Positions 1 through 64,000 of a DNA stretch of 64,000 bases are shown here, piece by piece. The stretch comes from Azolla caroliniana. Lineage: Eukaryota; Plantae; Polypodiophyta. How positions within the stretch are numbered: position 1 is the first letter of the stretch; the number at the start of each line of letters is the position of its first letter. A program made the position numbers and the translations under genes. Below the pieces are notes generated by a model that saw only the letters and a list, made by a program, of their open reading frames with translations, had not been told where the DNA came from and did no database searches. The stretch lies in contig JBHGNT010000018.1 of the NCBI GenBank assembly GCA_043228905.1, positions 9,672,001-9,736,000 of the forward strand, in the 5' to 3' direction.

Positions 1-3000
1 AAAACACGGGCGGTCGTATCTTCGTGATTGGCGCAAACGTCTCATCGTAGTCGATGTCGTGTTTCTAGGCATAGCCCTTTGCCACTAACCGGGCCTTGTA
101 TCGGTTGACCGAGCCGTCGGTGTTGTAGTTGACCTTGTACACCGACCTACCTCCGATCCACTTCACACCCTTCGATGCATCAACCAGGTCCCAGGTCTCG
201 TTTTCCGCCAATGCGTGCATCTCTTCCTCCATCGCGGCGCGCCAATTCGCGTCCTTAGCCGCTTCTGCGTAGCTCTCCGGCTCACGCACTTCCACTACAC
301 GGGTCATGTACGCATAATGATGCGTCATGTACTCGTTGTATCCGAACCGCACAATTGGGTTCTTCTGGCGGGTAGATCGGCGTAATCGGTCATTAGCCAA
401 TATCGAGGTCTTCTCGGCCGACACGAACTTCACTCTTGAAGACCCGTCACCGCTTCCTTCGGAGTCGGACTCGCGTCGGTCTGACTTGTTCCTATCCGTT
501 CTGGAATTCAACACCTTCTTCTTCCCTTTTTCTTTGCGCGTAAGCCATCTCCTTGGCTTCCCGCGCGGGAAATGCACGGCCGAGTCTCCACTACTCACTG
601 TCTCTTCATTGGATTGGTCAAACCGACTCAGTCGTCCATTCAATCCACTTAACCGAAACGAAATCGGACTCTCTTCACGGGTCCCGATTTCAGGCTCATC
701 TGGAGGCATCTCAGTCTTGCTGACCTCATCGTCAGAGCTCGGATTAGAGTTGAGATCCGGAGACAGAGGCAAGTACCAGGACGCGGACTCATCAAACACA
801 ACGTCGCGGCTCACACACGCTTGTTTGGTGCGCGGGTTATAATACTTATAACTCTTCTGCTCGTCCAAGTAACCGACCAATATACATTTCTCGGCCTTTG
901 CGTCCAACTTCCTCCATTTCTCCTTTGGCACATGCACATACACAATGCTACCGAAAACTCATAAGTGTCGCAAGTTCGGCTTTGTTCCGAAATATAGCTC
1001 GTGCACCGAGACTTTTTCGCCAATCCAATTATGGATGTATACCGCGGTTCGTACTGCCTCGGCCCAGTAGAACTTGGGCAAGCTCTTCTCCGCCAGCATT
1101 GCCTGTGCCACTTCCACAACCGACCGATTTTTCCTCTCGGCCACACCGTTTTGCTCTGGTGTGTATCTACAACTGAATTCACGCCGAATTCCCATATGTT
1201 GTAAATAACCGTTGAATTGACCAGAAAAGTATTCTTTTCTGCCATTCGACCGCATGCACTTGATCTTTCTTCCTGTTTCCGTTTCCACGAACCCTTTGAG
1301 GTCCCAGAAACAGTCGAAGACTTCGCTCTTCCTCTCAATGAGGTAGATCAACATGTGCCACATGTAGTCGTCGATGAAGGAGACGAAATATCAGCTCCCG
1401 CCAAGACTAATGTTTTGTGTCGGACCCCACATATCGAAGTGTATCAAATCGAGCTTGTTCCGGCTCTAGTTATGCTTGTTGGGGAAAGGAAGTCGGTGTT
1501 GCTTCCCAAACTAGCAGGCTTCACAAATTTGTGCCTTCAGGCCACTAAATTTGGGCAATCCTAACACCACTTGTTTCGATTGCAGGTCTTGAAGCCGTTG
1601 GTAGTTGACGTGGCCTATCCACTTGTGCCATAAGTCGATGTCCGACTCGACTTTTTGTCCCTTCGCGAACATTGCAGTGCCACCATCAGTAGAGTCGAGG
1701 ATGAACATCCTCCCATCTCTGCGCCCTTGCGCAATAATACGGCCTTCTTCCTCAATGAAACACCCGAGGTGTGTAAACCGGACCTCCATCCCTTAGTCGA
1801 CGATCTGTCCAACCAACACCAAGTTCTTCGTGATTTTTGGGATGTGTAGCACGTTCATGAGTTTCCCTTTTTGCCCGACATGGCTCAGGGGAATTTCTCC
1901 GACATTCACGATCGGATGCGGAGTGTCATCTCCAATTACGACTACTCCTGGTTGCATCGGTTTTTCTAGGTACGAGAACCACTCCTTATGGCTCGTCATG
2001 TGATTTGACGCGCCAGACTCGACGTACCACACCTCATCCGATTTCGGGGTGGTCTGCTTCATTGAGTTTGCTTCGTGTCTCGTCACGAAGGTAGACCCTG
2101 GAAGTGTTGTCGACATCACTTCAATGCCTTCTTCCTTGATTCTGTCGGCCGCCTCCATTCCGCACCAACTCGCCTCGTCTGCCATGACCACGGGGCCTAT
2201 CTCCCTCCGTGTACAAAATCTTGTTGTCAGCATGCATGCTCCTTGACGCACCCGCGTGGTTCTCCTCTATAAGGAGCATCGACTGTAAGTCGAAAAATGA
2301 TGGCGTATTCTCCCGTGTACACACAGCAGTTCGGAACGCTCCGAACTTCGATGCCAAACCCCCGAGACAGACCTAGACCATCTCACTTTCCTCGATGTTC
2401 ACATCGATAGAAGTTAAGGAGTCGCATATGTCCTTGATCTTCGAGGTATAGTCAGCCACCAACAAATCGCGTTGTCGTAGGTTGCTCAGCTCCTGCCGGA
2501 GTTGAAGCTTCCTGGCTGTAGTGCTTGCGGCGAAAATCTTCCTCAGATTTCCCCAAGCATCCTTCGGCGTTTTCGCATCCCAAATGTAGCTTAAGAGCTG
2601 TTCGCCCACACAAGATGCGAAGCAGTACAGTACTCTGCTCGCCGACTGTTCCCAAGTCGGGAAGTCTTTGGGTGTCGACTCGACTGCTATGTCATTTGCT
2701 CTGTCGACATAGCTCCAATAACCGTGTCCGAGCAGGTACTGGTGCATCTTGTAAGACCAAGATGCATAGTTGTTTCTGTCGAGCTTCTCCATCGAAAGCG
2801 AGCTAGCCATTCCTCTATCCATCGGTTTTCTTGTTCTTCTTCGTTGGTTTTTCCTTCAAGCAAAGTTGGCTGCAAAGGTTCTCAACCCTCACGCTCTGAT
2901 ACCATGACAAGAATGGCGTGCGGAAGCAATATAGGAAACCGAACAACAGAAAACGCAGGTTTAATGGAAAGCTTAGGTTTGCATAGTACGCACGGGAGAG

Positions 3001-3246
3001 ACAGAGAGAGAGAGAGTAAACACACGAACTTTCAAAAATAATACTCAATCTGTATATACATCGTGCTCAATGAGCCTTGACACTTACTCCCAAAAACTAT
3101 TCCTTACGAGGAATATCTCTCTAACGGCCTTTCGGTTTACGCACCGATACGGCCTTCCTACGCACCGGTCTACGTACCGGTTTCCAACCGATCCGGTCCT
3201 CAGGTTGCTCAGACGATCTGGCCGATGTTGAGCTTGTCTCTCAACA
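1..3246 (-). mobile_element. Ty1/Copia LTR retrotransposon (family F), degenerate, runs off window start; 5' LTR 2905-3246
   Basis: tRNA-iMet PBS (GCTCTGATACCA, 2893-2904) abuts a TG..CA LTR that matches the LTR at 60193-60579; minus-strand ORF fragments in Copia order gag-PR-INT-RT. Confidence 0.92.
65..2822 (-). pseudogene. Fragmented Copia gag-pol
   Basis: Gag KLDRNNYASW; protease WYVESGASNHM; LWHKWIGH..CEAC; integrase YTPEQNGVAERKN; RT start [10 protein letters not shown]; several stops and frameshifts. Confidence 0.9.
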
Positions 3247-3471
3247 ATTCCCCATAAGGGGTTAAATAGGTACAAAGGGTTAGATACACAAGGGTGCAAG
3301 CCCCTTTGGCATTCACACCTAACCACTCACTCACACCTCTTTGTATCCATTACACTCACACTTACATTCACACTCATAATTGTATAACTTTACACATACA
3401 TATCAATACATTGCGTCTTTCACCCTCACGTATCACAATTATCAATCACCCGTACATCTCGTACGGTAACA
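3247..3471. mobile_element. Probable end fragment of an unclassified LTR
   Basis: CA-rich non-coding block ending TAACA that cuts the neighbouring Copia gag; no second copy in the window. Confidence 0.35.
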
Positions 3472-4862
3472 TCGATGAAGCACCGGATGTATGTCGCGTC
3501 TTCATGTGCATCACCTCCCACACCGTGGCATCGATCAAATCCAGTCTCTTGTCCCCGAACTAAACCGGCAACCAAAGATATTTAACCACTAGCATGTCCC
3601 TCATCTTCGACTTCCACACTGAATATTTGGAGCTAGTGAGCTTGAACATGTCGTCGAACAATTCTTCCATTTTCTGTGTTGCTCGCTCTGATACCAGTTT
3701 GAAGAGAATATGCGGAATAATGCTCGGCCACAACCGAGTCCTCAACTACTTCATTGAGAATTACAATCACAGAAATGGGAATGTGGAGATAGATGCACAT
3801 ATACCAAAACATTGAAAGAGAGTACACAAGAAAATGATTATACACAAAGATTACACTAATAAGTCACAGAGGCAATGACCTCGTGCTTTCAATCTTCGCC
3901 AACAGGCAGTTACAATAGAGATTGTTCAAGGTCTCTCTCTCTCTCTCTCTCTCTCTGTTACGCTTTGTACAACAGTTACACAAAATTACTCTTATGATGA
4001 TCTGCGACCACACCCTCATTAGTGTTTTCTCTAGGTCATATTTATACTAATATGACTTTCGGGCTATTTACAAATATACCAACAATGGGCTAACAAAAAC
4101 ATATTTACATCTATGTCCCTTCATCCAGTAAGAGGTTCTCACCGGGCCTGCGTCATCCGGTTCTCACCGGGTCTTCCTTGCCGGTGTCGTGTCGAAGCAT
4201 GTCGAATATAAGAGCTTGGCGTGTCCGGGCAGAACCGCTGGAGTTCTGAACCAGGAGAGTGGAAATAAGAAGATGGAAAAGAAGAGTGGGAAGTATCTCA
4301 ATAGTCACGAGTGGTTTGCAGCCCTAACTGTCAAGACAAAAACCCTTATATTGTTCCACCTACATAACCAAATTAAGTGCGTAAATACAGATTGGAAAGC
4401 CCTCTGGAATAGCTTTCCAACGAGCTATAGAACGTCAAAATTAGACGTCAGAATTGAGAGTTATCAAGAAAATACCGTACAACGCTACTCCTCAAACGCA
4501 GACGAAGAAGAAATGCCAAAATAGCAAATTCACTATTTCTTCGAGAGGAAAACCCTTTGATTGTTCCCCCCCCACCCCCACCCCCCCCCCCCCCATGACA
4601 ATAATCCTCCCCTCTTATACTAAATCAATACCATTACATGTAGGCCACGTGGCACACACCTAGAGAAGCTTGTGCATGTGCGCGATATAAAGCATGGGGG
4701 CCATGTGGCACACATGTAGAGAAACTTTGCATGTGCGTTATATGGTATACATGAAATACATTACATGGTTTTGACTCTACAACATTTGTTCCAAAATAAT
4801 GCAAATAAATCCCTAAGAACAATAATACTAAAGAACTTTGAGTCTAGAATGTAAATCAATTC

Positions 4863-5114
4863 CAATGAGTTGAATCAGGTGGATCTCCAAGGAGTGATGG
4901 GTCACCGAACCAAGTCGAGATGCGTGGTTGTAGTTGAGGCAAGTGTGGAATCGTGGTGGCACCAATCAGTCATATCCCTTTACAACATGCAATGAGTTGA
5001 ATCAAGTGGATCTCCAAGGAGTGATGGGTCACCGAACCAAGTCGAGATGTGTGGTTGTAGTTGCGGCAAGTGTGGAATCGTGGTGGCACCAATCGGTCGT
5101 ATCCCTTTACGACA
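4863..5114. repeat. 127-bp tandem duplication of the LTR terminus of element C (also at 14584-14835)
   Basis: CAATGAGTTGAATC...CCCTTTACRACA occurs twice, at 4863 and 4990. Confidence 0.9.
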
Positions 5115-5425
5115 TGCACCCCCTCCTAACCTACACATCCTACGGTATGTGCCAAGTGGAGAAAATTCCACCAAAGTCTTCTTTCATTTTATTTGAAGAT
5201 TTGATGCATGCCAATCATCTTCATTCAATTCCGGAATCGACATGAGACACATCTTCTCCCCTTCAAACTTCTCGTTTACTTTCTCTTCTAGATGAGTGTC
5301 ATGTGATGAAACTATCGTTACCGCTTCTAATTGGATACTGTTGGGAGACAGGCCCTTCCGGATGGGAAGGGAGAAGAACGGTGCTGATGAGCAAACTCGG
5401 CCAAGGCCGATAGGCCGAGGCCGAA

Positions 5426-5695
5426 ACCGGATGACGAGTACCTGGCTACGAAGAGCCGGATGGTGCACACCCGGTGAGAACCGGATGAGGAGTACCCGGC
5501 TACGGAGAGCCGGATGGTGCAGACCCGGTGAGAACCGGATGTGGAGTACCCGTCTACAGAGAGCCGGATGGTGCAGACCCGGTGAGAACCGGATGAGGAG
5601 TACCCGGCTACGGAGGGCCGGATGGTGCAGACCCGGTGAGAACCGGATGAGAAGTACCCGGCTACGGAGAGCCGGATGGTGAAGACCCGGTGAGG
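5426..5695 (+). repeat. 54-bp CCGG-rich minisatellite in the Copia LTR (about 5 units; about 4 units at 10285-10515)
   Basis: Unit GCCGGATGGTGCAGACCCGGTGAGAACCGGATGAGGAGTACCCGGCTACGGAGA; seen as 18-aa periodicity in spurious ORFs. Confidence 0.9.
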
Positions 5696-6186
5696 AGTGC
5701 TCACCGGATGAAGAGACATATTCGTAAATATGTTTCTGAGAGTCCATCGTGGCTATATTTGTAAATAGCCGAAAAGTCATATTAGTATAAATATGACTTA
5801 GGGCAAACTTTTGTTAGATAGTTGTCATTCTTGTTGGCGTGTAAGATCAGAGCGCGTAACCGTGTACAGAGAGAGAGACAAAGAGGTCATTGCCTCTGTT
5901 GTAACCGCCGCCTGTGGCGAAGATCGTGAGCACGAGGTCGTTGCCTCCGTGAACTCATTGTTGTACATTCTAACATAGTGATAGTTTGCAGCCTGTGGGC
6001 TGCCGTGGTTTTTTTCCCTTGTTTGGGGTTTTCCACGTAAACATCCTGTGTACTTTTCTCTTCTTTGTGTCGTGCATTCATTACCCATTTTTTTGTGTAT
6101 GATTCTAAGCTCGGTTGTGGCCGAGCGTTGCGCATAGGGAGAGTTTAGTTCCTGTCAAGTGGTATCAGAGTGAAACGACACAGAAA

Positions 6187-9100
6187 ATGGACGATTCGTT
6201 GGGAGGCATGTTCAAGCTCACCGGCTCCAACTATTCGGTGTGGAAGTCGAAGATGAGGGACATGCTCGTGGTTAAAGACCTCTGGCTGCCGGTTCAGTTC
6301 GGGGACAAGAGACCGGACAAAATCGACGCCACGATATGGGAGGTGACGCACATGAAGACAATGGCGTACATACGGTGCTTCATCAACATGAGCCTGTACA
6401 ACAACTTTAATGAAGAGAGCAAGGCTCATGAGCTCTAGGAGAAGATCGACATAATGTTTCAAAACAAAAATGTTGTTAATCAGTTTTCGGTATTCCGGAA
6501 GCTAGTAAGACTCCGGTACCAAGATGGCTCCAGTATGGCGGAGCACATGAATGTCTTCCAAGGGCTGATACACCAGGCAACATCATTGGAAGTACCTCTC
6601 GCCGACGAGGTACTAGCGCTACTCCTGCTCGGTTCCCTCCCGGATAGTTGGGAGACGTTGGTTGTCACTTTGGGTAACGCTGGGGCGGAAGGGAAACGGT
6701 TATCCCTAGCAAGAGTAAAGTCGAGCTTGCTAGATGAGGAGGCGCGTCAGAAAGATAAAGATACGAGCTCCTACCCCAAAGCGCTCCTTACCGAATCGGA
6801 ACGCGGAAGACAAAGAAACCGTAGTCCCCAGAACCGGGAAAAGTCGGGGACACGGTCAAAGTCAAGGGGAAGACCTACTTGCTTCTATTGCGGCAAGTCG
6901 GGACAATTCCAGAAGAACTGTCGGCATTTCCGAAAGGACAAGGAAACCGACGGTACCAATTCGAAGCGGATACCGAACCGGAACGGTAAAGACCGGAGGG
7001 GACCGGACCGGAAGGGGACGACGGCAATCGCGGGAAGTGAAGAAGAGTTGATGCTCATCACCGAGGAGAGTGAGATAAACCGTGTTGGCGACGAGATGAC
7101 CTGGGTGGTCGACTCCGGAGCGTCGTTCCACCTTACCCCGGACCGGAAATGCTTCTCATCCTACTCAGTCGGTGATCACGGCTGTGTCCGGATGGGGAAT
7201 GAAGGAACATGCCGAATTGTCGGCATAGGAGACGTGTGGCTGACAACACCAACCGAATGCAAGTTGCTGATGAAGGATGTCCGACACGTTCCGGAGGTTC
7301 GTCTGAACCTGATATCAGCCGGTCGGCTAGATGATGAAGGCTACACGGGTAGCATCCGGAACGGTGTCATGAAGTTCAGCAAAGGGAGCCTGATTGTGGC
7401 TCGGGCCCGGAAGGTAAACACACTGTACCTGATGAATGCCCAGTTATGTCCGGAAGAAGTGAACGTGGCATCCGACACTACCGGTGAGTTGTGGCACAAG
7501 AGGCTGTGTCACGTGAGCGAGAAGGGAATGAAGAGGCTTGCAGACGACAACCTCATTCTAGTGAAGAACGTGCACTTGGAGAAGTGCACTGATTGTCTGG
7601 CCGGTAAGCAAAACCGGACCTCCTTCCGACCAAGGCCACCGATGAGACGTAATGCACCATTGGAGTTGGTGCATACGGGTGTGTGTCAAGTAGACACGAA
7701 GTCACATGCCGGAGCGCAGTACTTCGTGACGTTCATAGATGACCACAGCCAGAAGCTGTGGGCCACACCGTTGAAGACGAAGGATCAGGTGCTATCCGTC
7801 TTCAAAGAGCTCCACGCGAGAGTGGAAAGAGAAACCGGCCGGAAGCTGAAGGCGGTTCGAGCAAATAACAGAGGAGAATACCGGGGGCAGTTCGAGGAGT
7901 ACTGCCGCTCGAAGGGAATCCTGCTCGAATTTACCATGCCGAAGACGCCGGAACTAAACGGGCTGGCCGAGAAGATGAACCAGACCATAATGGAGAGGGT
8001 CCGGAGTATGCTAGCACATGCAAAACTACCCAAGAAGTTTTGGGCTGAGGCATTGTCGACGGTGACATATGTGATAAATAGATCACCCTCAGTACCCTTG
8101 GACAGAGACACGCCGCAGAAAGTATGGACCGGTAAGGAAGTGTCCTACCGGCATCTCAAGGTGTTCGAGTGTCTCGCGTACGTGCATGTAGCTAAGGACC
8201 GGAGAGGAAAGTTAGATCCAAAGACCCGGCCATGCATATTCCTCGGTTACTGTGACGATGAGTTCGGCAACCGAATGTGGGACCTGGTCGACAAGAAGGT
8301 ATTCCGGAGTCGAGATATTATCTTCATGCAGGACAAGACGCTCGCCTACTGGGAGTCGGAGAAGAAGATAATGAACTCCGAGTCGACTGGTAAGGATCGA
8401 CTCTACGATGAGCAGACTCAACTGGCAAGAGACCGGTTAGCACTCGAGGGACCAACCGGTTACGGTGAGGATACCGAACAGGCTGAAGAAGAAGTAGAGG
8501 AAGCTGAAACCGAAACCGGCCAAGACCCCGAATCGGATTCAGATGAAGAGCAAATGGAGGAACCGGTTACCAAAGCCCGAAGACGGAGATATCCTCTCAG
8601 AGAGAGAAGGGCGCCCCGGAGATTTCTGGATGCAGAGCATGTTCTGCTGACCGATGAGGGGGAGCCAGAAAGCTTCGAAGAAGCGAAGGATGACACCCAT
8701 AGCCGCAAATGGTTAAGTGCCATGCAGGATGAGATGGATTCCCTGCATGAGAACCATACGTACGAATTGGTGGAGTTGCCGAAAGGAAAGCGGGCACTCC
8801 GAAACAAGTGGTACAAGTTGAAACCGGGAGATGCCGGCAACCCCCCGAGATACAAAGCCAGGATCGTGGTGAAGGGGTTCCAGCAGAAAAAGGGCGTGGA
8901 CTTTGACGAGATATTTGCCCCGGTAGTAAAGATGACCTCCATCCGGACGGTGCTGAGTATAGCAGCAAGCATGGACCTCAAGGTAGAGCAGCTGGACGTG
9001 AAGACAACATTCCTTCACGGCGACCTCGAAGAGGAGATCTACATGTAGCAACCGGAAGGATTTGTGGAGAAAGGGAAGGAGCACCTGGTATGCCGGCTGA

Positions 9101-10230
9101 AGAAGAGCCTGTACGGACTAAAGCAGGCTCCCCGACAATGGTACCGGAAGTTCGATTCCTTCATGACCGATCAAGGGTACCACAAGACGCAGGCCGATCA
9201 CTGCGTGTTTGTGAAGAAGTTCGAAGGAGGCGACTTCCTGATACTCCTTCTATACGTGGACGACATGTTGATCGTCGGACGAGACCAAGTCAAAATACGG
9301 ATGCTGAAGAAGACCCTCAACCGGACCTTCTCAATGAAAGACTTGGGTCCGGCAAGATAGATGTTGGGGATGCATATTATTCGGAACCGGTCAATGAAAC
9401 AATTATGGCTGTCATAGGAGAAGTACGTGACAAAGGTGCTTCACCGGTTCAACATGTCAGATGCAAAACCGGTCGGATCGACACTTCCGGCAAACTGCAG
9501 GTTATCCGGTAAGCAAAGCCCGAAGACAAAAGCAGAGAAGGCGGATATGATGGAGATTCCATATGCCTCTGCCGTCGGGAGCTTAATGTACGCAATGGTG
9601 TGTACCCGACCGGATATAGGATACGCAGTTGGAGTGGTGAGCCGGTTCATGAGCAATCCCGGCAAGGAGCACTAGAATGCGGTCAAATGGATACTCCGGT
9701 ATTTGAAGGGCACTTCAAATATTTGTCTCCGATTCGGCTCCGGAAAACCTCAACTTGACGGTTTCACCGATTCGGACATGTCGGCTGATGTGGATACCAG
9801 CCGGTCTACATCCGGGTATGTAATGACATATGCAGGGGGAGCTATCTCGTGGCAGTCGAGGCTGCAGAAGACGGTTGCATTGTCAACCACGGAGGTGGAG
9901 TACATGGCGGCTGTGGAAGCCGGCAAGGAAATATTATGGATGAAGGACTTCATCGAAGAGCTCGGTATCCGGCAAGATGAATACCGACTCTATTGCGACA
10001 GTCAAAGTGTCATCCTTCTTGCTAAGAATGCGGCCTACCATTCCAGAATGAAGAATATCCAGCAAAGATATCACTGGATCCGGGAAAGAGTAGATGACCA
10101 GGAGTTAGCACTGACGAAGATCCACACGGCCGAGAACGGGTCAGATATGCTGACCAAACTGCTGATACCCGACAAGCTGGATGCATGCCAGAAGAGGATC
10201 GGACTAGTAAGACACCCCATGCCGGAGTGA
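6187..10230 (+). pseudogene. Copia gag-pol with several in-frame TAG stops
   Basis: Zinc knuckle CFYCGKSGQFQKNC, PR VDSGAS, integrase, RT YVDD, RNase H TDSD; stops at 6436, 9046, 9358, 9673 from TGG/CAG to TAG. Confidence 0.93.
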
Positions 10231-11242
10231 AGGGGGAGTTTGTTGGGAGACAGGTCCCTCCCGATTGGAAGGGAGAAGAACAGTGCAGACCCGGTGAGAA
10301 CCGGATGACGAGTACCTGGCTACAGAGAGCCGGATGGTGCAGACCCGGTGAGAACCGGATGAGGAGTACCCGTCTACAGAGAGCCGGATGGTGCAGACCC
10401 GGTGAGAACCGGATGAGGAGTACCCGGCTACGGAGGGCCGGATGGTGCAGACCCGGTGAGAACCGGATGAGAAGTACCCGGCTACGGAGAGCCGGATGGT
10501 GAAGACCCGGTGAGGAGTGCTCACCGGATGAAGAGACATATTCGTAAATATGTTTCTGAGAGTCCATCGTGGCTATATTTGTAAATAGCCGAAAAGTCAT
10601 ATTAGTATAAATATGACTTAGGGCAAACTTTTGTTAGATAGTTGTCATTCTTGTTGGCGTGTAAGATCAGAGCGCGTAACCGTGTATAGAGAGAGAGAGA
10701 GAAAGAGGTCGTTGCCTCTGTTGTAACCGCCGCCTATGGCAAAGATCGTGAGCACGAGGTCGTTGCCTCCGTGAACTCATTGTTGTACATTCTAACATAG
10801 TGATAGTTTGCAGCCTGTGGGCTGCCGTGGTTTTTTTCCCTAGTTTGGGGTTTTCCACGTAAACATCCTGTGTACTCTACTCTTCTTTGTGTCGTGCATT
10901 CATTACCCATTTTTTTGTGTATGATTCTAAGCTCGGTTGTGGCCGAGCATTGCGCATAGGGAGAGTTGAGTTCCTGTCAGATACTTGTAGTTGCCATGAC
11001 ATGGACCACCTCTTCTTCAACATCTTCTTCCCAATTCGAATTAGCTTCCACAGATCGTTCATCTTGCAAAATGTCAAGAACGAGAGAGGCTCTTTGTTTA
11101 AAGAGTTTGATTCGTTTACCAGCAATCAGAATTCGAAGAAGAGTTCCATCAAATTTGACAAGATATATGTTTCATTTTGCCGGACTTCTACCACTCGATA
11201 CGGCCCAAACCATCGATGAGAGAATTTTCGAATAGATTTGTG

Positions 11243-13529
11243 TTAATGCTCAAGGTTACTATCAAACACCAAAACCCAATCTCCTTTTTCAATGGGAATA
11301 TTCCGAACTCGATGTCTCTTGTCAAATCGATCCTTATTCTTCAATCGAACTTCTTGTTGTTTCCTGGCAACTTCAGCTATATCCTCTGGCCTATTCTCTA
11401 ATTGCCAAATTCGAATAGCCAACAAATCTTCATGTTCCATCTGATCTTCCCAAGGTAAAACTGCCCAAGTGGGAATCATCTGCTCCGTAGGCATAATAGG
11501 CTTCTGAGTTATGAGTGACATCTATCAGCCCAAAGAGCATAAGGAAGCATGTCAGGCCACATAGAAATTCGGCCATCACATGTTTTGACCAAAGCTTTCA
11601 TAATCGGACCATGGCCCCTTTCCACTTTACCATTTCCCTCCGGATTATATGCAGTAGTCAAAGTCAATCGGATCCCAAATCTTTGGAAGAACATTTGAGC
11701 CTCATCTGAATCAAGCTCCCCTCGATCTGTTACAATCTGCCCAACATTACCATATCTACAAATTACATCCTTTAATAAAAACTTTAGAATGGCCGATGCA
11801 GACTTGTTTCGGAGAGGTCTTCCTTCCACTTGGTTGGACAAATCCTCTCGAGTAAGAACCAAGTATTTCATTTGATTTCGACCAGAGGACATATGAACTA
11901 TATCCACCATCCACTTATAATGCAACACAGGTGAGTACGTCAGATGTAGCTCATCTCTCACCCTATAATCAGAATACATTTGACATTCAATGCATGATTC
12001 CACATATCTTTGGATATCTGCATACATTCCCGTCCACCAATACCGATCCTTAATCTTCGAAAATGTGTTGACCACTCCTTTATGTCCAGCCCAATGACTA
12101 TCATGAAAATAAAAAATAATCTTATCTTTCTGAACCTGTAAACCGATAGCTCGAGTTGGAGGATCCTTAACTTTCTTTGCAAGTCTCCAAAGATATCCAT
12201 CCTTCAAGAGAAACCTATAAGCCTTCTTCCTGAATAGCCGAAAATCCTTTGGTGTCCAATCAGGGCTTCCTTCTTGTGCTTGTAGGAATTTCCCGATTTG
12301 CAATAGCTCTCCTTCATATTCCTTCTCTCTAAATTCAGGCACCGCTTGTTCCCATTCAGTCCGCATCCGGAATGTTGGAGATGACTTCTTGGATACTTGT
12401 ATAGGGTTTGGTTCAGCCTTTTGCATGTCCAAATTTTGTTTTTCGGATGGAGAATGAAAATCAGCCCTCTTTAGAACTCGTTCACGATCAAACTCTTCCT
12501 CTCTTCTTCTCTTCTCCTCTACCATCACATCATAATTTGTGGGAAAAGTTGGATCACTCCAACCAGTCCTTTGACAACCATCTTCAATAAGAACAGTTTG
12601 AATCGTTGGATCTTGCTTGGGCAATTCAATTAGTCGAATAACAACCGAAGTAGAATGGAAAATAGCTTGTGCATGTCGAAGCTCTTCTTCCTCCAAGAGC
12701 TTTTTCATTCCTCCTCGCCCAAAATTAGTCTTTAGTGGTTGACGAGTCACGGATGAGTGGATCAACCGATCCTTGTAGAATATGAGGTTCTTCTGCATCG
12801 CCTCCTAATGCTCCGCACACTCCGATCTTCGATGCTCCAAACTGTTACACCATAGGCATCGAAAATCCCTAGTCGAAAGAGTTTGTTGCACTTGTGACTG
12901 ATGTTGACCCTTCGACATGGAAGAAATCTTCCACTCCATGAATTGCTTCACTAAGTCATCTATGTCACTTGGTTGTGGTTTCTCCATAGATGCCTCAATC
13001 CTTGTTCCTGTCTTCAAAGAGGAGGTCAAAGTAGCGTCTCCAAGTCACTTCGAGCCCAACCATGTTCTTCTTTTCTCATATCGAAGGCAGATGGACTGAA
13101 TTCGACTCCAGTCCTCCTCTAAACCTGTCTCAATTTCACTTGATTCCTTAAGTTTTCCTAGCTCTACCCTATCCGCATAAGGAACCGAGCGAAGGAAGAG
13201 AACCACCTTCTCTGTGGTTCAAGCAAAGTTTGCTCCCAAACTGAGAGTTGTCAGAACTTTGCTTCAAAATCAGTAAGGGTCTCTAGAACTGACCCATGCT
13301 TCTTGTCCAACTCCACCCAAGCTTCAAGTGCCCACCGAGTCATCTTGGTGGAATCAGCATAATTAAAAACACCGAGCAAATCACGACGGAATGCCTCCCA
13401 TTCAACATCTTGTGTTTGAAGCTCTTCTATGATAGGACGAACATCAGCAACTACCACACGATGGAAGTTGGATTTCTTCAAATCAGCGGGAATATTGCGA
13501 TGTAACATCTCCACATCGAACACCTGCAA
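11243..13529 (-). pseudogene. Gypsy C gag and integrase remnants, including a 429-aa gag-tail/integrase fusion ORF (11509-12798)
   Basis: CLWCNSLEHRRSEC knuckle; TGWSDP gag motif; HDSHWAGHKG..CIEC, WMVD and AYNPEGNGKVER integrase motifs, collinear with element A proteins. Confidence 0.88.
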
Positions 13530-14000
13530 AAATTAGGTCACATCCTTTCTAGTGAATGGACCTAACTTCTCTAATACCCCATCCACAACTCAATCTAGGT
13601 TCGGACTCCTCTCCCTCCCTGTGAGAACAGCTTCTAGAATTGATTGAAGTTGTGCTACATCCATGTTAGAAGAGGTAAAATCCCAAAGAACTCACTCTCC
13701 TTGCCGCTCGTTTTCACGTCGGGTTCACCACATGTCGTGTCGACGCAAAAACCCTTATATTGTTCCACCTACATAACCAAATTAAGTGTGGAAACACAGA
13801 TTGGAAAGCACTCTAGAAGAGCTTTCCAACAAGCTATAGAACGTCAAAAACAGACGTCAGAATTGAGAGTTATCAAGAAAATACCGTACAATGCTACTCC
13901 TCAAACGCAGACGAAGAAGAAATGCCAAAATAGGAAATTCACTATTTCCTCGAGAGGAAAACCCTTTACAAAATAGGACTCTTTGATTGTCCACCCCCCC

Positions 14001-14300
14001 TGTTACGGGCATGACCATATAATATCCCGTGGTGAGAATTTACCGTAGTATTCTATACACGTGCAACTCTTGTAGCGAGCGCGCCAACACCAGGTACGAC
14101 TCTTATTTATAGCAATACCCAAGGCCCCCAGGCAAGTTCACACTTGACCTAATGGGTTGTCTCAATCCCGAGGATTAAAAGTAATCCTTCCCGAGGGTTT
14201 AGGGTTTAGGATACTACGGTATAGAATACTACTTATCCACATGTATAGAATACTACGGTACATTCTCACCACGGGATATTATATGGTCATGCCCGTAACA
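14001..14300. mobile_element. 300-bp foldback element (MITE or short solo LTR) with 63-bp terminal inverted repeats
   Basis: 14001-14063 matches the reverse complement of 14238-14300 with 2 mismatches; TG..CA ends; sits in a poly-C run and is absent from the sister LTR. Confidence 0.85.
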
Positions 14301-14916
14301 CCCCCCCCCCCCATGACAATAATCCCCTCCCCTCTTATACTAAATCAATGCCATTACATGTAGGCCACGTGGCACACACCTAGAGAAGCTTGTGCATGTG
14401 CGCAATATAAAGCATGTGGGCCATGTGGCACACATGTAGAGAAACTTTGCATGTGTGTTATATGGTGTACATGAAATACATTACATGGTTTTGACTCTAC
14501 AACATTTGTTCCAAAATAATGCAAATAAATCCCTAAGAAACAATAATACTAAAGAACTTTGAGTCTAGAATGTAAATCAATTCCAATGAGTTGAATCAGG
14601 TGGATCTCCAAGGAGTGATGGGTCACCGAACCAAGTCGAGATGCGTGGTTGTAGTTGAGGCAAGTGTGGAATCGTGGTGGCACCAATCAGTCATATCCCT
14701 TTACGACATGCAATGAGTTGAATCAGGTGGATCTCCAAGAAGTGATGGGTCACCGAACAAAGTCGAGATGCGTGGTTGTAGTTGAGGCAAGTGTGGAATC
14801 GTGGTGGCACAAATCGGTCGTATCCCTTTACAACACCGGGTACTCATCATCCGGTTCTCACCGGGTCTGCGTTGTCGAATACTCATATGCCATCCAGAGG
14901 GACCAAAATCCTAACA

Positions 14917-14966
14917 GCTTAGTGGATACAACATCTGTTTCCTAACAACAAGGTCCAAGGTTCGTA
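14917..14966 (+). pseudogene. Truncated tRNA-Arg(CCT)-derived copy cut by Copia H
   Basis: GCTTAGTGGATACAACATCTGTTTCCTAA..GGTTCG; the 5' acceptor strand is replaced by the LTR. Confidence 0.65.
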
Positions 14967-15424
14967 TTCACAATGTTGTATTTGGTTTATCTGTCACAGA
15001 TCGAGGTTTATCCAATCTAATGTGCATAAATCGAGGTTTACCCAATCTTATGTGCATAACACTAATAAGATACTCCACATTCCTTATCTAGGATAGTGAA
15101 TTCAAATTTGCATAAACTAGAGGTGGCTTTCAGACCCAAAAAATGCAAAACTCTAAAGATGTATTATACATTAAGGGTTTACCATGGAAGCAAAAACTCA
15201 TAGTGTAATGGGTCCTGAGTGACCAAAATGAATAAGGTATTTTGCATTTAGAGAGTCCTATAGATGTTCAATACATCCTCAAAAGGTAATTACGATGATT
15301 CATTTGTGAGCTATAACCAAGCATTTCACATACATTGATTATTTATTCCCAAAATTAGAGTCGTTGATTAGTAATTAGAGAAATTCATAGGATAGTCGAC
15401 TCTTTCTTTTTGTGCCAAGATCAA

Positions 15425-15497
15425 GCGCTTGTAGCTCAATGCATAAAGTGTCTGTTTCCTAAGTAGAAGGCCGAAGGTTCAACCCCTTCCTAGTGCA
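15425..15497 (+). tRNA. tRNA-Arg(CCT)-derived copy, degenerate
   Basis: 73-nt cloverleaf layout, loop TTCCTAA; D-loop GG mutated. Confidence 0.75.
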
Positions 15498-15820
15498 ATT
15501 GAAATGATGATCAATCATTTCCTTTGTATTCACAATGTTGTATTTGGTTTATTTGTCGCAGATCGAGGTTTGCAAATTTGCATAAAGTACAGATGGCTTT
15601 CAAACCCAACAAATGCAAAAGTCTAACGTTGTATTATACATTAAGGGTTTACCATGGAAGCAAAAACTCATATTGTGATGGGTCCTGAGTGACAAAAATG
15701 AATGAGGTATTTTGCATTTACAAAATCGTATAGATTATTTATTCTCCAATTCAAAGGCATTGATTAGTAATTAGACAAATTCAAAGGATAGTCAACTCTT
15801 CCATTTACATCCAAGATTTG

Positions 15821-15893
15821 GCACTTGTAGCTCATTGGATAGAGAATCTATTTCCTAAGCAGAAAGTTGAAGGTTCGACCCCTTCCTAGTGCG
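15821..15893 (+). tRNA. tRNA-Arg(CCT)-derived copy, intact A/B boxes, stem mismatches
   Basis: GCACTTGTAGCTCATTGGATAGAG..TTCCTAA..GGTTCGACCCCTTCCTAGTGCG. Confidence 0.8.
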
Positions 15894-16352
15894 ATTGAAA
15901 CAATGATCATTCATTTCCTTTGTATTCACAATGTTGTATTTGGTTTATTTGTCGCAAATCGAAGTTTACCCAATCTTATGTGCATAATACAAATAAGATA
16001 CTCCAAATTCATGGTTTAGGATAGTGAATTCAAATTTGCACAAACTAGAGGTGGGTTGCAGACCCAACAAATGCAAAACTCTAGCGATGTATTATATATT
16101 AAGGATTTACAATGCAAGCAAAAACTTATACTATGATGGGTTCGAAGTGACCAAAAGGAATGAGGTATTTTGCAATTAGAGACTAGTATAGATGTTCAGT
16201 ATCTCCCAAAAAATTGATTCCGGTGATTCATTTGTCAGTTATAACTAAGTATTTCACATACATTCATTATTTATTCCCCAATTCAGAGTCATTGATTAGT
16301 TATTAGAGAAACTCATAGGATACTGGACTCTTTCTTTTGGTGCAAAGATCTA

Positions 16353-16425
16353 GCACTTGTAGCCTATTGGATCGAGCGTCTGTTTCCTAAGCAGATAGCC
16401 GAAGGTTTGACTCCTTCCTAGTGTG
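16353..16425 (+). tRNA. tRNA-Arg(CCT)-derived copy, degenerate
   Basis: Intact anticodon arm TCTGT-TTCCTAA-GCAGA; B box TTC changed to TTT. Confidence 0.75.
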
Positions 16426-16854
16426 ATTCAAACGATGATCAATCATTTCCCTTGTATTCACAATGTTGTACTTGGTTTATCTGTCGCAAATCGAGGTTTA
16501 CCCAATCATATGTGCATAACACTACTAAGATACTTCACATTCTTGGTCTAGGATAGTGAATTCAAATTTGCATAAACTAGAGATGGTTTTCAGACCCAAC
16601 AAACGCAAAAGTCTAACGTTTTATTATACATTAAGGGTTTACCATGGAAGCAAAAACTCATAGTGTGATGGGTCCTGAGTGACCAAAATGAATGAGGTAT
16701 TTTGCATTTACAGAGCCGTATACATGTTCAATACATCCTCAAAAATTAATTACGATTATTCATTTGTGAGCTATAACTAAGCATGTCGCATACATTGATT
16801 ATTTATTCCCCAATTCAAAGGATAGTCGACTCTTTCATTTACAGCCAATATTTG

Positions 16855-16927
16855 GCACTTGTAGCTCATTGGATAGAGCGTCTATTTCCTAAGCAGAAAG
16901 TTTAAGCTTTGACCCCTTCCTAGTGCA
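16855..16927 (+). tRNA. tRNA-Arg(CCT)-derived copy, degenerate
   Basis: Intact D arm; damaged T arm. Confidence 0.75.
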
Positions 16928-17385
16928 ATTGAAACAATGATCATTCATTTCCTTTGTATTCACAATGTTCTATTTGGATTATCTATCGCAGATCGAGCTT
17001 TACCCAATCTTATGTCCATAACACTAATAAGATACTCCACATTCATGGTCTAGGATAGTGAATTCAAATTTGCACAAACTAGAGGTGAGTTTCAGACCCA
17101 ACAAATGCAAAACTCTAGCGATGTATTATATATTAAGGATTTCCCATGCAAGAAAAAACTTATACTATGATGGGTCCCAAGTGACCAAATGGAATGAGGT
17201 ATTTTGCAATTAGAGACTAGTATAGATGTTTAGTATTTCCTAAAAAATGATTGCGGTGATTAATTTGTGAGATATAATTAGCCATGTCACATACATTGAT
17301 TATATATTCACCGATTCAAAGGCATAGATTAGTAATTAGAAAAATTAATAGAATAGTGGACGCTTTCTTTTAGAACCAATATTTG

Positions 17386-17457
17386 CCACTTGTAGTTAAG
17401 TGGATAGAGCGTCCGTTTCCTAAGCGAAAGGCTGAAGGTTGGCCCCTTCCTAGTGCG
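17386..17457 (+). tRNA. tRNA-Arg(CCT)-derived copy, degenerate
   Basis: Same layout with a T-loop deletion. Confidence 0.7.
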
Positions 17458-17916
17458 ATTCAAACAATAACCATTCATTACCTTTGTATTTAAAATGCTG
17501 GATTTATTTTATGTGTCGAGAATCGAGGTTTACCCAATCTCATGTGCATAACACTACTAAGATACGCCACATTCCTTGTTTGGGATAGTGAATTTAAATT
17601 TGCATAAATTAGAGATGGCTTTCAGACCCAAAAAATGCAAAACTCTAAGAATGTATTATACATTAAGGGTTTACCATGGAAGCAAAAACTTATAGTGTGA
17701 TTGCTCCTGATTGACCAAAATGAATGAGGTATTTTGCATTTAGAGAGTCCTATAGATGTTCAATACTTCCTCAAAAATTAATTACGATCATTGATTTGTG
17801 AGCTATAACTAAGCATTTCACATACATTGATTATCTATTCCCGAATGTAGAGCCATTCATTAGTAATTATACAAATTGAAAGCATTGTCGACTCTTCCGT
17901 TTACAACCAAGATTTG

Positions 17917-17989
17917 GGACTTGTAGCTCATCGGATAGAGCGTCTATTTGCTAAGCAAAAGGTTATAGGTTCGACCCCTTCCTAGTGCG
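17917..17989 (+). tRNA. tRNA-Arg-derived copy with anticodon mutated to GCT
   Basis: Loop TTGCTAA; intact GGTTCGACCC. Confidence 0.7.
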
Positions 17990-18229
17990 ATTCAAACAAT
18001 GGTCATTCATTTCCATTGTATTCACAATGTTATATTTGGTTTATCTATCGCAGATCAAGGTTTACCCAATCTTAAGTGCATAACACTAATAAGATACTCT
18101 ACATTCATGGTCAAGGATAGTGAATTCAAATTTGCACAAACTAGAGGTGGGTTTCAGACCCAACAAATGCAAAACTCTAGCGATGTATTATATATTAAGG
18201 ATTTACCATGCAAGAAAAAATTTACTCCA

Positions 18230-20866
18230 GCACTAGCCCTTTACAAAAGGAAGTTCGAGTAGGGTGTTAGTGACAGGGCATTGTGACCCATCGATTCCAT
18301 TATGTAGGTTTGTTAGACAGGGGTGCCCGTTGGTCCCCTATCTTTTTTTATTTATTACAAAGGCATTCTCTTTCTTTTTGAACAGATCGGATGTAGGAAT
18401 AAGAGGTTTAGCTATCCCACATGTGAGTAAGGAGTTGCTAGAATCTGAGTATGCAAAAGACACTATGCTTTACTTGCAAGGGAATGATGCTAATTTACAG
18501 AAGGCGGAAGGACGGATTGATTGGTTTTGTAATGCATCAGGGGGGAAAATTAACTGGAACAAAAGTAGAGGATTATGGGTAAGTTCAAACCCACAACCAT
18601 TATGGTGTCCCAACATTGATTTTAAATGGGTCCCCAATGGCATGGCTATAAAGTATTTGGGTTTTTTTGTGGGAGTTGAAACACCTAAAAATCAATAGCT
18701 TGAGTAAGTCAAAGACAAAATTAGAAAAAAGCTTTGGTTGTGGGCATCAGTAAAGCTCTCCCTTGCTGGTAGGGTTGTGGTGGTGAACCATATTTTGCTG
18801 GCCACCATGTGGCATTTAGTGGCATGTTGGATGTTAGACAAAGCCTGCATAAAAAATATTAAGGCAATGGTGAGAGGCTTCTTGTGGTCGGGTAGAAACA
18901 ATGAAATGGCATCAACTAAAGTGGTGTGGGGTTGTTTAGTTAAGACAAAGAATGAGGGAGGACTTGGACTGGTCGATCCGGTTCACCAAAGTAAGGCTCT
19001 ACTTGGTAAGCTTTTAGTGTGAAGTTTGCAACCCGGACCAGAATTGTGGAAGGTGCTCCTTAGGATAGACTTGACCTTTGGTGTCCCAAGAATGGTGGTC
19101 CTTGGCAGGCAAATACATGGTGGTTGTTTAGCCCAGCTCTAAAGTTGAAAGAACCGGCTAGCATGGAGGATAGAGTGGTTCGCGCCATAATGAAGGCATG
19201 GTCAAGTTTAAGAGAAGGGTTAGTCTTAATGCAACCGAAAACACTGGATGAACAACTATGACAACCGTTGTTTTGGAACCCTAGGATTAGAAGTGAAGAT
19301 GGTAAGATGCTTGGACAACAAAAGTACTTGCCTTGGGGGAAGATGTTAGGGTACAGGATTCGGTTGGTACACGATTGGGAGGTCTTCAACATGAAGAGGC
19401 GGACGGGTTAGGCTGTTAATTGTAGGATTATTGGAAGACTAGAGAAGGTAACCCAACTGATAGATGGGGTTGTTGATGGATTGGATAAGTTGACTGTCAA
19501 AGCGATAGTTTAGTCAGGCTGGTTTTTAGGTGAGGGTGACACACAACTTATCCGTGGTAGGTGCTCAACTAGCGGGGATCGTTTGTGGGGTAACCTAAGT
19601 TCTTTGACAATTGATGGTAGGTGGATAGCAGTGCGGGTGGCAATGCTGGAGGGTAAGTGGTGGCAATTGAACCCAGACCCTAAGTCACTGGATCATGATG
19701 GTAAAATATGGCTTTACGATAACAAGCCCTTATATAATTTGGAGTGGGACCCATTGGAGGTTTGGTGGCAGACACCAGGAACAAAAAACTTGAAAAAGTT
19801 TTTTGAATACAATACTAGGCTAGGAAGACGAATCGTTGGCTCCAAAACCGTGGATTCTGGAATGATTCACAACAGCTGGAAGGATAAAGGCATTTCAGAC
19901 AACGATTTGAAGTCGTTTTGAAGGAGACTATGGGCATTGGATATGCCAGGAAAAATTAAGGCTTGGTGGTGGCTTCTTATCCACAAGGCGGTACCTGTAG
20001 GCGAGTGGTTAAGCTCCCGTGGTGGTGAGGCTAGTTGTAAGTTATGTGGACAGGCTTTGGAATCAATGTCTCACTGTTTTTGGAATTGTACAGAGGCGAT
20101 TAGCATTTGGAGTAGAAGCCTTCGAATCGTGGCAGCCTGTGGTGTGAAAGGGAACGTTGTGTGGGGCTCAATACAAGGGTTGTCCTTAAAAGGGGAAAGA
20201 TGGGGTGAACGGTTAAACCCACAAGGACATGGATTTATAGTGCAGGGCGGTAGCGTGTTCCAATGTGATGGGGTGAGACCAGGCACAAATTCTGAAATTT
20301 TTTAGGAGATTTGGCTTATGGTGGCGTGTTTGACAGCCTGGCACATCTGGATCAGGTGTTGTAAGGTTATTTTTTAGCAGCAAAAGATCTCATGTGGGGA
20401 GATGATGTTAAATATCTGGTTTGATCTTGTGGCTTGGTTGCGCGGTCGGTATGATTCGATTCAAGGGGATTCAGAAGAAGCAGAAAGGGCAAGGTCAAAG
20501 TTCTTGCTGAAATCGAGTAGCTCCCCCATGCTAGTGAAATCTTCATCGAGGCCTAAGTGGAATTACCAAGCACCAAGGTGGTTGTTTCCACCGATGGCTC
20601 CCAATATTGTACATGGGTTGTACTTATGTATGTATAGCTGACACAAACGTGCGTCAGGGAGTTGTAGAGTCAGGGTAAAATAGGGTTTAATTCAATTTTG
20701 CTTGAGTTAAGGATCGGTTGAGTTTTTTTGATGTTTCGGTTGATGGTTTTGGAGTTGTTTCTCCAAGTTGTATATGTGGATCCCATTGTGGATTTGGATA
20801 AACTTTGTTGTATTCTACTTGCTAACTAATGCAACGTAGTGGTTTTTTGGGAAAAAAAAAAAAAAA
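18230..20866 (+). mobile_element. 5'-truncated L1/Tx1-like LINE (ORF2 3' part, 3' UTR, poly-A), degenerate
   Basis: VRQGCPL, YAKD (from YADD), KYLG RT motifs; CKLCG..ESMSHCFWNC zinc motif; A15 tail at 20852-20866. Confidence 0.92.
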
Positions 20867-21369
20867 GATACTCCAAATTCATGGTCTAGAATAGTGAATT
20901 CAAATTTGCACAAACTAGAGGTGGGTTTCATACCCAACAAATGCAAAACTCTAGCGAGGTATTATATATTAAGGATTTACAATGCAAACAAAAACTTATA
21001 CTATGGTGGGTCCCAAGTGACCAAAAGGAATGAGGTATTTTGCAATTAGAGACTAGTATAGATGTTTAGTATTTCCTAAAAAATCGATTGTGGGTCCTGA
21101 GAGATGTATTATACATTAATTGTTTACCATGGAAGCAAAAACTCATAGCGTGATGGGTCCTGAGTGACCAAAATGAATGAGGTATTTAGCATTTTGAGAG
21201 TCCTATAGATGTTCAATACATCCTCAAAATTTAATTACGATGATTCATTTGTGAGCTATAACTAAGCATTTCACATTCATTGATTATTTATTCCCCAATT
21301 CAGAGTCATTACTTAGGAATTAGAGAAATTCATAGGATAGTCGACTCTTTCTTTTGGTGCAAAGATTTG

Positions 21370-21442
21370 GCACTTGTAGGTTAGTAGATAGAGTGTTTGT
21401 TTCCTAAGCAGAAGGTCGAAGCTTCGACCCCTTCCTAGTGCA
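21370..21442 (+). tRNA. tRNA-Arg(CCT)-derived copy, degenerate
   Basis: Same layout, loop TTCCTAA. Confidence 0.7.
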
Positions 21443-21796
21443 ATTGAAACAAAGATCATTCATTTCCTTTATATTCCTTTATGTGTCGCGGAATCGACGT
21501 TTACTCACAACAAATGCAAAACTCTAGCGACATATTAAAATATTAAGGATTTACCATGCAAGCAAAAACTTATACTGTGATGGGTCCCAAGAGACCAAAA
21601 GGAATGAGGTATTTTGCAAATAGAGACTAGTATAAATGTTTAGTGTTTCCTTAAAAGTCGATTATGGTGATTAATTTGTGAGCTATAATTAGCCATTTCA
21701 CATACATTAATTATATATTCGCCAATTCAGAGGCATTGGTTAGTAATTAGAAAAATTAATAGAATAGTGGACCCTTTCTTTTAAATCCAATATTTG

Positions 21797-21869
21797 GCAC
21801 TTGTAGTTAAGTGGATAGAGCGTCTGTTTCCTCAGCGAAAGGTTGAAGGTTGGACCCCTTCCTAGTGCT
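21797..21869 (+). tRNA. tRNA-Arg(CCT)-derived copy, degenerate
   Basis: Same layout, loop TTCCTCA; B box mutated. Confidence 0.7.
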
Positions 21870-22278
21870 CAATCAATAACCATTCATTACCTTTGTATTC
21901 AAAATGTTGTATTTAGTTTATGTGTCGAGGATCGAGGTTTACCCAATCTCATGTGCCGACTAAGATACTCCACATTCTTGGTTTAGGATAGTGAATTCAA
22001 ATTTGCATAAACTGGAGGTGGCTTTCAAACCCAACAAATGCAAAACTCTAATGATGTATCATACATTAAGGGTTTACAATGGAAGAAAAACTCATAGTGT
22101 GATGGGTGGTCCTGAGTGACCAAATAAATGACGTATTTTGCATTAAGAGAGTCCTATAGATGTTCAATAATTCCTCAAAAGGTAATTACGATGTATTTAT
22201 TACCCAATTTAGAGTCATTGATTAGTAATTTGAGAAATTCATAGGATAGTAGATTCTTTCTTTTGGTGCCAAGATCAG

Positions 22279-22351
22279 GCACTTGTAGCTCAATGGATAG
22301 AGCGTTTGTTTCCTAAGCAGAAGGTTGAAGGTTTGACCCCTTCCTAGTGCG
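22279..22351 (+). tRNA. tRNA-Arg(CCT)-derived copy, best-preserved stems
   Basis: All four stems can pair; T-loop TTTGACC instead of TTCGACC. Confidence 0.8.
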
Positions 22352-22804
22352 ATTGAAACAACGATCATTCATTTCCTTTGTATTCACAATGTTCTACTTG
22401 GTTTATGTGTCGCGGATCGAGGTTTACCCAATCTTAGGTGTCTAACACTACTAAGATACTCCACATTCATAGTCTAGGATAGTCAATTCAAATTTCCACA
22501 AAACTAGAGGTGGCTTTGGACCCAACAAATGTAAAACTCTAGCAATGGATTATACATTAAGGGTTTACCATAGAAGCAAAACTCCTAGTGTGATGGGTCC
22601 TGAGTGACCAAAATGAATGAGGTATTTTGCATTTAGAGAGTCGTATAGATGTTCAATACGTCCTCAAAAATTAATTACGATGATTCATTTGTAAGCTATA
22701 ACTAAGCATTTCACATACATTGCTTATTTATTCCCCAATTTAGAGTCATTGATTAGTACTTAAAGAAAATCATAGGATAGTTGACCCTTTCTTTTGGTGC
22801 CAAG

Positions 22805-22877
22805 GCACTTGTAGCTCAGTCGATAGAGTGTCTATTTTCTAACCAGAAGGCTGAAGGTTCAACCCCTTCCTAGTGCG
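22805..22877 (+). tRNA. tRNA-Arg-derived copy with anticodon TCT, degenerate
   Basis: Loop TTTCTAA; stem mismatches. Confidence 0.7.
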
Positions 22878-23318
22878 ATTGAAGTAATGATCATTCATTT
22901 CCTTTGTATTCACAATGTTCTATTTGGTTTATGTGTCTCACTTCGAGGTTTACCCAATCTGATGTGCATAATACTAATAAGTTACTCCACATTCATGGTT
23001 TAGGATTGTAAATTCAAATTTGCACAATCTAGAGGTGGGTGTTAGACCCCACAAATGCAAAACTCTAGCAATCTATTATATTGTGAAATGCACATAAATG
23101 GAATCCAAACCAGCTTGCTTAGCTTCTTACTTCCTATTCAATTTATAGTTGTAACAAGGGTTGGCTTTACTCCTATTCAACCATTTGGGTTGGCTTTAGT
23201 TCGCTACATCCGTCCTAACAAGGGTATGCTAAAAGGGTGGCTCAACAGAACACATGTATACCATAGCATGAAGGCATGCATGCTAAACAAGGGTATGCTA
23301 AAAGGGGCACAAAGGAAC

Positions 23319-26300
23319 TGTTGGGATTACTGTCCCTTTCGGATGGGATGGTCGGATATCGGAGATGAATGCCGACAATCCCGGTTTCGGTTTCGGAACC
23401 GGATGATGAAGACCCCGGCTTCGGAGCCGGATGACGAATGTACCCGGAGCGAGATCCGGATGCGGGGACATATCTGTGAATATGTTTGCCAAGGGCCCTT
23501 GAGGCTATAGTTGTAAATAGCCCCAAAGTCATATGTGTATAAATATGACTTAGGGCAAACAGTTTTATTGTGGCTTATCATTTTTCTGTTTTTCCACTCA
23601 AGAGGAGTGAAGAGAGAGCAGCCGCGAGAGAGATAGAGCGTGAGAGAGGAAGAGGTCGACGCCTCTGTGTATTTCCGCCGCCTGTGGCGAAGACAGCGAG
23701 CTCAAGGTCGTCGCCTTGCAGCTCGCCATTGTATATTTCTCTGTGCATAGTTTTGGTTCGGAGTCTTGTACTCCCGTGGTTTTTCCCGTACAGGGTTTTC
23801 CACGTTAAATCGTGTGTCCACTCTATTTCTCGCATTTCCCATTTTCTGCAACAACGATTCGTGTGTTTCCTTGGTTGTGGCCGAGAGGTGACGTTTGGAA
23901 AGTGTCGATTGATTTTCCATCAATTTGGTATCAGAGCGGGCTGCGGCAGAAAATGGAAGGCGGCGGCAGCGGGCAACCGGGGATGATGGTGCTGAATGCA
24001 CAGAATTACGCCGACTGGAAGATCAAGATGGAGGATCTTCTGATTGTTCGGGACCTGTACGAACCGATTGACAGGTCGGAAATACCGAAGGGGGTACTTG
24101 AGTCGGAATGGAGGCTTCTGAACCGGAAAGCCGTTGCAACCATTCGGCAATACGTCGACGTGAGCGTTCTACAACATGTGGCGAACGACACCAACGCATA
24201 TGAGATGTGGCGGAAGCTGTCGGGCCTCTACGAGAGGAAGAATGCGTTGAACCGGACCTCCCTGATGAGGAAGATAGTGAACCTCAAGTACCGGGACGGC
24301 GAGAGTATGGTGGAACACGTAAGCACGTTCATGGGATTCGTGAACCAGCTTGCGGCGATCAAGTTCCCGTTGGAGGATGCAATGCAAGCCATCATTCTGA
24401 TGTGTACATTGCCGGAAAGCTGGGAGAACTTGGTGGTGACTCTCAGCACCTCCTGCACGGAAGATAACTTGTCCCTACAAACGGTAAAGACAAGTATTTT
24501 GAACGAAGAAGCGTGTCGGAGAGATAAAGAACCGGCCTCCAATCCGAAGATGTTGTTTACCGAATCGGATCGGGGAAGACAACGGAACCGGAGTCCGCAA
24601 AGACGGGAGAAGTCGGGGACCCGGTCGCAGTCAAGAGGAAGGCCCACATGCTTCCACTGTGGGAAGCCGGGGCACTTCCGAAAGAATTGTCGGCATTACC
24701 GAAAAGACAACGGAGCCGACGACACCAATTCGAAGAAGTCTTCGGAACGAAACGGGGCTTACCGGGGAGCCACGGACCGGAATGGTTCCGATCGGCGAGG
24801 GCAGGACCGGAAAGGAACGACGGCACTCGCGGCAAGTGAAGAGGAGATCATGCTCATCACCGAAGAAGGTGAACTAAACATTGCCGGCGATGAGACGACC
24901 TGGGTGGTCGATTCCGGAGCGTCGTTCCACCTGACCCCGGAGAGAAGATACTTCTCATCCTACACAACCGGTGAACATGGCTGTGTTCGGATGGGAAATG
25001 AAGGTACGTGCCGGATTGCCGGCATAGGAGACTTATGGTTGACAACCCCGACCGGATGCAAAATGCTGCTGAAGGATGTCCGACACGTTCCGGAGGTTCG
25101 ATTGAACCTGATTTCGGCCGGGAGGCTAGACGATGAAGGCTACACAGGTAGCATCCGGAACGGCGTAATGAAGTTCAGCAAGGGGAGCCTGATAGTGGCT
25201 CGGGCCCGGAAAGTCAACACACTGTACCTGATGAATGCCCGGTTATGTCCGGAAGAGCTGAATGTGGCAGCCGACACTGCCGGTGAGCTGTGGCACAAGA
25301 GACTGTGCCACATGAGTGAGAAGGGGATGAAGAGGCTTGCAGAAGACAACCTTATTCCAGTGAAGCACGTGCACCTGGAGAAGTGCACCGATTGCCTGGC
25401 CGGTAAGCAGAACCGAGCCTCCTTCCACTCAAGGCCACCGACGAGACGTAGTGTACCATTGGAGTTGGTACACACTGATGTGTGTCAGGTAGAAACGAAG
25501 TCACATGGCGGAGCCCAGTACTTCGTAACATTCATTGATGATCACAGCCGGAAGCTGTGGACGGCACCGTTGAAGACAAAGGACCAAGTGTTGTCCGTCT
25601 TCAAAGAACTCCACGCGAGAGTGGAAAGAGAATCCGGCAAGAAGCTGAAAGCGATACGAGCGGATAACGGAGGGGAATACCGGGGGCAGTTCGCGGAGTA
25701 CTGTCGCTCGAAGGGAATCCGGCTCGAGTTTACTGTGCCGAAGACGCCGGAACTGAACGGGTTGGCCGAGAGGATGAACCGGACCATAATGGAGAGGGTC
25801 CGGAGTATGCTGGCGCATGCGGAATTACCCAAGGGGTTTTGGGCTGAGGCGATGTCGACGGCGACATACGTGATAAACAGATCACCCTCAGTACCTTTGG
25901 ACGGAGACACGCCGCAGAGAGTGTGGACCGGTAGGGAAGTATCCTACCGGCATCTGAAGGTGTTCGGGTGTCTCGCATACGTGCATGTGGCAAAGGACCG
26001 GAGAGGAAAGCTAGATCCAAAGACCCGGCCATGCATATTCCTCGGTTACGGCGATGACGAGTTCGGCTACCGAGTATGGGACCCGGTCGACAAGAAGATA
26101 TTCCGGAGTCGTGATATCATCTTCATGGAGAACAAGACACTCGCCGACTGGGAGTCGGAGAAGAAGATGAAGAGCTCCAAGTCGACCGGTGAGGATCAAC
26201 TCTACGAGGAGCAGTCCCGACCGGCAAGGGACCGGTTAGCACTCGAGGATCCGGCCGAAGACGGTGAAGAAACAGAACCGGCCGAAGAAGATGAAAATGA

Positions 26301-28637
26301 TACCGGAACCGGCCCCGATCCCGAAATGGATTCGGATGAAGAAGAAACGGAAGAACCGGTTACCGAAGCTCCGGAACGGAGATATCCTCTAAGAGAGAGA
26401 AGGGCCCCCCGGAGATTTCCGGAACCAGAGCACCTGTTGCTAACCGACGAGGGGGAGCCGGAGAGCTTTGAAGAAGCAAAACATGACACCCAGAGCCGCA
26501 GGTGGTTGAGTGCCATGCAGGACGAGATGGATTCCCTGCATGAGAACCACACATATGAACTTGTGGAGCTGCCGAAAGGAAAGCGGGCACTTCGAAACAA
26601 GTGGGTGTTCAAGCTGAAACCGGGAGATGCCGGAAACCCCCCGAGATACAAAGCCAGGATCGTGGTGAAGGGGTTCCAGCAGAAGAAGGGCGTCGACTTC
26701 GACGAGATATTTGCCCCGGTAGTGAAGATGACCTCCATCCGGACGGTGCTGAGCATAGCGGCAAGCATGGACCTCGAGGTAGAACAGATGGACGTGAAGA
26801 CGACATTCCTTCACGGTGACCTCGAAGAAGAGATCTATATGCAGCAACCGGAAGGATTCGAGAAGAAAGGGAAGGAGCACCTGGTATGCCGGTTGAAGAA
26901 GAGCCTTTACGGACTGAAGCAGGCTCCCCGGCAATGGTACCGGAAGTTCGACTCCTTCATGACCGACGAAGGGTACCTCAAAACGCAGTCCGACCACTGC
27001 GTGTTTGTGAAGAAGTTCGAAGGAGGAGACTTTCTAATACTCCTCCTGTACGTGGACGACATGTTGATCGTCGGACGGGACCAGGTCAAGATACGGATGC
27101 TGAAGAAGGCTCTTCACCGAACCTTCTCAATGAAGGACCTGGGTCCGGCGAGACAAATACTAGGGATGCACATCATCCGGGACCGGAGCAAGAAGCAGTT
27201 GTGGCTGTCACAGGAAAAGTAGACAAAGGTGCTTAAACGGTTCAACTTGTCGGAAGCAAAACCGGTCGGATCGACCCTCTCGGCAAACTGCAAGCTGTCC
27301 AACAAGCAAAGTCCCAAGACAAAGGCTGAAAAGGAGGATATGATGAAAGTGCCGTATGCCTCAGCCGTCGGGAGCTTGATGTACGCCATGGTGTGTACGA
27401 GACCGGACATAGGATATGCAGTCGGAGTGGTGAGCCGGTACATGAGCAATCCCGGCAAAGAGCATTGGAACGCGGCCAAGTGGATACTCCGATACCTGAA
27501 GGGCACGGCAAACGTGTGCCTCCGATTCGGCTCCGGTAAGCCCGAACTCGACGGCTTCACCGATTCGGATATGTCGGCTGATGCAGATACCAGCCGGTCC
27601 ACATCAGGGTATGTGATGACGTATGCAGGGGGAGCTATTTCATGGCAGTCGAGGCTGCAGAAGACGGTTGCGTTGTCAACCACGGAGGCGGAGTACATGG
27701 CGGCTGTTGAAGCCGGCAAGGAAATAATATGGATGAAGGACTTCATTAGAGAGCTCGGTATCCGACAGGAGGAGTACCGACTCTACTGCGACAGTCAGAG
27801 TGCAATCCACCTTGCGAAGAACGCGGCCTATCACTCCCGGACGAAGCACATCCAGCGAAGATATCACTGGATCCGGGAAAGGATAGAAGACAAGGAGTTC
27901 GTGCTGACGAAGGTCCACACGGACGAGAACGGGTCGGATATGCTGACCAAGGTGCTCACACCCGACAAGCTGGAAGCATGCCGGAAGAGGATCGGATTGG
28001 AGAGACATCCCATGCCGAAGTGAAGGGGGAGTTTGTTGGGATTACTGTCCCTTTCGGATGGGATGGTCGGATATCGGAGATGAATGCCGACAATCCCGGT
28101 TTCGGTTTCGGAACCGGATGATGAAGACCCCGGCTTCGGAGCCGGATGACGAATGTACCCGGAGCGAGATCCGGATGCGGGGACATATCTGTGAATATGT
28201 TTGCCAAGGGCCCTTGAGGCTATAGTTGTAAATAGCCCCAAAGTCATTTGTGTATAAATATGACTTAGGGTAAACAGTTTTATTGTGGCTTATCATTTTT
28301 CTGTTTTTCCACTCAAGAGGAGTGAAGAGAGAGCAGCCGCGAGAGAGATAGAGCGTGAGAGAGGAAGAGGTTGACGCCTCTGTGTATTTCCGCCGCCTGT
28401 GGCGAAGACAGCGAGCTCAAGGTCGTCACCTTGCAGCTCGCCATTGTATATTTCTCTGTGCATAGTTTTGGTTCGGAGTCTTGTACTCCCGTGGTTTTTC
28501 CCGTACAGGGTTTTCCACGTTAAATCGTGTGTCCACTCTATTTCTCGCATTTCCCATTTTCTGCAACAACGATTCGTGTGTTTCCTTGGTTGTGGCCGAG
28601 AGGTGAAGTTTGGAAAGTGTCGATTGATTTTCCATCA
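23319..28637 (+). mobile_element. Young full-length Ty1/Copia (family G) inserted in the LTR of D; LTRs 23319-23922 and 28034-28637
   Basis: Two 604-bp LTRs with about 5 differences by eye; GGAAC TSD; PBS TGGTATCAGAGC 23926-23937; PPT GAAGGGGGAG. Confidence 0.97.
23953..28023 (+). CDS. Copia Gag-Pol polyprotein with a single in-frame TAG at 27220-27222
   Basis: CFHCGKPGHFRKNC, VDSGAS, HTD..DNGGE..E integrase, YVDD, TDSD; ORFs 23812-27222 and 27229-28023 share a frame. Confidence 0.93.
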
Positions 28638-28719
28638 GGAACACATGCACACCCAACATGAAGGCATGCACTTGCATCCAAGGGACACCACATTTCCCCC
28701 TTGAGAGAAACAAGGAGTT

Positions 28720-29998
28720 TTACGACATGGGGAAAGGACGAGCACTAGAAGATGGGCTTGGGGTAGCATAGGGCTTGATGCAGGCAAAATGGTCGGAGGT
28801 GAATCGACCATTGGAATTATGTCGAAGCAAGTAAATCGTGGATTTGATTGCACGAACCATGGTGAATGGGTCGATCCATCGGTGCATGAGTGATTCATTG
28901 AGACCGTGCCGCCCAACCAGGAAGTAAACAAGAACTTTGGTTCCATCATCATAAGTCGGGGTAATTTGACCCACGTCGTAGTGTTGCTTGTTGTTGTGCG
29001 ACTTGTAGGTTTCAAGAGCGTTCTTGTCGAAGGAGAGGTAGCAGTTGTTGGAGATAGAGCCCCCAAGTGGCACCATCCATGTTGGTAGGTTTGGAATGGA
29101 CGTCAATGGACGATTCTGGTGGGAGCCAAGGGTCACGCCCATAGAGTGCTCAAAAAGGACTGATCCGTGTTGACGCCTAAACAGATGTATTGTAGGCGTG
29201 CGTGACGAAAGGCAAGATTTGATCCCAGGTTTTGTGGCATGGATCGAAGTAAGCGGCAATCTCCTGCTTGAGGGTCTTGCTGAGGCATTCGGTGAGGTCG
29301 TTTGTTTGCGGATGGTAAAGGGATGTAAACACCTGTTGGACACCTAGTTGAGTTGCAACCGCGTTGAGGACGTTCCCATGGAATTGGTGGCCCTGATCAG
29401 ATAAGAGTTGGACAGGGCAACCATGCTGAAAAATTACCTTGTGCAAAAGTTGGGATGCGATTGTTGGCACAGTGACATCAGGGATGGCAACAGTTTCAGC
29501 CCATCTAGTGAGGTATTCTGTTATGATCAGGATATACTTGTTGCCACTGGGGGTTTCAGGAAAAGGTTCCATGAAATCCCATCCGACGACCTCGAAAGGC
29601 GATGTGACGGTGATGGGTTGGAGCATTCCGGCAGGCTTGCTCGCGGGTTTGATGTGTTGACACAAAGCACATTGGTTGATGTAGGTAGAGACAGAGTGTC
29701 GTATGTTGGGCCAATAATACTTGAGACGTAATTATTCAACAACCTTGTGGAAACCCAGATGACCCGACAATGGGTGATCGTGATAAAATTGGAGATACGT
29801 CTATTGTAGGGCATCAGGGATGTAGAGATGTGGCTCATGATGCGCCTGAATGAAGAACACCAAGTTATCGCAGAGCACGAATCGTCGTTGTGAGGGAAAT
29901 GCTTGGAGGGGGCACAACTGATGCGTTATCTCTTGGATGGCGGGGTCGTGTTGTTGAAGTGTAGCAATTTGTGGTAGTGGTAATGGAAGGTCAGACGT
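28720..29998 (-). pseudogene. Integrase remnant of Gypsy D
   Basis: PFEVVGWDF, LLSDQG, YHPQTN motifs; broken frames. Confidence 0.88.
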
Positions 29999-30514
29999 TG
30001 TCGTGAAGATTTTCGGCAATAGTGTGAAAATCCCATAAAACGTACAAAATCGAGTATGAATCATGTAATACAATAATTGTGAAGATAACATTTTTAAAAT
30101 CTAAGTACAAAATGATGGAGGTTTCGAATGCACCTTATTACACGAGAAATGGACAACTAAATGTCAAGATATGAGGGTATAAAGCTTGTGAAAAGAAAAG
30201 AGAAAATTGTGAGATATCCCACATAGGCACGACAAATACGGCTCTCATCATATATAAGGTGGAGCAAAAGATATTATCTTTGTGTCTATGTGTGGAGCAT
30301 AGAGAGTTCAAGGTAACTTGAACTTAGAGTGGAGGTGGCTAGCTACTCGAAAAGGGTTTTCGCCAACCAAAACCGGACCGGCGATGGAGCCGGTGATCCG
30401 ACCGCAATCCGGATGCCGCATGCGGCACCGGTATCCGGCGTCGGCATCCGGCGATGGTATCCGGCGAACCGACGATTAGATAAAATAAATATATAAAAAT
30501 ATATACATATACAA

Positions 30515-30590
30515 GGAGGGCAAGTATGGATTCGAACCTTGCACCTCCAAGTTAGGAGTCAAATGGCTTACCATTAAGCCATAGTATTTA
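30515..30590 (-). promoter_or_regulatory. tRNA-like Pol III cassette in LTR A (second copy ~37771-37846)
   Basis: Minus strand: box A TGGCTTAATGG (30581-30571), box B GGTTCGAATCC (30538-30528), T5 at 30499-30495. Confidence 0.65.
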
Positions 30591-31043
30591 GTTGAAATTA
30601 TATTTCTATCATTGTACTTTTACATGTAAATTCTCATCCATGAGTGCTAAAATGAGTGACATGGTTAGCATGCACCACATGTAATACTTAAGCGCCAAAT
30701 GGCAAACATGCAATTTATGCATGTCTTGTACCCTCACATGCATCATATGCATGAGAGCATCTATAAAAGAGGGAAGGGGGAGGAGAAAAACACGGTTTTT
30801 TTTGTATGAAAATTAAGAGGAAGAAATTCGTTAACAAATCAATTGTGTATCTCAACTTCTCTCTTTCCCAATCTATCTTAAGTACTTTCTCGCCAAAGCT
30901 TGTATCGACTCTAAATCCTTCCGGTCCAGAACCCCGGCGGTTCCGCCTCACGATCCGCGCGTAGTGACGGATCTTCACGACATAATAAAGTGGTGAACCC
31001 GACGTGAAAGAGGCGGTAGGAAGGATCAAGTCGAGATTAATAC

Positions 31044-33248
31044 ATGGAGATGGCGTCCTCAAGCAACCAAGCAGGAGAGCTCGAAAGGATGATGCTAATC
31101 GTCGAGCAAATGATGAGATCTCGGGACAACGACGCGAGCGTGGAGAAGGCTATCGATCGTGTCGTAGAGCTCGAGGGCCAATTTGATGGAAGGAACGTTA
31201 CGAAGTTCCTTGATGCACATAAGAGGGAGATGAATCAAAGGGACGTGTCCGAGGCACGTCAAATCGCAAGCTTCAAGAGAGTTGTCGCCAACAACATCCA
31301 AAGACGCGTCATCGAGCTTCAAGAAGGAAAGACAACATGGTCCGAGTTCGAGAAAAGGATACTAGCGGAGTTCGTGACTGAAGACTCAACGAGGATGACT
31401 CGACATGCCCTGATGAAGTGGATAGAGAAGAAGAATAAGAAGATGAGCGTCTCGAGGGTGTACGACGAATTCGACCAGATGTTTAGTCGTCTCCCCATTA
31501 CGGACCAAGTGTTGCTTGAAGAGGACAAGACTTTGTACTTCTTGAAGGCCGTGGACATAAAGGATAGACGGGAGTTGGGGACTCTTCTCGAAGATGATAC
31601 CCAAGCAAATGGGCCCGTAGCGGACTGGATCGCGGTGAAGCGGGCATGCAATAGGCTCGACAAGCGTCGCCAATGGGTTGATGACACCAACTTGACGGGA
31701 CCGACTACCACGGAGAAAGCAAGACCGCCGAAAGTAGCTGAGCCGCTGAGACAAAGTAACGTGGAAGAAAAGAAGATTAATGACGACATCATTGAAGAGC
31801 TAGCGAAGAAGTTCGAGAAGGTCACTCTAGCCAACATGAATCGTCGGGGCCCTAAAGGAAAAGAACCCTTTAGATGCGTGTGGTGCGATAGCATGGACCA
31901 CATGAGAAGGGATTGTGCGAGCCTTCGAGAGGCAATTCGACAAAATATCGTATACATAGAGGACAACATGATCTGCTCAAGTGAGACTAGAAGACCCCTA
32001 CGGGTGAATTTCGGAAGAGGAGGAATGAAGAGATCTATCGAGGATGCCGATGCGACTCATGTGGATGCGATGCACTATGCTGCGTCGGCCGGAATAAGAG
32101 TCGGGAAAGACAAGACTGAAGCTGCTAGAGCGGGAGCAAAGTTTTGGACTTCCGTTCTCGAATATGAGAAGAAGGGAAAAGTCACATCGAACGAGGTAGA
32201 GCTTGCGGACAGAAACGTGCAAAGCATAACCGGGTGGTCGGATCCGGTGGACGACAACACCATACTCGCAGAGGTGATGTGCGACAACCACGAGGTGTTC
32301 GTCGAAGAAAAGAGAAAGAGAATAGAAGAGCAAGGCCCATCAAAAAGACATGAAACAAGGAACGCGAAAAAGAAGGACGATGCGGAGACGAGTCGACCTT
32401 TACAAACGGAGGAACGAGAATCAAGCCGAAAAGGGGAGCTGAGCATACGAGTTGAAGAAACGGTTCGGCCCGTGAAGGTTGGTGTCGAAGACCCCGCTCG
32501 GAGGACAACGACCATACCTACCTATAAGCTAAGGTCGGACATAGAGCAGACGACGGACCTAAAGAAGATTCTCGAAGAACGAGTTCCTGATAGCCACGTA
32601 ACTTTGTCCTTGAGGGAATTGCTTGGCATTACGAAGAAGGAGTTCCATGACACGATTGTGGACCTTGTAAAGAGAAAGAGACAACAATCGGACGAGGAAG
32701 AAGAGAAGCCGCAGAAAGCAAAAACGAATGCCATAACGATGGCAAGAGACGAAATCGATGAAGATATGGTGGATAGCCACTACACTCGACCTCATTGGGC
32801 ACGAGCAACAACGGAGACGCCGGTAAAGATCGGGGAGAAGAAAGAGACCGTCGTAGCCTTGATCGACCACGGCTCGGAGATCAACCTCATGTCAACCGAC
32901 TTCTACAAAAAGGGAAGATGGCCAATCAATACAAACCACGGATGGAAGATTCGCGCGGCAACAAAGTCTACGGAGGACTTGTACGGAGCTTGTCCCAATG
33001 TCAAAGTCACGATCAGGGACGTGGAGATGGATCAACACTTCTTCGTACAAGAATCGGCGTCGCATCCTGTCATCCTAGGGCAACCTTATATCACATCATC
33101 TCGGATGGAGACCAAAGTGTTCGATAATGGAGCAGCCTTCGCACGAATAAAGGGTCTTGAAAACCAAAGATCGGTCCAATTCCTAACAGTGCGAGCCAAT
33201 CATGAAAGGAATCGAGATAGTCTCGGAGGCGAATCCTCGGATTTTTAG
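31044..33248 (+). CDS. Gag-protease polyprotein of element A (734 aa, intact)
   Basis: CVWCDSMDHMRRDC knuckle; ALIDHGSEINLM aspartic-protease-like motif; VILGQP. Confidence 0.92.
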   Translation: MEMASSSNQAGELERMMLIVEQMMRSRDNDASVEKAIDRVVELEGQFDGRNVTKFLDAHKREMNQRDVSEARQIASFKRVVANNIQRRVIELQEGKTTWSEFEKRILAEFVTEDSTRMTRHALMKWIEKKNKKMSVSRVYDEFDQMFSRLPITDQVLLEEDKTLYFLKAVDIKDRRELGTLLEDDTQANGPVADWIAVKRACNRLDKRRQWVDDTNLTGPTTTEKARPPKVAEPLRQSNVEEKKINDDIIEELAKKFEKVTLANMNRRGPKGKEPFRCVWCDSMDHMRRDCASLREAIRQNIVYIEDNMICSSETRRPLRVNFGRGGMKRSIEDADATHVDAMHYAASAGIRVGKDKTEAARAGAKFWTSVLEYEKKGKVTSNEVELADRNVQSITGWSDPVDDNTILAEVMCDNHEVFVEEKRKRIEEQGPSKRHETRNAKKKDDAETSRPLQTEERESSRKGELSIRVEETVRPVKVGVEDPARRTTTIPTYKLRSDIEQTTDLKKILEERVPDSHVTLSLRELLGITKKEFHDTIVDLVKRKRQQSDEEEEKPQKAKTNAITMARDEIDEDMVDSHYTRPHWARATTETPVKIGEKKETVVALIDHGSEINLMSTDFYKKGRWPINTNHGWKIRAATKSTEDLYGACPNVKVTIRDVEMDQHFFVQESASHPVILGQPYITSSRMETKVFDNGAAFARIKGLENQRSVQFLTVRANHERNRDSLGGESSDF

Positions 33249-33301
33249 AGCGGACTATTGAAGCATGGGGCACAAATAGTCCGAGCAATCACAAGACCCC
33301 A
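33239..33301 (+). promoter_or_regulatory. Putative -1 programmed ribosomal frameshift signal
   Basis: G GAT TTT heptamer directly before TAG; 5-nt spacer; CGGACTATT/AATAGTCCG stem; loop TGGGG complementary to downstream CCCCA; -1 frame open. Confidence 0.72.
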
Positions 33302-36300
33302 CAAGAAAGAAGAGCGCGTGGATTGCAAGGAGAAGCAATATGTGTCACACCTAGTGGCGCATGTAAACTAGTACTACCCGACAAGAAGCACAAGCACCAG
33401 ATACAAGAATTCGAGAAGATGTTGAAAGAAGAGAACATAATAGAAGAAGGGGAGTTCGTGACTCATATTATGGAAGAAGCCTCATTTAACGACACCATCG
33501 GCGAAATCGAGGACGTTGTGGACTTGAGCTATCTTCACAACCAATGCGTGATTTCGGTTAACTCTGTCAACATGTACGCTATCATCGATGAATACCGTCG
33601 TGGCATCTCGGTGAAGGAAGCTGACATCAACACGAAATATAAAACGGTGGATAAGAAGATCAAGCCAGTTGCGGTTCCGCTACCGGAAGATAGCTGGCAA
33701 AAGATGAAGGAAGTCGCTAACGATCCAAGCTTAAGAGATCCGAAGAAGATAGGTCATGACTTCACCAAAGAGACGAAGGGGAAGCTACGAGTTGGAAAGG
33801 AGGATTTCACCCGACAAGAAGCACAAGCACCGGATACAAGAATTCGAGAAGATGTTGAAAGAAGAGAACATAATAGAAGAAGGGGAGTTCGTGACTCATA
33901 TTATGGAAGAAGCCTCATTTAACGACACCATCGGCGAAATCGAGGACGTTGTGGACTTGAGCTATCTTCACAACCAATGCGTGATTTCGGTTAACTCTGT
34001 CAACATGTACGCTATCATCGATGAATACCGTCGTGGCATCTCGGTGAAGGAAGCTGACATCAACACGAAATATAAAACGGTGGATAAGAAGATCAAGCCA
34101 GTTGCGGTTCCGCTACCGGAAGATAGCTGGCAAAAGATGAAGGAAGTCGCTAACGATCCAAGCTTAAGAGATCCGAAGAAGATAGGTCATGACTTCACCA
34201 AAGAGACGAAGGGGAAGCTACGAGTTGGAAAGGAGGATTTCCTTCTCCCTGAAGAGGAGCGAATGTTTCGCGATATGCTTGAGAGACATGGGAAGGCTTC
34301 CGCATTCTTCCCACGAGAAATCGGATGCGCCGACCCAAAGGTTATAGAGCCAATGGTGATCTTCATGGTGCCTCATGTGCCTTGGAATTTGAAACCAATA
34401 CCGGTTCCGAGAGCACACCTTCCGAAGCTGATCGAGCTCTTAAAGGAGAAGATGAGTATGGGAATTCTAGAACCGTCGAATGCTCCTTATTCCAATAGGT
34501 GGTTCACGGTGCCGAAGAAGAATGGATCATTGCGATTCATCCAAGATCTTCAACCCGTCAACAAGGTGACAATTCGAAATGCCGGAATCGGTCCGAGCAT
34601 GGACGAATTTGCCGAAGCATTTGCGGGCCGGTCCATCTACTCCATTGGCGATCTCTACTCCGGATATGACCAATTCCAATTGGCGATCGACAGTCGGGAC
34701 ATTACAACCATGAGGACTCCGATCGGGCTTGTGCAGATGTGTACCTTACCCCAAGGCGCAACGAACTCGGTGGCTCATATGGTGAATGCCATGAATAAAG
34801 TCTTGAAGGATTGCATTCCGGACATCACGATGCCATTCTTGGATGATATTCCGATAAAAGGATGTTCGGATGAGGAGAAAGATGAATCAAAAGATAAGGA
34901 AGGTTGTAGAAAGTTCGTTGCGGATCATATGAAAGATTGCGAGAAGGTGCTTCAAAGGCTCGAAGACGCGAATTTGACATTTTCGGGAGAAAAATCCGCA
35001 TTCAGGCAACCGGAGATCTTGGTGGTAGGTCACTTGTGTGGAGCATACGGCCGGAAGCCCTCGCCATCCAAAGTGAACGCAATCCAAGACATGAAAGAAG
35101 AATGCGAAAACCAAACGGAGGTTCGAAGGTTCCTTGGAGCGTGCGCGTTTTATCATATATGGATTCCTCACTACGCTCATGTCGCCGAACCGTTATATGA
35201 ACTACTAAAGAAAAGAATAAAGTTCGAATGGCGAGACGAGCACACAGAGGCGATGCGAAGATTAAAGAAACTGCTTCTTGAAGCTCCGGCACTAAGGAAG
35301 GCCGACTATGCCGAAGGGAAGCCAATTTACGTGACCGTAGATATGAGCCCAACCGGAATCGGGTGGGTCATCAATCAAGAAGGTGAAGATAATGTGCAAT
35401 ATGCCGTCCGGTTCGGAGCAAAGGTTCTCAGCGAACTGCAACAAAGATATGCCCAAGTCAAGCGGGAACTTTGGGGTATTGTGTCGGCAGTGAAGACGGA
35501 CAAAGATTACCTGATCGGGTCAGAAGTGATAATAGAGACAGATTGTCTCCCAATTCTCGGAATGGTCTCGGGATGTGCGACCCCAGATCTTGCTATGTTA
35601 AGGTGGATCGCCTACATCAAGTCTTTAAACCCAGAAATCCGTCACATCGCAGGGAAGAAGAACGCCATGGCTGACATGCTATCGAGGGCAAGATTTTCAA
35701 ACGGAAGTAACATGGTTTCGGAAGATGAAGATGTCGCCCTCGACTTCTTCAAGATGGCTCGATTGTCGGCGGAAGACCAGGACACGCAAACCCTCCACGC
35801 CTTCAACGAGAACGAGTACGAAGGAGAATGGTTACTCATCGGTAGATTCCTAAGAACATTGACGACAGATGCTTCGTTGACAAAGGAGGAGGCCCTACGA
35901 ATCCGAAAGAAAGCTTACCAATACTTCTTGAAGGGAGGATTCCTTTGGCGACATCCAAAAAGAAGGACAGGAATACCACGTCGAGTGGTGGTAAAGAAAG
36001 AAGAGCAAGAGACGCTGATGACCGAATTCCACGAGAGTGCTTGGGCAGGTCATAGAGGAACATGGGCGACGTTCGAAAAGTTGAAGGAGAAGTACTGGTG
36101 GCCAAGCATGTACAAAGATGTACTCCATTTCGTGTCCACATGCGAAACTTGCCAAGTATATTCAAATATACGTCATCGTGATGAGTTAAAGCCGACATAC
36201 CCACTCACCATTCACTTCAAATGGATGGTGGATCTGGTCTCGATGCCAATGGGAGTGGGACAAATGAAGTACTTAGCGCTCGCAAGGGAAGACTTGACAA

Positions 36301-37166
36301 ATCAAGTGGAAGGACGAGCCTTGACAAATAAGACGACTTCAGCCGTTTGTAAATTTTTACTTGAAGATGTTGTTTGCCGATATGGATGTGTAGGGAAGAT
36401 AGTGGCCGACCGAGGGGAGTTGGACGCGCATGAAGCGACGGAGCTCTTCAAAAGACTAGGCGTGAAGCTCTCCCTCACAACTGCCTACAATCCGGAAGCA
36501 AATGGGAAGATCGAGCGAGGGCATGGACCTATCGTTAAAGCCATCGTACGGGCATGCAACGGTCGAGTCGGGAATTGGCCACGACTATTACCCTATGCCT
36601 TGTGGGCCAATAGAACGACACATAGCTCGGTGACAGGGTATATGCCGACGGAGCTTATGTATGGACAAAAGCCGATTATGCCCATCGAAAGGACGATCGC
36701 CTCATGGGTAGCGATACCGTGGGAGAACGAGATGAGCCGAGAAGAGTTATTAGCGGCGCGGATAAGGCAACTTGAAAGAAGACCTGAAGATTTAGAAAAA
36801 GCGCGAAAGATGATGAAGGCAGCCCGAATAAAGAACAAAGTTCGGTTCGAGAACACGCATCGACTTCGTCCCAAGAAGATTGAAGAAGGGGATTGGGTTT
36901 TGGTCTACGACAGCACCCTTGACAATCAACATAGTACAACAAGGAAGTTCGCAAGAAGATGGTTCGGGCCGTATGTGGTGACAAGTGCCAACGATAATGC
37001 CACATACCACCTTGCGGAACTAGACGGATCAAGGTTGGCCGTACCCATTGCGGGAAAAAGAGTAAAGCTTTTCAAGAAAAGACAAGACAAGGATCCTGAC
37101 CTCGATTACCTCGACGATGAACATAATAGGCCGGATGAAAATGAAGACATGGAGGAATCTAATTGA
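33242..37166 (+). CDS. Pol (RT-RNase H-integrase) of element A, frame broken by a 433-bp duplication; main ORF 33756-37166
   Basis: DLYSGY, LPQGATNS, FLDD; RNase H VDMSPTGIG..ETDC..ADMLSR; HESAWAGH..CETC, WMVD, ADRGE, NGKIER; GPY. Confidence 0.92.
33376..34241 (+). repeat. 433-bp direct tandem duplication in pol
   Basis: 33376-33808 equals 33809-34241 with one visible mismatch. Confidence 0.95.
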
Positions 37167-38704
37167 TCATCGTAGCCGAAATCTCACTTCTTCTCTTCTT
37201 GGCACGTACCGGAGGACGTGCGGTTTGGTGGCGGTGGATGTCGTGAAGATTTTCGGCAATAGTGTGAAAATCCCATAAAACGTACAAAATCGAGTATGAA
37301 TCATGTAATACAATAATTGTGAAGATAACATTTTTAAAATCTAAGTACAAAATGATGGAGGTTTCGAATGCACCTTATTACACGAGAAATGGACAACTAA
37401 ATGTCAAGATATGAGGGTATAAAGTTTCTGAAAAGAAAAGAGAAAATTGTGAGATATCCCACATAGGCACGACAAATACGGCTCTCATCATATATAAGGT
37501 GGAGCAAAAGATACTATTTTTGTGTCTATGTGTGGAGCATAGAGAGTTCAAGGTAACTTGAACTTAGATTGGAGGTGGCTAGCTACTCGAAAAGGGTTTT
37601 GGCCAACCAAAACCAGACCGGCGATGGAGCCGGTGATCCGACGGCATCTGACCGCAATTCGGATGTGGCATCCGGCGGCGGCATCCGGCGGAGGCACCGG
37701 TATCCGGCGACGGTATCCGGCGAACCGACGACTAGATAAAATAAATATATAAAAATATATACATATACAAGGAGGGCAAGTATGGATTCGAACCTTGCAC
37801 CTCCAAGTTAGGAGTCAAATGGCTTACCATTAAGCCATAGTATTTAGTTGAAATTATATTTCTATCATTGTACTTTTACATGTAAATTCTCATCCATGAG
37901 TGCTAAAATGAGTGACATGGTTAGCATGCACCACATGTAATACTTAAGCGCCAAATGGCAAACATGCAATTTATGCATGTCTTGTACCCTCACATGCATC
38001 ATATGCATGAGAGCATTTATAAAAGAGGGAAGGGGGAGGAGAAAAACACGGTTTTTTTTGTATGAAAATTAAGAGGAAGAAATTCGTTATCAAATCAATT
38101 GTGTATCTCAACTTCTCTCTTTCCCAATCTATCTTAAGTACTTTCTCGCCAAAGCTTGTATCGACTCTAAATCCTTCCGGTCCAGAACCCCGGTGGTTCC
38201 GCCTCACGATCCGCGCGTAGTGACGGATCTTCACGACATAATAAAGTTACCAAATGATGTCGCGAAGATTCGCGCGTGCGTGTGCTACTCGAGCGACCAC
38301 CGGGGTCTTGGACTGGGGAGGATGTTCACGGAATTATCGAAGAGATGACGATCAATGTAAGATTAGACGAAATTTGTTCACTTGAGAAGAAGAAAGATTG
38401 TACACTTGAGAAGTAGAAAAATATGAAGAAGATAAAGACAAATATAATTATATTGATGATAATGGTGTTGGTGATATCACATATTGAGCCCCCCATACAC
38501 AAGCCCAACTAGAGGCTTTTATAGGTCTTTCCATGCTTGTGACATGCACAAAACCATGGGCTAAAACCATGGTTTTGTGCACACGGTTTTGCTTATGTCA
38601 TGCACAAACCATGGGTTTAAAACCATGGTCTTGTGCACATGGTTTTCTATGGTTGTTTCGTCTATAATTTGTATATGAAAAGGAAATACATAAAATCTAC
38701 ACTA

Positions 38705-38780
38705 TATGATAGTTGTCCTAGTGGTAAGGCAATTATCTTGTATCTTAGAGGTGCAAGGTTCAAACCTTGCTTGCACCCCT
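38705..38780 (+). promoter_or_regulatory. tRNA-like Pol III cassette in LTR B (second copy ~41587-41662)
   Basis: Box A-like TGTCCTAGTGG (38714-38724); box B inside hairpin GCAAGG-TTCAAA-CCTTGC. Confidence 0.55.
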
Positions 38781-38980
38781 TTGTATGAACTCAAGTGCCA
38801 CTAGGCCTTAGGAGGCTTATTTGCTAAGTGTATGTGCAATGTATCACATCCTTGGTTTATTCGTCTCACTCGGTTTCACACCGTAGCCGAAAATCGTCAC
38901 GACATCCACCCCCACCAAACCCGCACATCCTCCGGTATGTGCCGAGAAAGGTGAAGAGGTGAGATCTTTGGCAACGGTGA

Positions 38981-41095
38981 TCAACCGAGTTCCTCTGCAC
39001 GCTCGTCGACCTCGTCTGACTTCGTCTTCCACTTCAAGTATGCGCAATCTTTCCAACCGAACCACCGTAGCCACCCGATCCACCATATCCGGCGCTCACA
39101 CCTTCTTCCCCGATCGGTTGTAGTAGATCTACTAAACGATGTCGTCGATACGACCGCTCTTCCTTCGTCCATCGCGTTTTTCCTTCGATTGGGTTCCTGG
39201 CCACTCCTCGCGCTCACCGTCTTCAACCGGGTGTTGTGGATCGTTCGTGTCCATCTTCGATTATGCCAGGTTTGCCCTTCTCCGGATCGGTCTCCGCTGA
39301 TCACTTCTTGGCTCGGTTGGCCTTCGTCTACATTCGCATTTCCCCGAGTCGGCCTCGACCGATTGATTCTGGCTGGGTCGACCCCCTTTTGGATTGGAAT
39401 CGTTTGATCGATTTTCGCCGAATTAGGTTTCGGCCGGGTCGGCCCCGGTCGATCGGCTCCCATGTGGATCTTCCTTCGTTCGGGCCGGAATCTCGGCCGG
39501 ATCGTCTTCCGGTCCGACCGGTTCTTGACTCTTCCTTCCTTCCCGCATGCAACCTCTCCATCGAACTCAACCGCAGCTTCATCCTTGGCCTGCTCGTCGG
39601 CCATATCCTTCCCTCCGTGTATGCTCGCCGCGAGCCATATTGTCTCCTCTTCGCCACGTCCTTTATCTTCGGTCTTATGTCGACACACGGTCTCGACTGT
39701 TGAAGTCTCCGGAACCGGTGTGAAGGAATCCCTTCGTTCATTTACCTTGTCTTCCTCATCACCCTTCCGGTCGTCCGCTTTTCCGTCGACACATTCCGTC
39801 TCTCCGGTCTCACGTTGGCGCACGTGCGCAACCGCCGAAGTCTCTAGAATAGGTGTGGGTATATCCTTTCTTCCTCGATCTTCTTCCTCCTTGTGTTGGG
39901 CCTTCATCTTCCCATCACCACCTTCCGTCTCTCCGGTCTCACATTGGCACATGAGTGCAACCGCCGAAGTCTCTGGAACAATCGTGGAGAAAGTCTTAAC
40001 ATGGCTATCCGTTGTCGACTCGTCCATAGCCACCTCCGACTCAATGTCGTTTGTCATGGCTACCTCCTCAATCTCTTCAGACTCAAACACTTTTTCTCCC
40101 TCAATCATGCAACCTTTTCTCATGCTTGCGCCGTCATCACCCGATGTTTCGTACACAATGCGTGTTCCGAAACATTTATCCTCCCTCGAAGTGGCGTTCG
40201 CCGTCCTTGAGTCATCAGCCTCCTCCTTGGCCGTCGTTTCTTCGTAAGACAAGAAGATGACTTGTTTCGCACCTTCTCTCTCGGTACCGTCATACCGAAC
40301 CTGAGCCTTTGTATCAGCCACTTCATTAACCCGCATTTGTTGGGAGGTCTCTTCTTCCTCGATCACCATTCGCCTCGGTTTTGTCTCCCTTTTAAGCTTC
40401 ATTTCTTTTGTTGGTGGCGCGTTGTTGCATCTCGTCCCTCTTCGATCGTCCCTCATGGGTCGTCTTGTTGTCGTCGATATTCTCGCTTGCCCCTTATCGT
40501 GTAGTCGGCATACACTTTCCACTTTGCTCCAATCCTCAATGAGGCCATTTGCACCATCATCTTCTTCGAGTTTGAGGCCGATCGCCATCCTTTCCATTCG
40601 ATCGATTGACTTCACGAACATAAGGACCTTATCGACCCCCACCAATCTTTGTTCCCGCTCCGACAATTGAGAAAAATGATGCTCGAAGTCTACGAATGCT
40701 TGTGTCGCACCTTGGTGGGTCTTCGCTGATGTCACCCATTGGTCGAAGTTGCGTCGATCTCGTCCCTTCAGTCTCTCATAGCCATATTCCTCCAATAGAG
40801 CCTTCTCGAAAGTCGCCCACGAATCATGAGCTTCTAGAAGCTCTTTTACATCTTTGAAGATCGGTTGAGACACCACCCGACAAAAGTACTCTAGCCTCAT
40901 AGCTTTGTCCACACCTCTTGAATCCATCTCCGCATTGTAGACTTTTAGGAAACTTTGGACTTCGGCACCGTTGAAATAGCTCATTCGTTCGACTACCTTG
41001 TCGACGGCTTGTTGGGCTTCATTTCTTCTTTTCCCTTCTCTCAGAAACTCCATCATCCTTTTTGACATTGCCTCCATGAGATATTCGCCATCCAT
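38981..41095 (-). CDS. Gag-like protein with long acidic/repetitive tail (704 aa, intact)
   Basis: First ~205 aa align with Gag A (AVDKVV..FNG..FL; DKVLMFVKSID..LEEDDGANGLIEDW); no zinc knuckle or enzyme motifs. Confidence 0.85.
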   Translation of the reverse strand: MDGEYLMEAMSKRMMEFLREGKRRNEAQQAVDKVVERMSYFNGAEVQSFLKVYNAEMDSRGVDKAMRLEYFCRVVSQPIFKDVKELLEAHDSWATFEKALLEEYGYERLKGRDRRNFDQWVTSAKTHQGATQAFVDFEHHFSQLSEREQRLVGVDKVLMFVKSIDRMERMAIGLKLEEDDGANGLIEDWSKVESVCRLHDKGQARISTTTRRPMRDDRRGTRCNNAPPTKEMKLKRETKPRRMVIEEEETSQQMRVNEVADTKAQVRYDGTEREGAKQVIFLSYEETTAKEEADDSRTANATSREDKCFGTRIVYETSGDDGASMRKGCMIEGEKVFESEEIEEVAMTNDIESEVAMDESTTDSHVKTFSTIVPETSAVALMCQCETGETEGGDGKMKAQHKEEEDRGRKDIPTPILETSAVAHVRQRETGETECVDGKADDRKGDEEDKVNERRDSFTPVPETSTVETVCRHKTEDKGRGEEETIWLAASIHGGKDMADEQAKDEAAVEFDGEVACGKEGRVKNRSDRKTIRPRFRPERRKIHMGADRPGPTRPKPNSAKIDQTIPIQKGVDPARINRSRPTRGNANVDEGQPSQEVISGDRSGEGQTWHNRRWTRTIHNTRLKTVSARSGQEPNRRKNAMDEGRAVVSTTSFSRSTTTDRGRRCERRIWWIGWLRWFGWKDCAYLKWKTKSDEVDERAEELG

Positions 41096-41786
41096 CTTCG
41101 TCCTCCCCTGCTGCTCTTAACGTCGGGTTCACCAAATGATGTCGCGAAGATTCGCGCGTGCGTGTGCTACTCGAGCGACCACCGGGGTCTTGGACTGGGG
41201 AGGATGTTCACGGAATTATCGAAGAGATGACGATCAATGTAAGATTAGACGAAATTTGTTCACTTGAGAAGAAGAAAGATTGTACACTTGAGAAGTAGAA
41301 AAATATGAAGAAGATAAAGACAAATATAATTATATTGATGATAATGGTGTTGGTGATATCACATATTGAGCCCCCCATACACAAGCCCAACTAGAGGCTT
41401 TTATAGGTCTTTCCATGCTTGTGGCATGCACAAAACCATGGGCTAAAACCATGGTTTTGTGCACACGGTTTTGCTTATGTCATGCACAAACCATGGGTTT
41501 AAAACCATGGTCTTGTGCACATGGTTTTCTATGGTTGTTTCGTCTATAATTTGTATATGAAAAGGAAATACATAAAATCTACACTATATGATAGTTGTCC
41601 TAGTGGTAAGGCAATTATCTTGTATCTTAGAGGTGCAAGGTTCAAACCTTGCTTGCACCCCTTTGTATGAACTCAAGTGCCACTAGGCCTTAGGAGGCTT
41701 ATTTGCTAAGTGTATGTGCAATGTTGCACATCCTTGGTTTATTCGTCTCACTCGGTTTCACACCGTAGCCGAAAATCGTCACGACA

Positions 41787-44397
41787 ACGTCACGGGTAGA
41801 AATTGGACAGCTTGGAAATCGGCACAAGAGAGACTATCGGCGACCAAATTGGTTACACCTTTTTGATAGGAGAGGGTAAACTGATAATCTTGAAGTGCCA
41901 ACGTCCATCGCAACAAGTGGCCCGGAGGATGAGGTAGATGAATAAGAGAAAGTAAGGGTCGGTGGTCATTCTCAACCGTAACATGCCCGCCATGAAGGTA
42001 TGGGTGAAGACGCTGGAAAGACCAAACGATCCCAAGTAGTTCCTTCTCAGTGGTTGGTTCCATTCAGCCTGCGTGAGAGTTCAGCTAATGAAGGCGACCG
42101 CCTTCTCTTGCCCATGGCAATCAGTTTGCAGGAGGACGGCTCCTAACCCATGGTTAGAGGCATCTGTCTACGACGTAAACGGGTGGTCAAAGTTAGGATG
42201 GGCGAGCAAACCCTGATTCCTAGACCGTTTTTTTGAGGCGACGAAAGTTGTCTTCGCAAGCAGGATCCCAAACGAATGACACACCTTTCTTCAGGAGATG
42301 ACAGAGGGGGGAAAGGGACCAAGGCGAGGTTCCCAAGTGGCAGTGTGGATAAGGATGTCGTCGAGATAAACGAGGAGGACGGCAAAGATGGAGTTTGCCA
42401 TGCATTGGAATGTGCTGCCGGCATCAGACAAGCCAAACGGCATGTGGGTGAACTGGAACAGCCCACGTCTTGTGCAAAATGCGGTCTTGTAGGCATCAGA
42501 CGGCTTTAAGGGGATCTGCCAATATCCTGAGGCTAAGTCAAGGGAGGTGAAATAACAGGAGCCCCTGAGCTGGTCCAAGAAGTCGTCCACGCGAGGGAGC
42601 GGGTAGAGGTCATGGATCGTCACTTTGTTGAGAGGCCTAAAGTTGATGTAGAAGTGGAAGGTGCCATCATCCTTCTTGACGAGGTAGGGTTCAAAAACCC
42701 AATCACCGGTGGAAGGAATGATAATACCTTTGGTGAGCATATCGGTGACAGCAGCATCGATGCGATCGTGGTCGAGGGGGGAACGTCGACGTGTAGCCAT
42801 GCGAATGGGAGCGGCATCCCTAGTACGAATGACATGTTGTACCGGGAAAGAGACAGTACTGGCATGCGTGGGTTGGGGGGCTAGTGACGGAAAACGAGCT
42901 AACAATTGGAGTACGGAGATTAACCCTCCTTGGGACTGAGGCCCACCTAGACTTGGCTAACGTGGGGGACATGGGGGCTACCGTGTAGGAGGGGGATAGG
43001 GGGAGCTTGTGGGACAATTTGTTTGTGAGCATCGAAATCAATCATAGTATGACACTTGAGGAGCCAATTGCAACCTAAGGTGAGGGGGAAGAGTTGGTGG
43101 GGCAAGACATAAAAGTGGTGTGAGAATGTGAGAGTGCCTAAGGTAACAGTGCAGTGGGCTTGCGTGCGAGAGTGGTATAGATGTTGGTGATCGCCAAAAA
43201 GGACTTGGATGGAAGGAACGGTGGTTGTGGGGAGGTCTAATTGGTGAACTAAGGCAGTGCTAATTGTAGAGATACTACTACCAGAGTCTAATAGGATGGT
43301 GTGTGTGGAGTGATTAATGGTGGCGAGAGCAGTGCCTACCTGTGAACTAGAAGAGGCGGATGCTTGGACATCGGGGGCTGGCTCTTCCATCAGGACCCCA
43401 GGAGTTAGTTTCCCGGAAGGTCAACCAACGATGTTGCGTCAGCCATGGTTATCTGGCCTTGCTGCTTGTGAGATTGTTGCTGCAATTTCCGGCAATAATG
43501 TCGGACATGTCCATAATTGTGTCCTTGGGCATCGTGATTAGGAAGGTTTCGGCGAGTCTACATCTGCACGTTTTGGATGTCAATGTCCATGGGGGTCGCT
43601 CCTTGGTACTACGCACGCAAGTCCGTCGATGGTGGAGGGGGCTCTCGTGGTTGGGAGTCAGATAGCATACAAGCTTCGATGCGTTGGGCAATTAGGATCG
43701 CATCGTTGAAGATCTTGGGACCTTGGTCCCGGGCCCGGTGAGTGATGTCAGGGCGCAGACGGGGCCATAAGAAGAAAACCTTGACATGCTCGGGCATGGT
43801 TGGATCGGCACGAATGAGGAGTTGATTTAGGTGAACACCAAATTGGCCTACTGGTTCGTGTGCTTGTTGTTGCAACGTCTCGAGTTGTTGCACTGCCATT
43901 TGGGACGAATTTTGATGGGCGAAGTTTTGCACGAGGAGATCCCGGAGGATCACCCAGTTCTCCGTCACTTCGTTGGCTTGTTGCACGTACCAAGTGGCGG
44001 CACCATTTTCGAGCAAGGTGTGAACTTCCAAAGCCTTGCGCTCATCAGACCATTTGTGGTAACCTGAGATCATCTCAAAGTGATCCAACCATGCTAAGAC
44101 GTCCTCAGATGGCAAGCCGGAGAAGGACTTTGGGCGAACCTTGGAAATTGGCCGATCTGGAGACCGATCGTTGGTAGTGGAGAGGAAGGAGAGCATAGCT
44201 TGGTTCGTGTGGCTGATTTGAAGCATGGAGTTGGAGAGGAGCTGGAGGAGTTGCTCCATTTGTAAAGGGGGTGGTCGTTCGTGAGGTTGCGAGAACGCAG
44301 GCTCCATCAAGGTATCGACGTTTGTGGCGACGGGAGGGAATTGGGATGCCATGAATGAGGTGGTAATGGCTAAAATTTTACCCTGCTTCTCCACCAA
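41787..44397 (-). pseudogene. gag-PR-RT-RNase H remnants of Gypsy D
   Basis: Broken ORFs with PKSFSGLPSEDV, LLDSGSS, LDLASGYWQ, MPFGL, YLDD, ENDHRPL. Confidence 0.88.
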
Positions 44398-44508
44398 TTA
44401 TATGAAATCCACATAAAAGGAAACCAAACCAACTTGCCTAGCTTCTTACTTATCATTCAATTTGTCGTTCAACCAAACCAACCCTGGTTTGAGCTTTGTG
44501 GCTTGGTT

Positions 44509-44608
44509 NNNNNNNNNNNNNNNNNNNNNNNNNNNNNNNNNNNNNNNNNNNNNNNNNNNNNNNNNNNNNNNNNNNNNNNNNNNNNNNNNNNNNNNNNNNN
44601 NNNNNNNN
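44509..44608. other. Assembly gap (100 N)
   Basis: Run of N. Confidence 1.
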
Positions 44609-44609
44609 A

Positions 44610-47222
44610 CTTTTTGATAGGAGAGGGTAAACTGATAATCTTGAAGTGCCAACGTCCATCGCAACAAGTGGCCCGGAGGATGAGGTAGATGAATAAGAGA
44701 AAGTAAGGGTCGGTGGTCATTCTCAACCGTAACATGCCCGCCATGAAGGTATGGGTGAAGACGCTGGAAAGACCAAACGATCCCAAGTAGTTCCTTCTCA
44801 GTGGTTGGTTCCATTCAGCCTGCGTGAGAGTTCAGCTAATGAAGGCGACCGCCTTCTCTTGCCCATGGCAATCAGTTTGCAGGAGGACGGCTCCTAACCC
44901 ATGGTTAGAGGCATCTGTCTACGACGTAAACGGGTGGTCAAAGTTAGGATGGGCGAGCAAACCCTGATTCCTAGACCGTTTTTTTTGAGGCGACGAAAGT
45001 TGTCTTCGCAAGCAGGATCCCAAACGAATGACACACCTTTCTTCAGGAGATGACAGAGGGGGGAAAGGGACCAAGGCGAGGTTCCCAAGTGGCAGTGTGG
45101 ATAAGGATGTCGTCGAGATAAACGAGGAGGACGGCAAAGATGGAGTTTGCCATGCATTGGAATGTGCTGCCGGCATCAGACAAGCCAAACGGCATGTGGG
45201 TGAACTGGAACAGCCCACGTCTTGTGCAAAATGCGGTCTTGTAGGCATCAGACGGCTTTAAGGGGATCTGCCAATATCCTGAGGCTAAGTCAAGGGAGGT
45301 GAAATAACAGGAGCCCCTGAGCTGGTCCAAGAAGTCGTCCACGCGAGGGAGCGGGTAGAGGTCATGGATCGTCACTTTGTTGAGAGGCCTAAAGTTGATG
45401 TAGAAGTGGAAGGTGCCATCATCCTTCTTGACGAGGTAGGGTTCAAAAACCCAATCACCGGTGGAAGGAATGATAATACCTTTGGTGAGCATATCGGTGA
45501 CAGCAGCATCGATGCGATCGTGGTCGAGGGGGGGAACGTCGACGTGTAGCCATGCGAATGGGAGCGGCATCCCTAGTACGAATGACATGTTGTACCGGGA
45601 AAGAGACAGTACTGGCATGCGTGGGTTGGGGGGCTAGTGTCGGAAAACGAGCTAACAATTGGAGTCGGAGATCTGTACTGATGTTACACCTAATTGACAG
45701 TGAATGACTAAGTTGGGGACATGGGGGTACTGAGTAAGTGGTGGGGGATAGGGGGAGTTGTGGTGATGAATTTGTTTGAGCATCGAATCAATCATAGTAT
45801 AACTTGAGAGCAGTTGCTTGACCTAAGGTGAGGGGGAAGAGTTTGTGGGGCATAAAGTTGTGATGAAGTGGTTGAGATGTGAGAGTGCTAAGGTACGTGC
45901 GTGGGCTTGAGTGAGAGTGTATAGATGTATAGGTTGTGATGCAAGACTGGTGGAAGTTGTGGGGAGGTCTATTGAGTGGGTGATTGAAGAAGTGACTAAT
46001 TGAGATGTTAGCTGTAGGTCTAATGATGGTGTGTGTGGAGTATTGAGTGAAGTAAGGTTTGTTTGTAGTGATGATCTAGAAGAGGCGGATGCTTGACATC
46101 GGGAGTATGCTTACCTGCTGAGTGTCAACAACTGTGGATTATTTCGAGTCACAGGAATTGGTTGCTTGTAAGCTGAGCTTGCTTGTAGATTGTTGCATTT
46201 CCGGATCAAGAATGTCGGACATGTCCATATTGTGTTCCTTGGGCATCGTGATTAGGAAGGTTTCGGCGAGTCTACATCTGCACGTTTTGGATGTCAATGT
46301 CCATGGGGGTCGCTCCTTGGTACTACGCACGCAAGTCCGTCGATGGTGGAGGGGGCTCTCGTGTTGGGAGTCAGATAGCATACAAGCTTCGATGCGTTGG
46401 GCAATTAGGATCGCATCGTTGAAGATCTTGGGACCTTGGTCCCGGGCCCGGTGAGTGATGTCAGGGCGCAGACGGGGCCATAAGAAGAAAACCTTGACAT
46501 GCTCGGGCATGGTTGGATCGGCACGAATGAGGAGTTGATTTAGGTGAACACCAAATTGGCCTACTGGTTCGTGTGCTTGTTGTTGCAACGTCTCGAGTTG
46601 TTGCACTGCCATTTGGGACGAATTTTGATGGGCGAAGTTTTGCACGAGGAGATCCCGGAGGATCACCCAGTTCTCCGTCACTTCGTTGGCTTGTTGCACG
46701 TACCAAGTGGCGGCACCATTTTCGAGCAAGGTGTGAACTTCCAAAGCCTTGCGCTCATCAGACCATTTGTGGTAACCTGAGATCATCTCAAAGTGATCCA
46801 ACCATGCTAAGACGTCCTCAGATGGCAAGCCGGAGAAGGACTTTGGGCGAACCTTGGAAATTGGCCGATCTGGAGACCGATCGTTGGTAGTGGAGAGGAA
46901 GGAGAGCATAGCTTGGTTCGTGTGGCTGATTTGAAGCATGGAGTTGGAGAGGAGCTGGAGGAGTTGCTCCATTTGTAAAGGGGGTGGTCGTTCGTGAGGT
47001 TGCGAGAACGCAGGCTCCATCAAGGTATCGACGTTTGTGGCGACGGGAGGGAATTGGGATGCCATGAATGAGGTGGTAATGGCTAAAATTTTACCCTGCT
47101 TCTCCACCAATTATATGAAATCCACATAAAAGGAAACCAAACCAACTTGCCTAGCTTCTTACTTATCATTCAATTTGTCGTTCAAACCAAACCAACCCTG
47201 GTTTGAGCTTTGTGGCTTGGTT
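44610..47222 (-). repeat. Second copy of 41859-44508, probably an assembly overlap artefact
   Basis: Near-identical apart from homopolymer indels and a garbled block at ~45660-46240. Confidence 0.85.
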
Positions 47223-47403
47223 GCGCGAACGATATGACTCGATTCAAGGGGAATTAGATGAAGCAGAAAGGGTGGCTCAACGGAACACATGTACACCATA
47301 GCATGAAGGCATGCATGCTAAACAAGGGTATGTTAAAAGGGGCACAAAGGAACACATGCACACCCAACATGAAGGCATGCACTTGCATCCAAGGGACACC
47401 ACA

Positions 47404-48172
47404 ATATGTTAAGGATTTACCATGCAAGCAAAGACTTATACTATGATGGGTCCCAAGCGAACAAAAGGAATGAGCTATTTTGCAATTAGAGACTTGTATA
47501 GATGTTCAATATTTCCTAAAAAATCAATTGCGGTCAATAATTTGTGAGCTATAATTAGGCATTTCACATACATTGAGTATATATTCGCAAATTCAAAGAC
47601 ATTGATTAGTAATTAGAAAAATTATAAGAATAGCCGACTCTTTCTTTTAGATCCAATAGTTGGCACTTGTAATTTAGTGGATAGAGCGTTTGTTTCTAAA
47701 GCAAAAGGCAGAAGGTTCGACCCCTTCCTAGTGCGATTGAAACAATGACCATTCATTTCCTTTGTATTCATAATGTTGGATTTAGTTTTTGTGTCGAGGA
47801 TCGATGTTTACCCAATCTCATTTGCATAACACTATTAGGATACTCCACATTCTTGGTCTAGGATAGTGAATACAAATTTGCATAAACTAGAGGTGGCTTT
47901 AAGACCCAACAAATGCAAAACTCTAACGATGTATTATACATTAAGGGTTTACCATGGAAGCAAAAACCCATAGTGTGTTGGATCCTGAGTGACCAAAATG
48001 AATGAGGTATTTTGCATTTAGAGACTAGTATAGATGTTCAGTATTTCCTAAAAAATCAATTACGGTGACTAATTTCTGAGCTATAATTAGTCATTTCACA
48101 TAGATTGATTATATATTCGCCAATTCAGAGGCATTGATTATTAATTAAAAAAATTAATAGAATAGTCGACTC
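47404..48172 (+). repeat. Continuation of the tRNA-Arg satellite
   Basis: Resumes in register with 23081. Confidence 0.93.
47663..47735 (+). tRNA. tRNA-Arg-derived copy, anticodon loop reads CTA
   Basis: TTTGT-TTCTAAA-GCAAA; intact T arm; mutated D stem. Confidence 0.7.
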
Positions 48173-48244
48173 GGTATCGTTAGTCGTGAGATGCCGATCA
48201 ATAGTTATTAACATTAAAATTATTCCTTTTTAGGAATCTAATAT

Positions 48245-48278
<34 letters not shown>

Positions 48279-48388
48279 TTTTTTATTGTCACAAATCGGA
48301 TTATTTGGAGCTGGAGTGGGGAAGAAGGTTCTTATTAGGGTAAAATTTTCGTCTATTTTGTGTTTCAGTCTTTTGGGGCCCAAGAGTA

Positions 48389-48485
48389 GGGGATATGGCG
48401 GAATGGTAGACGCTACGGACTCAATCGGATCGAGCCTAGGTGTGGAAACGGACCGAGTGACAGCTCCCAGATTCAGGGGAACCGA
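48389..48485 (+). pseudogene. trnL: Plastid trnL(UAA) exon 1 (48389-48422) plus start of the group I intron
   Basis: GGGGATATGGCGGAATGGTAGACGCTACGGACTC followed by AATCGGATCGAGCC..GGAAAC..ATTCAGGGGAACC; no exon 2 seen. Confidence 0.88.
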
Positions 48486-48789
48486 AAAGTCTATTACATC
48501 TGAATCCATTAGTTGTGAGAATAGGAAGAAGAGGGGAAGTAAAAAAATTCGTTCCATACGTACGAGTGACGGTCGGACCCCCCCCCCCCCCCCCCCCCGA
48601 AGTAGAAAAGGAACCCAAAGATTCTGGAAAGAGCTCAACCTTTGAAGATATCTTTCATACTTATTTTGAGATAAATTATCTATCTACTTAATCCTTTCTC
48701 TATCTTATTAGTAATATCACCTTGCAAGAAAAAGAACTCCCTTGAAAAATCCTACCGGACCCGATTTTTGTGTGACAACCATAACCGCA

Positions 48790-48869
48790 TTGGAAGCCTC
48801 ACCTGCAAGTCCCGGCAAACTCTTCAGACGGCGTATCACTTTCAAACGAGGTCCTCGGTAACGAGACGT
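48790..48869 (-). pseudogene. rps4: Plastid rps4 5' fragment with ACG start
   Basis: ACG-SRYRGPRLKVIRRLKSLPGL preceded by an AAGGAG Shine-Dalgarno. Confidence 0.85.
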
Positions 48870-49177
48870 AAAAACTCCTTTTCTGTGAACCTTTCATTAT
48901 TCATAATAAAACCTCATTCGGGATTTGCACGGAAATTAAAAAATCCATTCTGGCGTAGTAGTCCTTCTGTGGAATCGCAGGTCTTTTTCTCGGGTTTTAC
49001 TTGTGGTGTACCGTACTTTGGAACGTGGGTAGTGGATACAATTTATTCGATAAACAGGAGGGAATCTTCTCAATATTCCGATGGGGCTTTCCCGGAATCT
49101 AGTATTCCTTTTGGACCTGATTACCAAAGCATAGGTTTTTTTATTTCGTCGATGTTGGGAGATAAAAAACAAAGGTA

Positions 49178-49276
49178 ATGACATCAATTTCCGACATTCA
49201 AATAATTTTGGCACTTGTTAGTGCCTTTGCAACAAGCATTTTAGCTGCAAGGTTAGTTGTTGCATTGTATCGTTGA
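49178..49276 (+). pseudogene. psaM: Plastid psaM copy (complete 32-codon frame within the NUPT)
   Basis: MTSISDIQIILALVSAFATSILAARLVVALYR*. Confidence 0.85.
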
Positions 49277-49307
49277 TTGATCCAGTTTTTTTGTAGGCGA
49301 CTCACTT

Positions 49308-49430
49308 AATAGCATCGAAAGAATTGAACTTCTAATTGATCGCGACACTCGGATTCCCATGGATGAAGACACAACCGCAACGGATGTTTTGGGTTTCTCC
49401 GATGAGGATTTCTATCACAATCGTATCACT
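49308..49430 (+). pseudogene. accD: Plastid accD internal fragment
   Basis: ERIELLIDRDT(R)IPMDED..DVLGFSDED..YHNRI resembles accD RIELLID.GTW.PMDED. Confidence 0.75.
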
Positions 49431-49589
49431 ATTTCGGTAATCTCAACCAAGTATTCGACATATGAATGGATTCGTCTTGAATGGCTGAGCCCTAAAAAAA
49501 AAACCATTCCTCAATCAATATGAGTAATGGATCTGTACCTAGCCAAAAAAGCCTAAGAAATCGAAGCATAAGAGGCAATTAGAATAAAA

Positions 49590-49782
49590 ATGAATAATAA
49601 AAAATCAGCTGATTCGCTGTTAGTAAGTGAAGTAGATACAAGATCTGCCAACATCCAAATTAGCAATCTGACTTATCGAGTCTCGAAACTAACATCTCAT
49701 CTAGAACTACATCCCAAAGATTATTCATCCCAAAGAGGTTTATGTTGGGCAAGCGGAAACGTCTTCTTATCTATCTATCGAA
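49590..49782 (+). pseudogene. rps15: Plastid rps15 fragment, frameshifted
   Basis: [29 protein letters not shown], then [11 protein letters not shown] in another frame. Confidence 0.88.
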
Positions 49783-50007
49783 TCGAGGGTTAGTAGAAAT
49801 CGGTGGATTGGACTACTTCTTCAGATCATGGAAGGACCAACATCTCAAGAAATTTCTGATGGGTCCGCTCTCCAGTCATGAACCTTTTATCAGATCATTT
49901 GACTCATGAATTCTGAATCTGCTCCCTCTACGCAATCCGCGTCGTTCGGTGAGGAGGGATAGTACCGTCATCCTGGAAATCCTAGTTTTACTAGCAATGC
50001 CGATCCA

Positions 50008-50079
50008 ACACTTGTAGTTCAGTGGATAGAGCGTTTGTTTCCTCAGCGAAGGATGAAGGTTCAACCCCTACCTAGTACA
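50008..50079 (+). tRNA. tRNA-Arg(CCT)-derived copy, degenerate
   Basis: Same layout, followed by the satellite trailer to 50103. Confidence 0.7.
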
Positions 50080-50103
50080 ATTGAAAAAATGACCATTCGT
50101 TTC

Positions 50104-50390
50104 TGACGGGAACTGGTAGTTCCTTATGCGCAAGGCTCGGCCACAACCGAACTTAGAATGATACACAGAAAACAGGTAATAAGACGTGACACAAAGAAGA
50201 AGAAAGATTACACAAGAGGTTTACGTGGAAAACCCCAAACTAGGGGAAAAACCACGGCAGCCCACAGGCTGCAAACTGTCACTATGTAAGAATGTACAAA
50301 AACAGTGAGTTCACGGAGGCAACGACCTCGGACTCACGATCTTCACCACAGGCGGCGGTTACAACAGAGGCAGCGACCTCTTTCTCTCTC
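50104..50390 (-). mobile_element. Copia LTR 3' fragment (same family as the 5339 LTR)
   Basis: Reverse-complement match to ~5880-6157. Confidence 0.85.
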
Positions 50391-53300
50391 AGAGTGTATA
50401 TTATTTAAAATCATCAAATACAAAAATACCCACAATTAGGTATATATACATCTCATGTGCAAGGGTGCACATGTGTGAGTGGAATATAGGTACTAAGATG
50501 TAAGTCCTATATTAAATGTACTTAGGAGTGGAGGATCTAGAATATCCCACTTAAGTACAAGGTCCTATTTAAGGCGTTATAGTCAACACTTCTAACTAGA
50601 TTCTATCTAGGTAACTACGAAGTTACATGGTTGTCTCTCAACACGCCCCCTCAAGCTCAAGTGTGAGGCGTCTGACATCCGCTTTGGCATTCGTCGGCTT
50701 CGTGTGCTTCGGTCCGGCCTTCGGCTTTCTTCGTCGTGGCAATCTCGGTTCCTCCCCCTCAAGCCGGTGACGAAGGCTTTTAGCGTGTGGGTGAAGGTCG
50801 ACTACTTCCACCCATCGTGGGTTACGAGCCGCTTCAGTGGAGGTCTTGGGCTCTTGTTCGGCCGCTACCTTCATTGCGAAGACATAGTGATGGGCCATAT
50901 ACTCGTTGTAGCCGAGCCGCATGAAAAGGTTCTTAGCTCTAGATGAGCGTCGAAGTTTTTCGCTCGCCGATGTGAGCGCCTTCTACCTCTTGTTCAGCCG
51001 ATTCTGGGCCAAGCGTAGTCAGAGTTGAAGTTGTCTCTGGTGCATACCAGGATGCGGACTCATCAAAGACTACGTCTCGACTTACCCAAACCACTTAGCT
51101 ACAAGGGTTGTAGCACTTGTACGCCTTCTTCTCGGACGATTATCCTATGAGGATACATTCCTCCGACATCGCGTCGGGCTTCTGTTGTTGTTCATTCGGG
51201 ATACGTACATTCGCAATGCTTTCGAACACCTTGAGGTGCGACAGGATCGGCCTACTTCCGATGAGGAGCTCGTAGGGAGTTAGCTCATGGACTCCATTGG
51301 TCGTGCACCGGTTCATGAGATAGACGGACGTGGATGCCGCATCGGTCCAACATAAGTTCGGCATGTGCTTCTCATGCATCATGGCGCGTGTTACCTCGAG
51401 TATTTGCCGATTTTTCCTTTCGGCGACTCCATTTTGTTGGGTTGAGTGTCAACACGAGAATTCTCTCCGAATGCCATCACTTTAGAGGTAGGAGGTGAAT
51501 TCATTGGAGAAGTACTCCTTGCCTCCATCCAATCGTAGGCATCGAATGTGCCAACCGGTTTCTTTTTCGACTTGCCCCTTGAGTTTTTGGAAGTGGGAGA
51601 ACACTTCGCTCTTCTTCTTCATTGGGAAGATCCAAGCGTAGTGCGAGTAGTCGTCGATGAAGGTGACGTAGAATCGGCATCTGCCAATCGTCGGCATTTA
51701 TGCCGGTCCCCATACATCTGAGTGTATGATGTCGAGGAGGCCTTTCCTTGCGGAGCTCTCCTTTGGGAATGGGAGTCGATGTTGTTTTCCGAGTTGACAC
51801 GCTTCGCATACTCGGTCAACTCGTTTCAACTCGAATGTCAGAAATCCGATGACAACTCCCTTGTTCTGCATAGCTCGAAGCTGTTGGAGGTTTATGTGGC
51901 CGATTCTCTTGTGCCACAACTCGATGCTTGTCTCGGTTTTGAGATCTTTCGCATACATTGCCGATTTCACCTCGTTCGAATCAAGCATGAACATTCGGCC
52001 GTCTCTCTGCCCCTTCGCTATGAGTCGGCCATCTTTCTCGATGAAGCATCCTTCTTTGTTGAAGCGGACTTGCATGCCTTGCTCCACGATTTGGCTGACC
52101 GAGACCAAATTCTTCGTTATTGTGGGCACGTGCAAGACATTCTTGATGCAAGTTTGCTCGTCTTCTTTCCCGAATGGGACATTGCCGATGTGTCGACTGG
52201 GGTGCGTGGTGTCGTCTCCCGTCTCTATGAAGCCAGGTCGGTTTGGTGTACGCAAGTCACGAAACCACTCTTCGTGAGATGTCATGTGATGTGAGACACC
52301 GGAGTCGACGAACCACATGTCTTCCGAGTTAGAGGTGCTTGCGGAGTTGGAGTCTGTCATAGAGTTCGCTCTATGCCTCATTACGAACATTCCGCCATGG
52401 CCACCATAGTCGGAATTCGTGGCGTAATTTGTAAACATTTCACTACAATTGTCGTAGTCGGAATTCAATGCGTCATTCGTGAACATTCCGCTACGATTGT
52501 CGTAGTCGGAGTTCGATGCGTAGTTTGTGAGTTGTTGACTTGTTGAAGCCAACTCACTTCTCTTTTTCCGACACTCCACCTCGTAGTGGCCGATTTTTCC
52601 GTAATAATTGCAAGTTACGGGCCTCGTTTGCCAACCATGTTCAATGTGGAAGCTCCCCCTTCTTTCGAAGGTTCCTCGATGGCTTTCGTGAAGGTTTGAG
52701 TTCCCTTCGTGTGATGGGCAGAATTGACCTTTTCTACCGTCGTGACCTCCTCCTCGGCCACCATCCGAATTTGAGAAGAACATGTGTCCTTCCGACATCT
52801 TGCTTTTGGTTTGGATGTGGTTCTCTTCGACCAATACCATTGATTGGAGGTTGAAGAATGAAGGAGGGTTTTCTCTCGCCAAGATTGCGGTCCGTAATGG
52901 ATCGAATCATTGTGCGAGGCCGCCCAAGCATACTTGAACCATCTCGATTTTGTCGACATTTATGTTGATGGAGCCAAGTGAGTCGCAAATGCTCTTGATC
53001 TTGGCGATGTAGTCCGACACGAACATGTCTTTTTGCCGAATGTTGTTCAACTCTTGTCGGAGTTGAAGCTTTGAAGCGGTTGTGTTGGCGGCGAACATTT
53101 TCTTTAAGTTCGCCCACGCTTCTTTAGGCGTCTTGGCGTCTCGAATGTGGCTAACCTTGTGGTCGTGGACACATGTTGCCAAAAAATACATGACTTGACT
53201 CGCCGCTTGCTCCCATGTTGTGTAGTCGGCGTTCTTTGAGTCGGGTCGATTTTCTTGAGCGTTGTTGATGTAGCTCCAATACCCTTGGCCGACGAGGTAT

Positions 53301-53646
53301 TGGCTCATCTTGTACTCCCAAGATGAATAACTGCTCCAGTCTAGCTTTTCACTAGGGAGCGAGCTACCCGTTTGTGTGTTCATGTTGATTGTGTCTTCTC
53401 TTCTTTTGCTTTTCTTCCTTCGATCACATACATGTGCTACGTAGCGGCACTACGGTAGCCGATAGCCGGATTTTGTCGTCGGCGTCTCGAACACACAATC
53501 ACGGAGTCGGGTGGGCTTCGTGGATTTTCTAAACCACACGCTCTAATAACATGTTAAGAATTAGGTAAGTAATTAAGAGTTAATTAGTACCTAATTATGT
53601 GATAAAGTTAATAAGCGGAAGATTATGTGATATGTGTGTGAGAGGA

Positions 53647-53681
<35 letters not shown>

Positions 53682-53998
53682 CTTATGAATAACACAAGAT
53701 GGGGGATGAGTAAACTAGAGTGTATATTATTTAAAATCATCAAATACAAAAATACCCACAATGAGGTATATATATATCTCATGTGCAAGGGTGCACATGT
53801 GTGAGTGGAATATAGGTACTAAGGTGTAGGTCCTATTTTAAATGTACTTAGGAGTGGAGGATCTAGAATATCCCACTTAACTACAAGGTCCTATTTAAGG
53901 CGTTATAGTCAATACTTCTAACTAGATTCTATTTAGGTAACTACGAAGTTACATGGTGGACTACCTAACTAAACTAAGTTTAGCTTGATCTCTCAACA
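50391..53998 (-). mobile_element. Internally deleted Ty1/Copia (family E); 5' LTR 53552-53998, partial 3' LTR 50391-50643
   Basis: Gag EKLDWSSYSSW, PR WFVDSG, integrase HSDVWGP; RT/RNase H missing; degenerate Met PBS 53540-53551; PPT GAGGGGGCG. Confidence 0.88.
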
Positions 53999-54090
53999 AG
54001 AACCAACAAATGCAAAACTCTAGCTATGTATTCTACATTAAGGGTTTTCCATGGAAGTAATTATCTTCATAAGAGAAATTCATAAGATAG
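53999..54090 (+). repeat. Fragment of satellite spacer
   Basis: CCAACAAATGCAAAACTCTAGC..TTAAGGGTTTTCCATGGAAG. Confidence 0.75.
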
Positions 54091-54435
54091 TTCTCGCAAC
54101 CTCACGAACGACCACCCCCTTTGCAAATGGAGTGGCTCCTCCAGCTCCTCTCCAACTCCATGCTTCAAATCAACCACACAAATCAAGTTATGCTCTCCTT
54201 CCTCTCCGCTAACAACGACCACACTCAAGATCGACCAGATTCCAAGGTCTACCCGAAGTCCTTCTCTGGCTTTCCTTTCAAGGTTGTCTTAGCCTGGTTG
54301 GACCACTTTGAGATGATCTCCAGTTACCATCGATGGTCTGATGAGCGCAAAGCTTTGGAAGTTCGTACCCTACTCAAAAATGTCGTTGCCACCTAGTACA
54401 TCCAACAATCAAGAGACGTGATTGAGAAATGGCGC
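54091..54435 (+). pseudogene. gag fragment of the Gypsy D family
   Basis: LLQLLSNSMLQI..PKSFSG..LAWLDHFEMIS matches ORF 43609-44397. Confidence 0.85.
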
Positions 54436-54519
54436 TTGAAGTGTTTCTATTCCAACAATTACAGACACGTCCGACGTCATGTCCAACAATTATTGCAACA
54501 AGTGCAGATAACTTTGGCT

Positions 54520-57500
54520 GATGTTGGCGTGTAATTCTTCATACATGATATGAAAAATACCAAAATAATTTTTTTATATTAGCTTAATGGGTTGGTATGG
54601 AAAGATGGACATCTTCAAGAGCTTCCGAATGCATTTTACTACATATGAAACAGACAACTATGTATCAAGTTATGTGAGTATGAAGTTGAGAAGATGAGGA
54701 AAACTGAACTATGAGATATCCACATAGATAGGACCACATTGGATCCAATATTATATAATCAAACTCATAACTTGTTTCTTTATATGTGTGTGTTTGGAGC
54801 ACACAACAGTTAGGGTGAATTGGGCCGAACTATTTGTATAGATCGATGCGGATGAATTGCTTGGTAAATTTTTCCTTAAGTTTTTGGAAGCTATCTCTCA
54901 CATAAACCCTAATTTTTCTTATCTATTAATCTCTTTAAACCTAAACATCTGTAATCCCAATCTTGGGATAGATTGTAATTTTTCTTTTCCTTTGCTAATA
55001 ACATTTATTAAACTTTCTCATTTTCGTTAATTCTTTAATACAACGCACGAATTTGTTATCCTCTAGTCAGAAGCCCCGGGGTCCTACCTCAAGTTCACGT
55101 ATCTTTGTCGTATTTTCTCGACATCTTTGGTGAACCCGATGTGAATGAAGGCGGTAGGAGGATACAAGCGAAACTCAAGGAGAGGAATTGACGAAAGGCA
55201 TGGTATCCGTCGTGGAATACATGCTAAAGGCGAGAGATCGAGAGACTTTAATCGACAAATCTGTTGATTGAACAGTGGAGATAGCTGGACGATTTGGTGG
55301 CAAGAACATCACAGATTTCCTTGCTACCTATTGGAATGAGATGCAATAGAGGGATGTCCACAATCTTAAACAAATTTCTAGCTTTAAGCGTGTGGTGGAA
55401 CCAGGGATCCGTGAGCGCGTCATGGAGATCCAAAACGAGCATACAACTTGGGCGGAGTTCGAGACGGCGCTTCTTGCTGAATACATGCTTGAGGATGCGT
55501 CAAGGATGACTTGGCATTCCCAAATGATTTGGATCGAGAAGAAAGGAAAGAATTTGTGTGCGTCGGGAGTTTATGCAGAATTCGACCAGAAGTACAACCG
55601 ACTTCCGAGCACTGATCAACGAGTTCTTAATGGAGATAAAGTCTTGTTGTTCCTGAAGGCGATGGATACAAAAGACCGACGAGAATTGGGTATCTTTTTC
55701 GAGGATGAAATGCAACCAAATGGCTTGGTAGCAGACTGGGCGGCGGTGAAGAAGGCTTGCAGTCATCTTGACAAGCGTCGACAATGGCTAGAGGAAACTG
55801 ACATGGAGAATCCACAATCGTGGAGGAGGAAGGCGCTTGCGAAGATCGAGCCTAGCAAACCAATTAATAATTTCGACAAGAAAGCGATAGAAGAATCTAT
55901 AATCGAAGAGCTCTCCAAGAAGTTTGAAGCGGTATCGCTAGCCAACTGAGGTCTACGCGGGCCCAAGGGAAAAGAAGCATTTAGATGTGTGTGGTGCGAC
56001 AACTTCGAGCACTCACGAAGGAAGTGTGCTGACTTGCAAGACGGGATTCGCAAGAACATTGTCTATTTGGACGGCAACATGATCCACTCAAGCGAGACCC
56101 AGAAGCCACTACGAGTGAACTTCAGAAGAGGTGGGCTAAAAAAGATTGTGAAAGAAGAAGACGCAAGGCATGTGGAAGCTATGCATTATGCCACATCGGC
56201 TGGGATACGAGTCGGAAGAGAGAATCTAAAGATGATCAAGCCAGTAGCTGGGTTTTGGCCAATGGTCTTCAAGTGCGAGAAAACAAGCAAAATCGATTTG
56301 AAGGATCTAAAACTTGTTGATCGGAATGTGCAGCGAGTTACCGGATGGTCGGATCCAGTCGATGATAAAACAAGCTTTACGGAGGTTATTTGCAACAACT
56401 ATGAAGCTCTTGTTGAAGAGAAGAGTAAAAGAACTTGTGAAAAAGATGGCACATCAAAGCGTCCCAACACAAGGAATGCGGGGAAAGAAGGGCAAGCCCA
56501 ACAACCTACACCACGAAAAGAGGTTGGAGAAACAAGAATGAAGACTGGTGGATCGAGCTAACCTACTCGGATGGAAGCCAATGACAGCCACAATACTCGA
56601 CCTCATTGGACACAAGAGACAACAGAGACACCGGTGAAGATCGGGGAGAAGAAAGAGACCGTGGTAGCCTTGATTGACCATGGCTTGGAGATCAACCTCA
56701 TGTCGACCAAGTTCTACAAAAAAAGGAAGATGGCCGATTAATACAAACCACGGATGGAAATTCGAGTGACAACAAAGGCCACAGGGGACTTGTACGGAGC
56801 TTGCCCCAATGTTAAAGTCAGGATCGGGGATGTGGAGAAGGATCAACACTTCTTTGTTCAAGACTCGCATCCTGTCATCCTCGGACAACCATATATCACA
56901 TCATCTCCGATGGAAACCAAAGTGTTCGATAATGGAGCAACCTTCGCACAATGTCATGAAGATTTTTGGCATCGGTGTGAAAATTGTGAGGAACATACAA
57001 AATCAAGTGTGGTTCTTCACACACGATATGAAACAATAGTCGGAAGGTATTATTTTAGATTAGTTTAATATCTTGGTACAAAAAGATGGATGTCTTCAAG
57101 AGCTTCCGAACGCATTTTACTACATATGAAACGGACAACTAAATATCAAGTTATGTGAGTGTAAAGTTTGAGAAGAAGAGAAAAGCAAAAGTGTGAGATA
57201 TCCCACAAAGATAGGACACATCAAGGATACTATAGTATATAAACAGATCCAAAACATTGTTTTTTATATCTTTATGTACAGAGCATAGAATGGTTAAAGT
57301 GATTCAAACCACATTGTTTGGATAGATAGATGTGGATGAATTGCTTGGAATGGTTTTGGCGTGGTCGGGACGCGCATGCGTGCGCACAGTTGCGGTTCGG
57401 TTCGCTTGCTTAGCTCTGTCGCGGTTTTGATACTCACCGTTCTTGAGTATCAAAAGAAGGGAAAGGTCACTTCGAATGAGGTAGAGCTTGTGGACTGAAG

Positions 57501-59226
57501 TGTGCAAAGTATAACTGGATGGTCGAATCCAGTGGATGACAACACCATACTCGCGGAAGTGATGTGTGACAACCACAAGGTGTTCGTGGATGAAAAGAGA
57601 AAAAGAATGAAAGGGCAAGACAACCCATCAAAAAGCCATGCGAAAAAGAAAGAAGATGCATAAACAAGTCAAACTTTACGAACGGAGGAAGGAGAATCAA
57701 GCCAAAAAGGGGAGTCGAGCAGACAAGTCGAAGAAACGGTTCGGACTGTGAGGGTTGATGTCGAAGACCCCGCTCGAAAGACAAGAACTATGTCTACCTA
57801 TAAGCTAAGGTCAGACATAGAGCTGACGACAGATCTAAAGAAGATTCTCGAGGAACGTGTTCTTGATAGCCACGTGACCTTGTCCTTGAGGGAATTGCTC
57901 GGCATTACAAAGAAGGAATTCCATGATATGATCATGGACCTTGTAAAGAGAAAAAGGCAACAGTCAGACGAGGAGGAAGAGAATCCAAAGCAAAAACAAA
58001 TGCCATAACGATGGCAAGGGACGAAGTCGATGAAGATATGGTGGACAACCACTATACTCGACCTCATTGGGCACGAGCGACAACGGAGACGCCGGTGAAG
58101 ATCGGGGAGAAGAAAGAGACCGTGGTAGCCTAGATTGACCATGACTCGAAGATCAACCTCATGTCAACCAAGTTCTACAAAAAAGGAAGATGCCCAATTA
58201 ATACAAACCACGGATGGAAGATTCGAGCGGCAACAAAAGCCACAGAGGACTTGTACGGAGCTTGTCCCAATGTTAAAGTCACAATTGGGGATGTAGAGAT
58301 GGATCAACACTTCTTCGTGCAAGAATCGGCTTCGCATCCTATCATCCTAGGACAACCGTATATCACATCATTCCGGATGGAGACCAAAGTGTTCGATAAT
58401 GGAGCCGCCTTCGCGCGAGTCAAGAGACTTGACAATCAAAGATCTGTTCAATTCCTAACGGTGCGAGCTAATCATGAAAGGAACCGAGATAACCTTGGAG
58501 GCGAATCCTCGGAGTTTTAGAGCAAACTATTGAAGCATGGGGCACAAATAGTCCGAGCAATCACAAGTCCCCACAAGAAAGTAGAGCACGTGGATTGCAA
58601 AGAGAAACAACATGTGTCACACCTAGTGCTGCATGTAAACTAGCATTACTCAACAAGAAGGACAAGTGTCGGATACAAGACTTCGAGAAGATGCTGAAAG
58701 AAGAAAACATAATAGAAGAAGAAGAAGAATTCATGACTCATATTGTGGAAGAAGCCTCATTTAACGACACCATCGGCGAAACCAAGGAAGTCGTGGACTT
58801 GAGCTATCTTGAGGATCAACACGTGATTTCGGTTAGCTCTGTCAACATGTACGCTATCATTGATGAATATCATCGAAGCATCTTGATGGAGGAAGCTAAC
58901 ATCAATACAAAATATATAACGATGGATAGAAAGATCAAGCCAGTTGCAGTTCCGCTACCAAAAGATAGCTGGCAAAAGATGAAGGAAGTCGCTAATGATC
59001 CAAGCTTAAGGGATCCAAAGGCAATAGGTCATGTTTTCACCGAAGAGACGAAAGCAAAGCTACGAGTTGGAAGTGAGGATTTCCTCCTCCCTGAAGAGGA
59101 GCGAATGTTCCACGGAATGCTTGAGAGATATGGGAAAGCCTTTGCCTTCTCTCCACAAGAGATCGGATGTGCCGACCCAAAGATTATAGAGCCGATGGCA
59201 ATATTTACAGTGCCTCATGTACCTTG
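54520..59226 (+). mobile_element. Rearranged remnants of A-related tRNA-Trp Gypsy elements (LTR ending ~55123, PBS 55128, gag-PR to ~56950, LTR piece from 56952, second gag-PR-pol piece ~57436-59226)
   Basis: PBS TGGTGAACCCGATGTGA; ORF fragments match Gag-PR and the pol start of element A. Confidence 0.85.
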
Positions 59227-59738
59227 TGAAGAGAATACCACGTGTAATATCACTCGGCCACAATTGAGTCTTAGATCACTTCTTTGAGAATCAAACACAA
59301 AAATGGGGTTGGAGATTAGTACACGTACACACACGAACAATAGAGAGTACACGGGATGTTTACGTGGAAAACCCTAATAGGGAAAAACCACGGGAGCCCA
59401 CAGACTCCAAACTATCACTATATAAGAAAGGTACAATCAGATACTCAGAGGCAACGACCTCGAGTTCTGTATCTTCGCCAAGCAGTAGTTACAATAGAGT
59501 ATCGCTCTGTATCTCTCTCTCTTTATACAACAGTTATGCACATACAACAATATGACAACACACACTTCTGTGATTGCCCTAGGTCATATTTATACTCATA
59601 TGAACTTAGGGCTATTTACAAATGTAGCCTCAATAGGCTTACTCAAAACATATTTACAAATATGTCTTCTCTTCCAGTTCTCATCGGGTCCTCTTCATTC
59701 ATAACCGGATCCCATCCGGAGGGAACGACTTCCCAACA
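59227..59738 (-). mobile_element. Solo Copia LTR without matching TSD
   Basis: TGAAGAGAAT..TCCCAACA, similar to the LTR of H; flanks CCTTG and AACGA differ. Confidence 0.8.
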
Positions 59739-60192
59739 AACGATTAGGGTGATATGGCCCGAATTGTTTGGATAGATGGATGTGGATGAACTGCTTGGAA
59801 TGATGATGGAGGATGGTTCAGAACATCTGGTACGGTTTGGTCGGGAAGCGTGGATTGGACGGGACGATTGTGTACAGATCATGCGCAGGTCAAACTGTAC
59901 GGATGCAGGCATCTAAAAGTAGAGGCCATGTAACTAAAGTAAAGGTCATGTGTCCGCATCCAACTAAAAATAGAGGCCATGTAAGTAAGGTCATGCATGA
60001 ACGCTATTATTAGAAGAAAAACTAAAGTAAGGTCATGCATCAACGCTATTGTTAGAAGAAAAAGCATGCATGAACACTATTATTAGAAGAAAAAGCATGA
60101 AGTCTTGTTGAGAGATCAAGCTCAACTTAGTTTAGTTAGTCAACCATGTAACTTCCTAGTTACCTAGATAGAATCTAGTTAGAAGTGTTAAC

Positions 60193-62323
60193 TGTTGAGA
60201 GACAAGCTCAACATCGGCCAGATCGGCTGAAGAAGCCGAGGACCGGATCGGCTGGGACCGATCGGTTAGGCCGAGTGCGTAAACCGGGAGGTCGTTAGGA
60301 AAGATATTCTGTGAGGAATATATTTGGGAGTTAGTGTAGGACCTCTTAATGAGCATTGAAGTACTGTCAGTACTTCGGTCAGTCCTTCTAGGACTTGTAT
60401 AAAAGTGCTCATTGAGCACGTCTTATGTACACAGAGATTGAGTATTATTGTGAAATATAGTTTTTTGTCTTTCTCTCTGTCTCTCCCGCGTATACCGTGT
60501 AAGTCCAAGCTCTCCATTAAACCTGTGTTTCCTTCCTCTGTTCTGTCTTCATATCTGCTTCCGCACGCTACTTTTTACATGGTATCAGAGCGCGAGGCTT
60601 GAGAACCTCTCTGCAGCCGACACAGCTTGACGAAGAAGAACAAGAAGAACGATGGATAGAGGCATGGCAAGCTCACTTCCAACAGAGAAGCTCGACAGAA
60701 CCAACTACGCGTCTTGTTCCTACAAGATGCACCAGTACCTGCTCGGGCACGGCTACTGGAGCTATGTCGAAGGAGCTAATGACGCGGCACCCGAATCGAC
60801 ACACAAAGACTTCCCGTCGTGGGAGCAATCAGCGAGCAGGGTACTATACTGCTTCGCGTCATGTGTGGGCGAACATCTATTGAGCTATGTTCGGGATGCA
60901 AAGACGCCGAAGGGTGCGTGGGAAAATCTGAAGAAGATTTTCGCCGCGAGCACCACAACCAGGAAGCTTCAGCTCCGACAGGAGTTGAGCAACCTACGAC
61001 AACGCGACTTGTCGGTGCCGAACTATACCTCGAAGATCAAGGATATCTGCGACTCCCTCGCCTCCATAGAGGTGAACATCGAGGAGAACGAGATGGTCCA
61101 GATCTGTCTCGGAGGTTTGGCGTCGAAGTTCGGAGCGTTCCGAACGGCTGTGTGTACCCGGGAGAATACGCCGTCCTTTTTCGACTTACAGTCGATGCTC
61201 CTGGTAGAGGAGAACCACGCGGGTGCGTCTACAAGCACGCACACCAACAGCAGAATGTTGTACACGGAGGGAGATAGGCCCCGTGGACGTGGAGGACGAG
61301 GCGAGTCGGCACGCAATGGAGGCGGCCGACGAGATCAAGAAAGAAGGCACCGAAGTGATGCCGACAGCAACTCCGGACCCTCCGGAAACAGGGGGAGTCA
61401 AAGCGATGAGAACCGGCAAGGGAAGTCCATCGCGGAGTGCTGGTACTGTGGCAAGAAAGGCCACAGGGAAAGTGAGTGCTGGAAGAAGCGCGCCGATTCG
61501 GAGAGAACTGGTTCCGGGAAATCGGCAGCGATCGCACTACGATGAAGACTCCGGGAGAGCCGGAGAAGGGTCTGTCTTCGTGACGAGACACGAAGCAAAC
61601 TCAATGAAACAGAGCACCCCGAGATCGGACGAGGTGTGGTACGTAGACTCCGGCGCGTCAAACCACATGACGAGCCATAAGGAGTGGTTCTCGTACCTTG
61701 AAAAACCGATACAACCTGGAGTAGTCGCAACAGGAGACGACACTCCGCATCAGATCGCGAATGTCGGAGAAGTTCCCCTTAGCCATGTCGGGTAGAAAGG
61801 GAAACTCAAGAACGTGTTGCACATTCCGACAATCACGAAGAACTTGGTCTCGGTCGGACAGATTGTCGACCAAGGGATGGAGGTTCGGTTTACACACCTC
61901 GGGTGCTTCATTGAGGAAGAAGGTCGCGTGATTGCGCAAGGGCGCAGAGACGGGAGGATGTTCATCCTCGACTCCACTGACGGCGGCACCGCAATGTTCG
62001 CGAAGGGACAAAAGAACGAGTCGGACATCGACTTGTGGCACAAGTGGATAGGCCACGTCAACTACCAACGGCTTCAAGATCTACAAACGAAACAGGTAGT
62101 GTTCGGTTTGCCCAAATTTAGTGGCCGAAAGGCACAAATTTGTGAAGCCTGCCAGCTCGGGAAGCAACACCAACTTCCCTTCCCCAACGAGCGAAACCGG
62201 AGCCAGAACAAGCTCAACCTTATACACTCCGATGTATGGGGGCCGGCACAAAACGTTAGTCTTGGCGGGAGCCGATATTTCATCTCCTTCATCGACGACC
62301 ACACGCAGCACACGTGGATCTAC
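60193..62323 (+). mobile_element. Ty1/Copia family F, 5' part (LTR 60193-60579), inserted in an E-type LTR (60106-60192) and cut by Copia G2
   Basis: PBS TGGTATCAGAGC 60580-60591; close match to the element at 1-3246. Confidence 0.9.
60652..62323 (+). pseudogene. Copia F gag-PR-integrase start, frameshifted
   Basis: CWYCGKKGHRESEC knuckle; WYVDSGASNHM; HSDVWGP. Confidence 0.88.
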
Positions 62324-64000
62324 TGTTGGGATTTCGGTCCCTCCGGATGGGATGTCCAGAGATGAATGACGGCAAGCCCGGTTGCGGTTACGGAACCGGA
62401 TGATGAAGAGTACCCGGCATGAAGCCGGATGAAGAGTACCCGGCTACAGATCCGGATGATGAAGACCCCGGCTACGGAGCCGGATGCTGAAGACCCCGGC
62501 TACGGAGCCGGATGACGAATGTACCCGGAGAGAGATCCGGATGCGGGGACATATTTGTGAATATGTTTGCCAAGGGCCCTTGAGGCTATATTTGTAAATA
62601 GCCCGAAAGTCATATGTGTATAAATATGACTTAGGGCAAACAGTTTGTGTGCTGTTGCTCATTTTTCTGGTTTTCACTTAGAGGGAGAGAGTGAGAGCAG
62701 CCGAGAGAGAGTGAGAGAGAGAGAGAGACGAAGAGGTCGTTGCCTCTGTGTATTACCGCCGCCTGTGGCGAGGACAGCGAGCTCAAGGTCGTCGCCTTGC
62801 AGCTCGCCATTGTACAATCCCTACGCATAGTGATAGTTGGAGTTCGGGGACTCCCGTGGTTTTTCCCATTTAGGGTTTTCCACGTAAAACATCCTGTGTA
62901 CTCTTCTCTCTATTGTCTTTGTGCATTCTTTTTATTTCCTGTTTTCTGTTAGTTGATCCTATTCCTCGGTTGTGGCTGAGCACTGTGTTTAACAAAGTGG
63001 TATCAAAGCGACGGTAACACAGAAAATGGAAGGCGGCGGTAGTGGGCCTCCGGGCATGATGGTGTTGAACTCACAGAACTACGCCGACTGGAAGATAAAG
63101 ATGGAAGACCTTCTCATCGTCCGAGACCTGTACGAACCGATCGACAATGCCGAGATACCCAAGGGAGTAATAGAGTCGGAGTGGAAGCTCCTGAACCGGA
63201 AAGCCGTAGCGACGATCCGGCAATATGTCGATGTAAGTGTCCTGCAACATGTGGCGAACGATACGAACGCCTATGAGATGTGGCAGAAGCTGTCCGGACT
63301 GTATGAGAGGAAGAATGCTCTGACCCGGACCTCCCTGATGAGGAAGATAGTGAATCTTAAGTACCGGGACGGCGAGAGCATGGTCGAACACGTCAGCACG
63401 TTCATGGGATTCGTGAACCAGCTTGCGGCGATCAAGTTCCCGTTGGATGACGCAATGCAAGCCATCATGCTGATGTGTACCCTTCCGGAGAGCTGGGAGA
63501 ACTTGGTAGTTACACTCAGCACCTCCTGTAAGGAAGAGAACTTGAAGACAAGTATTCTAAATGAAGAAGCGCGTCGGAGAGATAAAGAACCGGCCTCCGA
63601 CTCGAAGGCGCTGCTTACCGAATCGGAACGGGGAAGACAACGGAACCGAAGTCCGCAAAGACGGGAGAAGTCGGGGACACGGTCGCAGTCGAGGGGAAGA
63701 CCTACATGCTTCTACTGTGGGAAGCCGGGGCACTTCCAGAAGAACTCTCGGCATTTCCGGAAAGACAACGGAACCGACGGTACCGATTCGAAGAAGTCAC
63801 CGGAGCGAAACGGTGCATACCGGGGAGCCGCGGACCGGAGACGTCCGGATCGGCGAGGGCAGGACCGGAAAGGAACGACGGCACTCGCGGCAAGTGAAGA
63901 AGAGATAATGCTCATTACCAAAGAGAGGGAGCTGAACCTTGCCGGTGAAGAGATGACCTGGGTGGTCGATTCCGGAGCGTCGTTCCACCTGACCCCGGAG
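62324..64000 (+). mobile_element. Ty1/Copia family G copy G2, 5' part (LTR 62324-62994), runs off window end
   Basis: TG..CA LTR with ~27-bp CCGG repeats; PBS TGGTATCAAAGC 62998-63009. Confidence 0.92.
63026..64000 (+). CDS. Copia Gag-Pol N-terminus, apparently open to the window end
   Basis: MEGGGSGPPGMMVLNSQNYADWKIKMEDLL.. to WVVDSGASFHL, collinear with the ORF at 23953. Confidence 0.8.
   Translation, partial: MEGGGSGPPGMMVLNSQNYADWKIKMEDLLIVRDLYEPIDNAEIPKGVIESEWKLLNRKAVATIRQYVDVSVLQHVANDTNAYEMWQKLSGLYERKNALTRTSLMRKIVNLKYRDGESMVEHVSTFMGFVNQLAAIKFPLDDAMQAIMLMCTLPESWENLVVTLSTSCKEENLKTSILNEEARRRDKEPASDSKALLTESERGRQRNRSPQRREKSGTRSQSRGRPTCFYCGKPGHFQKNSRHFRKDNGTDGTDSKKSPERNGAYRGAADRRRPDRRGQDRKGTTALAASEEEIMLITKERELNLAGEEMTWVVDSGASFHLTPE

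Follow-up and report, generated by a model that had tools for sequence, protein, structure and literature searches.

A tail-to-tail pair of two different LTR retrotransposons within one target site duplication in Azolla caroliniana

Composite insertions of LTR elements

Complex insertions of LTR retrotransposons, in which three LTRs lie head to tail within a single target site duplication (TSD), have been described previously (Sabot & Schulman, 2007, PMC1950507; Zeng & Sun, 2018, preprint, 10.1101/452573). They are direct tandems of one family that share a middle LTR and are formed via template switching or homologous recombination (PMC1950507). Here, we describe a pair of elements from Azolla caroliniana, termed A and B, in a window of 64,000 nucleotides (the whole stretch of DNA that was analysed). 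As in the complex insertions (PMC1950507), more than one element sits inside one target duplication with the host site otherwise intact, which implies that assembly of the unit preceded or accompanied integration. However, the Azolla pair is inverted instead of direct, combines two families, has four LTRs with no shared middle one, and is held together by a non-homologous joint that keeps both cDNA termini.

The junctions of 2-LTR circles can carry primer-binding site (PBS) bases. In some HIV and MLV proviruses, the U3 joint is normal and the U5 joint has retained the terminal dinucleotide together with 2–15 nt of the PBS (Sakurai et al, 2009, PMC2797772). There, the untrimmed end was joined by host repair (PMC2797772), a role that we propose for host repair in the Azolla pair as well. 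The partner differs: an untrimmed retroviral end is joined to host DNA (PMC2797772) or, in 2-LTR circles, to its own U3, whereas here it has met the untrimmed U5 of a second element. The pair thus resembles these proviruses in its normal U3 joint and its untrimmed U5 with a short piece of the PBS, and differs from them in that both outer joints are normal and flanked by an exact TSD.

Two-donor (bimolecular) concerted integration is routine in vitro with retroviral integrases and short donors. That reaction, like the arrangement found here, inserts the ends of two DNA molecules with the correct stagger; unlike it, the Azolla pair would be a genomic product made from the U3 ends of two natural elements. 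To our knowledge, no natural genomic product of two-donor integration has been documented. In Drosophila, inverted tandems of LTR elements arise via double insertion, and their joint holds a palindromic target motif (McGurk & Barbash, 2018, PMC5932611). These tandems are similar to the Azolla pair in that two LTR elements touch in inverted orientation, but reflect two events, as the target motif in the joint indicates; the joint between A and B consists of spacer and PBS bases and holds no copy of the target (compare PMC5932611). Text searches of the literature, with incomplete coverage, returned no description of an inverted two-family dimer. On this weak evidence of novelty, the pair would be a variant, previously undescribed in the searched literature, of the known complex LTR-element insertions.

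Anatomy of the locus and its two elements

In the sequence of this one locus, A (29999–38238, plus strand) and B (38258–41786, minus strand) abut tail to tail, and the pair is flanked by ACGT on either side, forming one 4-bp TSD. The features from left to right are:

28700–29994, minus strand: host element H, an old degenerate gypsy, integrase side of its interrupted pol
29995–29998: left TSD copy, ACGT, which fits the N-CG-N target of the family
29999–30982, plus strand: 5' LTR of A, 984 nt, TG..CA
30983–30990, plus strand: LTR-to-PBS spacer of A, TAATAAAG
30991–31004, plus strand: PBS of A, TGGTGAACCCGACG
31044–33248, plus strand: gag-region ORF of A, 734 aa
33376–34241, plus strand: tandem duplication at the start of A's pol, 433 nt, two copies with one difference
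33756–37166, plus strand: pol ORF of A, 1136 aa, reverse transcriptase (RT), RNase H and integrase in this order
37222–37238, plus strand: polypurine tract (PPT) of A
37239–38238, plus strand: 3' LTR of A, 1000 nt
38239–38257: joint, TAATAAAGTTACCAAATGA, 19 nt
38258–38904, minus strand: 3' LTR of B, 647 nt
38905–38921, minus strand: PPT of B
38981–41095, minus strand: sole ORF of B, 704 aa, gag-like
41121–41134, minus strand: PBS of B, identical to that of A
41135–41139, minus strand: LTR-to-PBS spacer of B, TCATT on the minus strand
41140–41786, minus strand: 5' LTR of B, 647 nt
41787–41790: right TSD copy, ACGT
41788–42912, minus strand: host element H, RT/RNase H side of its interrupted pol

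The flanks of each element revealed no TSD belonging to A or to B alone: A is preceded by ACGT and followed by TAATAAAGT and then B, and the duplication is common to both. The host pol reads ..FLPVT at the end of its right piece, continues in a split Ser codon and resumes with DLPLP in its left piece, and the two frames match only once the insert and 4 bp are taken out. When the two pieces were aligned separately, without joining them, to three intact homologues (P0155, P0165 and P0168), they abutted exactly: the last residue of the right piece is n, the split codon supplies n+1 and the left piece takes over from n+2, so that no residue was lost or gained. The sequence-only reading had given the same limits for A and B, had reported a single ACGT duplication around the pair with none around either element, and had proposed that removing the pair restores the host frame; the flanks, the frames and the three homologues bear it out.

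The structure is part of at least 44.5 kb of sequence without gaps, which also runs through further nested elements and a satellite array of 8 kb. A scaffold gap of 100 N is found 2.7 kb to its right, and since about 2.6 kb is duplicated across this gap, the local assembly is not flawless.

Element A is a Ty3/gypsy LTR retrotransposon, with TG..CA LTRs, a PBS, a PPT and the corresponding order of pol domains (Pfam RVT_1 at residues 252–426, RT_RNaseH at 492–621, Integrase_H2C2 at 746–802 and rve at 822–913 of the pol ORF); its 734-aa gag-region ORF has no Pfam match. The PBS is complementary to what we take to be a tRNA-Trp primer, and the tips of U3 and U5 form a perfect 10-nt terminal inverted repeat. 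In other members of family A, the position of the spacer is occupied by TAATTAAG or TAATCAAG. The 433-nt stretch is single-copy in a relative (L002), and its duplication is private to the present copy of A.

The 2235-nt interior of B is filled by its 704-aa ORF, which has no Pfam match and is 30–34% identical to the N-terminal third of the gag-region ORF of A; B gave no RT or IN matches and is without pol. Non-autonomous LTR retrotransposons that encode only gag are known as TR-GAG elements, and B resembles them in its LTRs, PBS and PPT and in having one gag-like ORF without pol; its family is abundant. This likeness concerns B alone and is silent on the paired insertion. Neither the gag of B nor a 51-aa ORF that crosses the joint has an exact match in protein records. 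The spacer of B recurs in a relative of B (L001), and the PPT and U3 terminus of B are 90% alike to those of A over 48 nt. This likeness and the shared tRNA-Trp PBS lend independent support to the notion that B uses A-type enzymes.

The two LTRs of A differ by 21 substitutions and 2 indels over 984 nt and those of B by 3 over 647 nt, a difference with P = 0.006 if 11 clustered differences in a minisatellite-like stretch count as separate events and P = 0.08–0.26 otherwise. The LTR ages of A and B therefore do not appear to differ clearly, and the similar ages expected by the sequence-only reading are not contradicted as long as the clustered differences are not counted singly.

The joint, ordinary ends and target preference

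The 19-nt joint, known from the genome assembly of this single locus, divides into three parts. Positions 38239–38247 are the 8-nt spacer of A plus a T, the first base of its PBS; position 38248 is one T attributed to neither element; and positions 38249–38257 read ACCA followed by AATGA, the reverse complement of the 5-nt spacer of B and the first four bases of its PBS. Accordingly, the direct repeat of A extends to 30991/38247 and that of B begins at 38249/41131, so that past the CA ends 9 + 9 bases match each element's own 5' LTR-to-PBS stretch, for which the random expectation is about 4^-18. Beyond its CA, A has kept 8 nt of spacer and B 5 nt, followed by 1 nt and 4 nt of the PBS, respectively. 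This composition, except for the assignment of one T to the PBS of A, had been proposed before, and the extents of the direct repeats, 9 nt per side, agree with it. The target motif ACGT is absent from the joint, and ARAGORN found no tRNA genes in 29900–41900.

What do the ends of ordinary copies look like? At 19 ordinary 3' ends of family A, each a distinct place in public contigs, the flank follows directly after CA in all 19 and the spacer in none, while five contigs with a 5' LTR of this family continue with the spacer and then the PBS. The bases behind the 3' LTR of A are therefore neither an ordinary 3' end nor ordinary LTR sequence in family A, the latter a possibility that would have spoken against the sequence-only reading. 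Relatives retrieved via protein (L001–L009) are internal regions that end inside or at the LTRs, with spacer and PBS conserved. A candidate in which the tip of a B LTR lay 61 nt behind an A end (L019) was rejected as a chance 9-mer.

The first four flank bases follow N-CG-N at 13 of the 19 ends and N-TG-N or N-CA-N, its deaminated forms, at the other six (P about 1e-13 for the CpG-centred pattern), and a relative within the window (G2) has the TSD CCGG/CCGG. Given these flanks and the TSD of this relative, ACGT is the expected footprint of the integrase of this lineage.

Origin and meaning of the pair

The anatomy of the pair, its intact single target site, and the normal end processing and target preference of the family are observed. 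We consider it probable, at roughly 70%, that two different reverse-transcribed DNAs entered the genome as one inverted unit, in a single integration event. An integrase of the tRNA-Trp-primed gypsy lineage, making 4-bp staggered cuts centred on CpG, would have captured one U3 end from A cDNA and one from B cDNA, which are nearly identical in sequence, and attached each to one strand of an ACGT site in the pol of the older gypsy. Because of the 10-nt inverted repeat of A and the likeness of B's U3, integrase would meet near-identical sequence at all four ends. The U5 ends would never have been trimmed, that of A keeping its 8-nt spacer and 1 nt copied from the 3' end of the tRNA primer and that of B its 5-nt spacer and 4 such nucleotides. 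They would have been fused with each other, with no homology between them, most likely via host end-joining repair, an enzymatic route that we infer, as we do the order of events: joining may have preceded integration, in which case the intermediate was a linear dimer tipped by U3 on both sides, or may have closely followed it. Such a pairing of U3 ends, with the unprocessed U5 ends joined to each other, had been put forward by the sequence-only reading and fits the single intact site, its lineage-type TSD and the untrimmed ends, although the sequence does not reveal whether joining or integration came first. As the joint carries both untrimmed ends, the locus looks to be a rare trace of two-DNA integration in nature.

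It is also conceivable, albeit unlikely, that reverse transcriptase made the U5–U5 joint inside one particle that had packaged A RNA and B RNA, again followed by a single integration. The growing plus strand would have added a base on reaching the end of the A template and jumped onto the end of B cDNA, which would account for a joint without homology and with one extra base. Non-templated addition followed by an end-to-end template jump is a known behaviour of reverse transcriptase that fits such joints. Co-packaging is plausible as well, with PBS, PPT and LTR tips common to A and B, and template switching among co-packaged RNAs is the accepted origin of head-to-tail complex elements (PMC1950507). 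However, the sequence does not separate such a jump from host end-joining of two finished cDNAs, and the gag of B is just 30–34% identical to that of A, so that B may make, or be taken up by, its own particles. If the jump did occur, the locus would be a record of co-packaging. The sequence-only reading had taken the locus as a physical record of this kind, which is not supported as stated: cDNAs that come from separate particles and are end-joined in the nucleus give the same product.

Two explanations that dispense with a joint formed between two cDNAs in the cell fare less well. The inner joint could be an artefact of assembly or library preparation, such as a chimeric long read or ligated free linear cDNAs, with the true locus differing between the outer junctions. 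The joint is seen in the assembly alone, the four best public runs consisting of Logan contigs of 100–180 nt from very high-copy families, of which none among those listed spans it; the N gap and the duplicated 2.6-kb stretch are close by; and the joint contains short homopolymers, where the extra T could be a base-calling error. Yet both outer junctions fall in the same 4-bp host site, so the U3 ends of A and B must be connected somehow, an assembler does not make up bases in exact agreement with the cDNA termini of both elements, and the private features of A (the 433-nt duplication and the LTR differences) favour locus-specific reads over a collapsed family consensus. We regard an artefact as quite improbable. 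Two separate insertions, either with the second in the target copy beside the first or with the two lying as neighbouring or tandem copies, and with a later deletion or rearrangement creating the joint, seem more improbable still. The LTRs of A do look somewhat older than those of B, and double insertion into one target motif yields inverted LTR-element tandems in Drosophila (PMC5932611). Such a history, however, predicts ACGT in the joint, where spacer and PBS bases and one extra T are found, and an integrated A that ends at CA like all 19 ordinary ends; rearrangement would put spacer and PBS behind both 3' LTRs only from two three-LTR tandems in inverted order, via a deletion with an end in each of the two PBSs, and the host site has kept every residue. 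On the content of the joint, we reject double as well as nested insertion.

If the pair arose from one integration of two DNAs, an autonomous gypsy and a gag-only family would have produced their DNA simultaneously in one cell, and one integrase complex would have accepted both. Since both untrimmed U5 termini are preserved, the start of minus-strand DNA, the removal of the tRNA primer (1 and 4 bases left) and the bases that integrase normally cuts off (8 for A and 5 for B) can be read from the locus. More tentatively, and with considerable doubt, U3–U3 pairing of separate cDNAs might be a regular side reaction of this lineage, owing to the unusually long tail of 5–8 nt that integrase has to take off its U5 ends, and would then leave a class of inverted homo- and heterodimers with footprints of the tRNA primer at their inner joints. 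The statistics of A/B versus A/A and B/B dimers would then show elements meeting in a particle or pre-integration complex. If such pairs are common, sequence alone would suffice to study which elements move together, and the pairs would give rise to long inverted repeats, structures that make genomes unstable and set off silencing.

Elements A and B and their shared primer site

Element A, a Ty3/gypsy retroelement on the + strand (29999-38238), and element B, a gag-only element on the - strand (38258-41786), lie tail to tail on either side of a 19-nt joint.

29999-30982 and 37239-38238, + strand: 5' and 3' LTRs of A, TG..CA
30983-30990, + strand: spacer of A between 5' LTR and primer-binding site (PBS), 8 nt, TAATAAAG
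from 30991, + strand: PBS of A, TGGTGAACCCGACG
33376-33808 and 33809-34241, + strand: tandem duplication of 433 nt at the start of A pol, 1 difference
38239-38257: joint of 19 nt between two CA ends
41786..41140 and 38904..38258, - strand: 5' and 3' LTRs of B
41135-41139, - strand: spacer of B, 5 nt, TCATT
41121-41134 (reverse complement), - strand: PBS of B, the same as that of A

Both LTRs of A begin with TGTCGTGAAG and finish with CTTCACGACA, a perfect 10-nt inverted repeat, and its PBS reads as a match to the 3' end of plant tRNA-Trp. Inside lie a gag-region ORF of 734 aa and a pol of 1136 aa with reverse transcriptase, RNase H and integrase in the order of Ty3/gypsy elements. The duplicated segment is single in L002, a 90%-identical relative of A, and as 433 nt is not a multiple of 3, gag-pol read-through in A would be frameshifted. 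This copy of A was probably itself mobilised in trans.

The interior of B is filled by one ORF of 704 aa, which matched no Pfam family and shares 30-34% identity with the N-terminal third of A gag. Lacking pol, B is built like the non-autonomous TR-GAG elements. Its polypurine tract and first 30 LTR bases are 90% alike to their counterpart in A over 48 nt. The B LTR also carries two tandem units of 56-57 nt rich in CCATGG palindromes (38534-38646, 41416-41528), one more than in its relative L001, and the ORF contains three degenerate repeats of ~130 nt each (39645-39987). A 51-nt segment is common to the LTRs of A and B in inverted orientation with 76% identity (30531-30581, 37787-37837, 38714-38764, 41596-41646), in which ARAGORN found no tRNA.

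Host site and target preference

The pair is flanked by ACGT at 29995-29998 and ACGT at 41787-41790, and neither A nor B is surrounded by a duplication of its own. Both flanks belong to the pol of H, an old, stop-ridden gypsy element on the - strand, with integrase homology on the left and RNase H homology on the right. The sequence-only reading had held that removing the pair restores the frame of this host pol. We translated the two pol pieces separately and unjoined, used the stop-free right piece to search for intact homologues, and then aligned both pieces to those obtained.

Ends of the host pol pieces on three intact homologues
P0155: last residue of right piece 118, first residue of left piece 120
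P0165: last residue of right piece 198, first residue of left piece 200
P0168: last residue of right piece 139, first residue of left piece 141

In all three, one residue lies between the pieces, namely the codon split by the insertion. Since the pieces abut around it, the insertion cost the host gene no sequence and added only the 4 duplicated bases, and restoration of the host pol frame is confirmed.

How do ordinary copies of the A family end? The final 20 bases of the A LTR, used to scan public metagenome contigs, gave 26 contigs, five of which are 5' LTRs with TAAT(T/C)AAG followed by the PBS. In the other 21, representing 18 distinct places, CA is followed at once by unrelated sequence; a related element in contig L013 has a 3' end of the same kind, bringing the total to 19. 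The first four flank bases are N-CG-N at 13 of these places and N-TG-N or N-CA-N, which are deaminated forms of CpG, at the remaining 6 (P about 1e-13, with a CpG frequency of 4.9% in the window). G2, a relative inside the window on the - strand (LTR ends 4186 and 14835), has a clean CCGG/CCGG duplication (4182-4185, 14836-14839). The tRNA-Trp-primed gypsy family of A thus integrates at CpG with a 4-bp target-site duplication (TSD), and ACGT/ACGT is exactly the trace expected of this integrase. Both the 4-bp length and the centring on CpG are unusual for plant gypsy elements, whose TSDs typically measure 5 bp.

The right LTR of G2 contains a ~310-nt insert with long terminal inverted repeats (13975-14290) beside a poly-C tract; absent from the left LTR (4560-4580), it resembles an insertion of MITE type. 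The block of nested elements is flanked left and right by a satellite-like array (15030-23080, 47404-48172) whose ~530-nt units are 80-94% alike, and H was probably inserted into this array. A copia element with LTRs 99.2% alike (23319-23922 and 28034-28637) has its flanks side by side again at 47267-47403, resembling an empty site; it probably sits in one LTR of H, the other being unoccupied.

The joint between the two U5 ends

The direct repeat of A continues past CA to 30991/38247, through TAATAAAG and the first PBS base, and the repeat of B begins at 38249/41131, taking in ACCA and AATGA. Because both repeats overrun CA, the 9 bases after each 3' LTR copy the bases downstream of its own 5' LTR; both matches would arise by chance about once in 4^18. 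The T at 38248 comes from neither element. The spacer stands at the flank start of none of the 19 ordinary A-family 3' ends, so ordinary copies are trimmed at CA and 38239-38247 is neither normal LTR nor normal flank; the possibility, raised with the sequence-only reading, that the joint bases are ordinary LTR sequence in other family members thereby falls away for the A side. On the + strand, ACCA-AATGA-TGTCGCG gives first the tRNA primer's 3' end and then the beginning of B minus-strand DNA, and on the opposite strand A retains one primer-derived base. Judged from their sequence, the joint bases would be the expected footprints of incomplete primer removal and of ends left untrimmed by integrase.

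Minus-strand DNA starts at the base adjoining the PBS, and the U5 end of the linear DNA therefore keeps the bases from CA to the PBS until integrase cuts. Across the lineage this spacer is A/T-rich and spans 2 to 8 nt.

13731-13732: spacer tail of G2, 2 nt
55124-55127: spacer tail of G3, another member of the lineage, 4 nt
L003 2045-2049: spacer tail in the family of L003, a retrieved relative, 5 nt

In families B (5 nt) and A (8 nt), integrase must remove unusually long tails. On the simplest account, an integrase complex would have engaged two U3 ends, one of A and one of B, which are alike and need no such trimming; it would have inserted both 4 bp apart at a CpG, and the two tailed U5 ends would have been ligated together. 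Among HIV and MLV vector proviruses, cases have been described in which the U3 joint is normal and the U5 joint retains the untrimmed dinucleotide and 2, 4, 11 or 15 nt of the PBS (PMC2797772).

One event or several

The sequence-only reading expected similar LTR divergence in A and B. Between the two A LTRs there are 21 substitutions and two indels; 11 of the substitutions and both indels fall within 78 nt (30399-30476) made of short CCGGCG-type units, which are ordered differently in the two LTRs as a product of slippage or exchange rather than of point mutation. Outside this cluster there are 10 differences in ~884 nt (1.1%), and the B LTRs show 3 in 647 nt (0.46%), including two at neighbouring positions. 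When every difference is counted singly A is older than B (P=0.006), but with the cluster omitted or scored as one event P is 0.08 to 0.26, and including the 433-nt duplication (0.23%) gives P=0.57; pooled with the duplication and the B LTRs, the cluster-free part of the A LTRs gives a divergence of about 0.7%. We read the age difference as a trend, not as a contradiction of one event.

Had two elements inserted into the same target, as is known from inverted tandems in Drosophila (PMC5932611), the joint should contain ACGT, but it lacks this motif. Rearrangement after two insertions presupposes a pair of three-LTR tandems in inverted order and a deletion with its ends in both PBSs, with the host site left perfect. 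For head-to-tail three-LTR complexes with one TSD, the explanation given is template switching or recombination ahead of integration (PMC1950507; 10.1101/452573); the A/B pair, however, is inverted, comprises two families and is joined via both untrimmed U5 ends, an arrangement of which we found no description in the searchable literature.

An assembly artefact is conceivable at the joint itself, but it would have to account for the outer junctions, which at one host site force a link between an A and a B U3 end. Moreover, the gap-free stretch around the structure measures at least 44.5 kb and includes further nested elements as well as a satellite array of 8 kb. Caution comes from a nearby 100-N gap (44509-44608), across which 41859-44508 is repeated at 44610-47222 (2.6 kb; identity 94.7% and 98.9%), with the second copy beginning 72 bp from the B end; the cause could be overlap between contigs of haplotypes or paralogues, or else a genuine duplication in tandem. 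When Logan contigs of public sequencing runs (100-180 nt) were aligned over 37100-41900, the A LTR was extremely abundant and the B LTR and interior less so, and none of those listed bridged the joint; a loose end at 38247 in run X3 runs on into the PBS, as expected of 5' LTR copies with the A spacer. Several runs that contain the stretch are labelled leaf metagenome; among named organisms the nearest pol relatives are in the liverwort Riccia sorocarpa (~55-62% identity), and closer copies still (77-92%) occur in metagenome assemblies, so that the source is a plant.

Joining before or after integration would both be compatible with the sequence, as would host end-joining or a template jump by reverse transcriptase. 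Only for the template jump must the RNAs of A and B have shared a particle, and the proposal that B is co-packaged with and mobilised by A is therefore not established as to co-packaging. What does stand is that the cDNAs of A and B coexisted and that a single integrase complex accepted the two.
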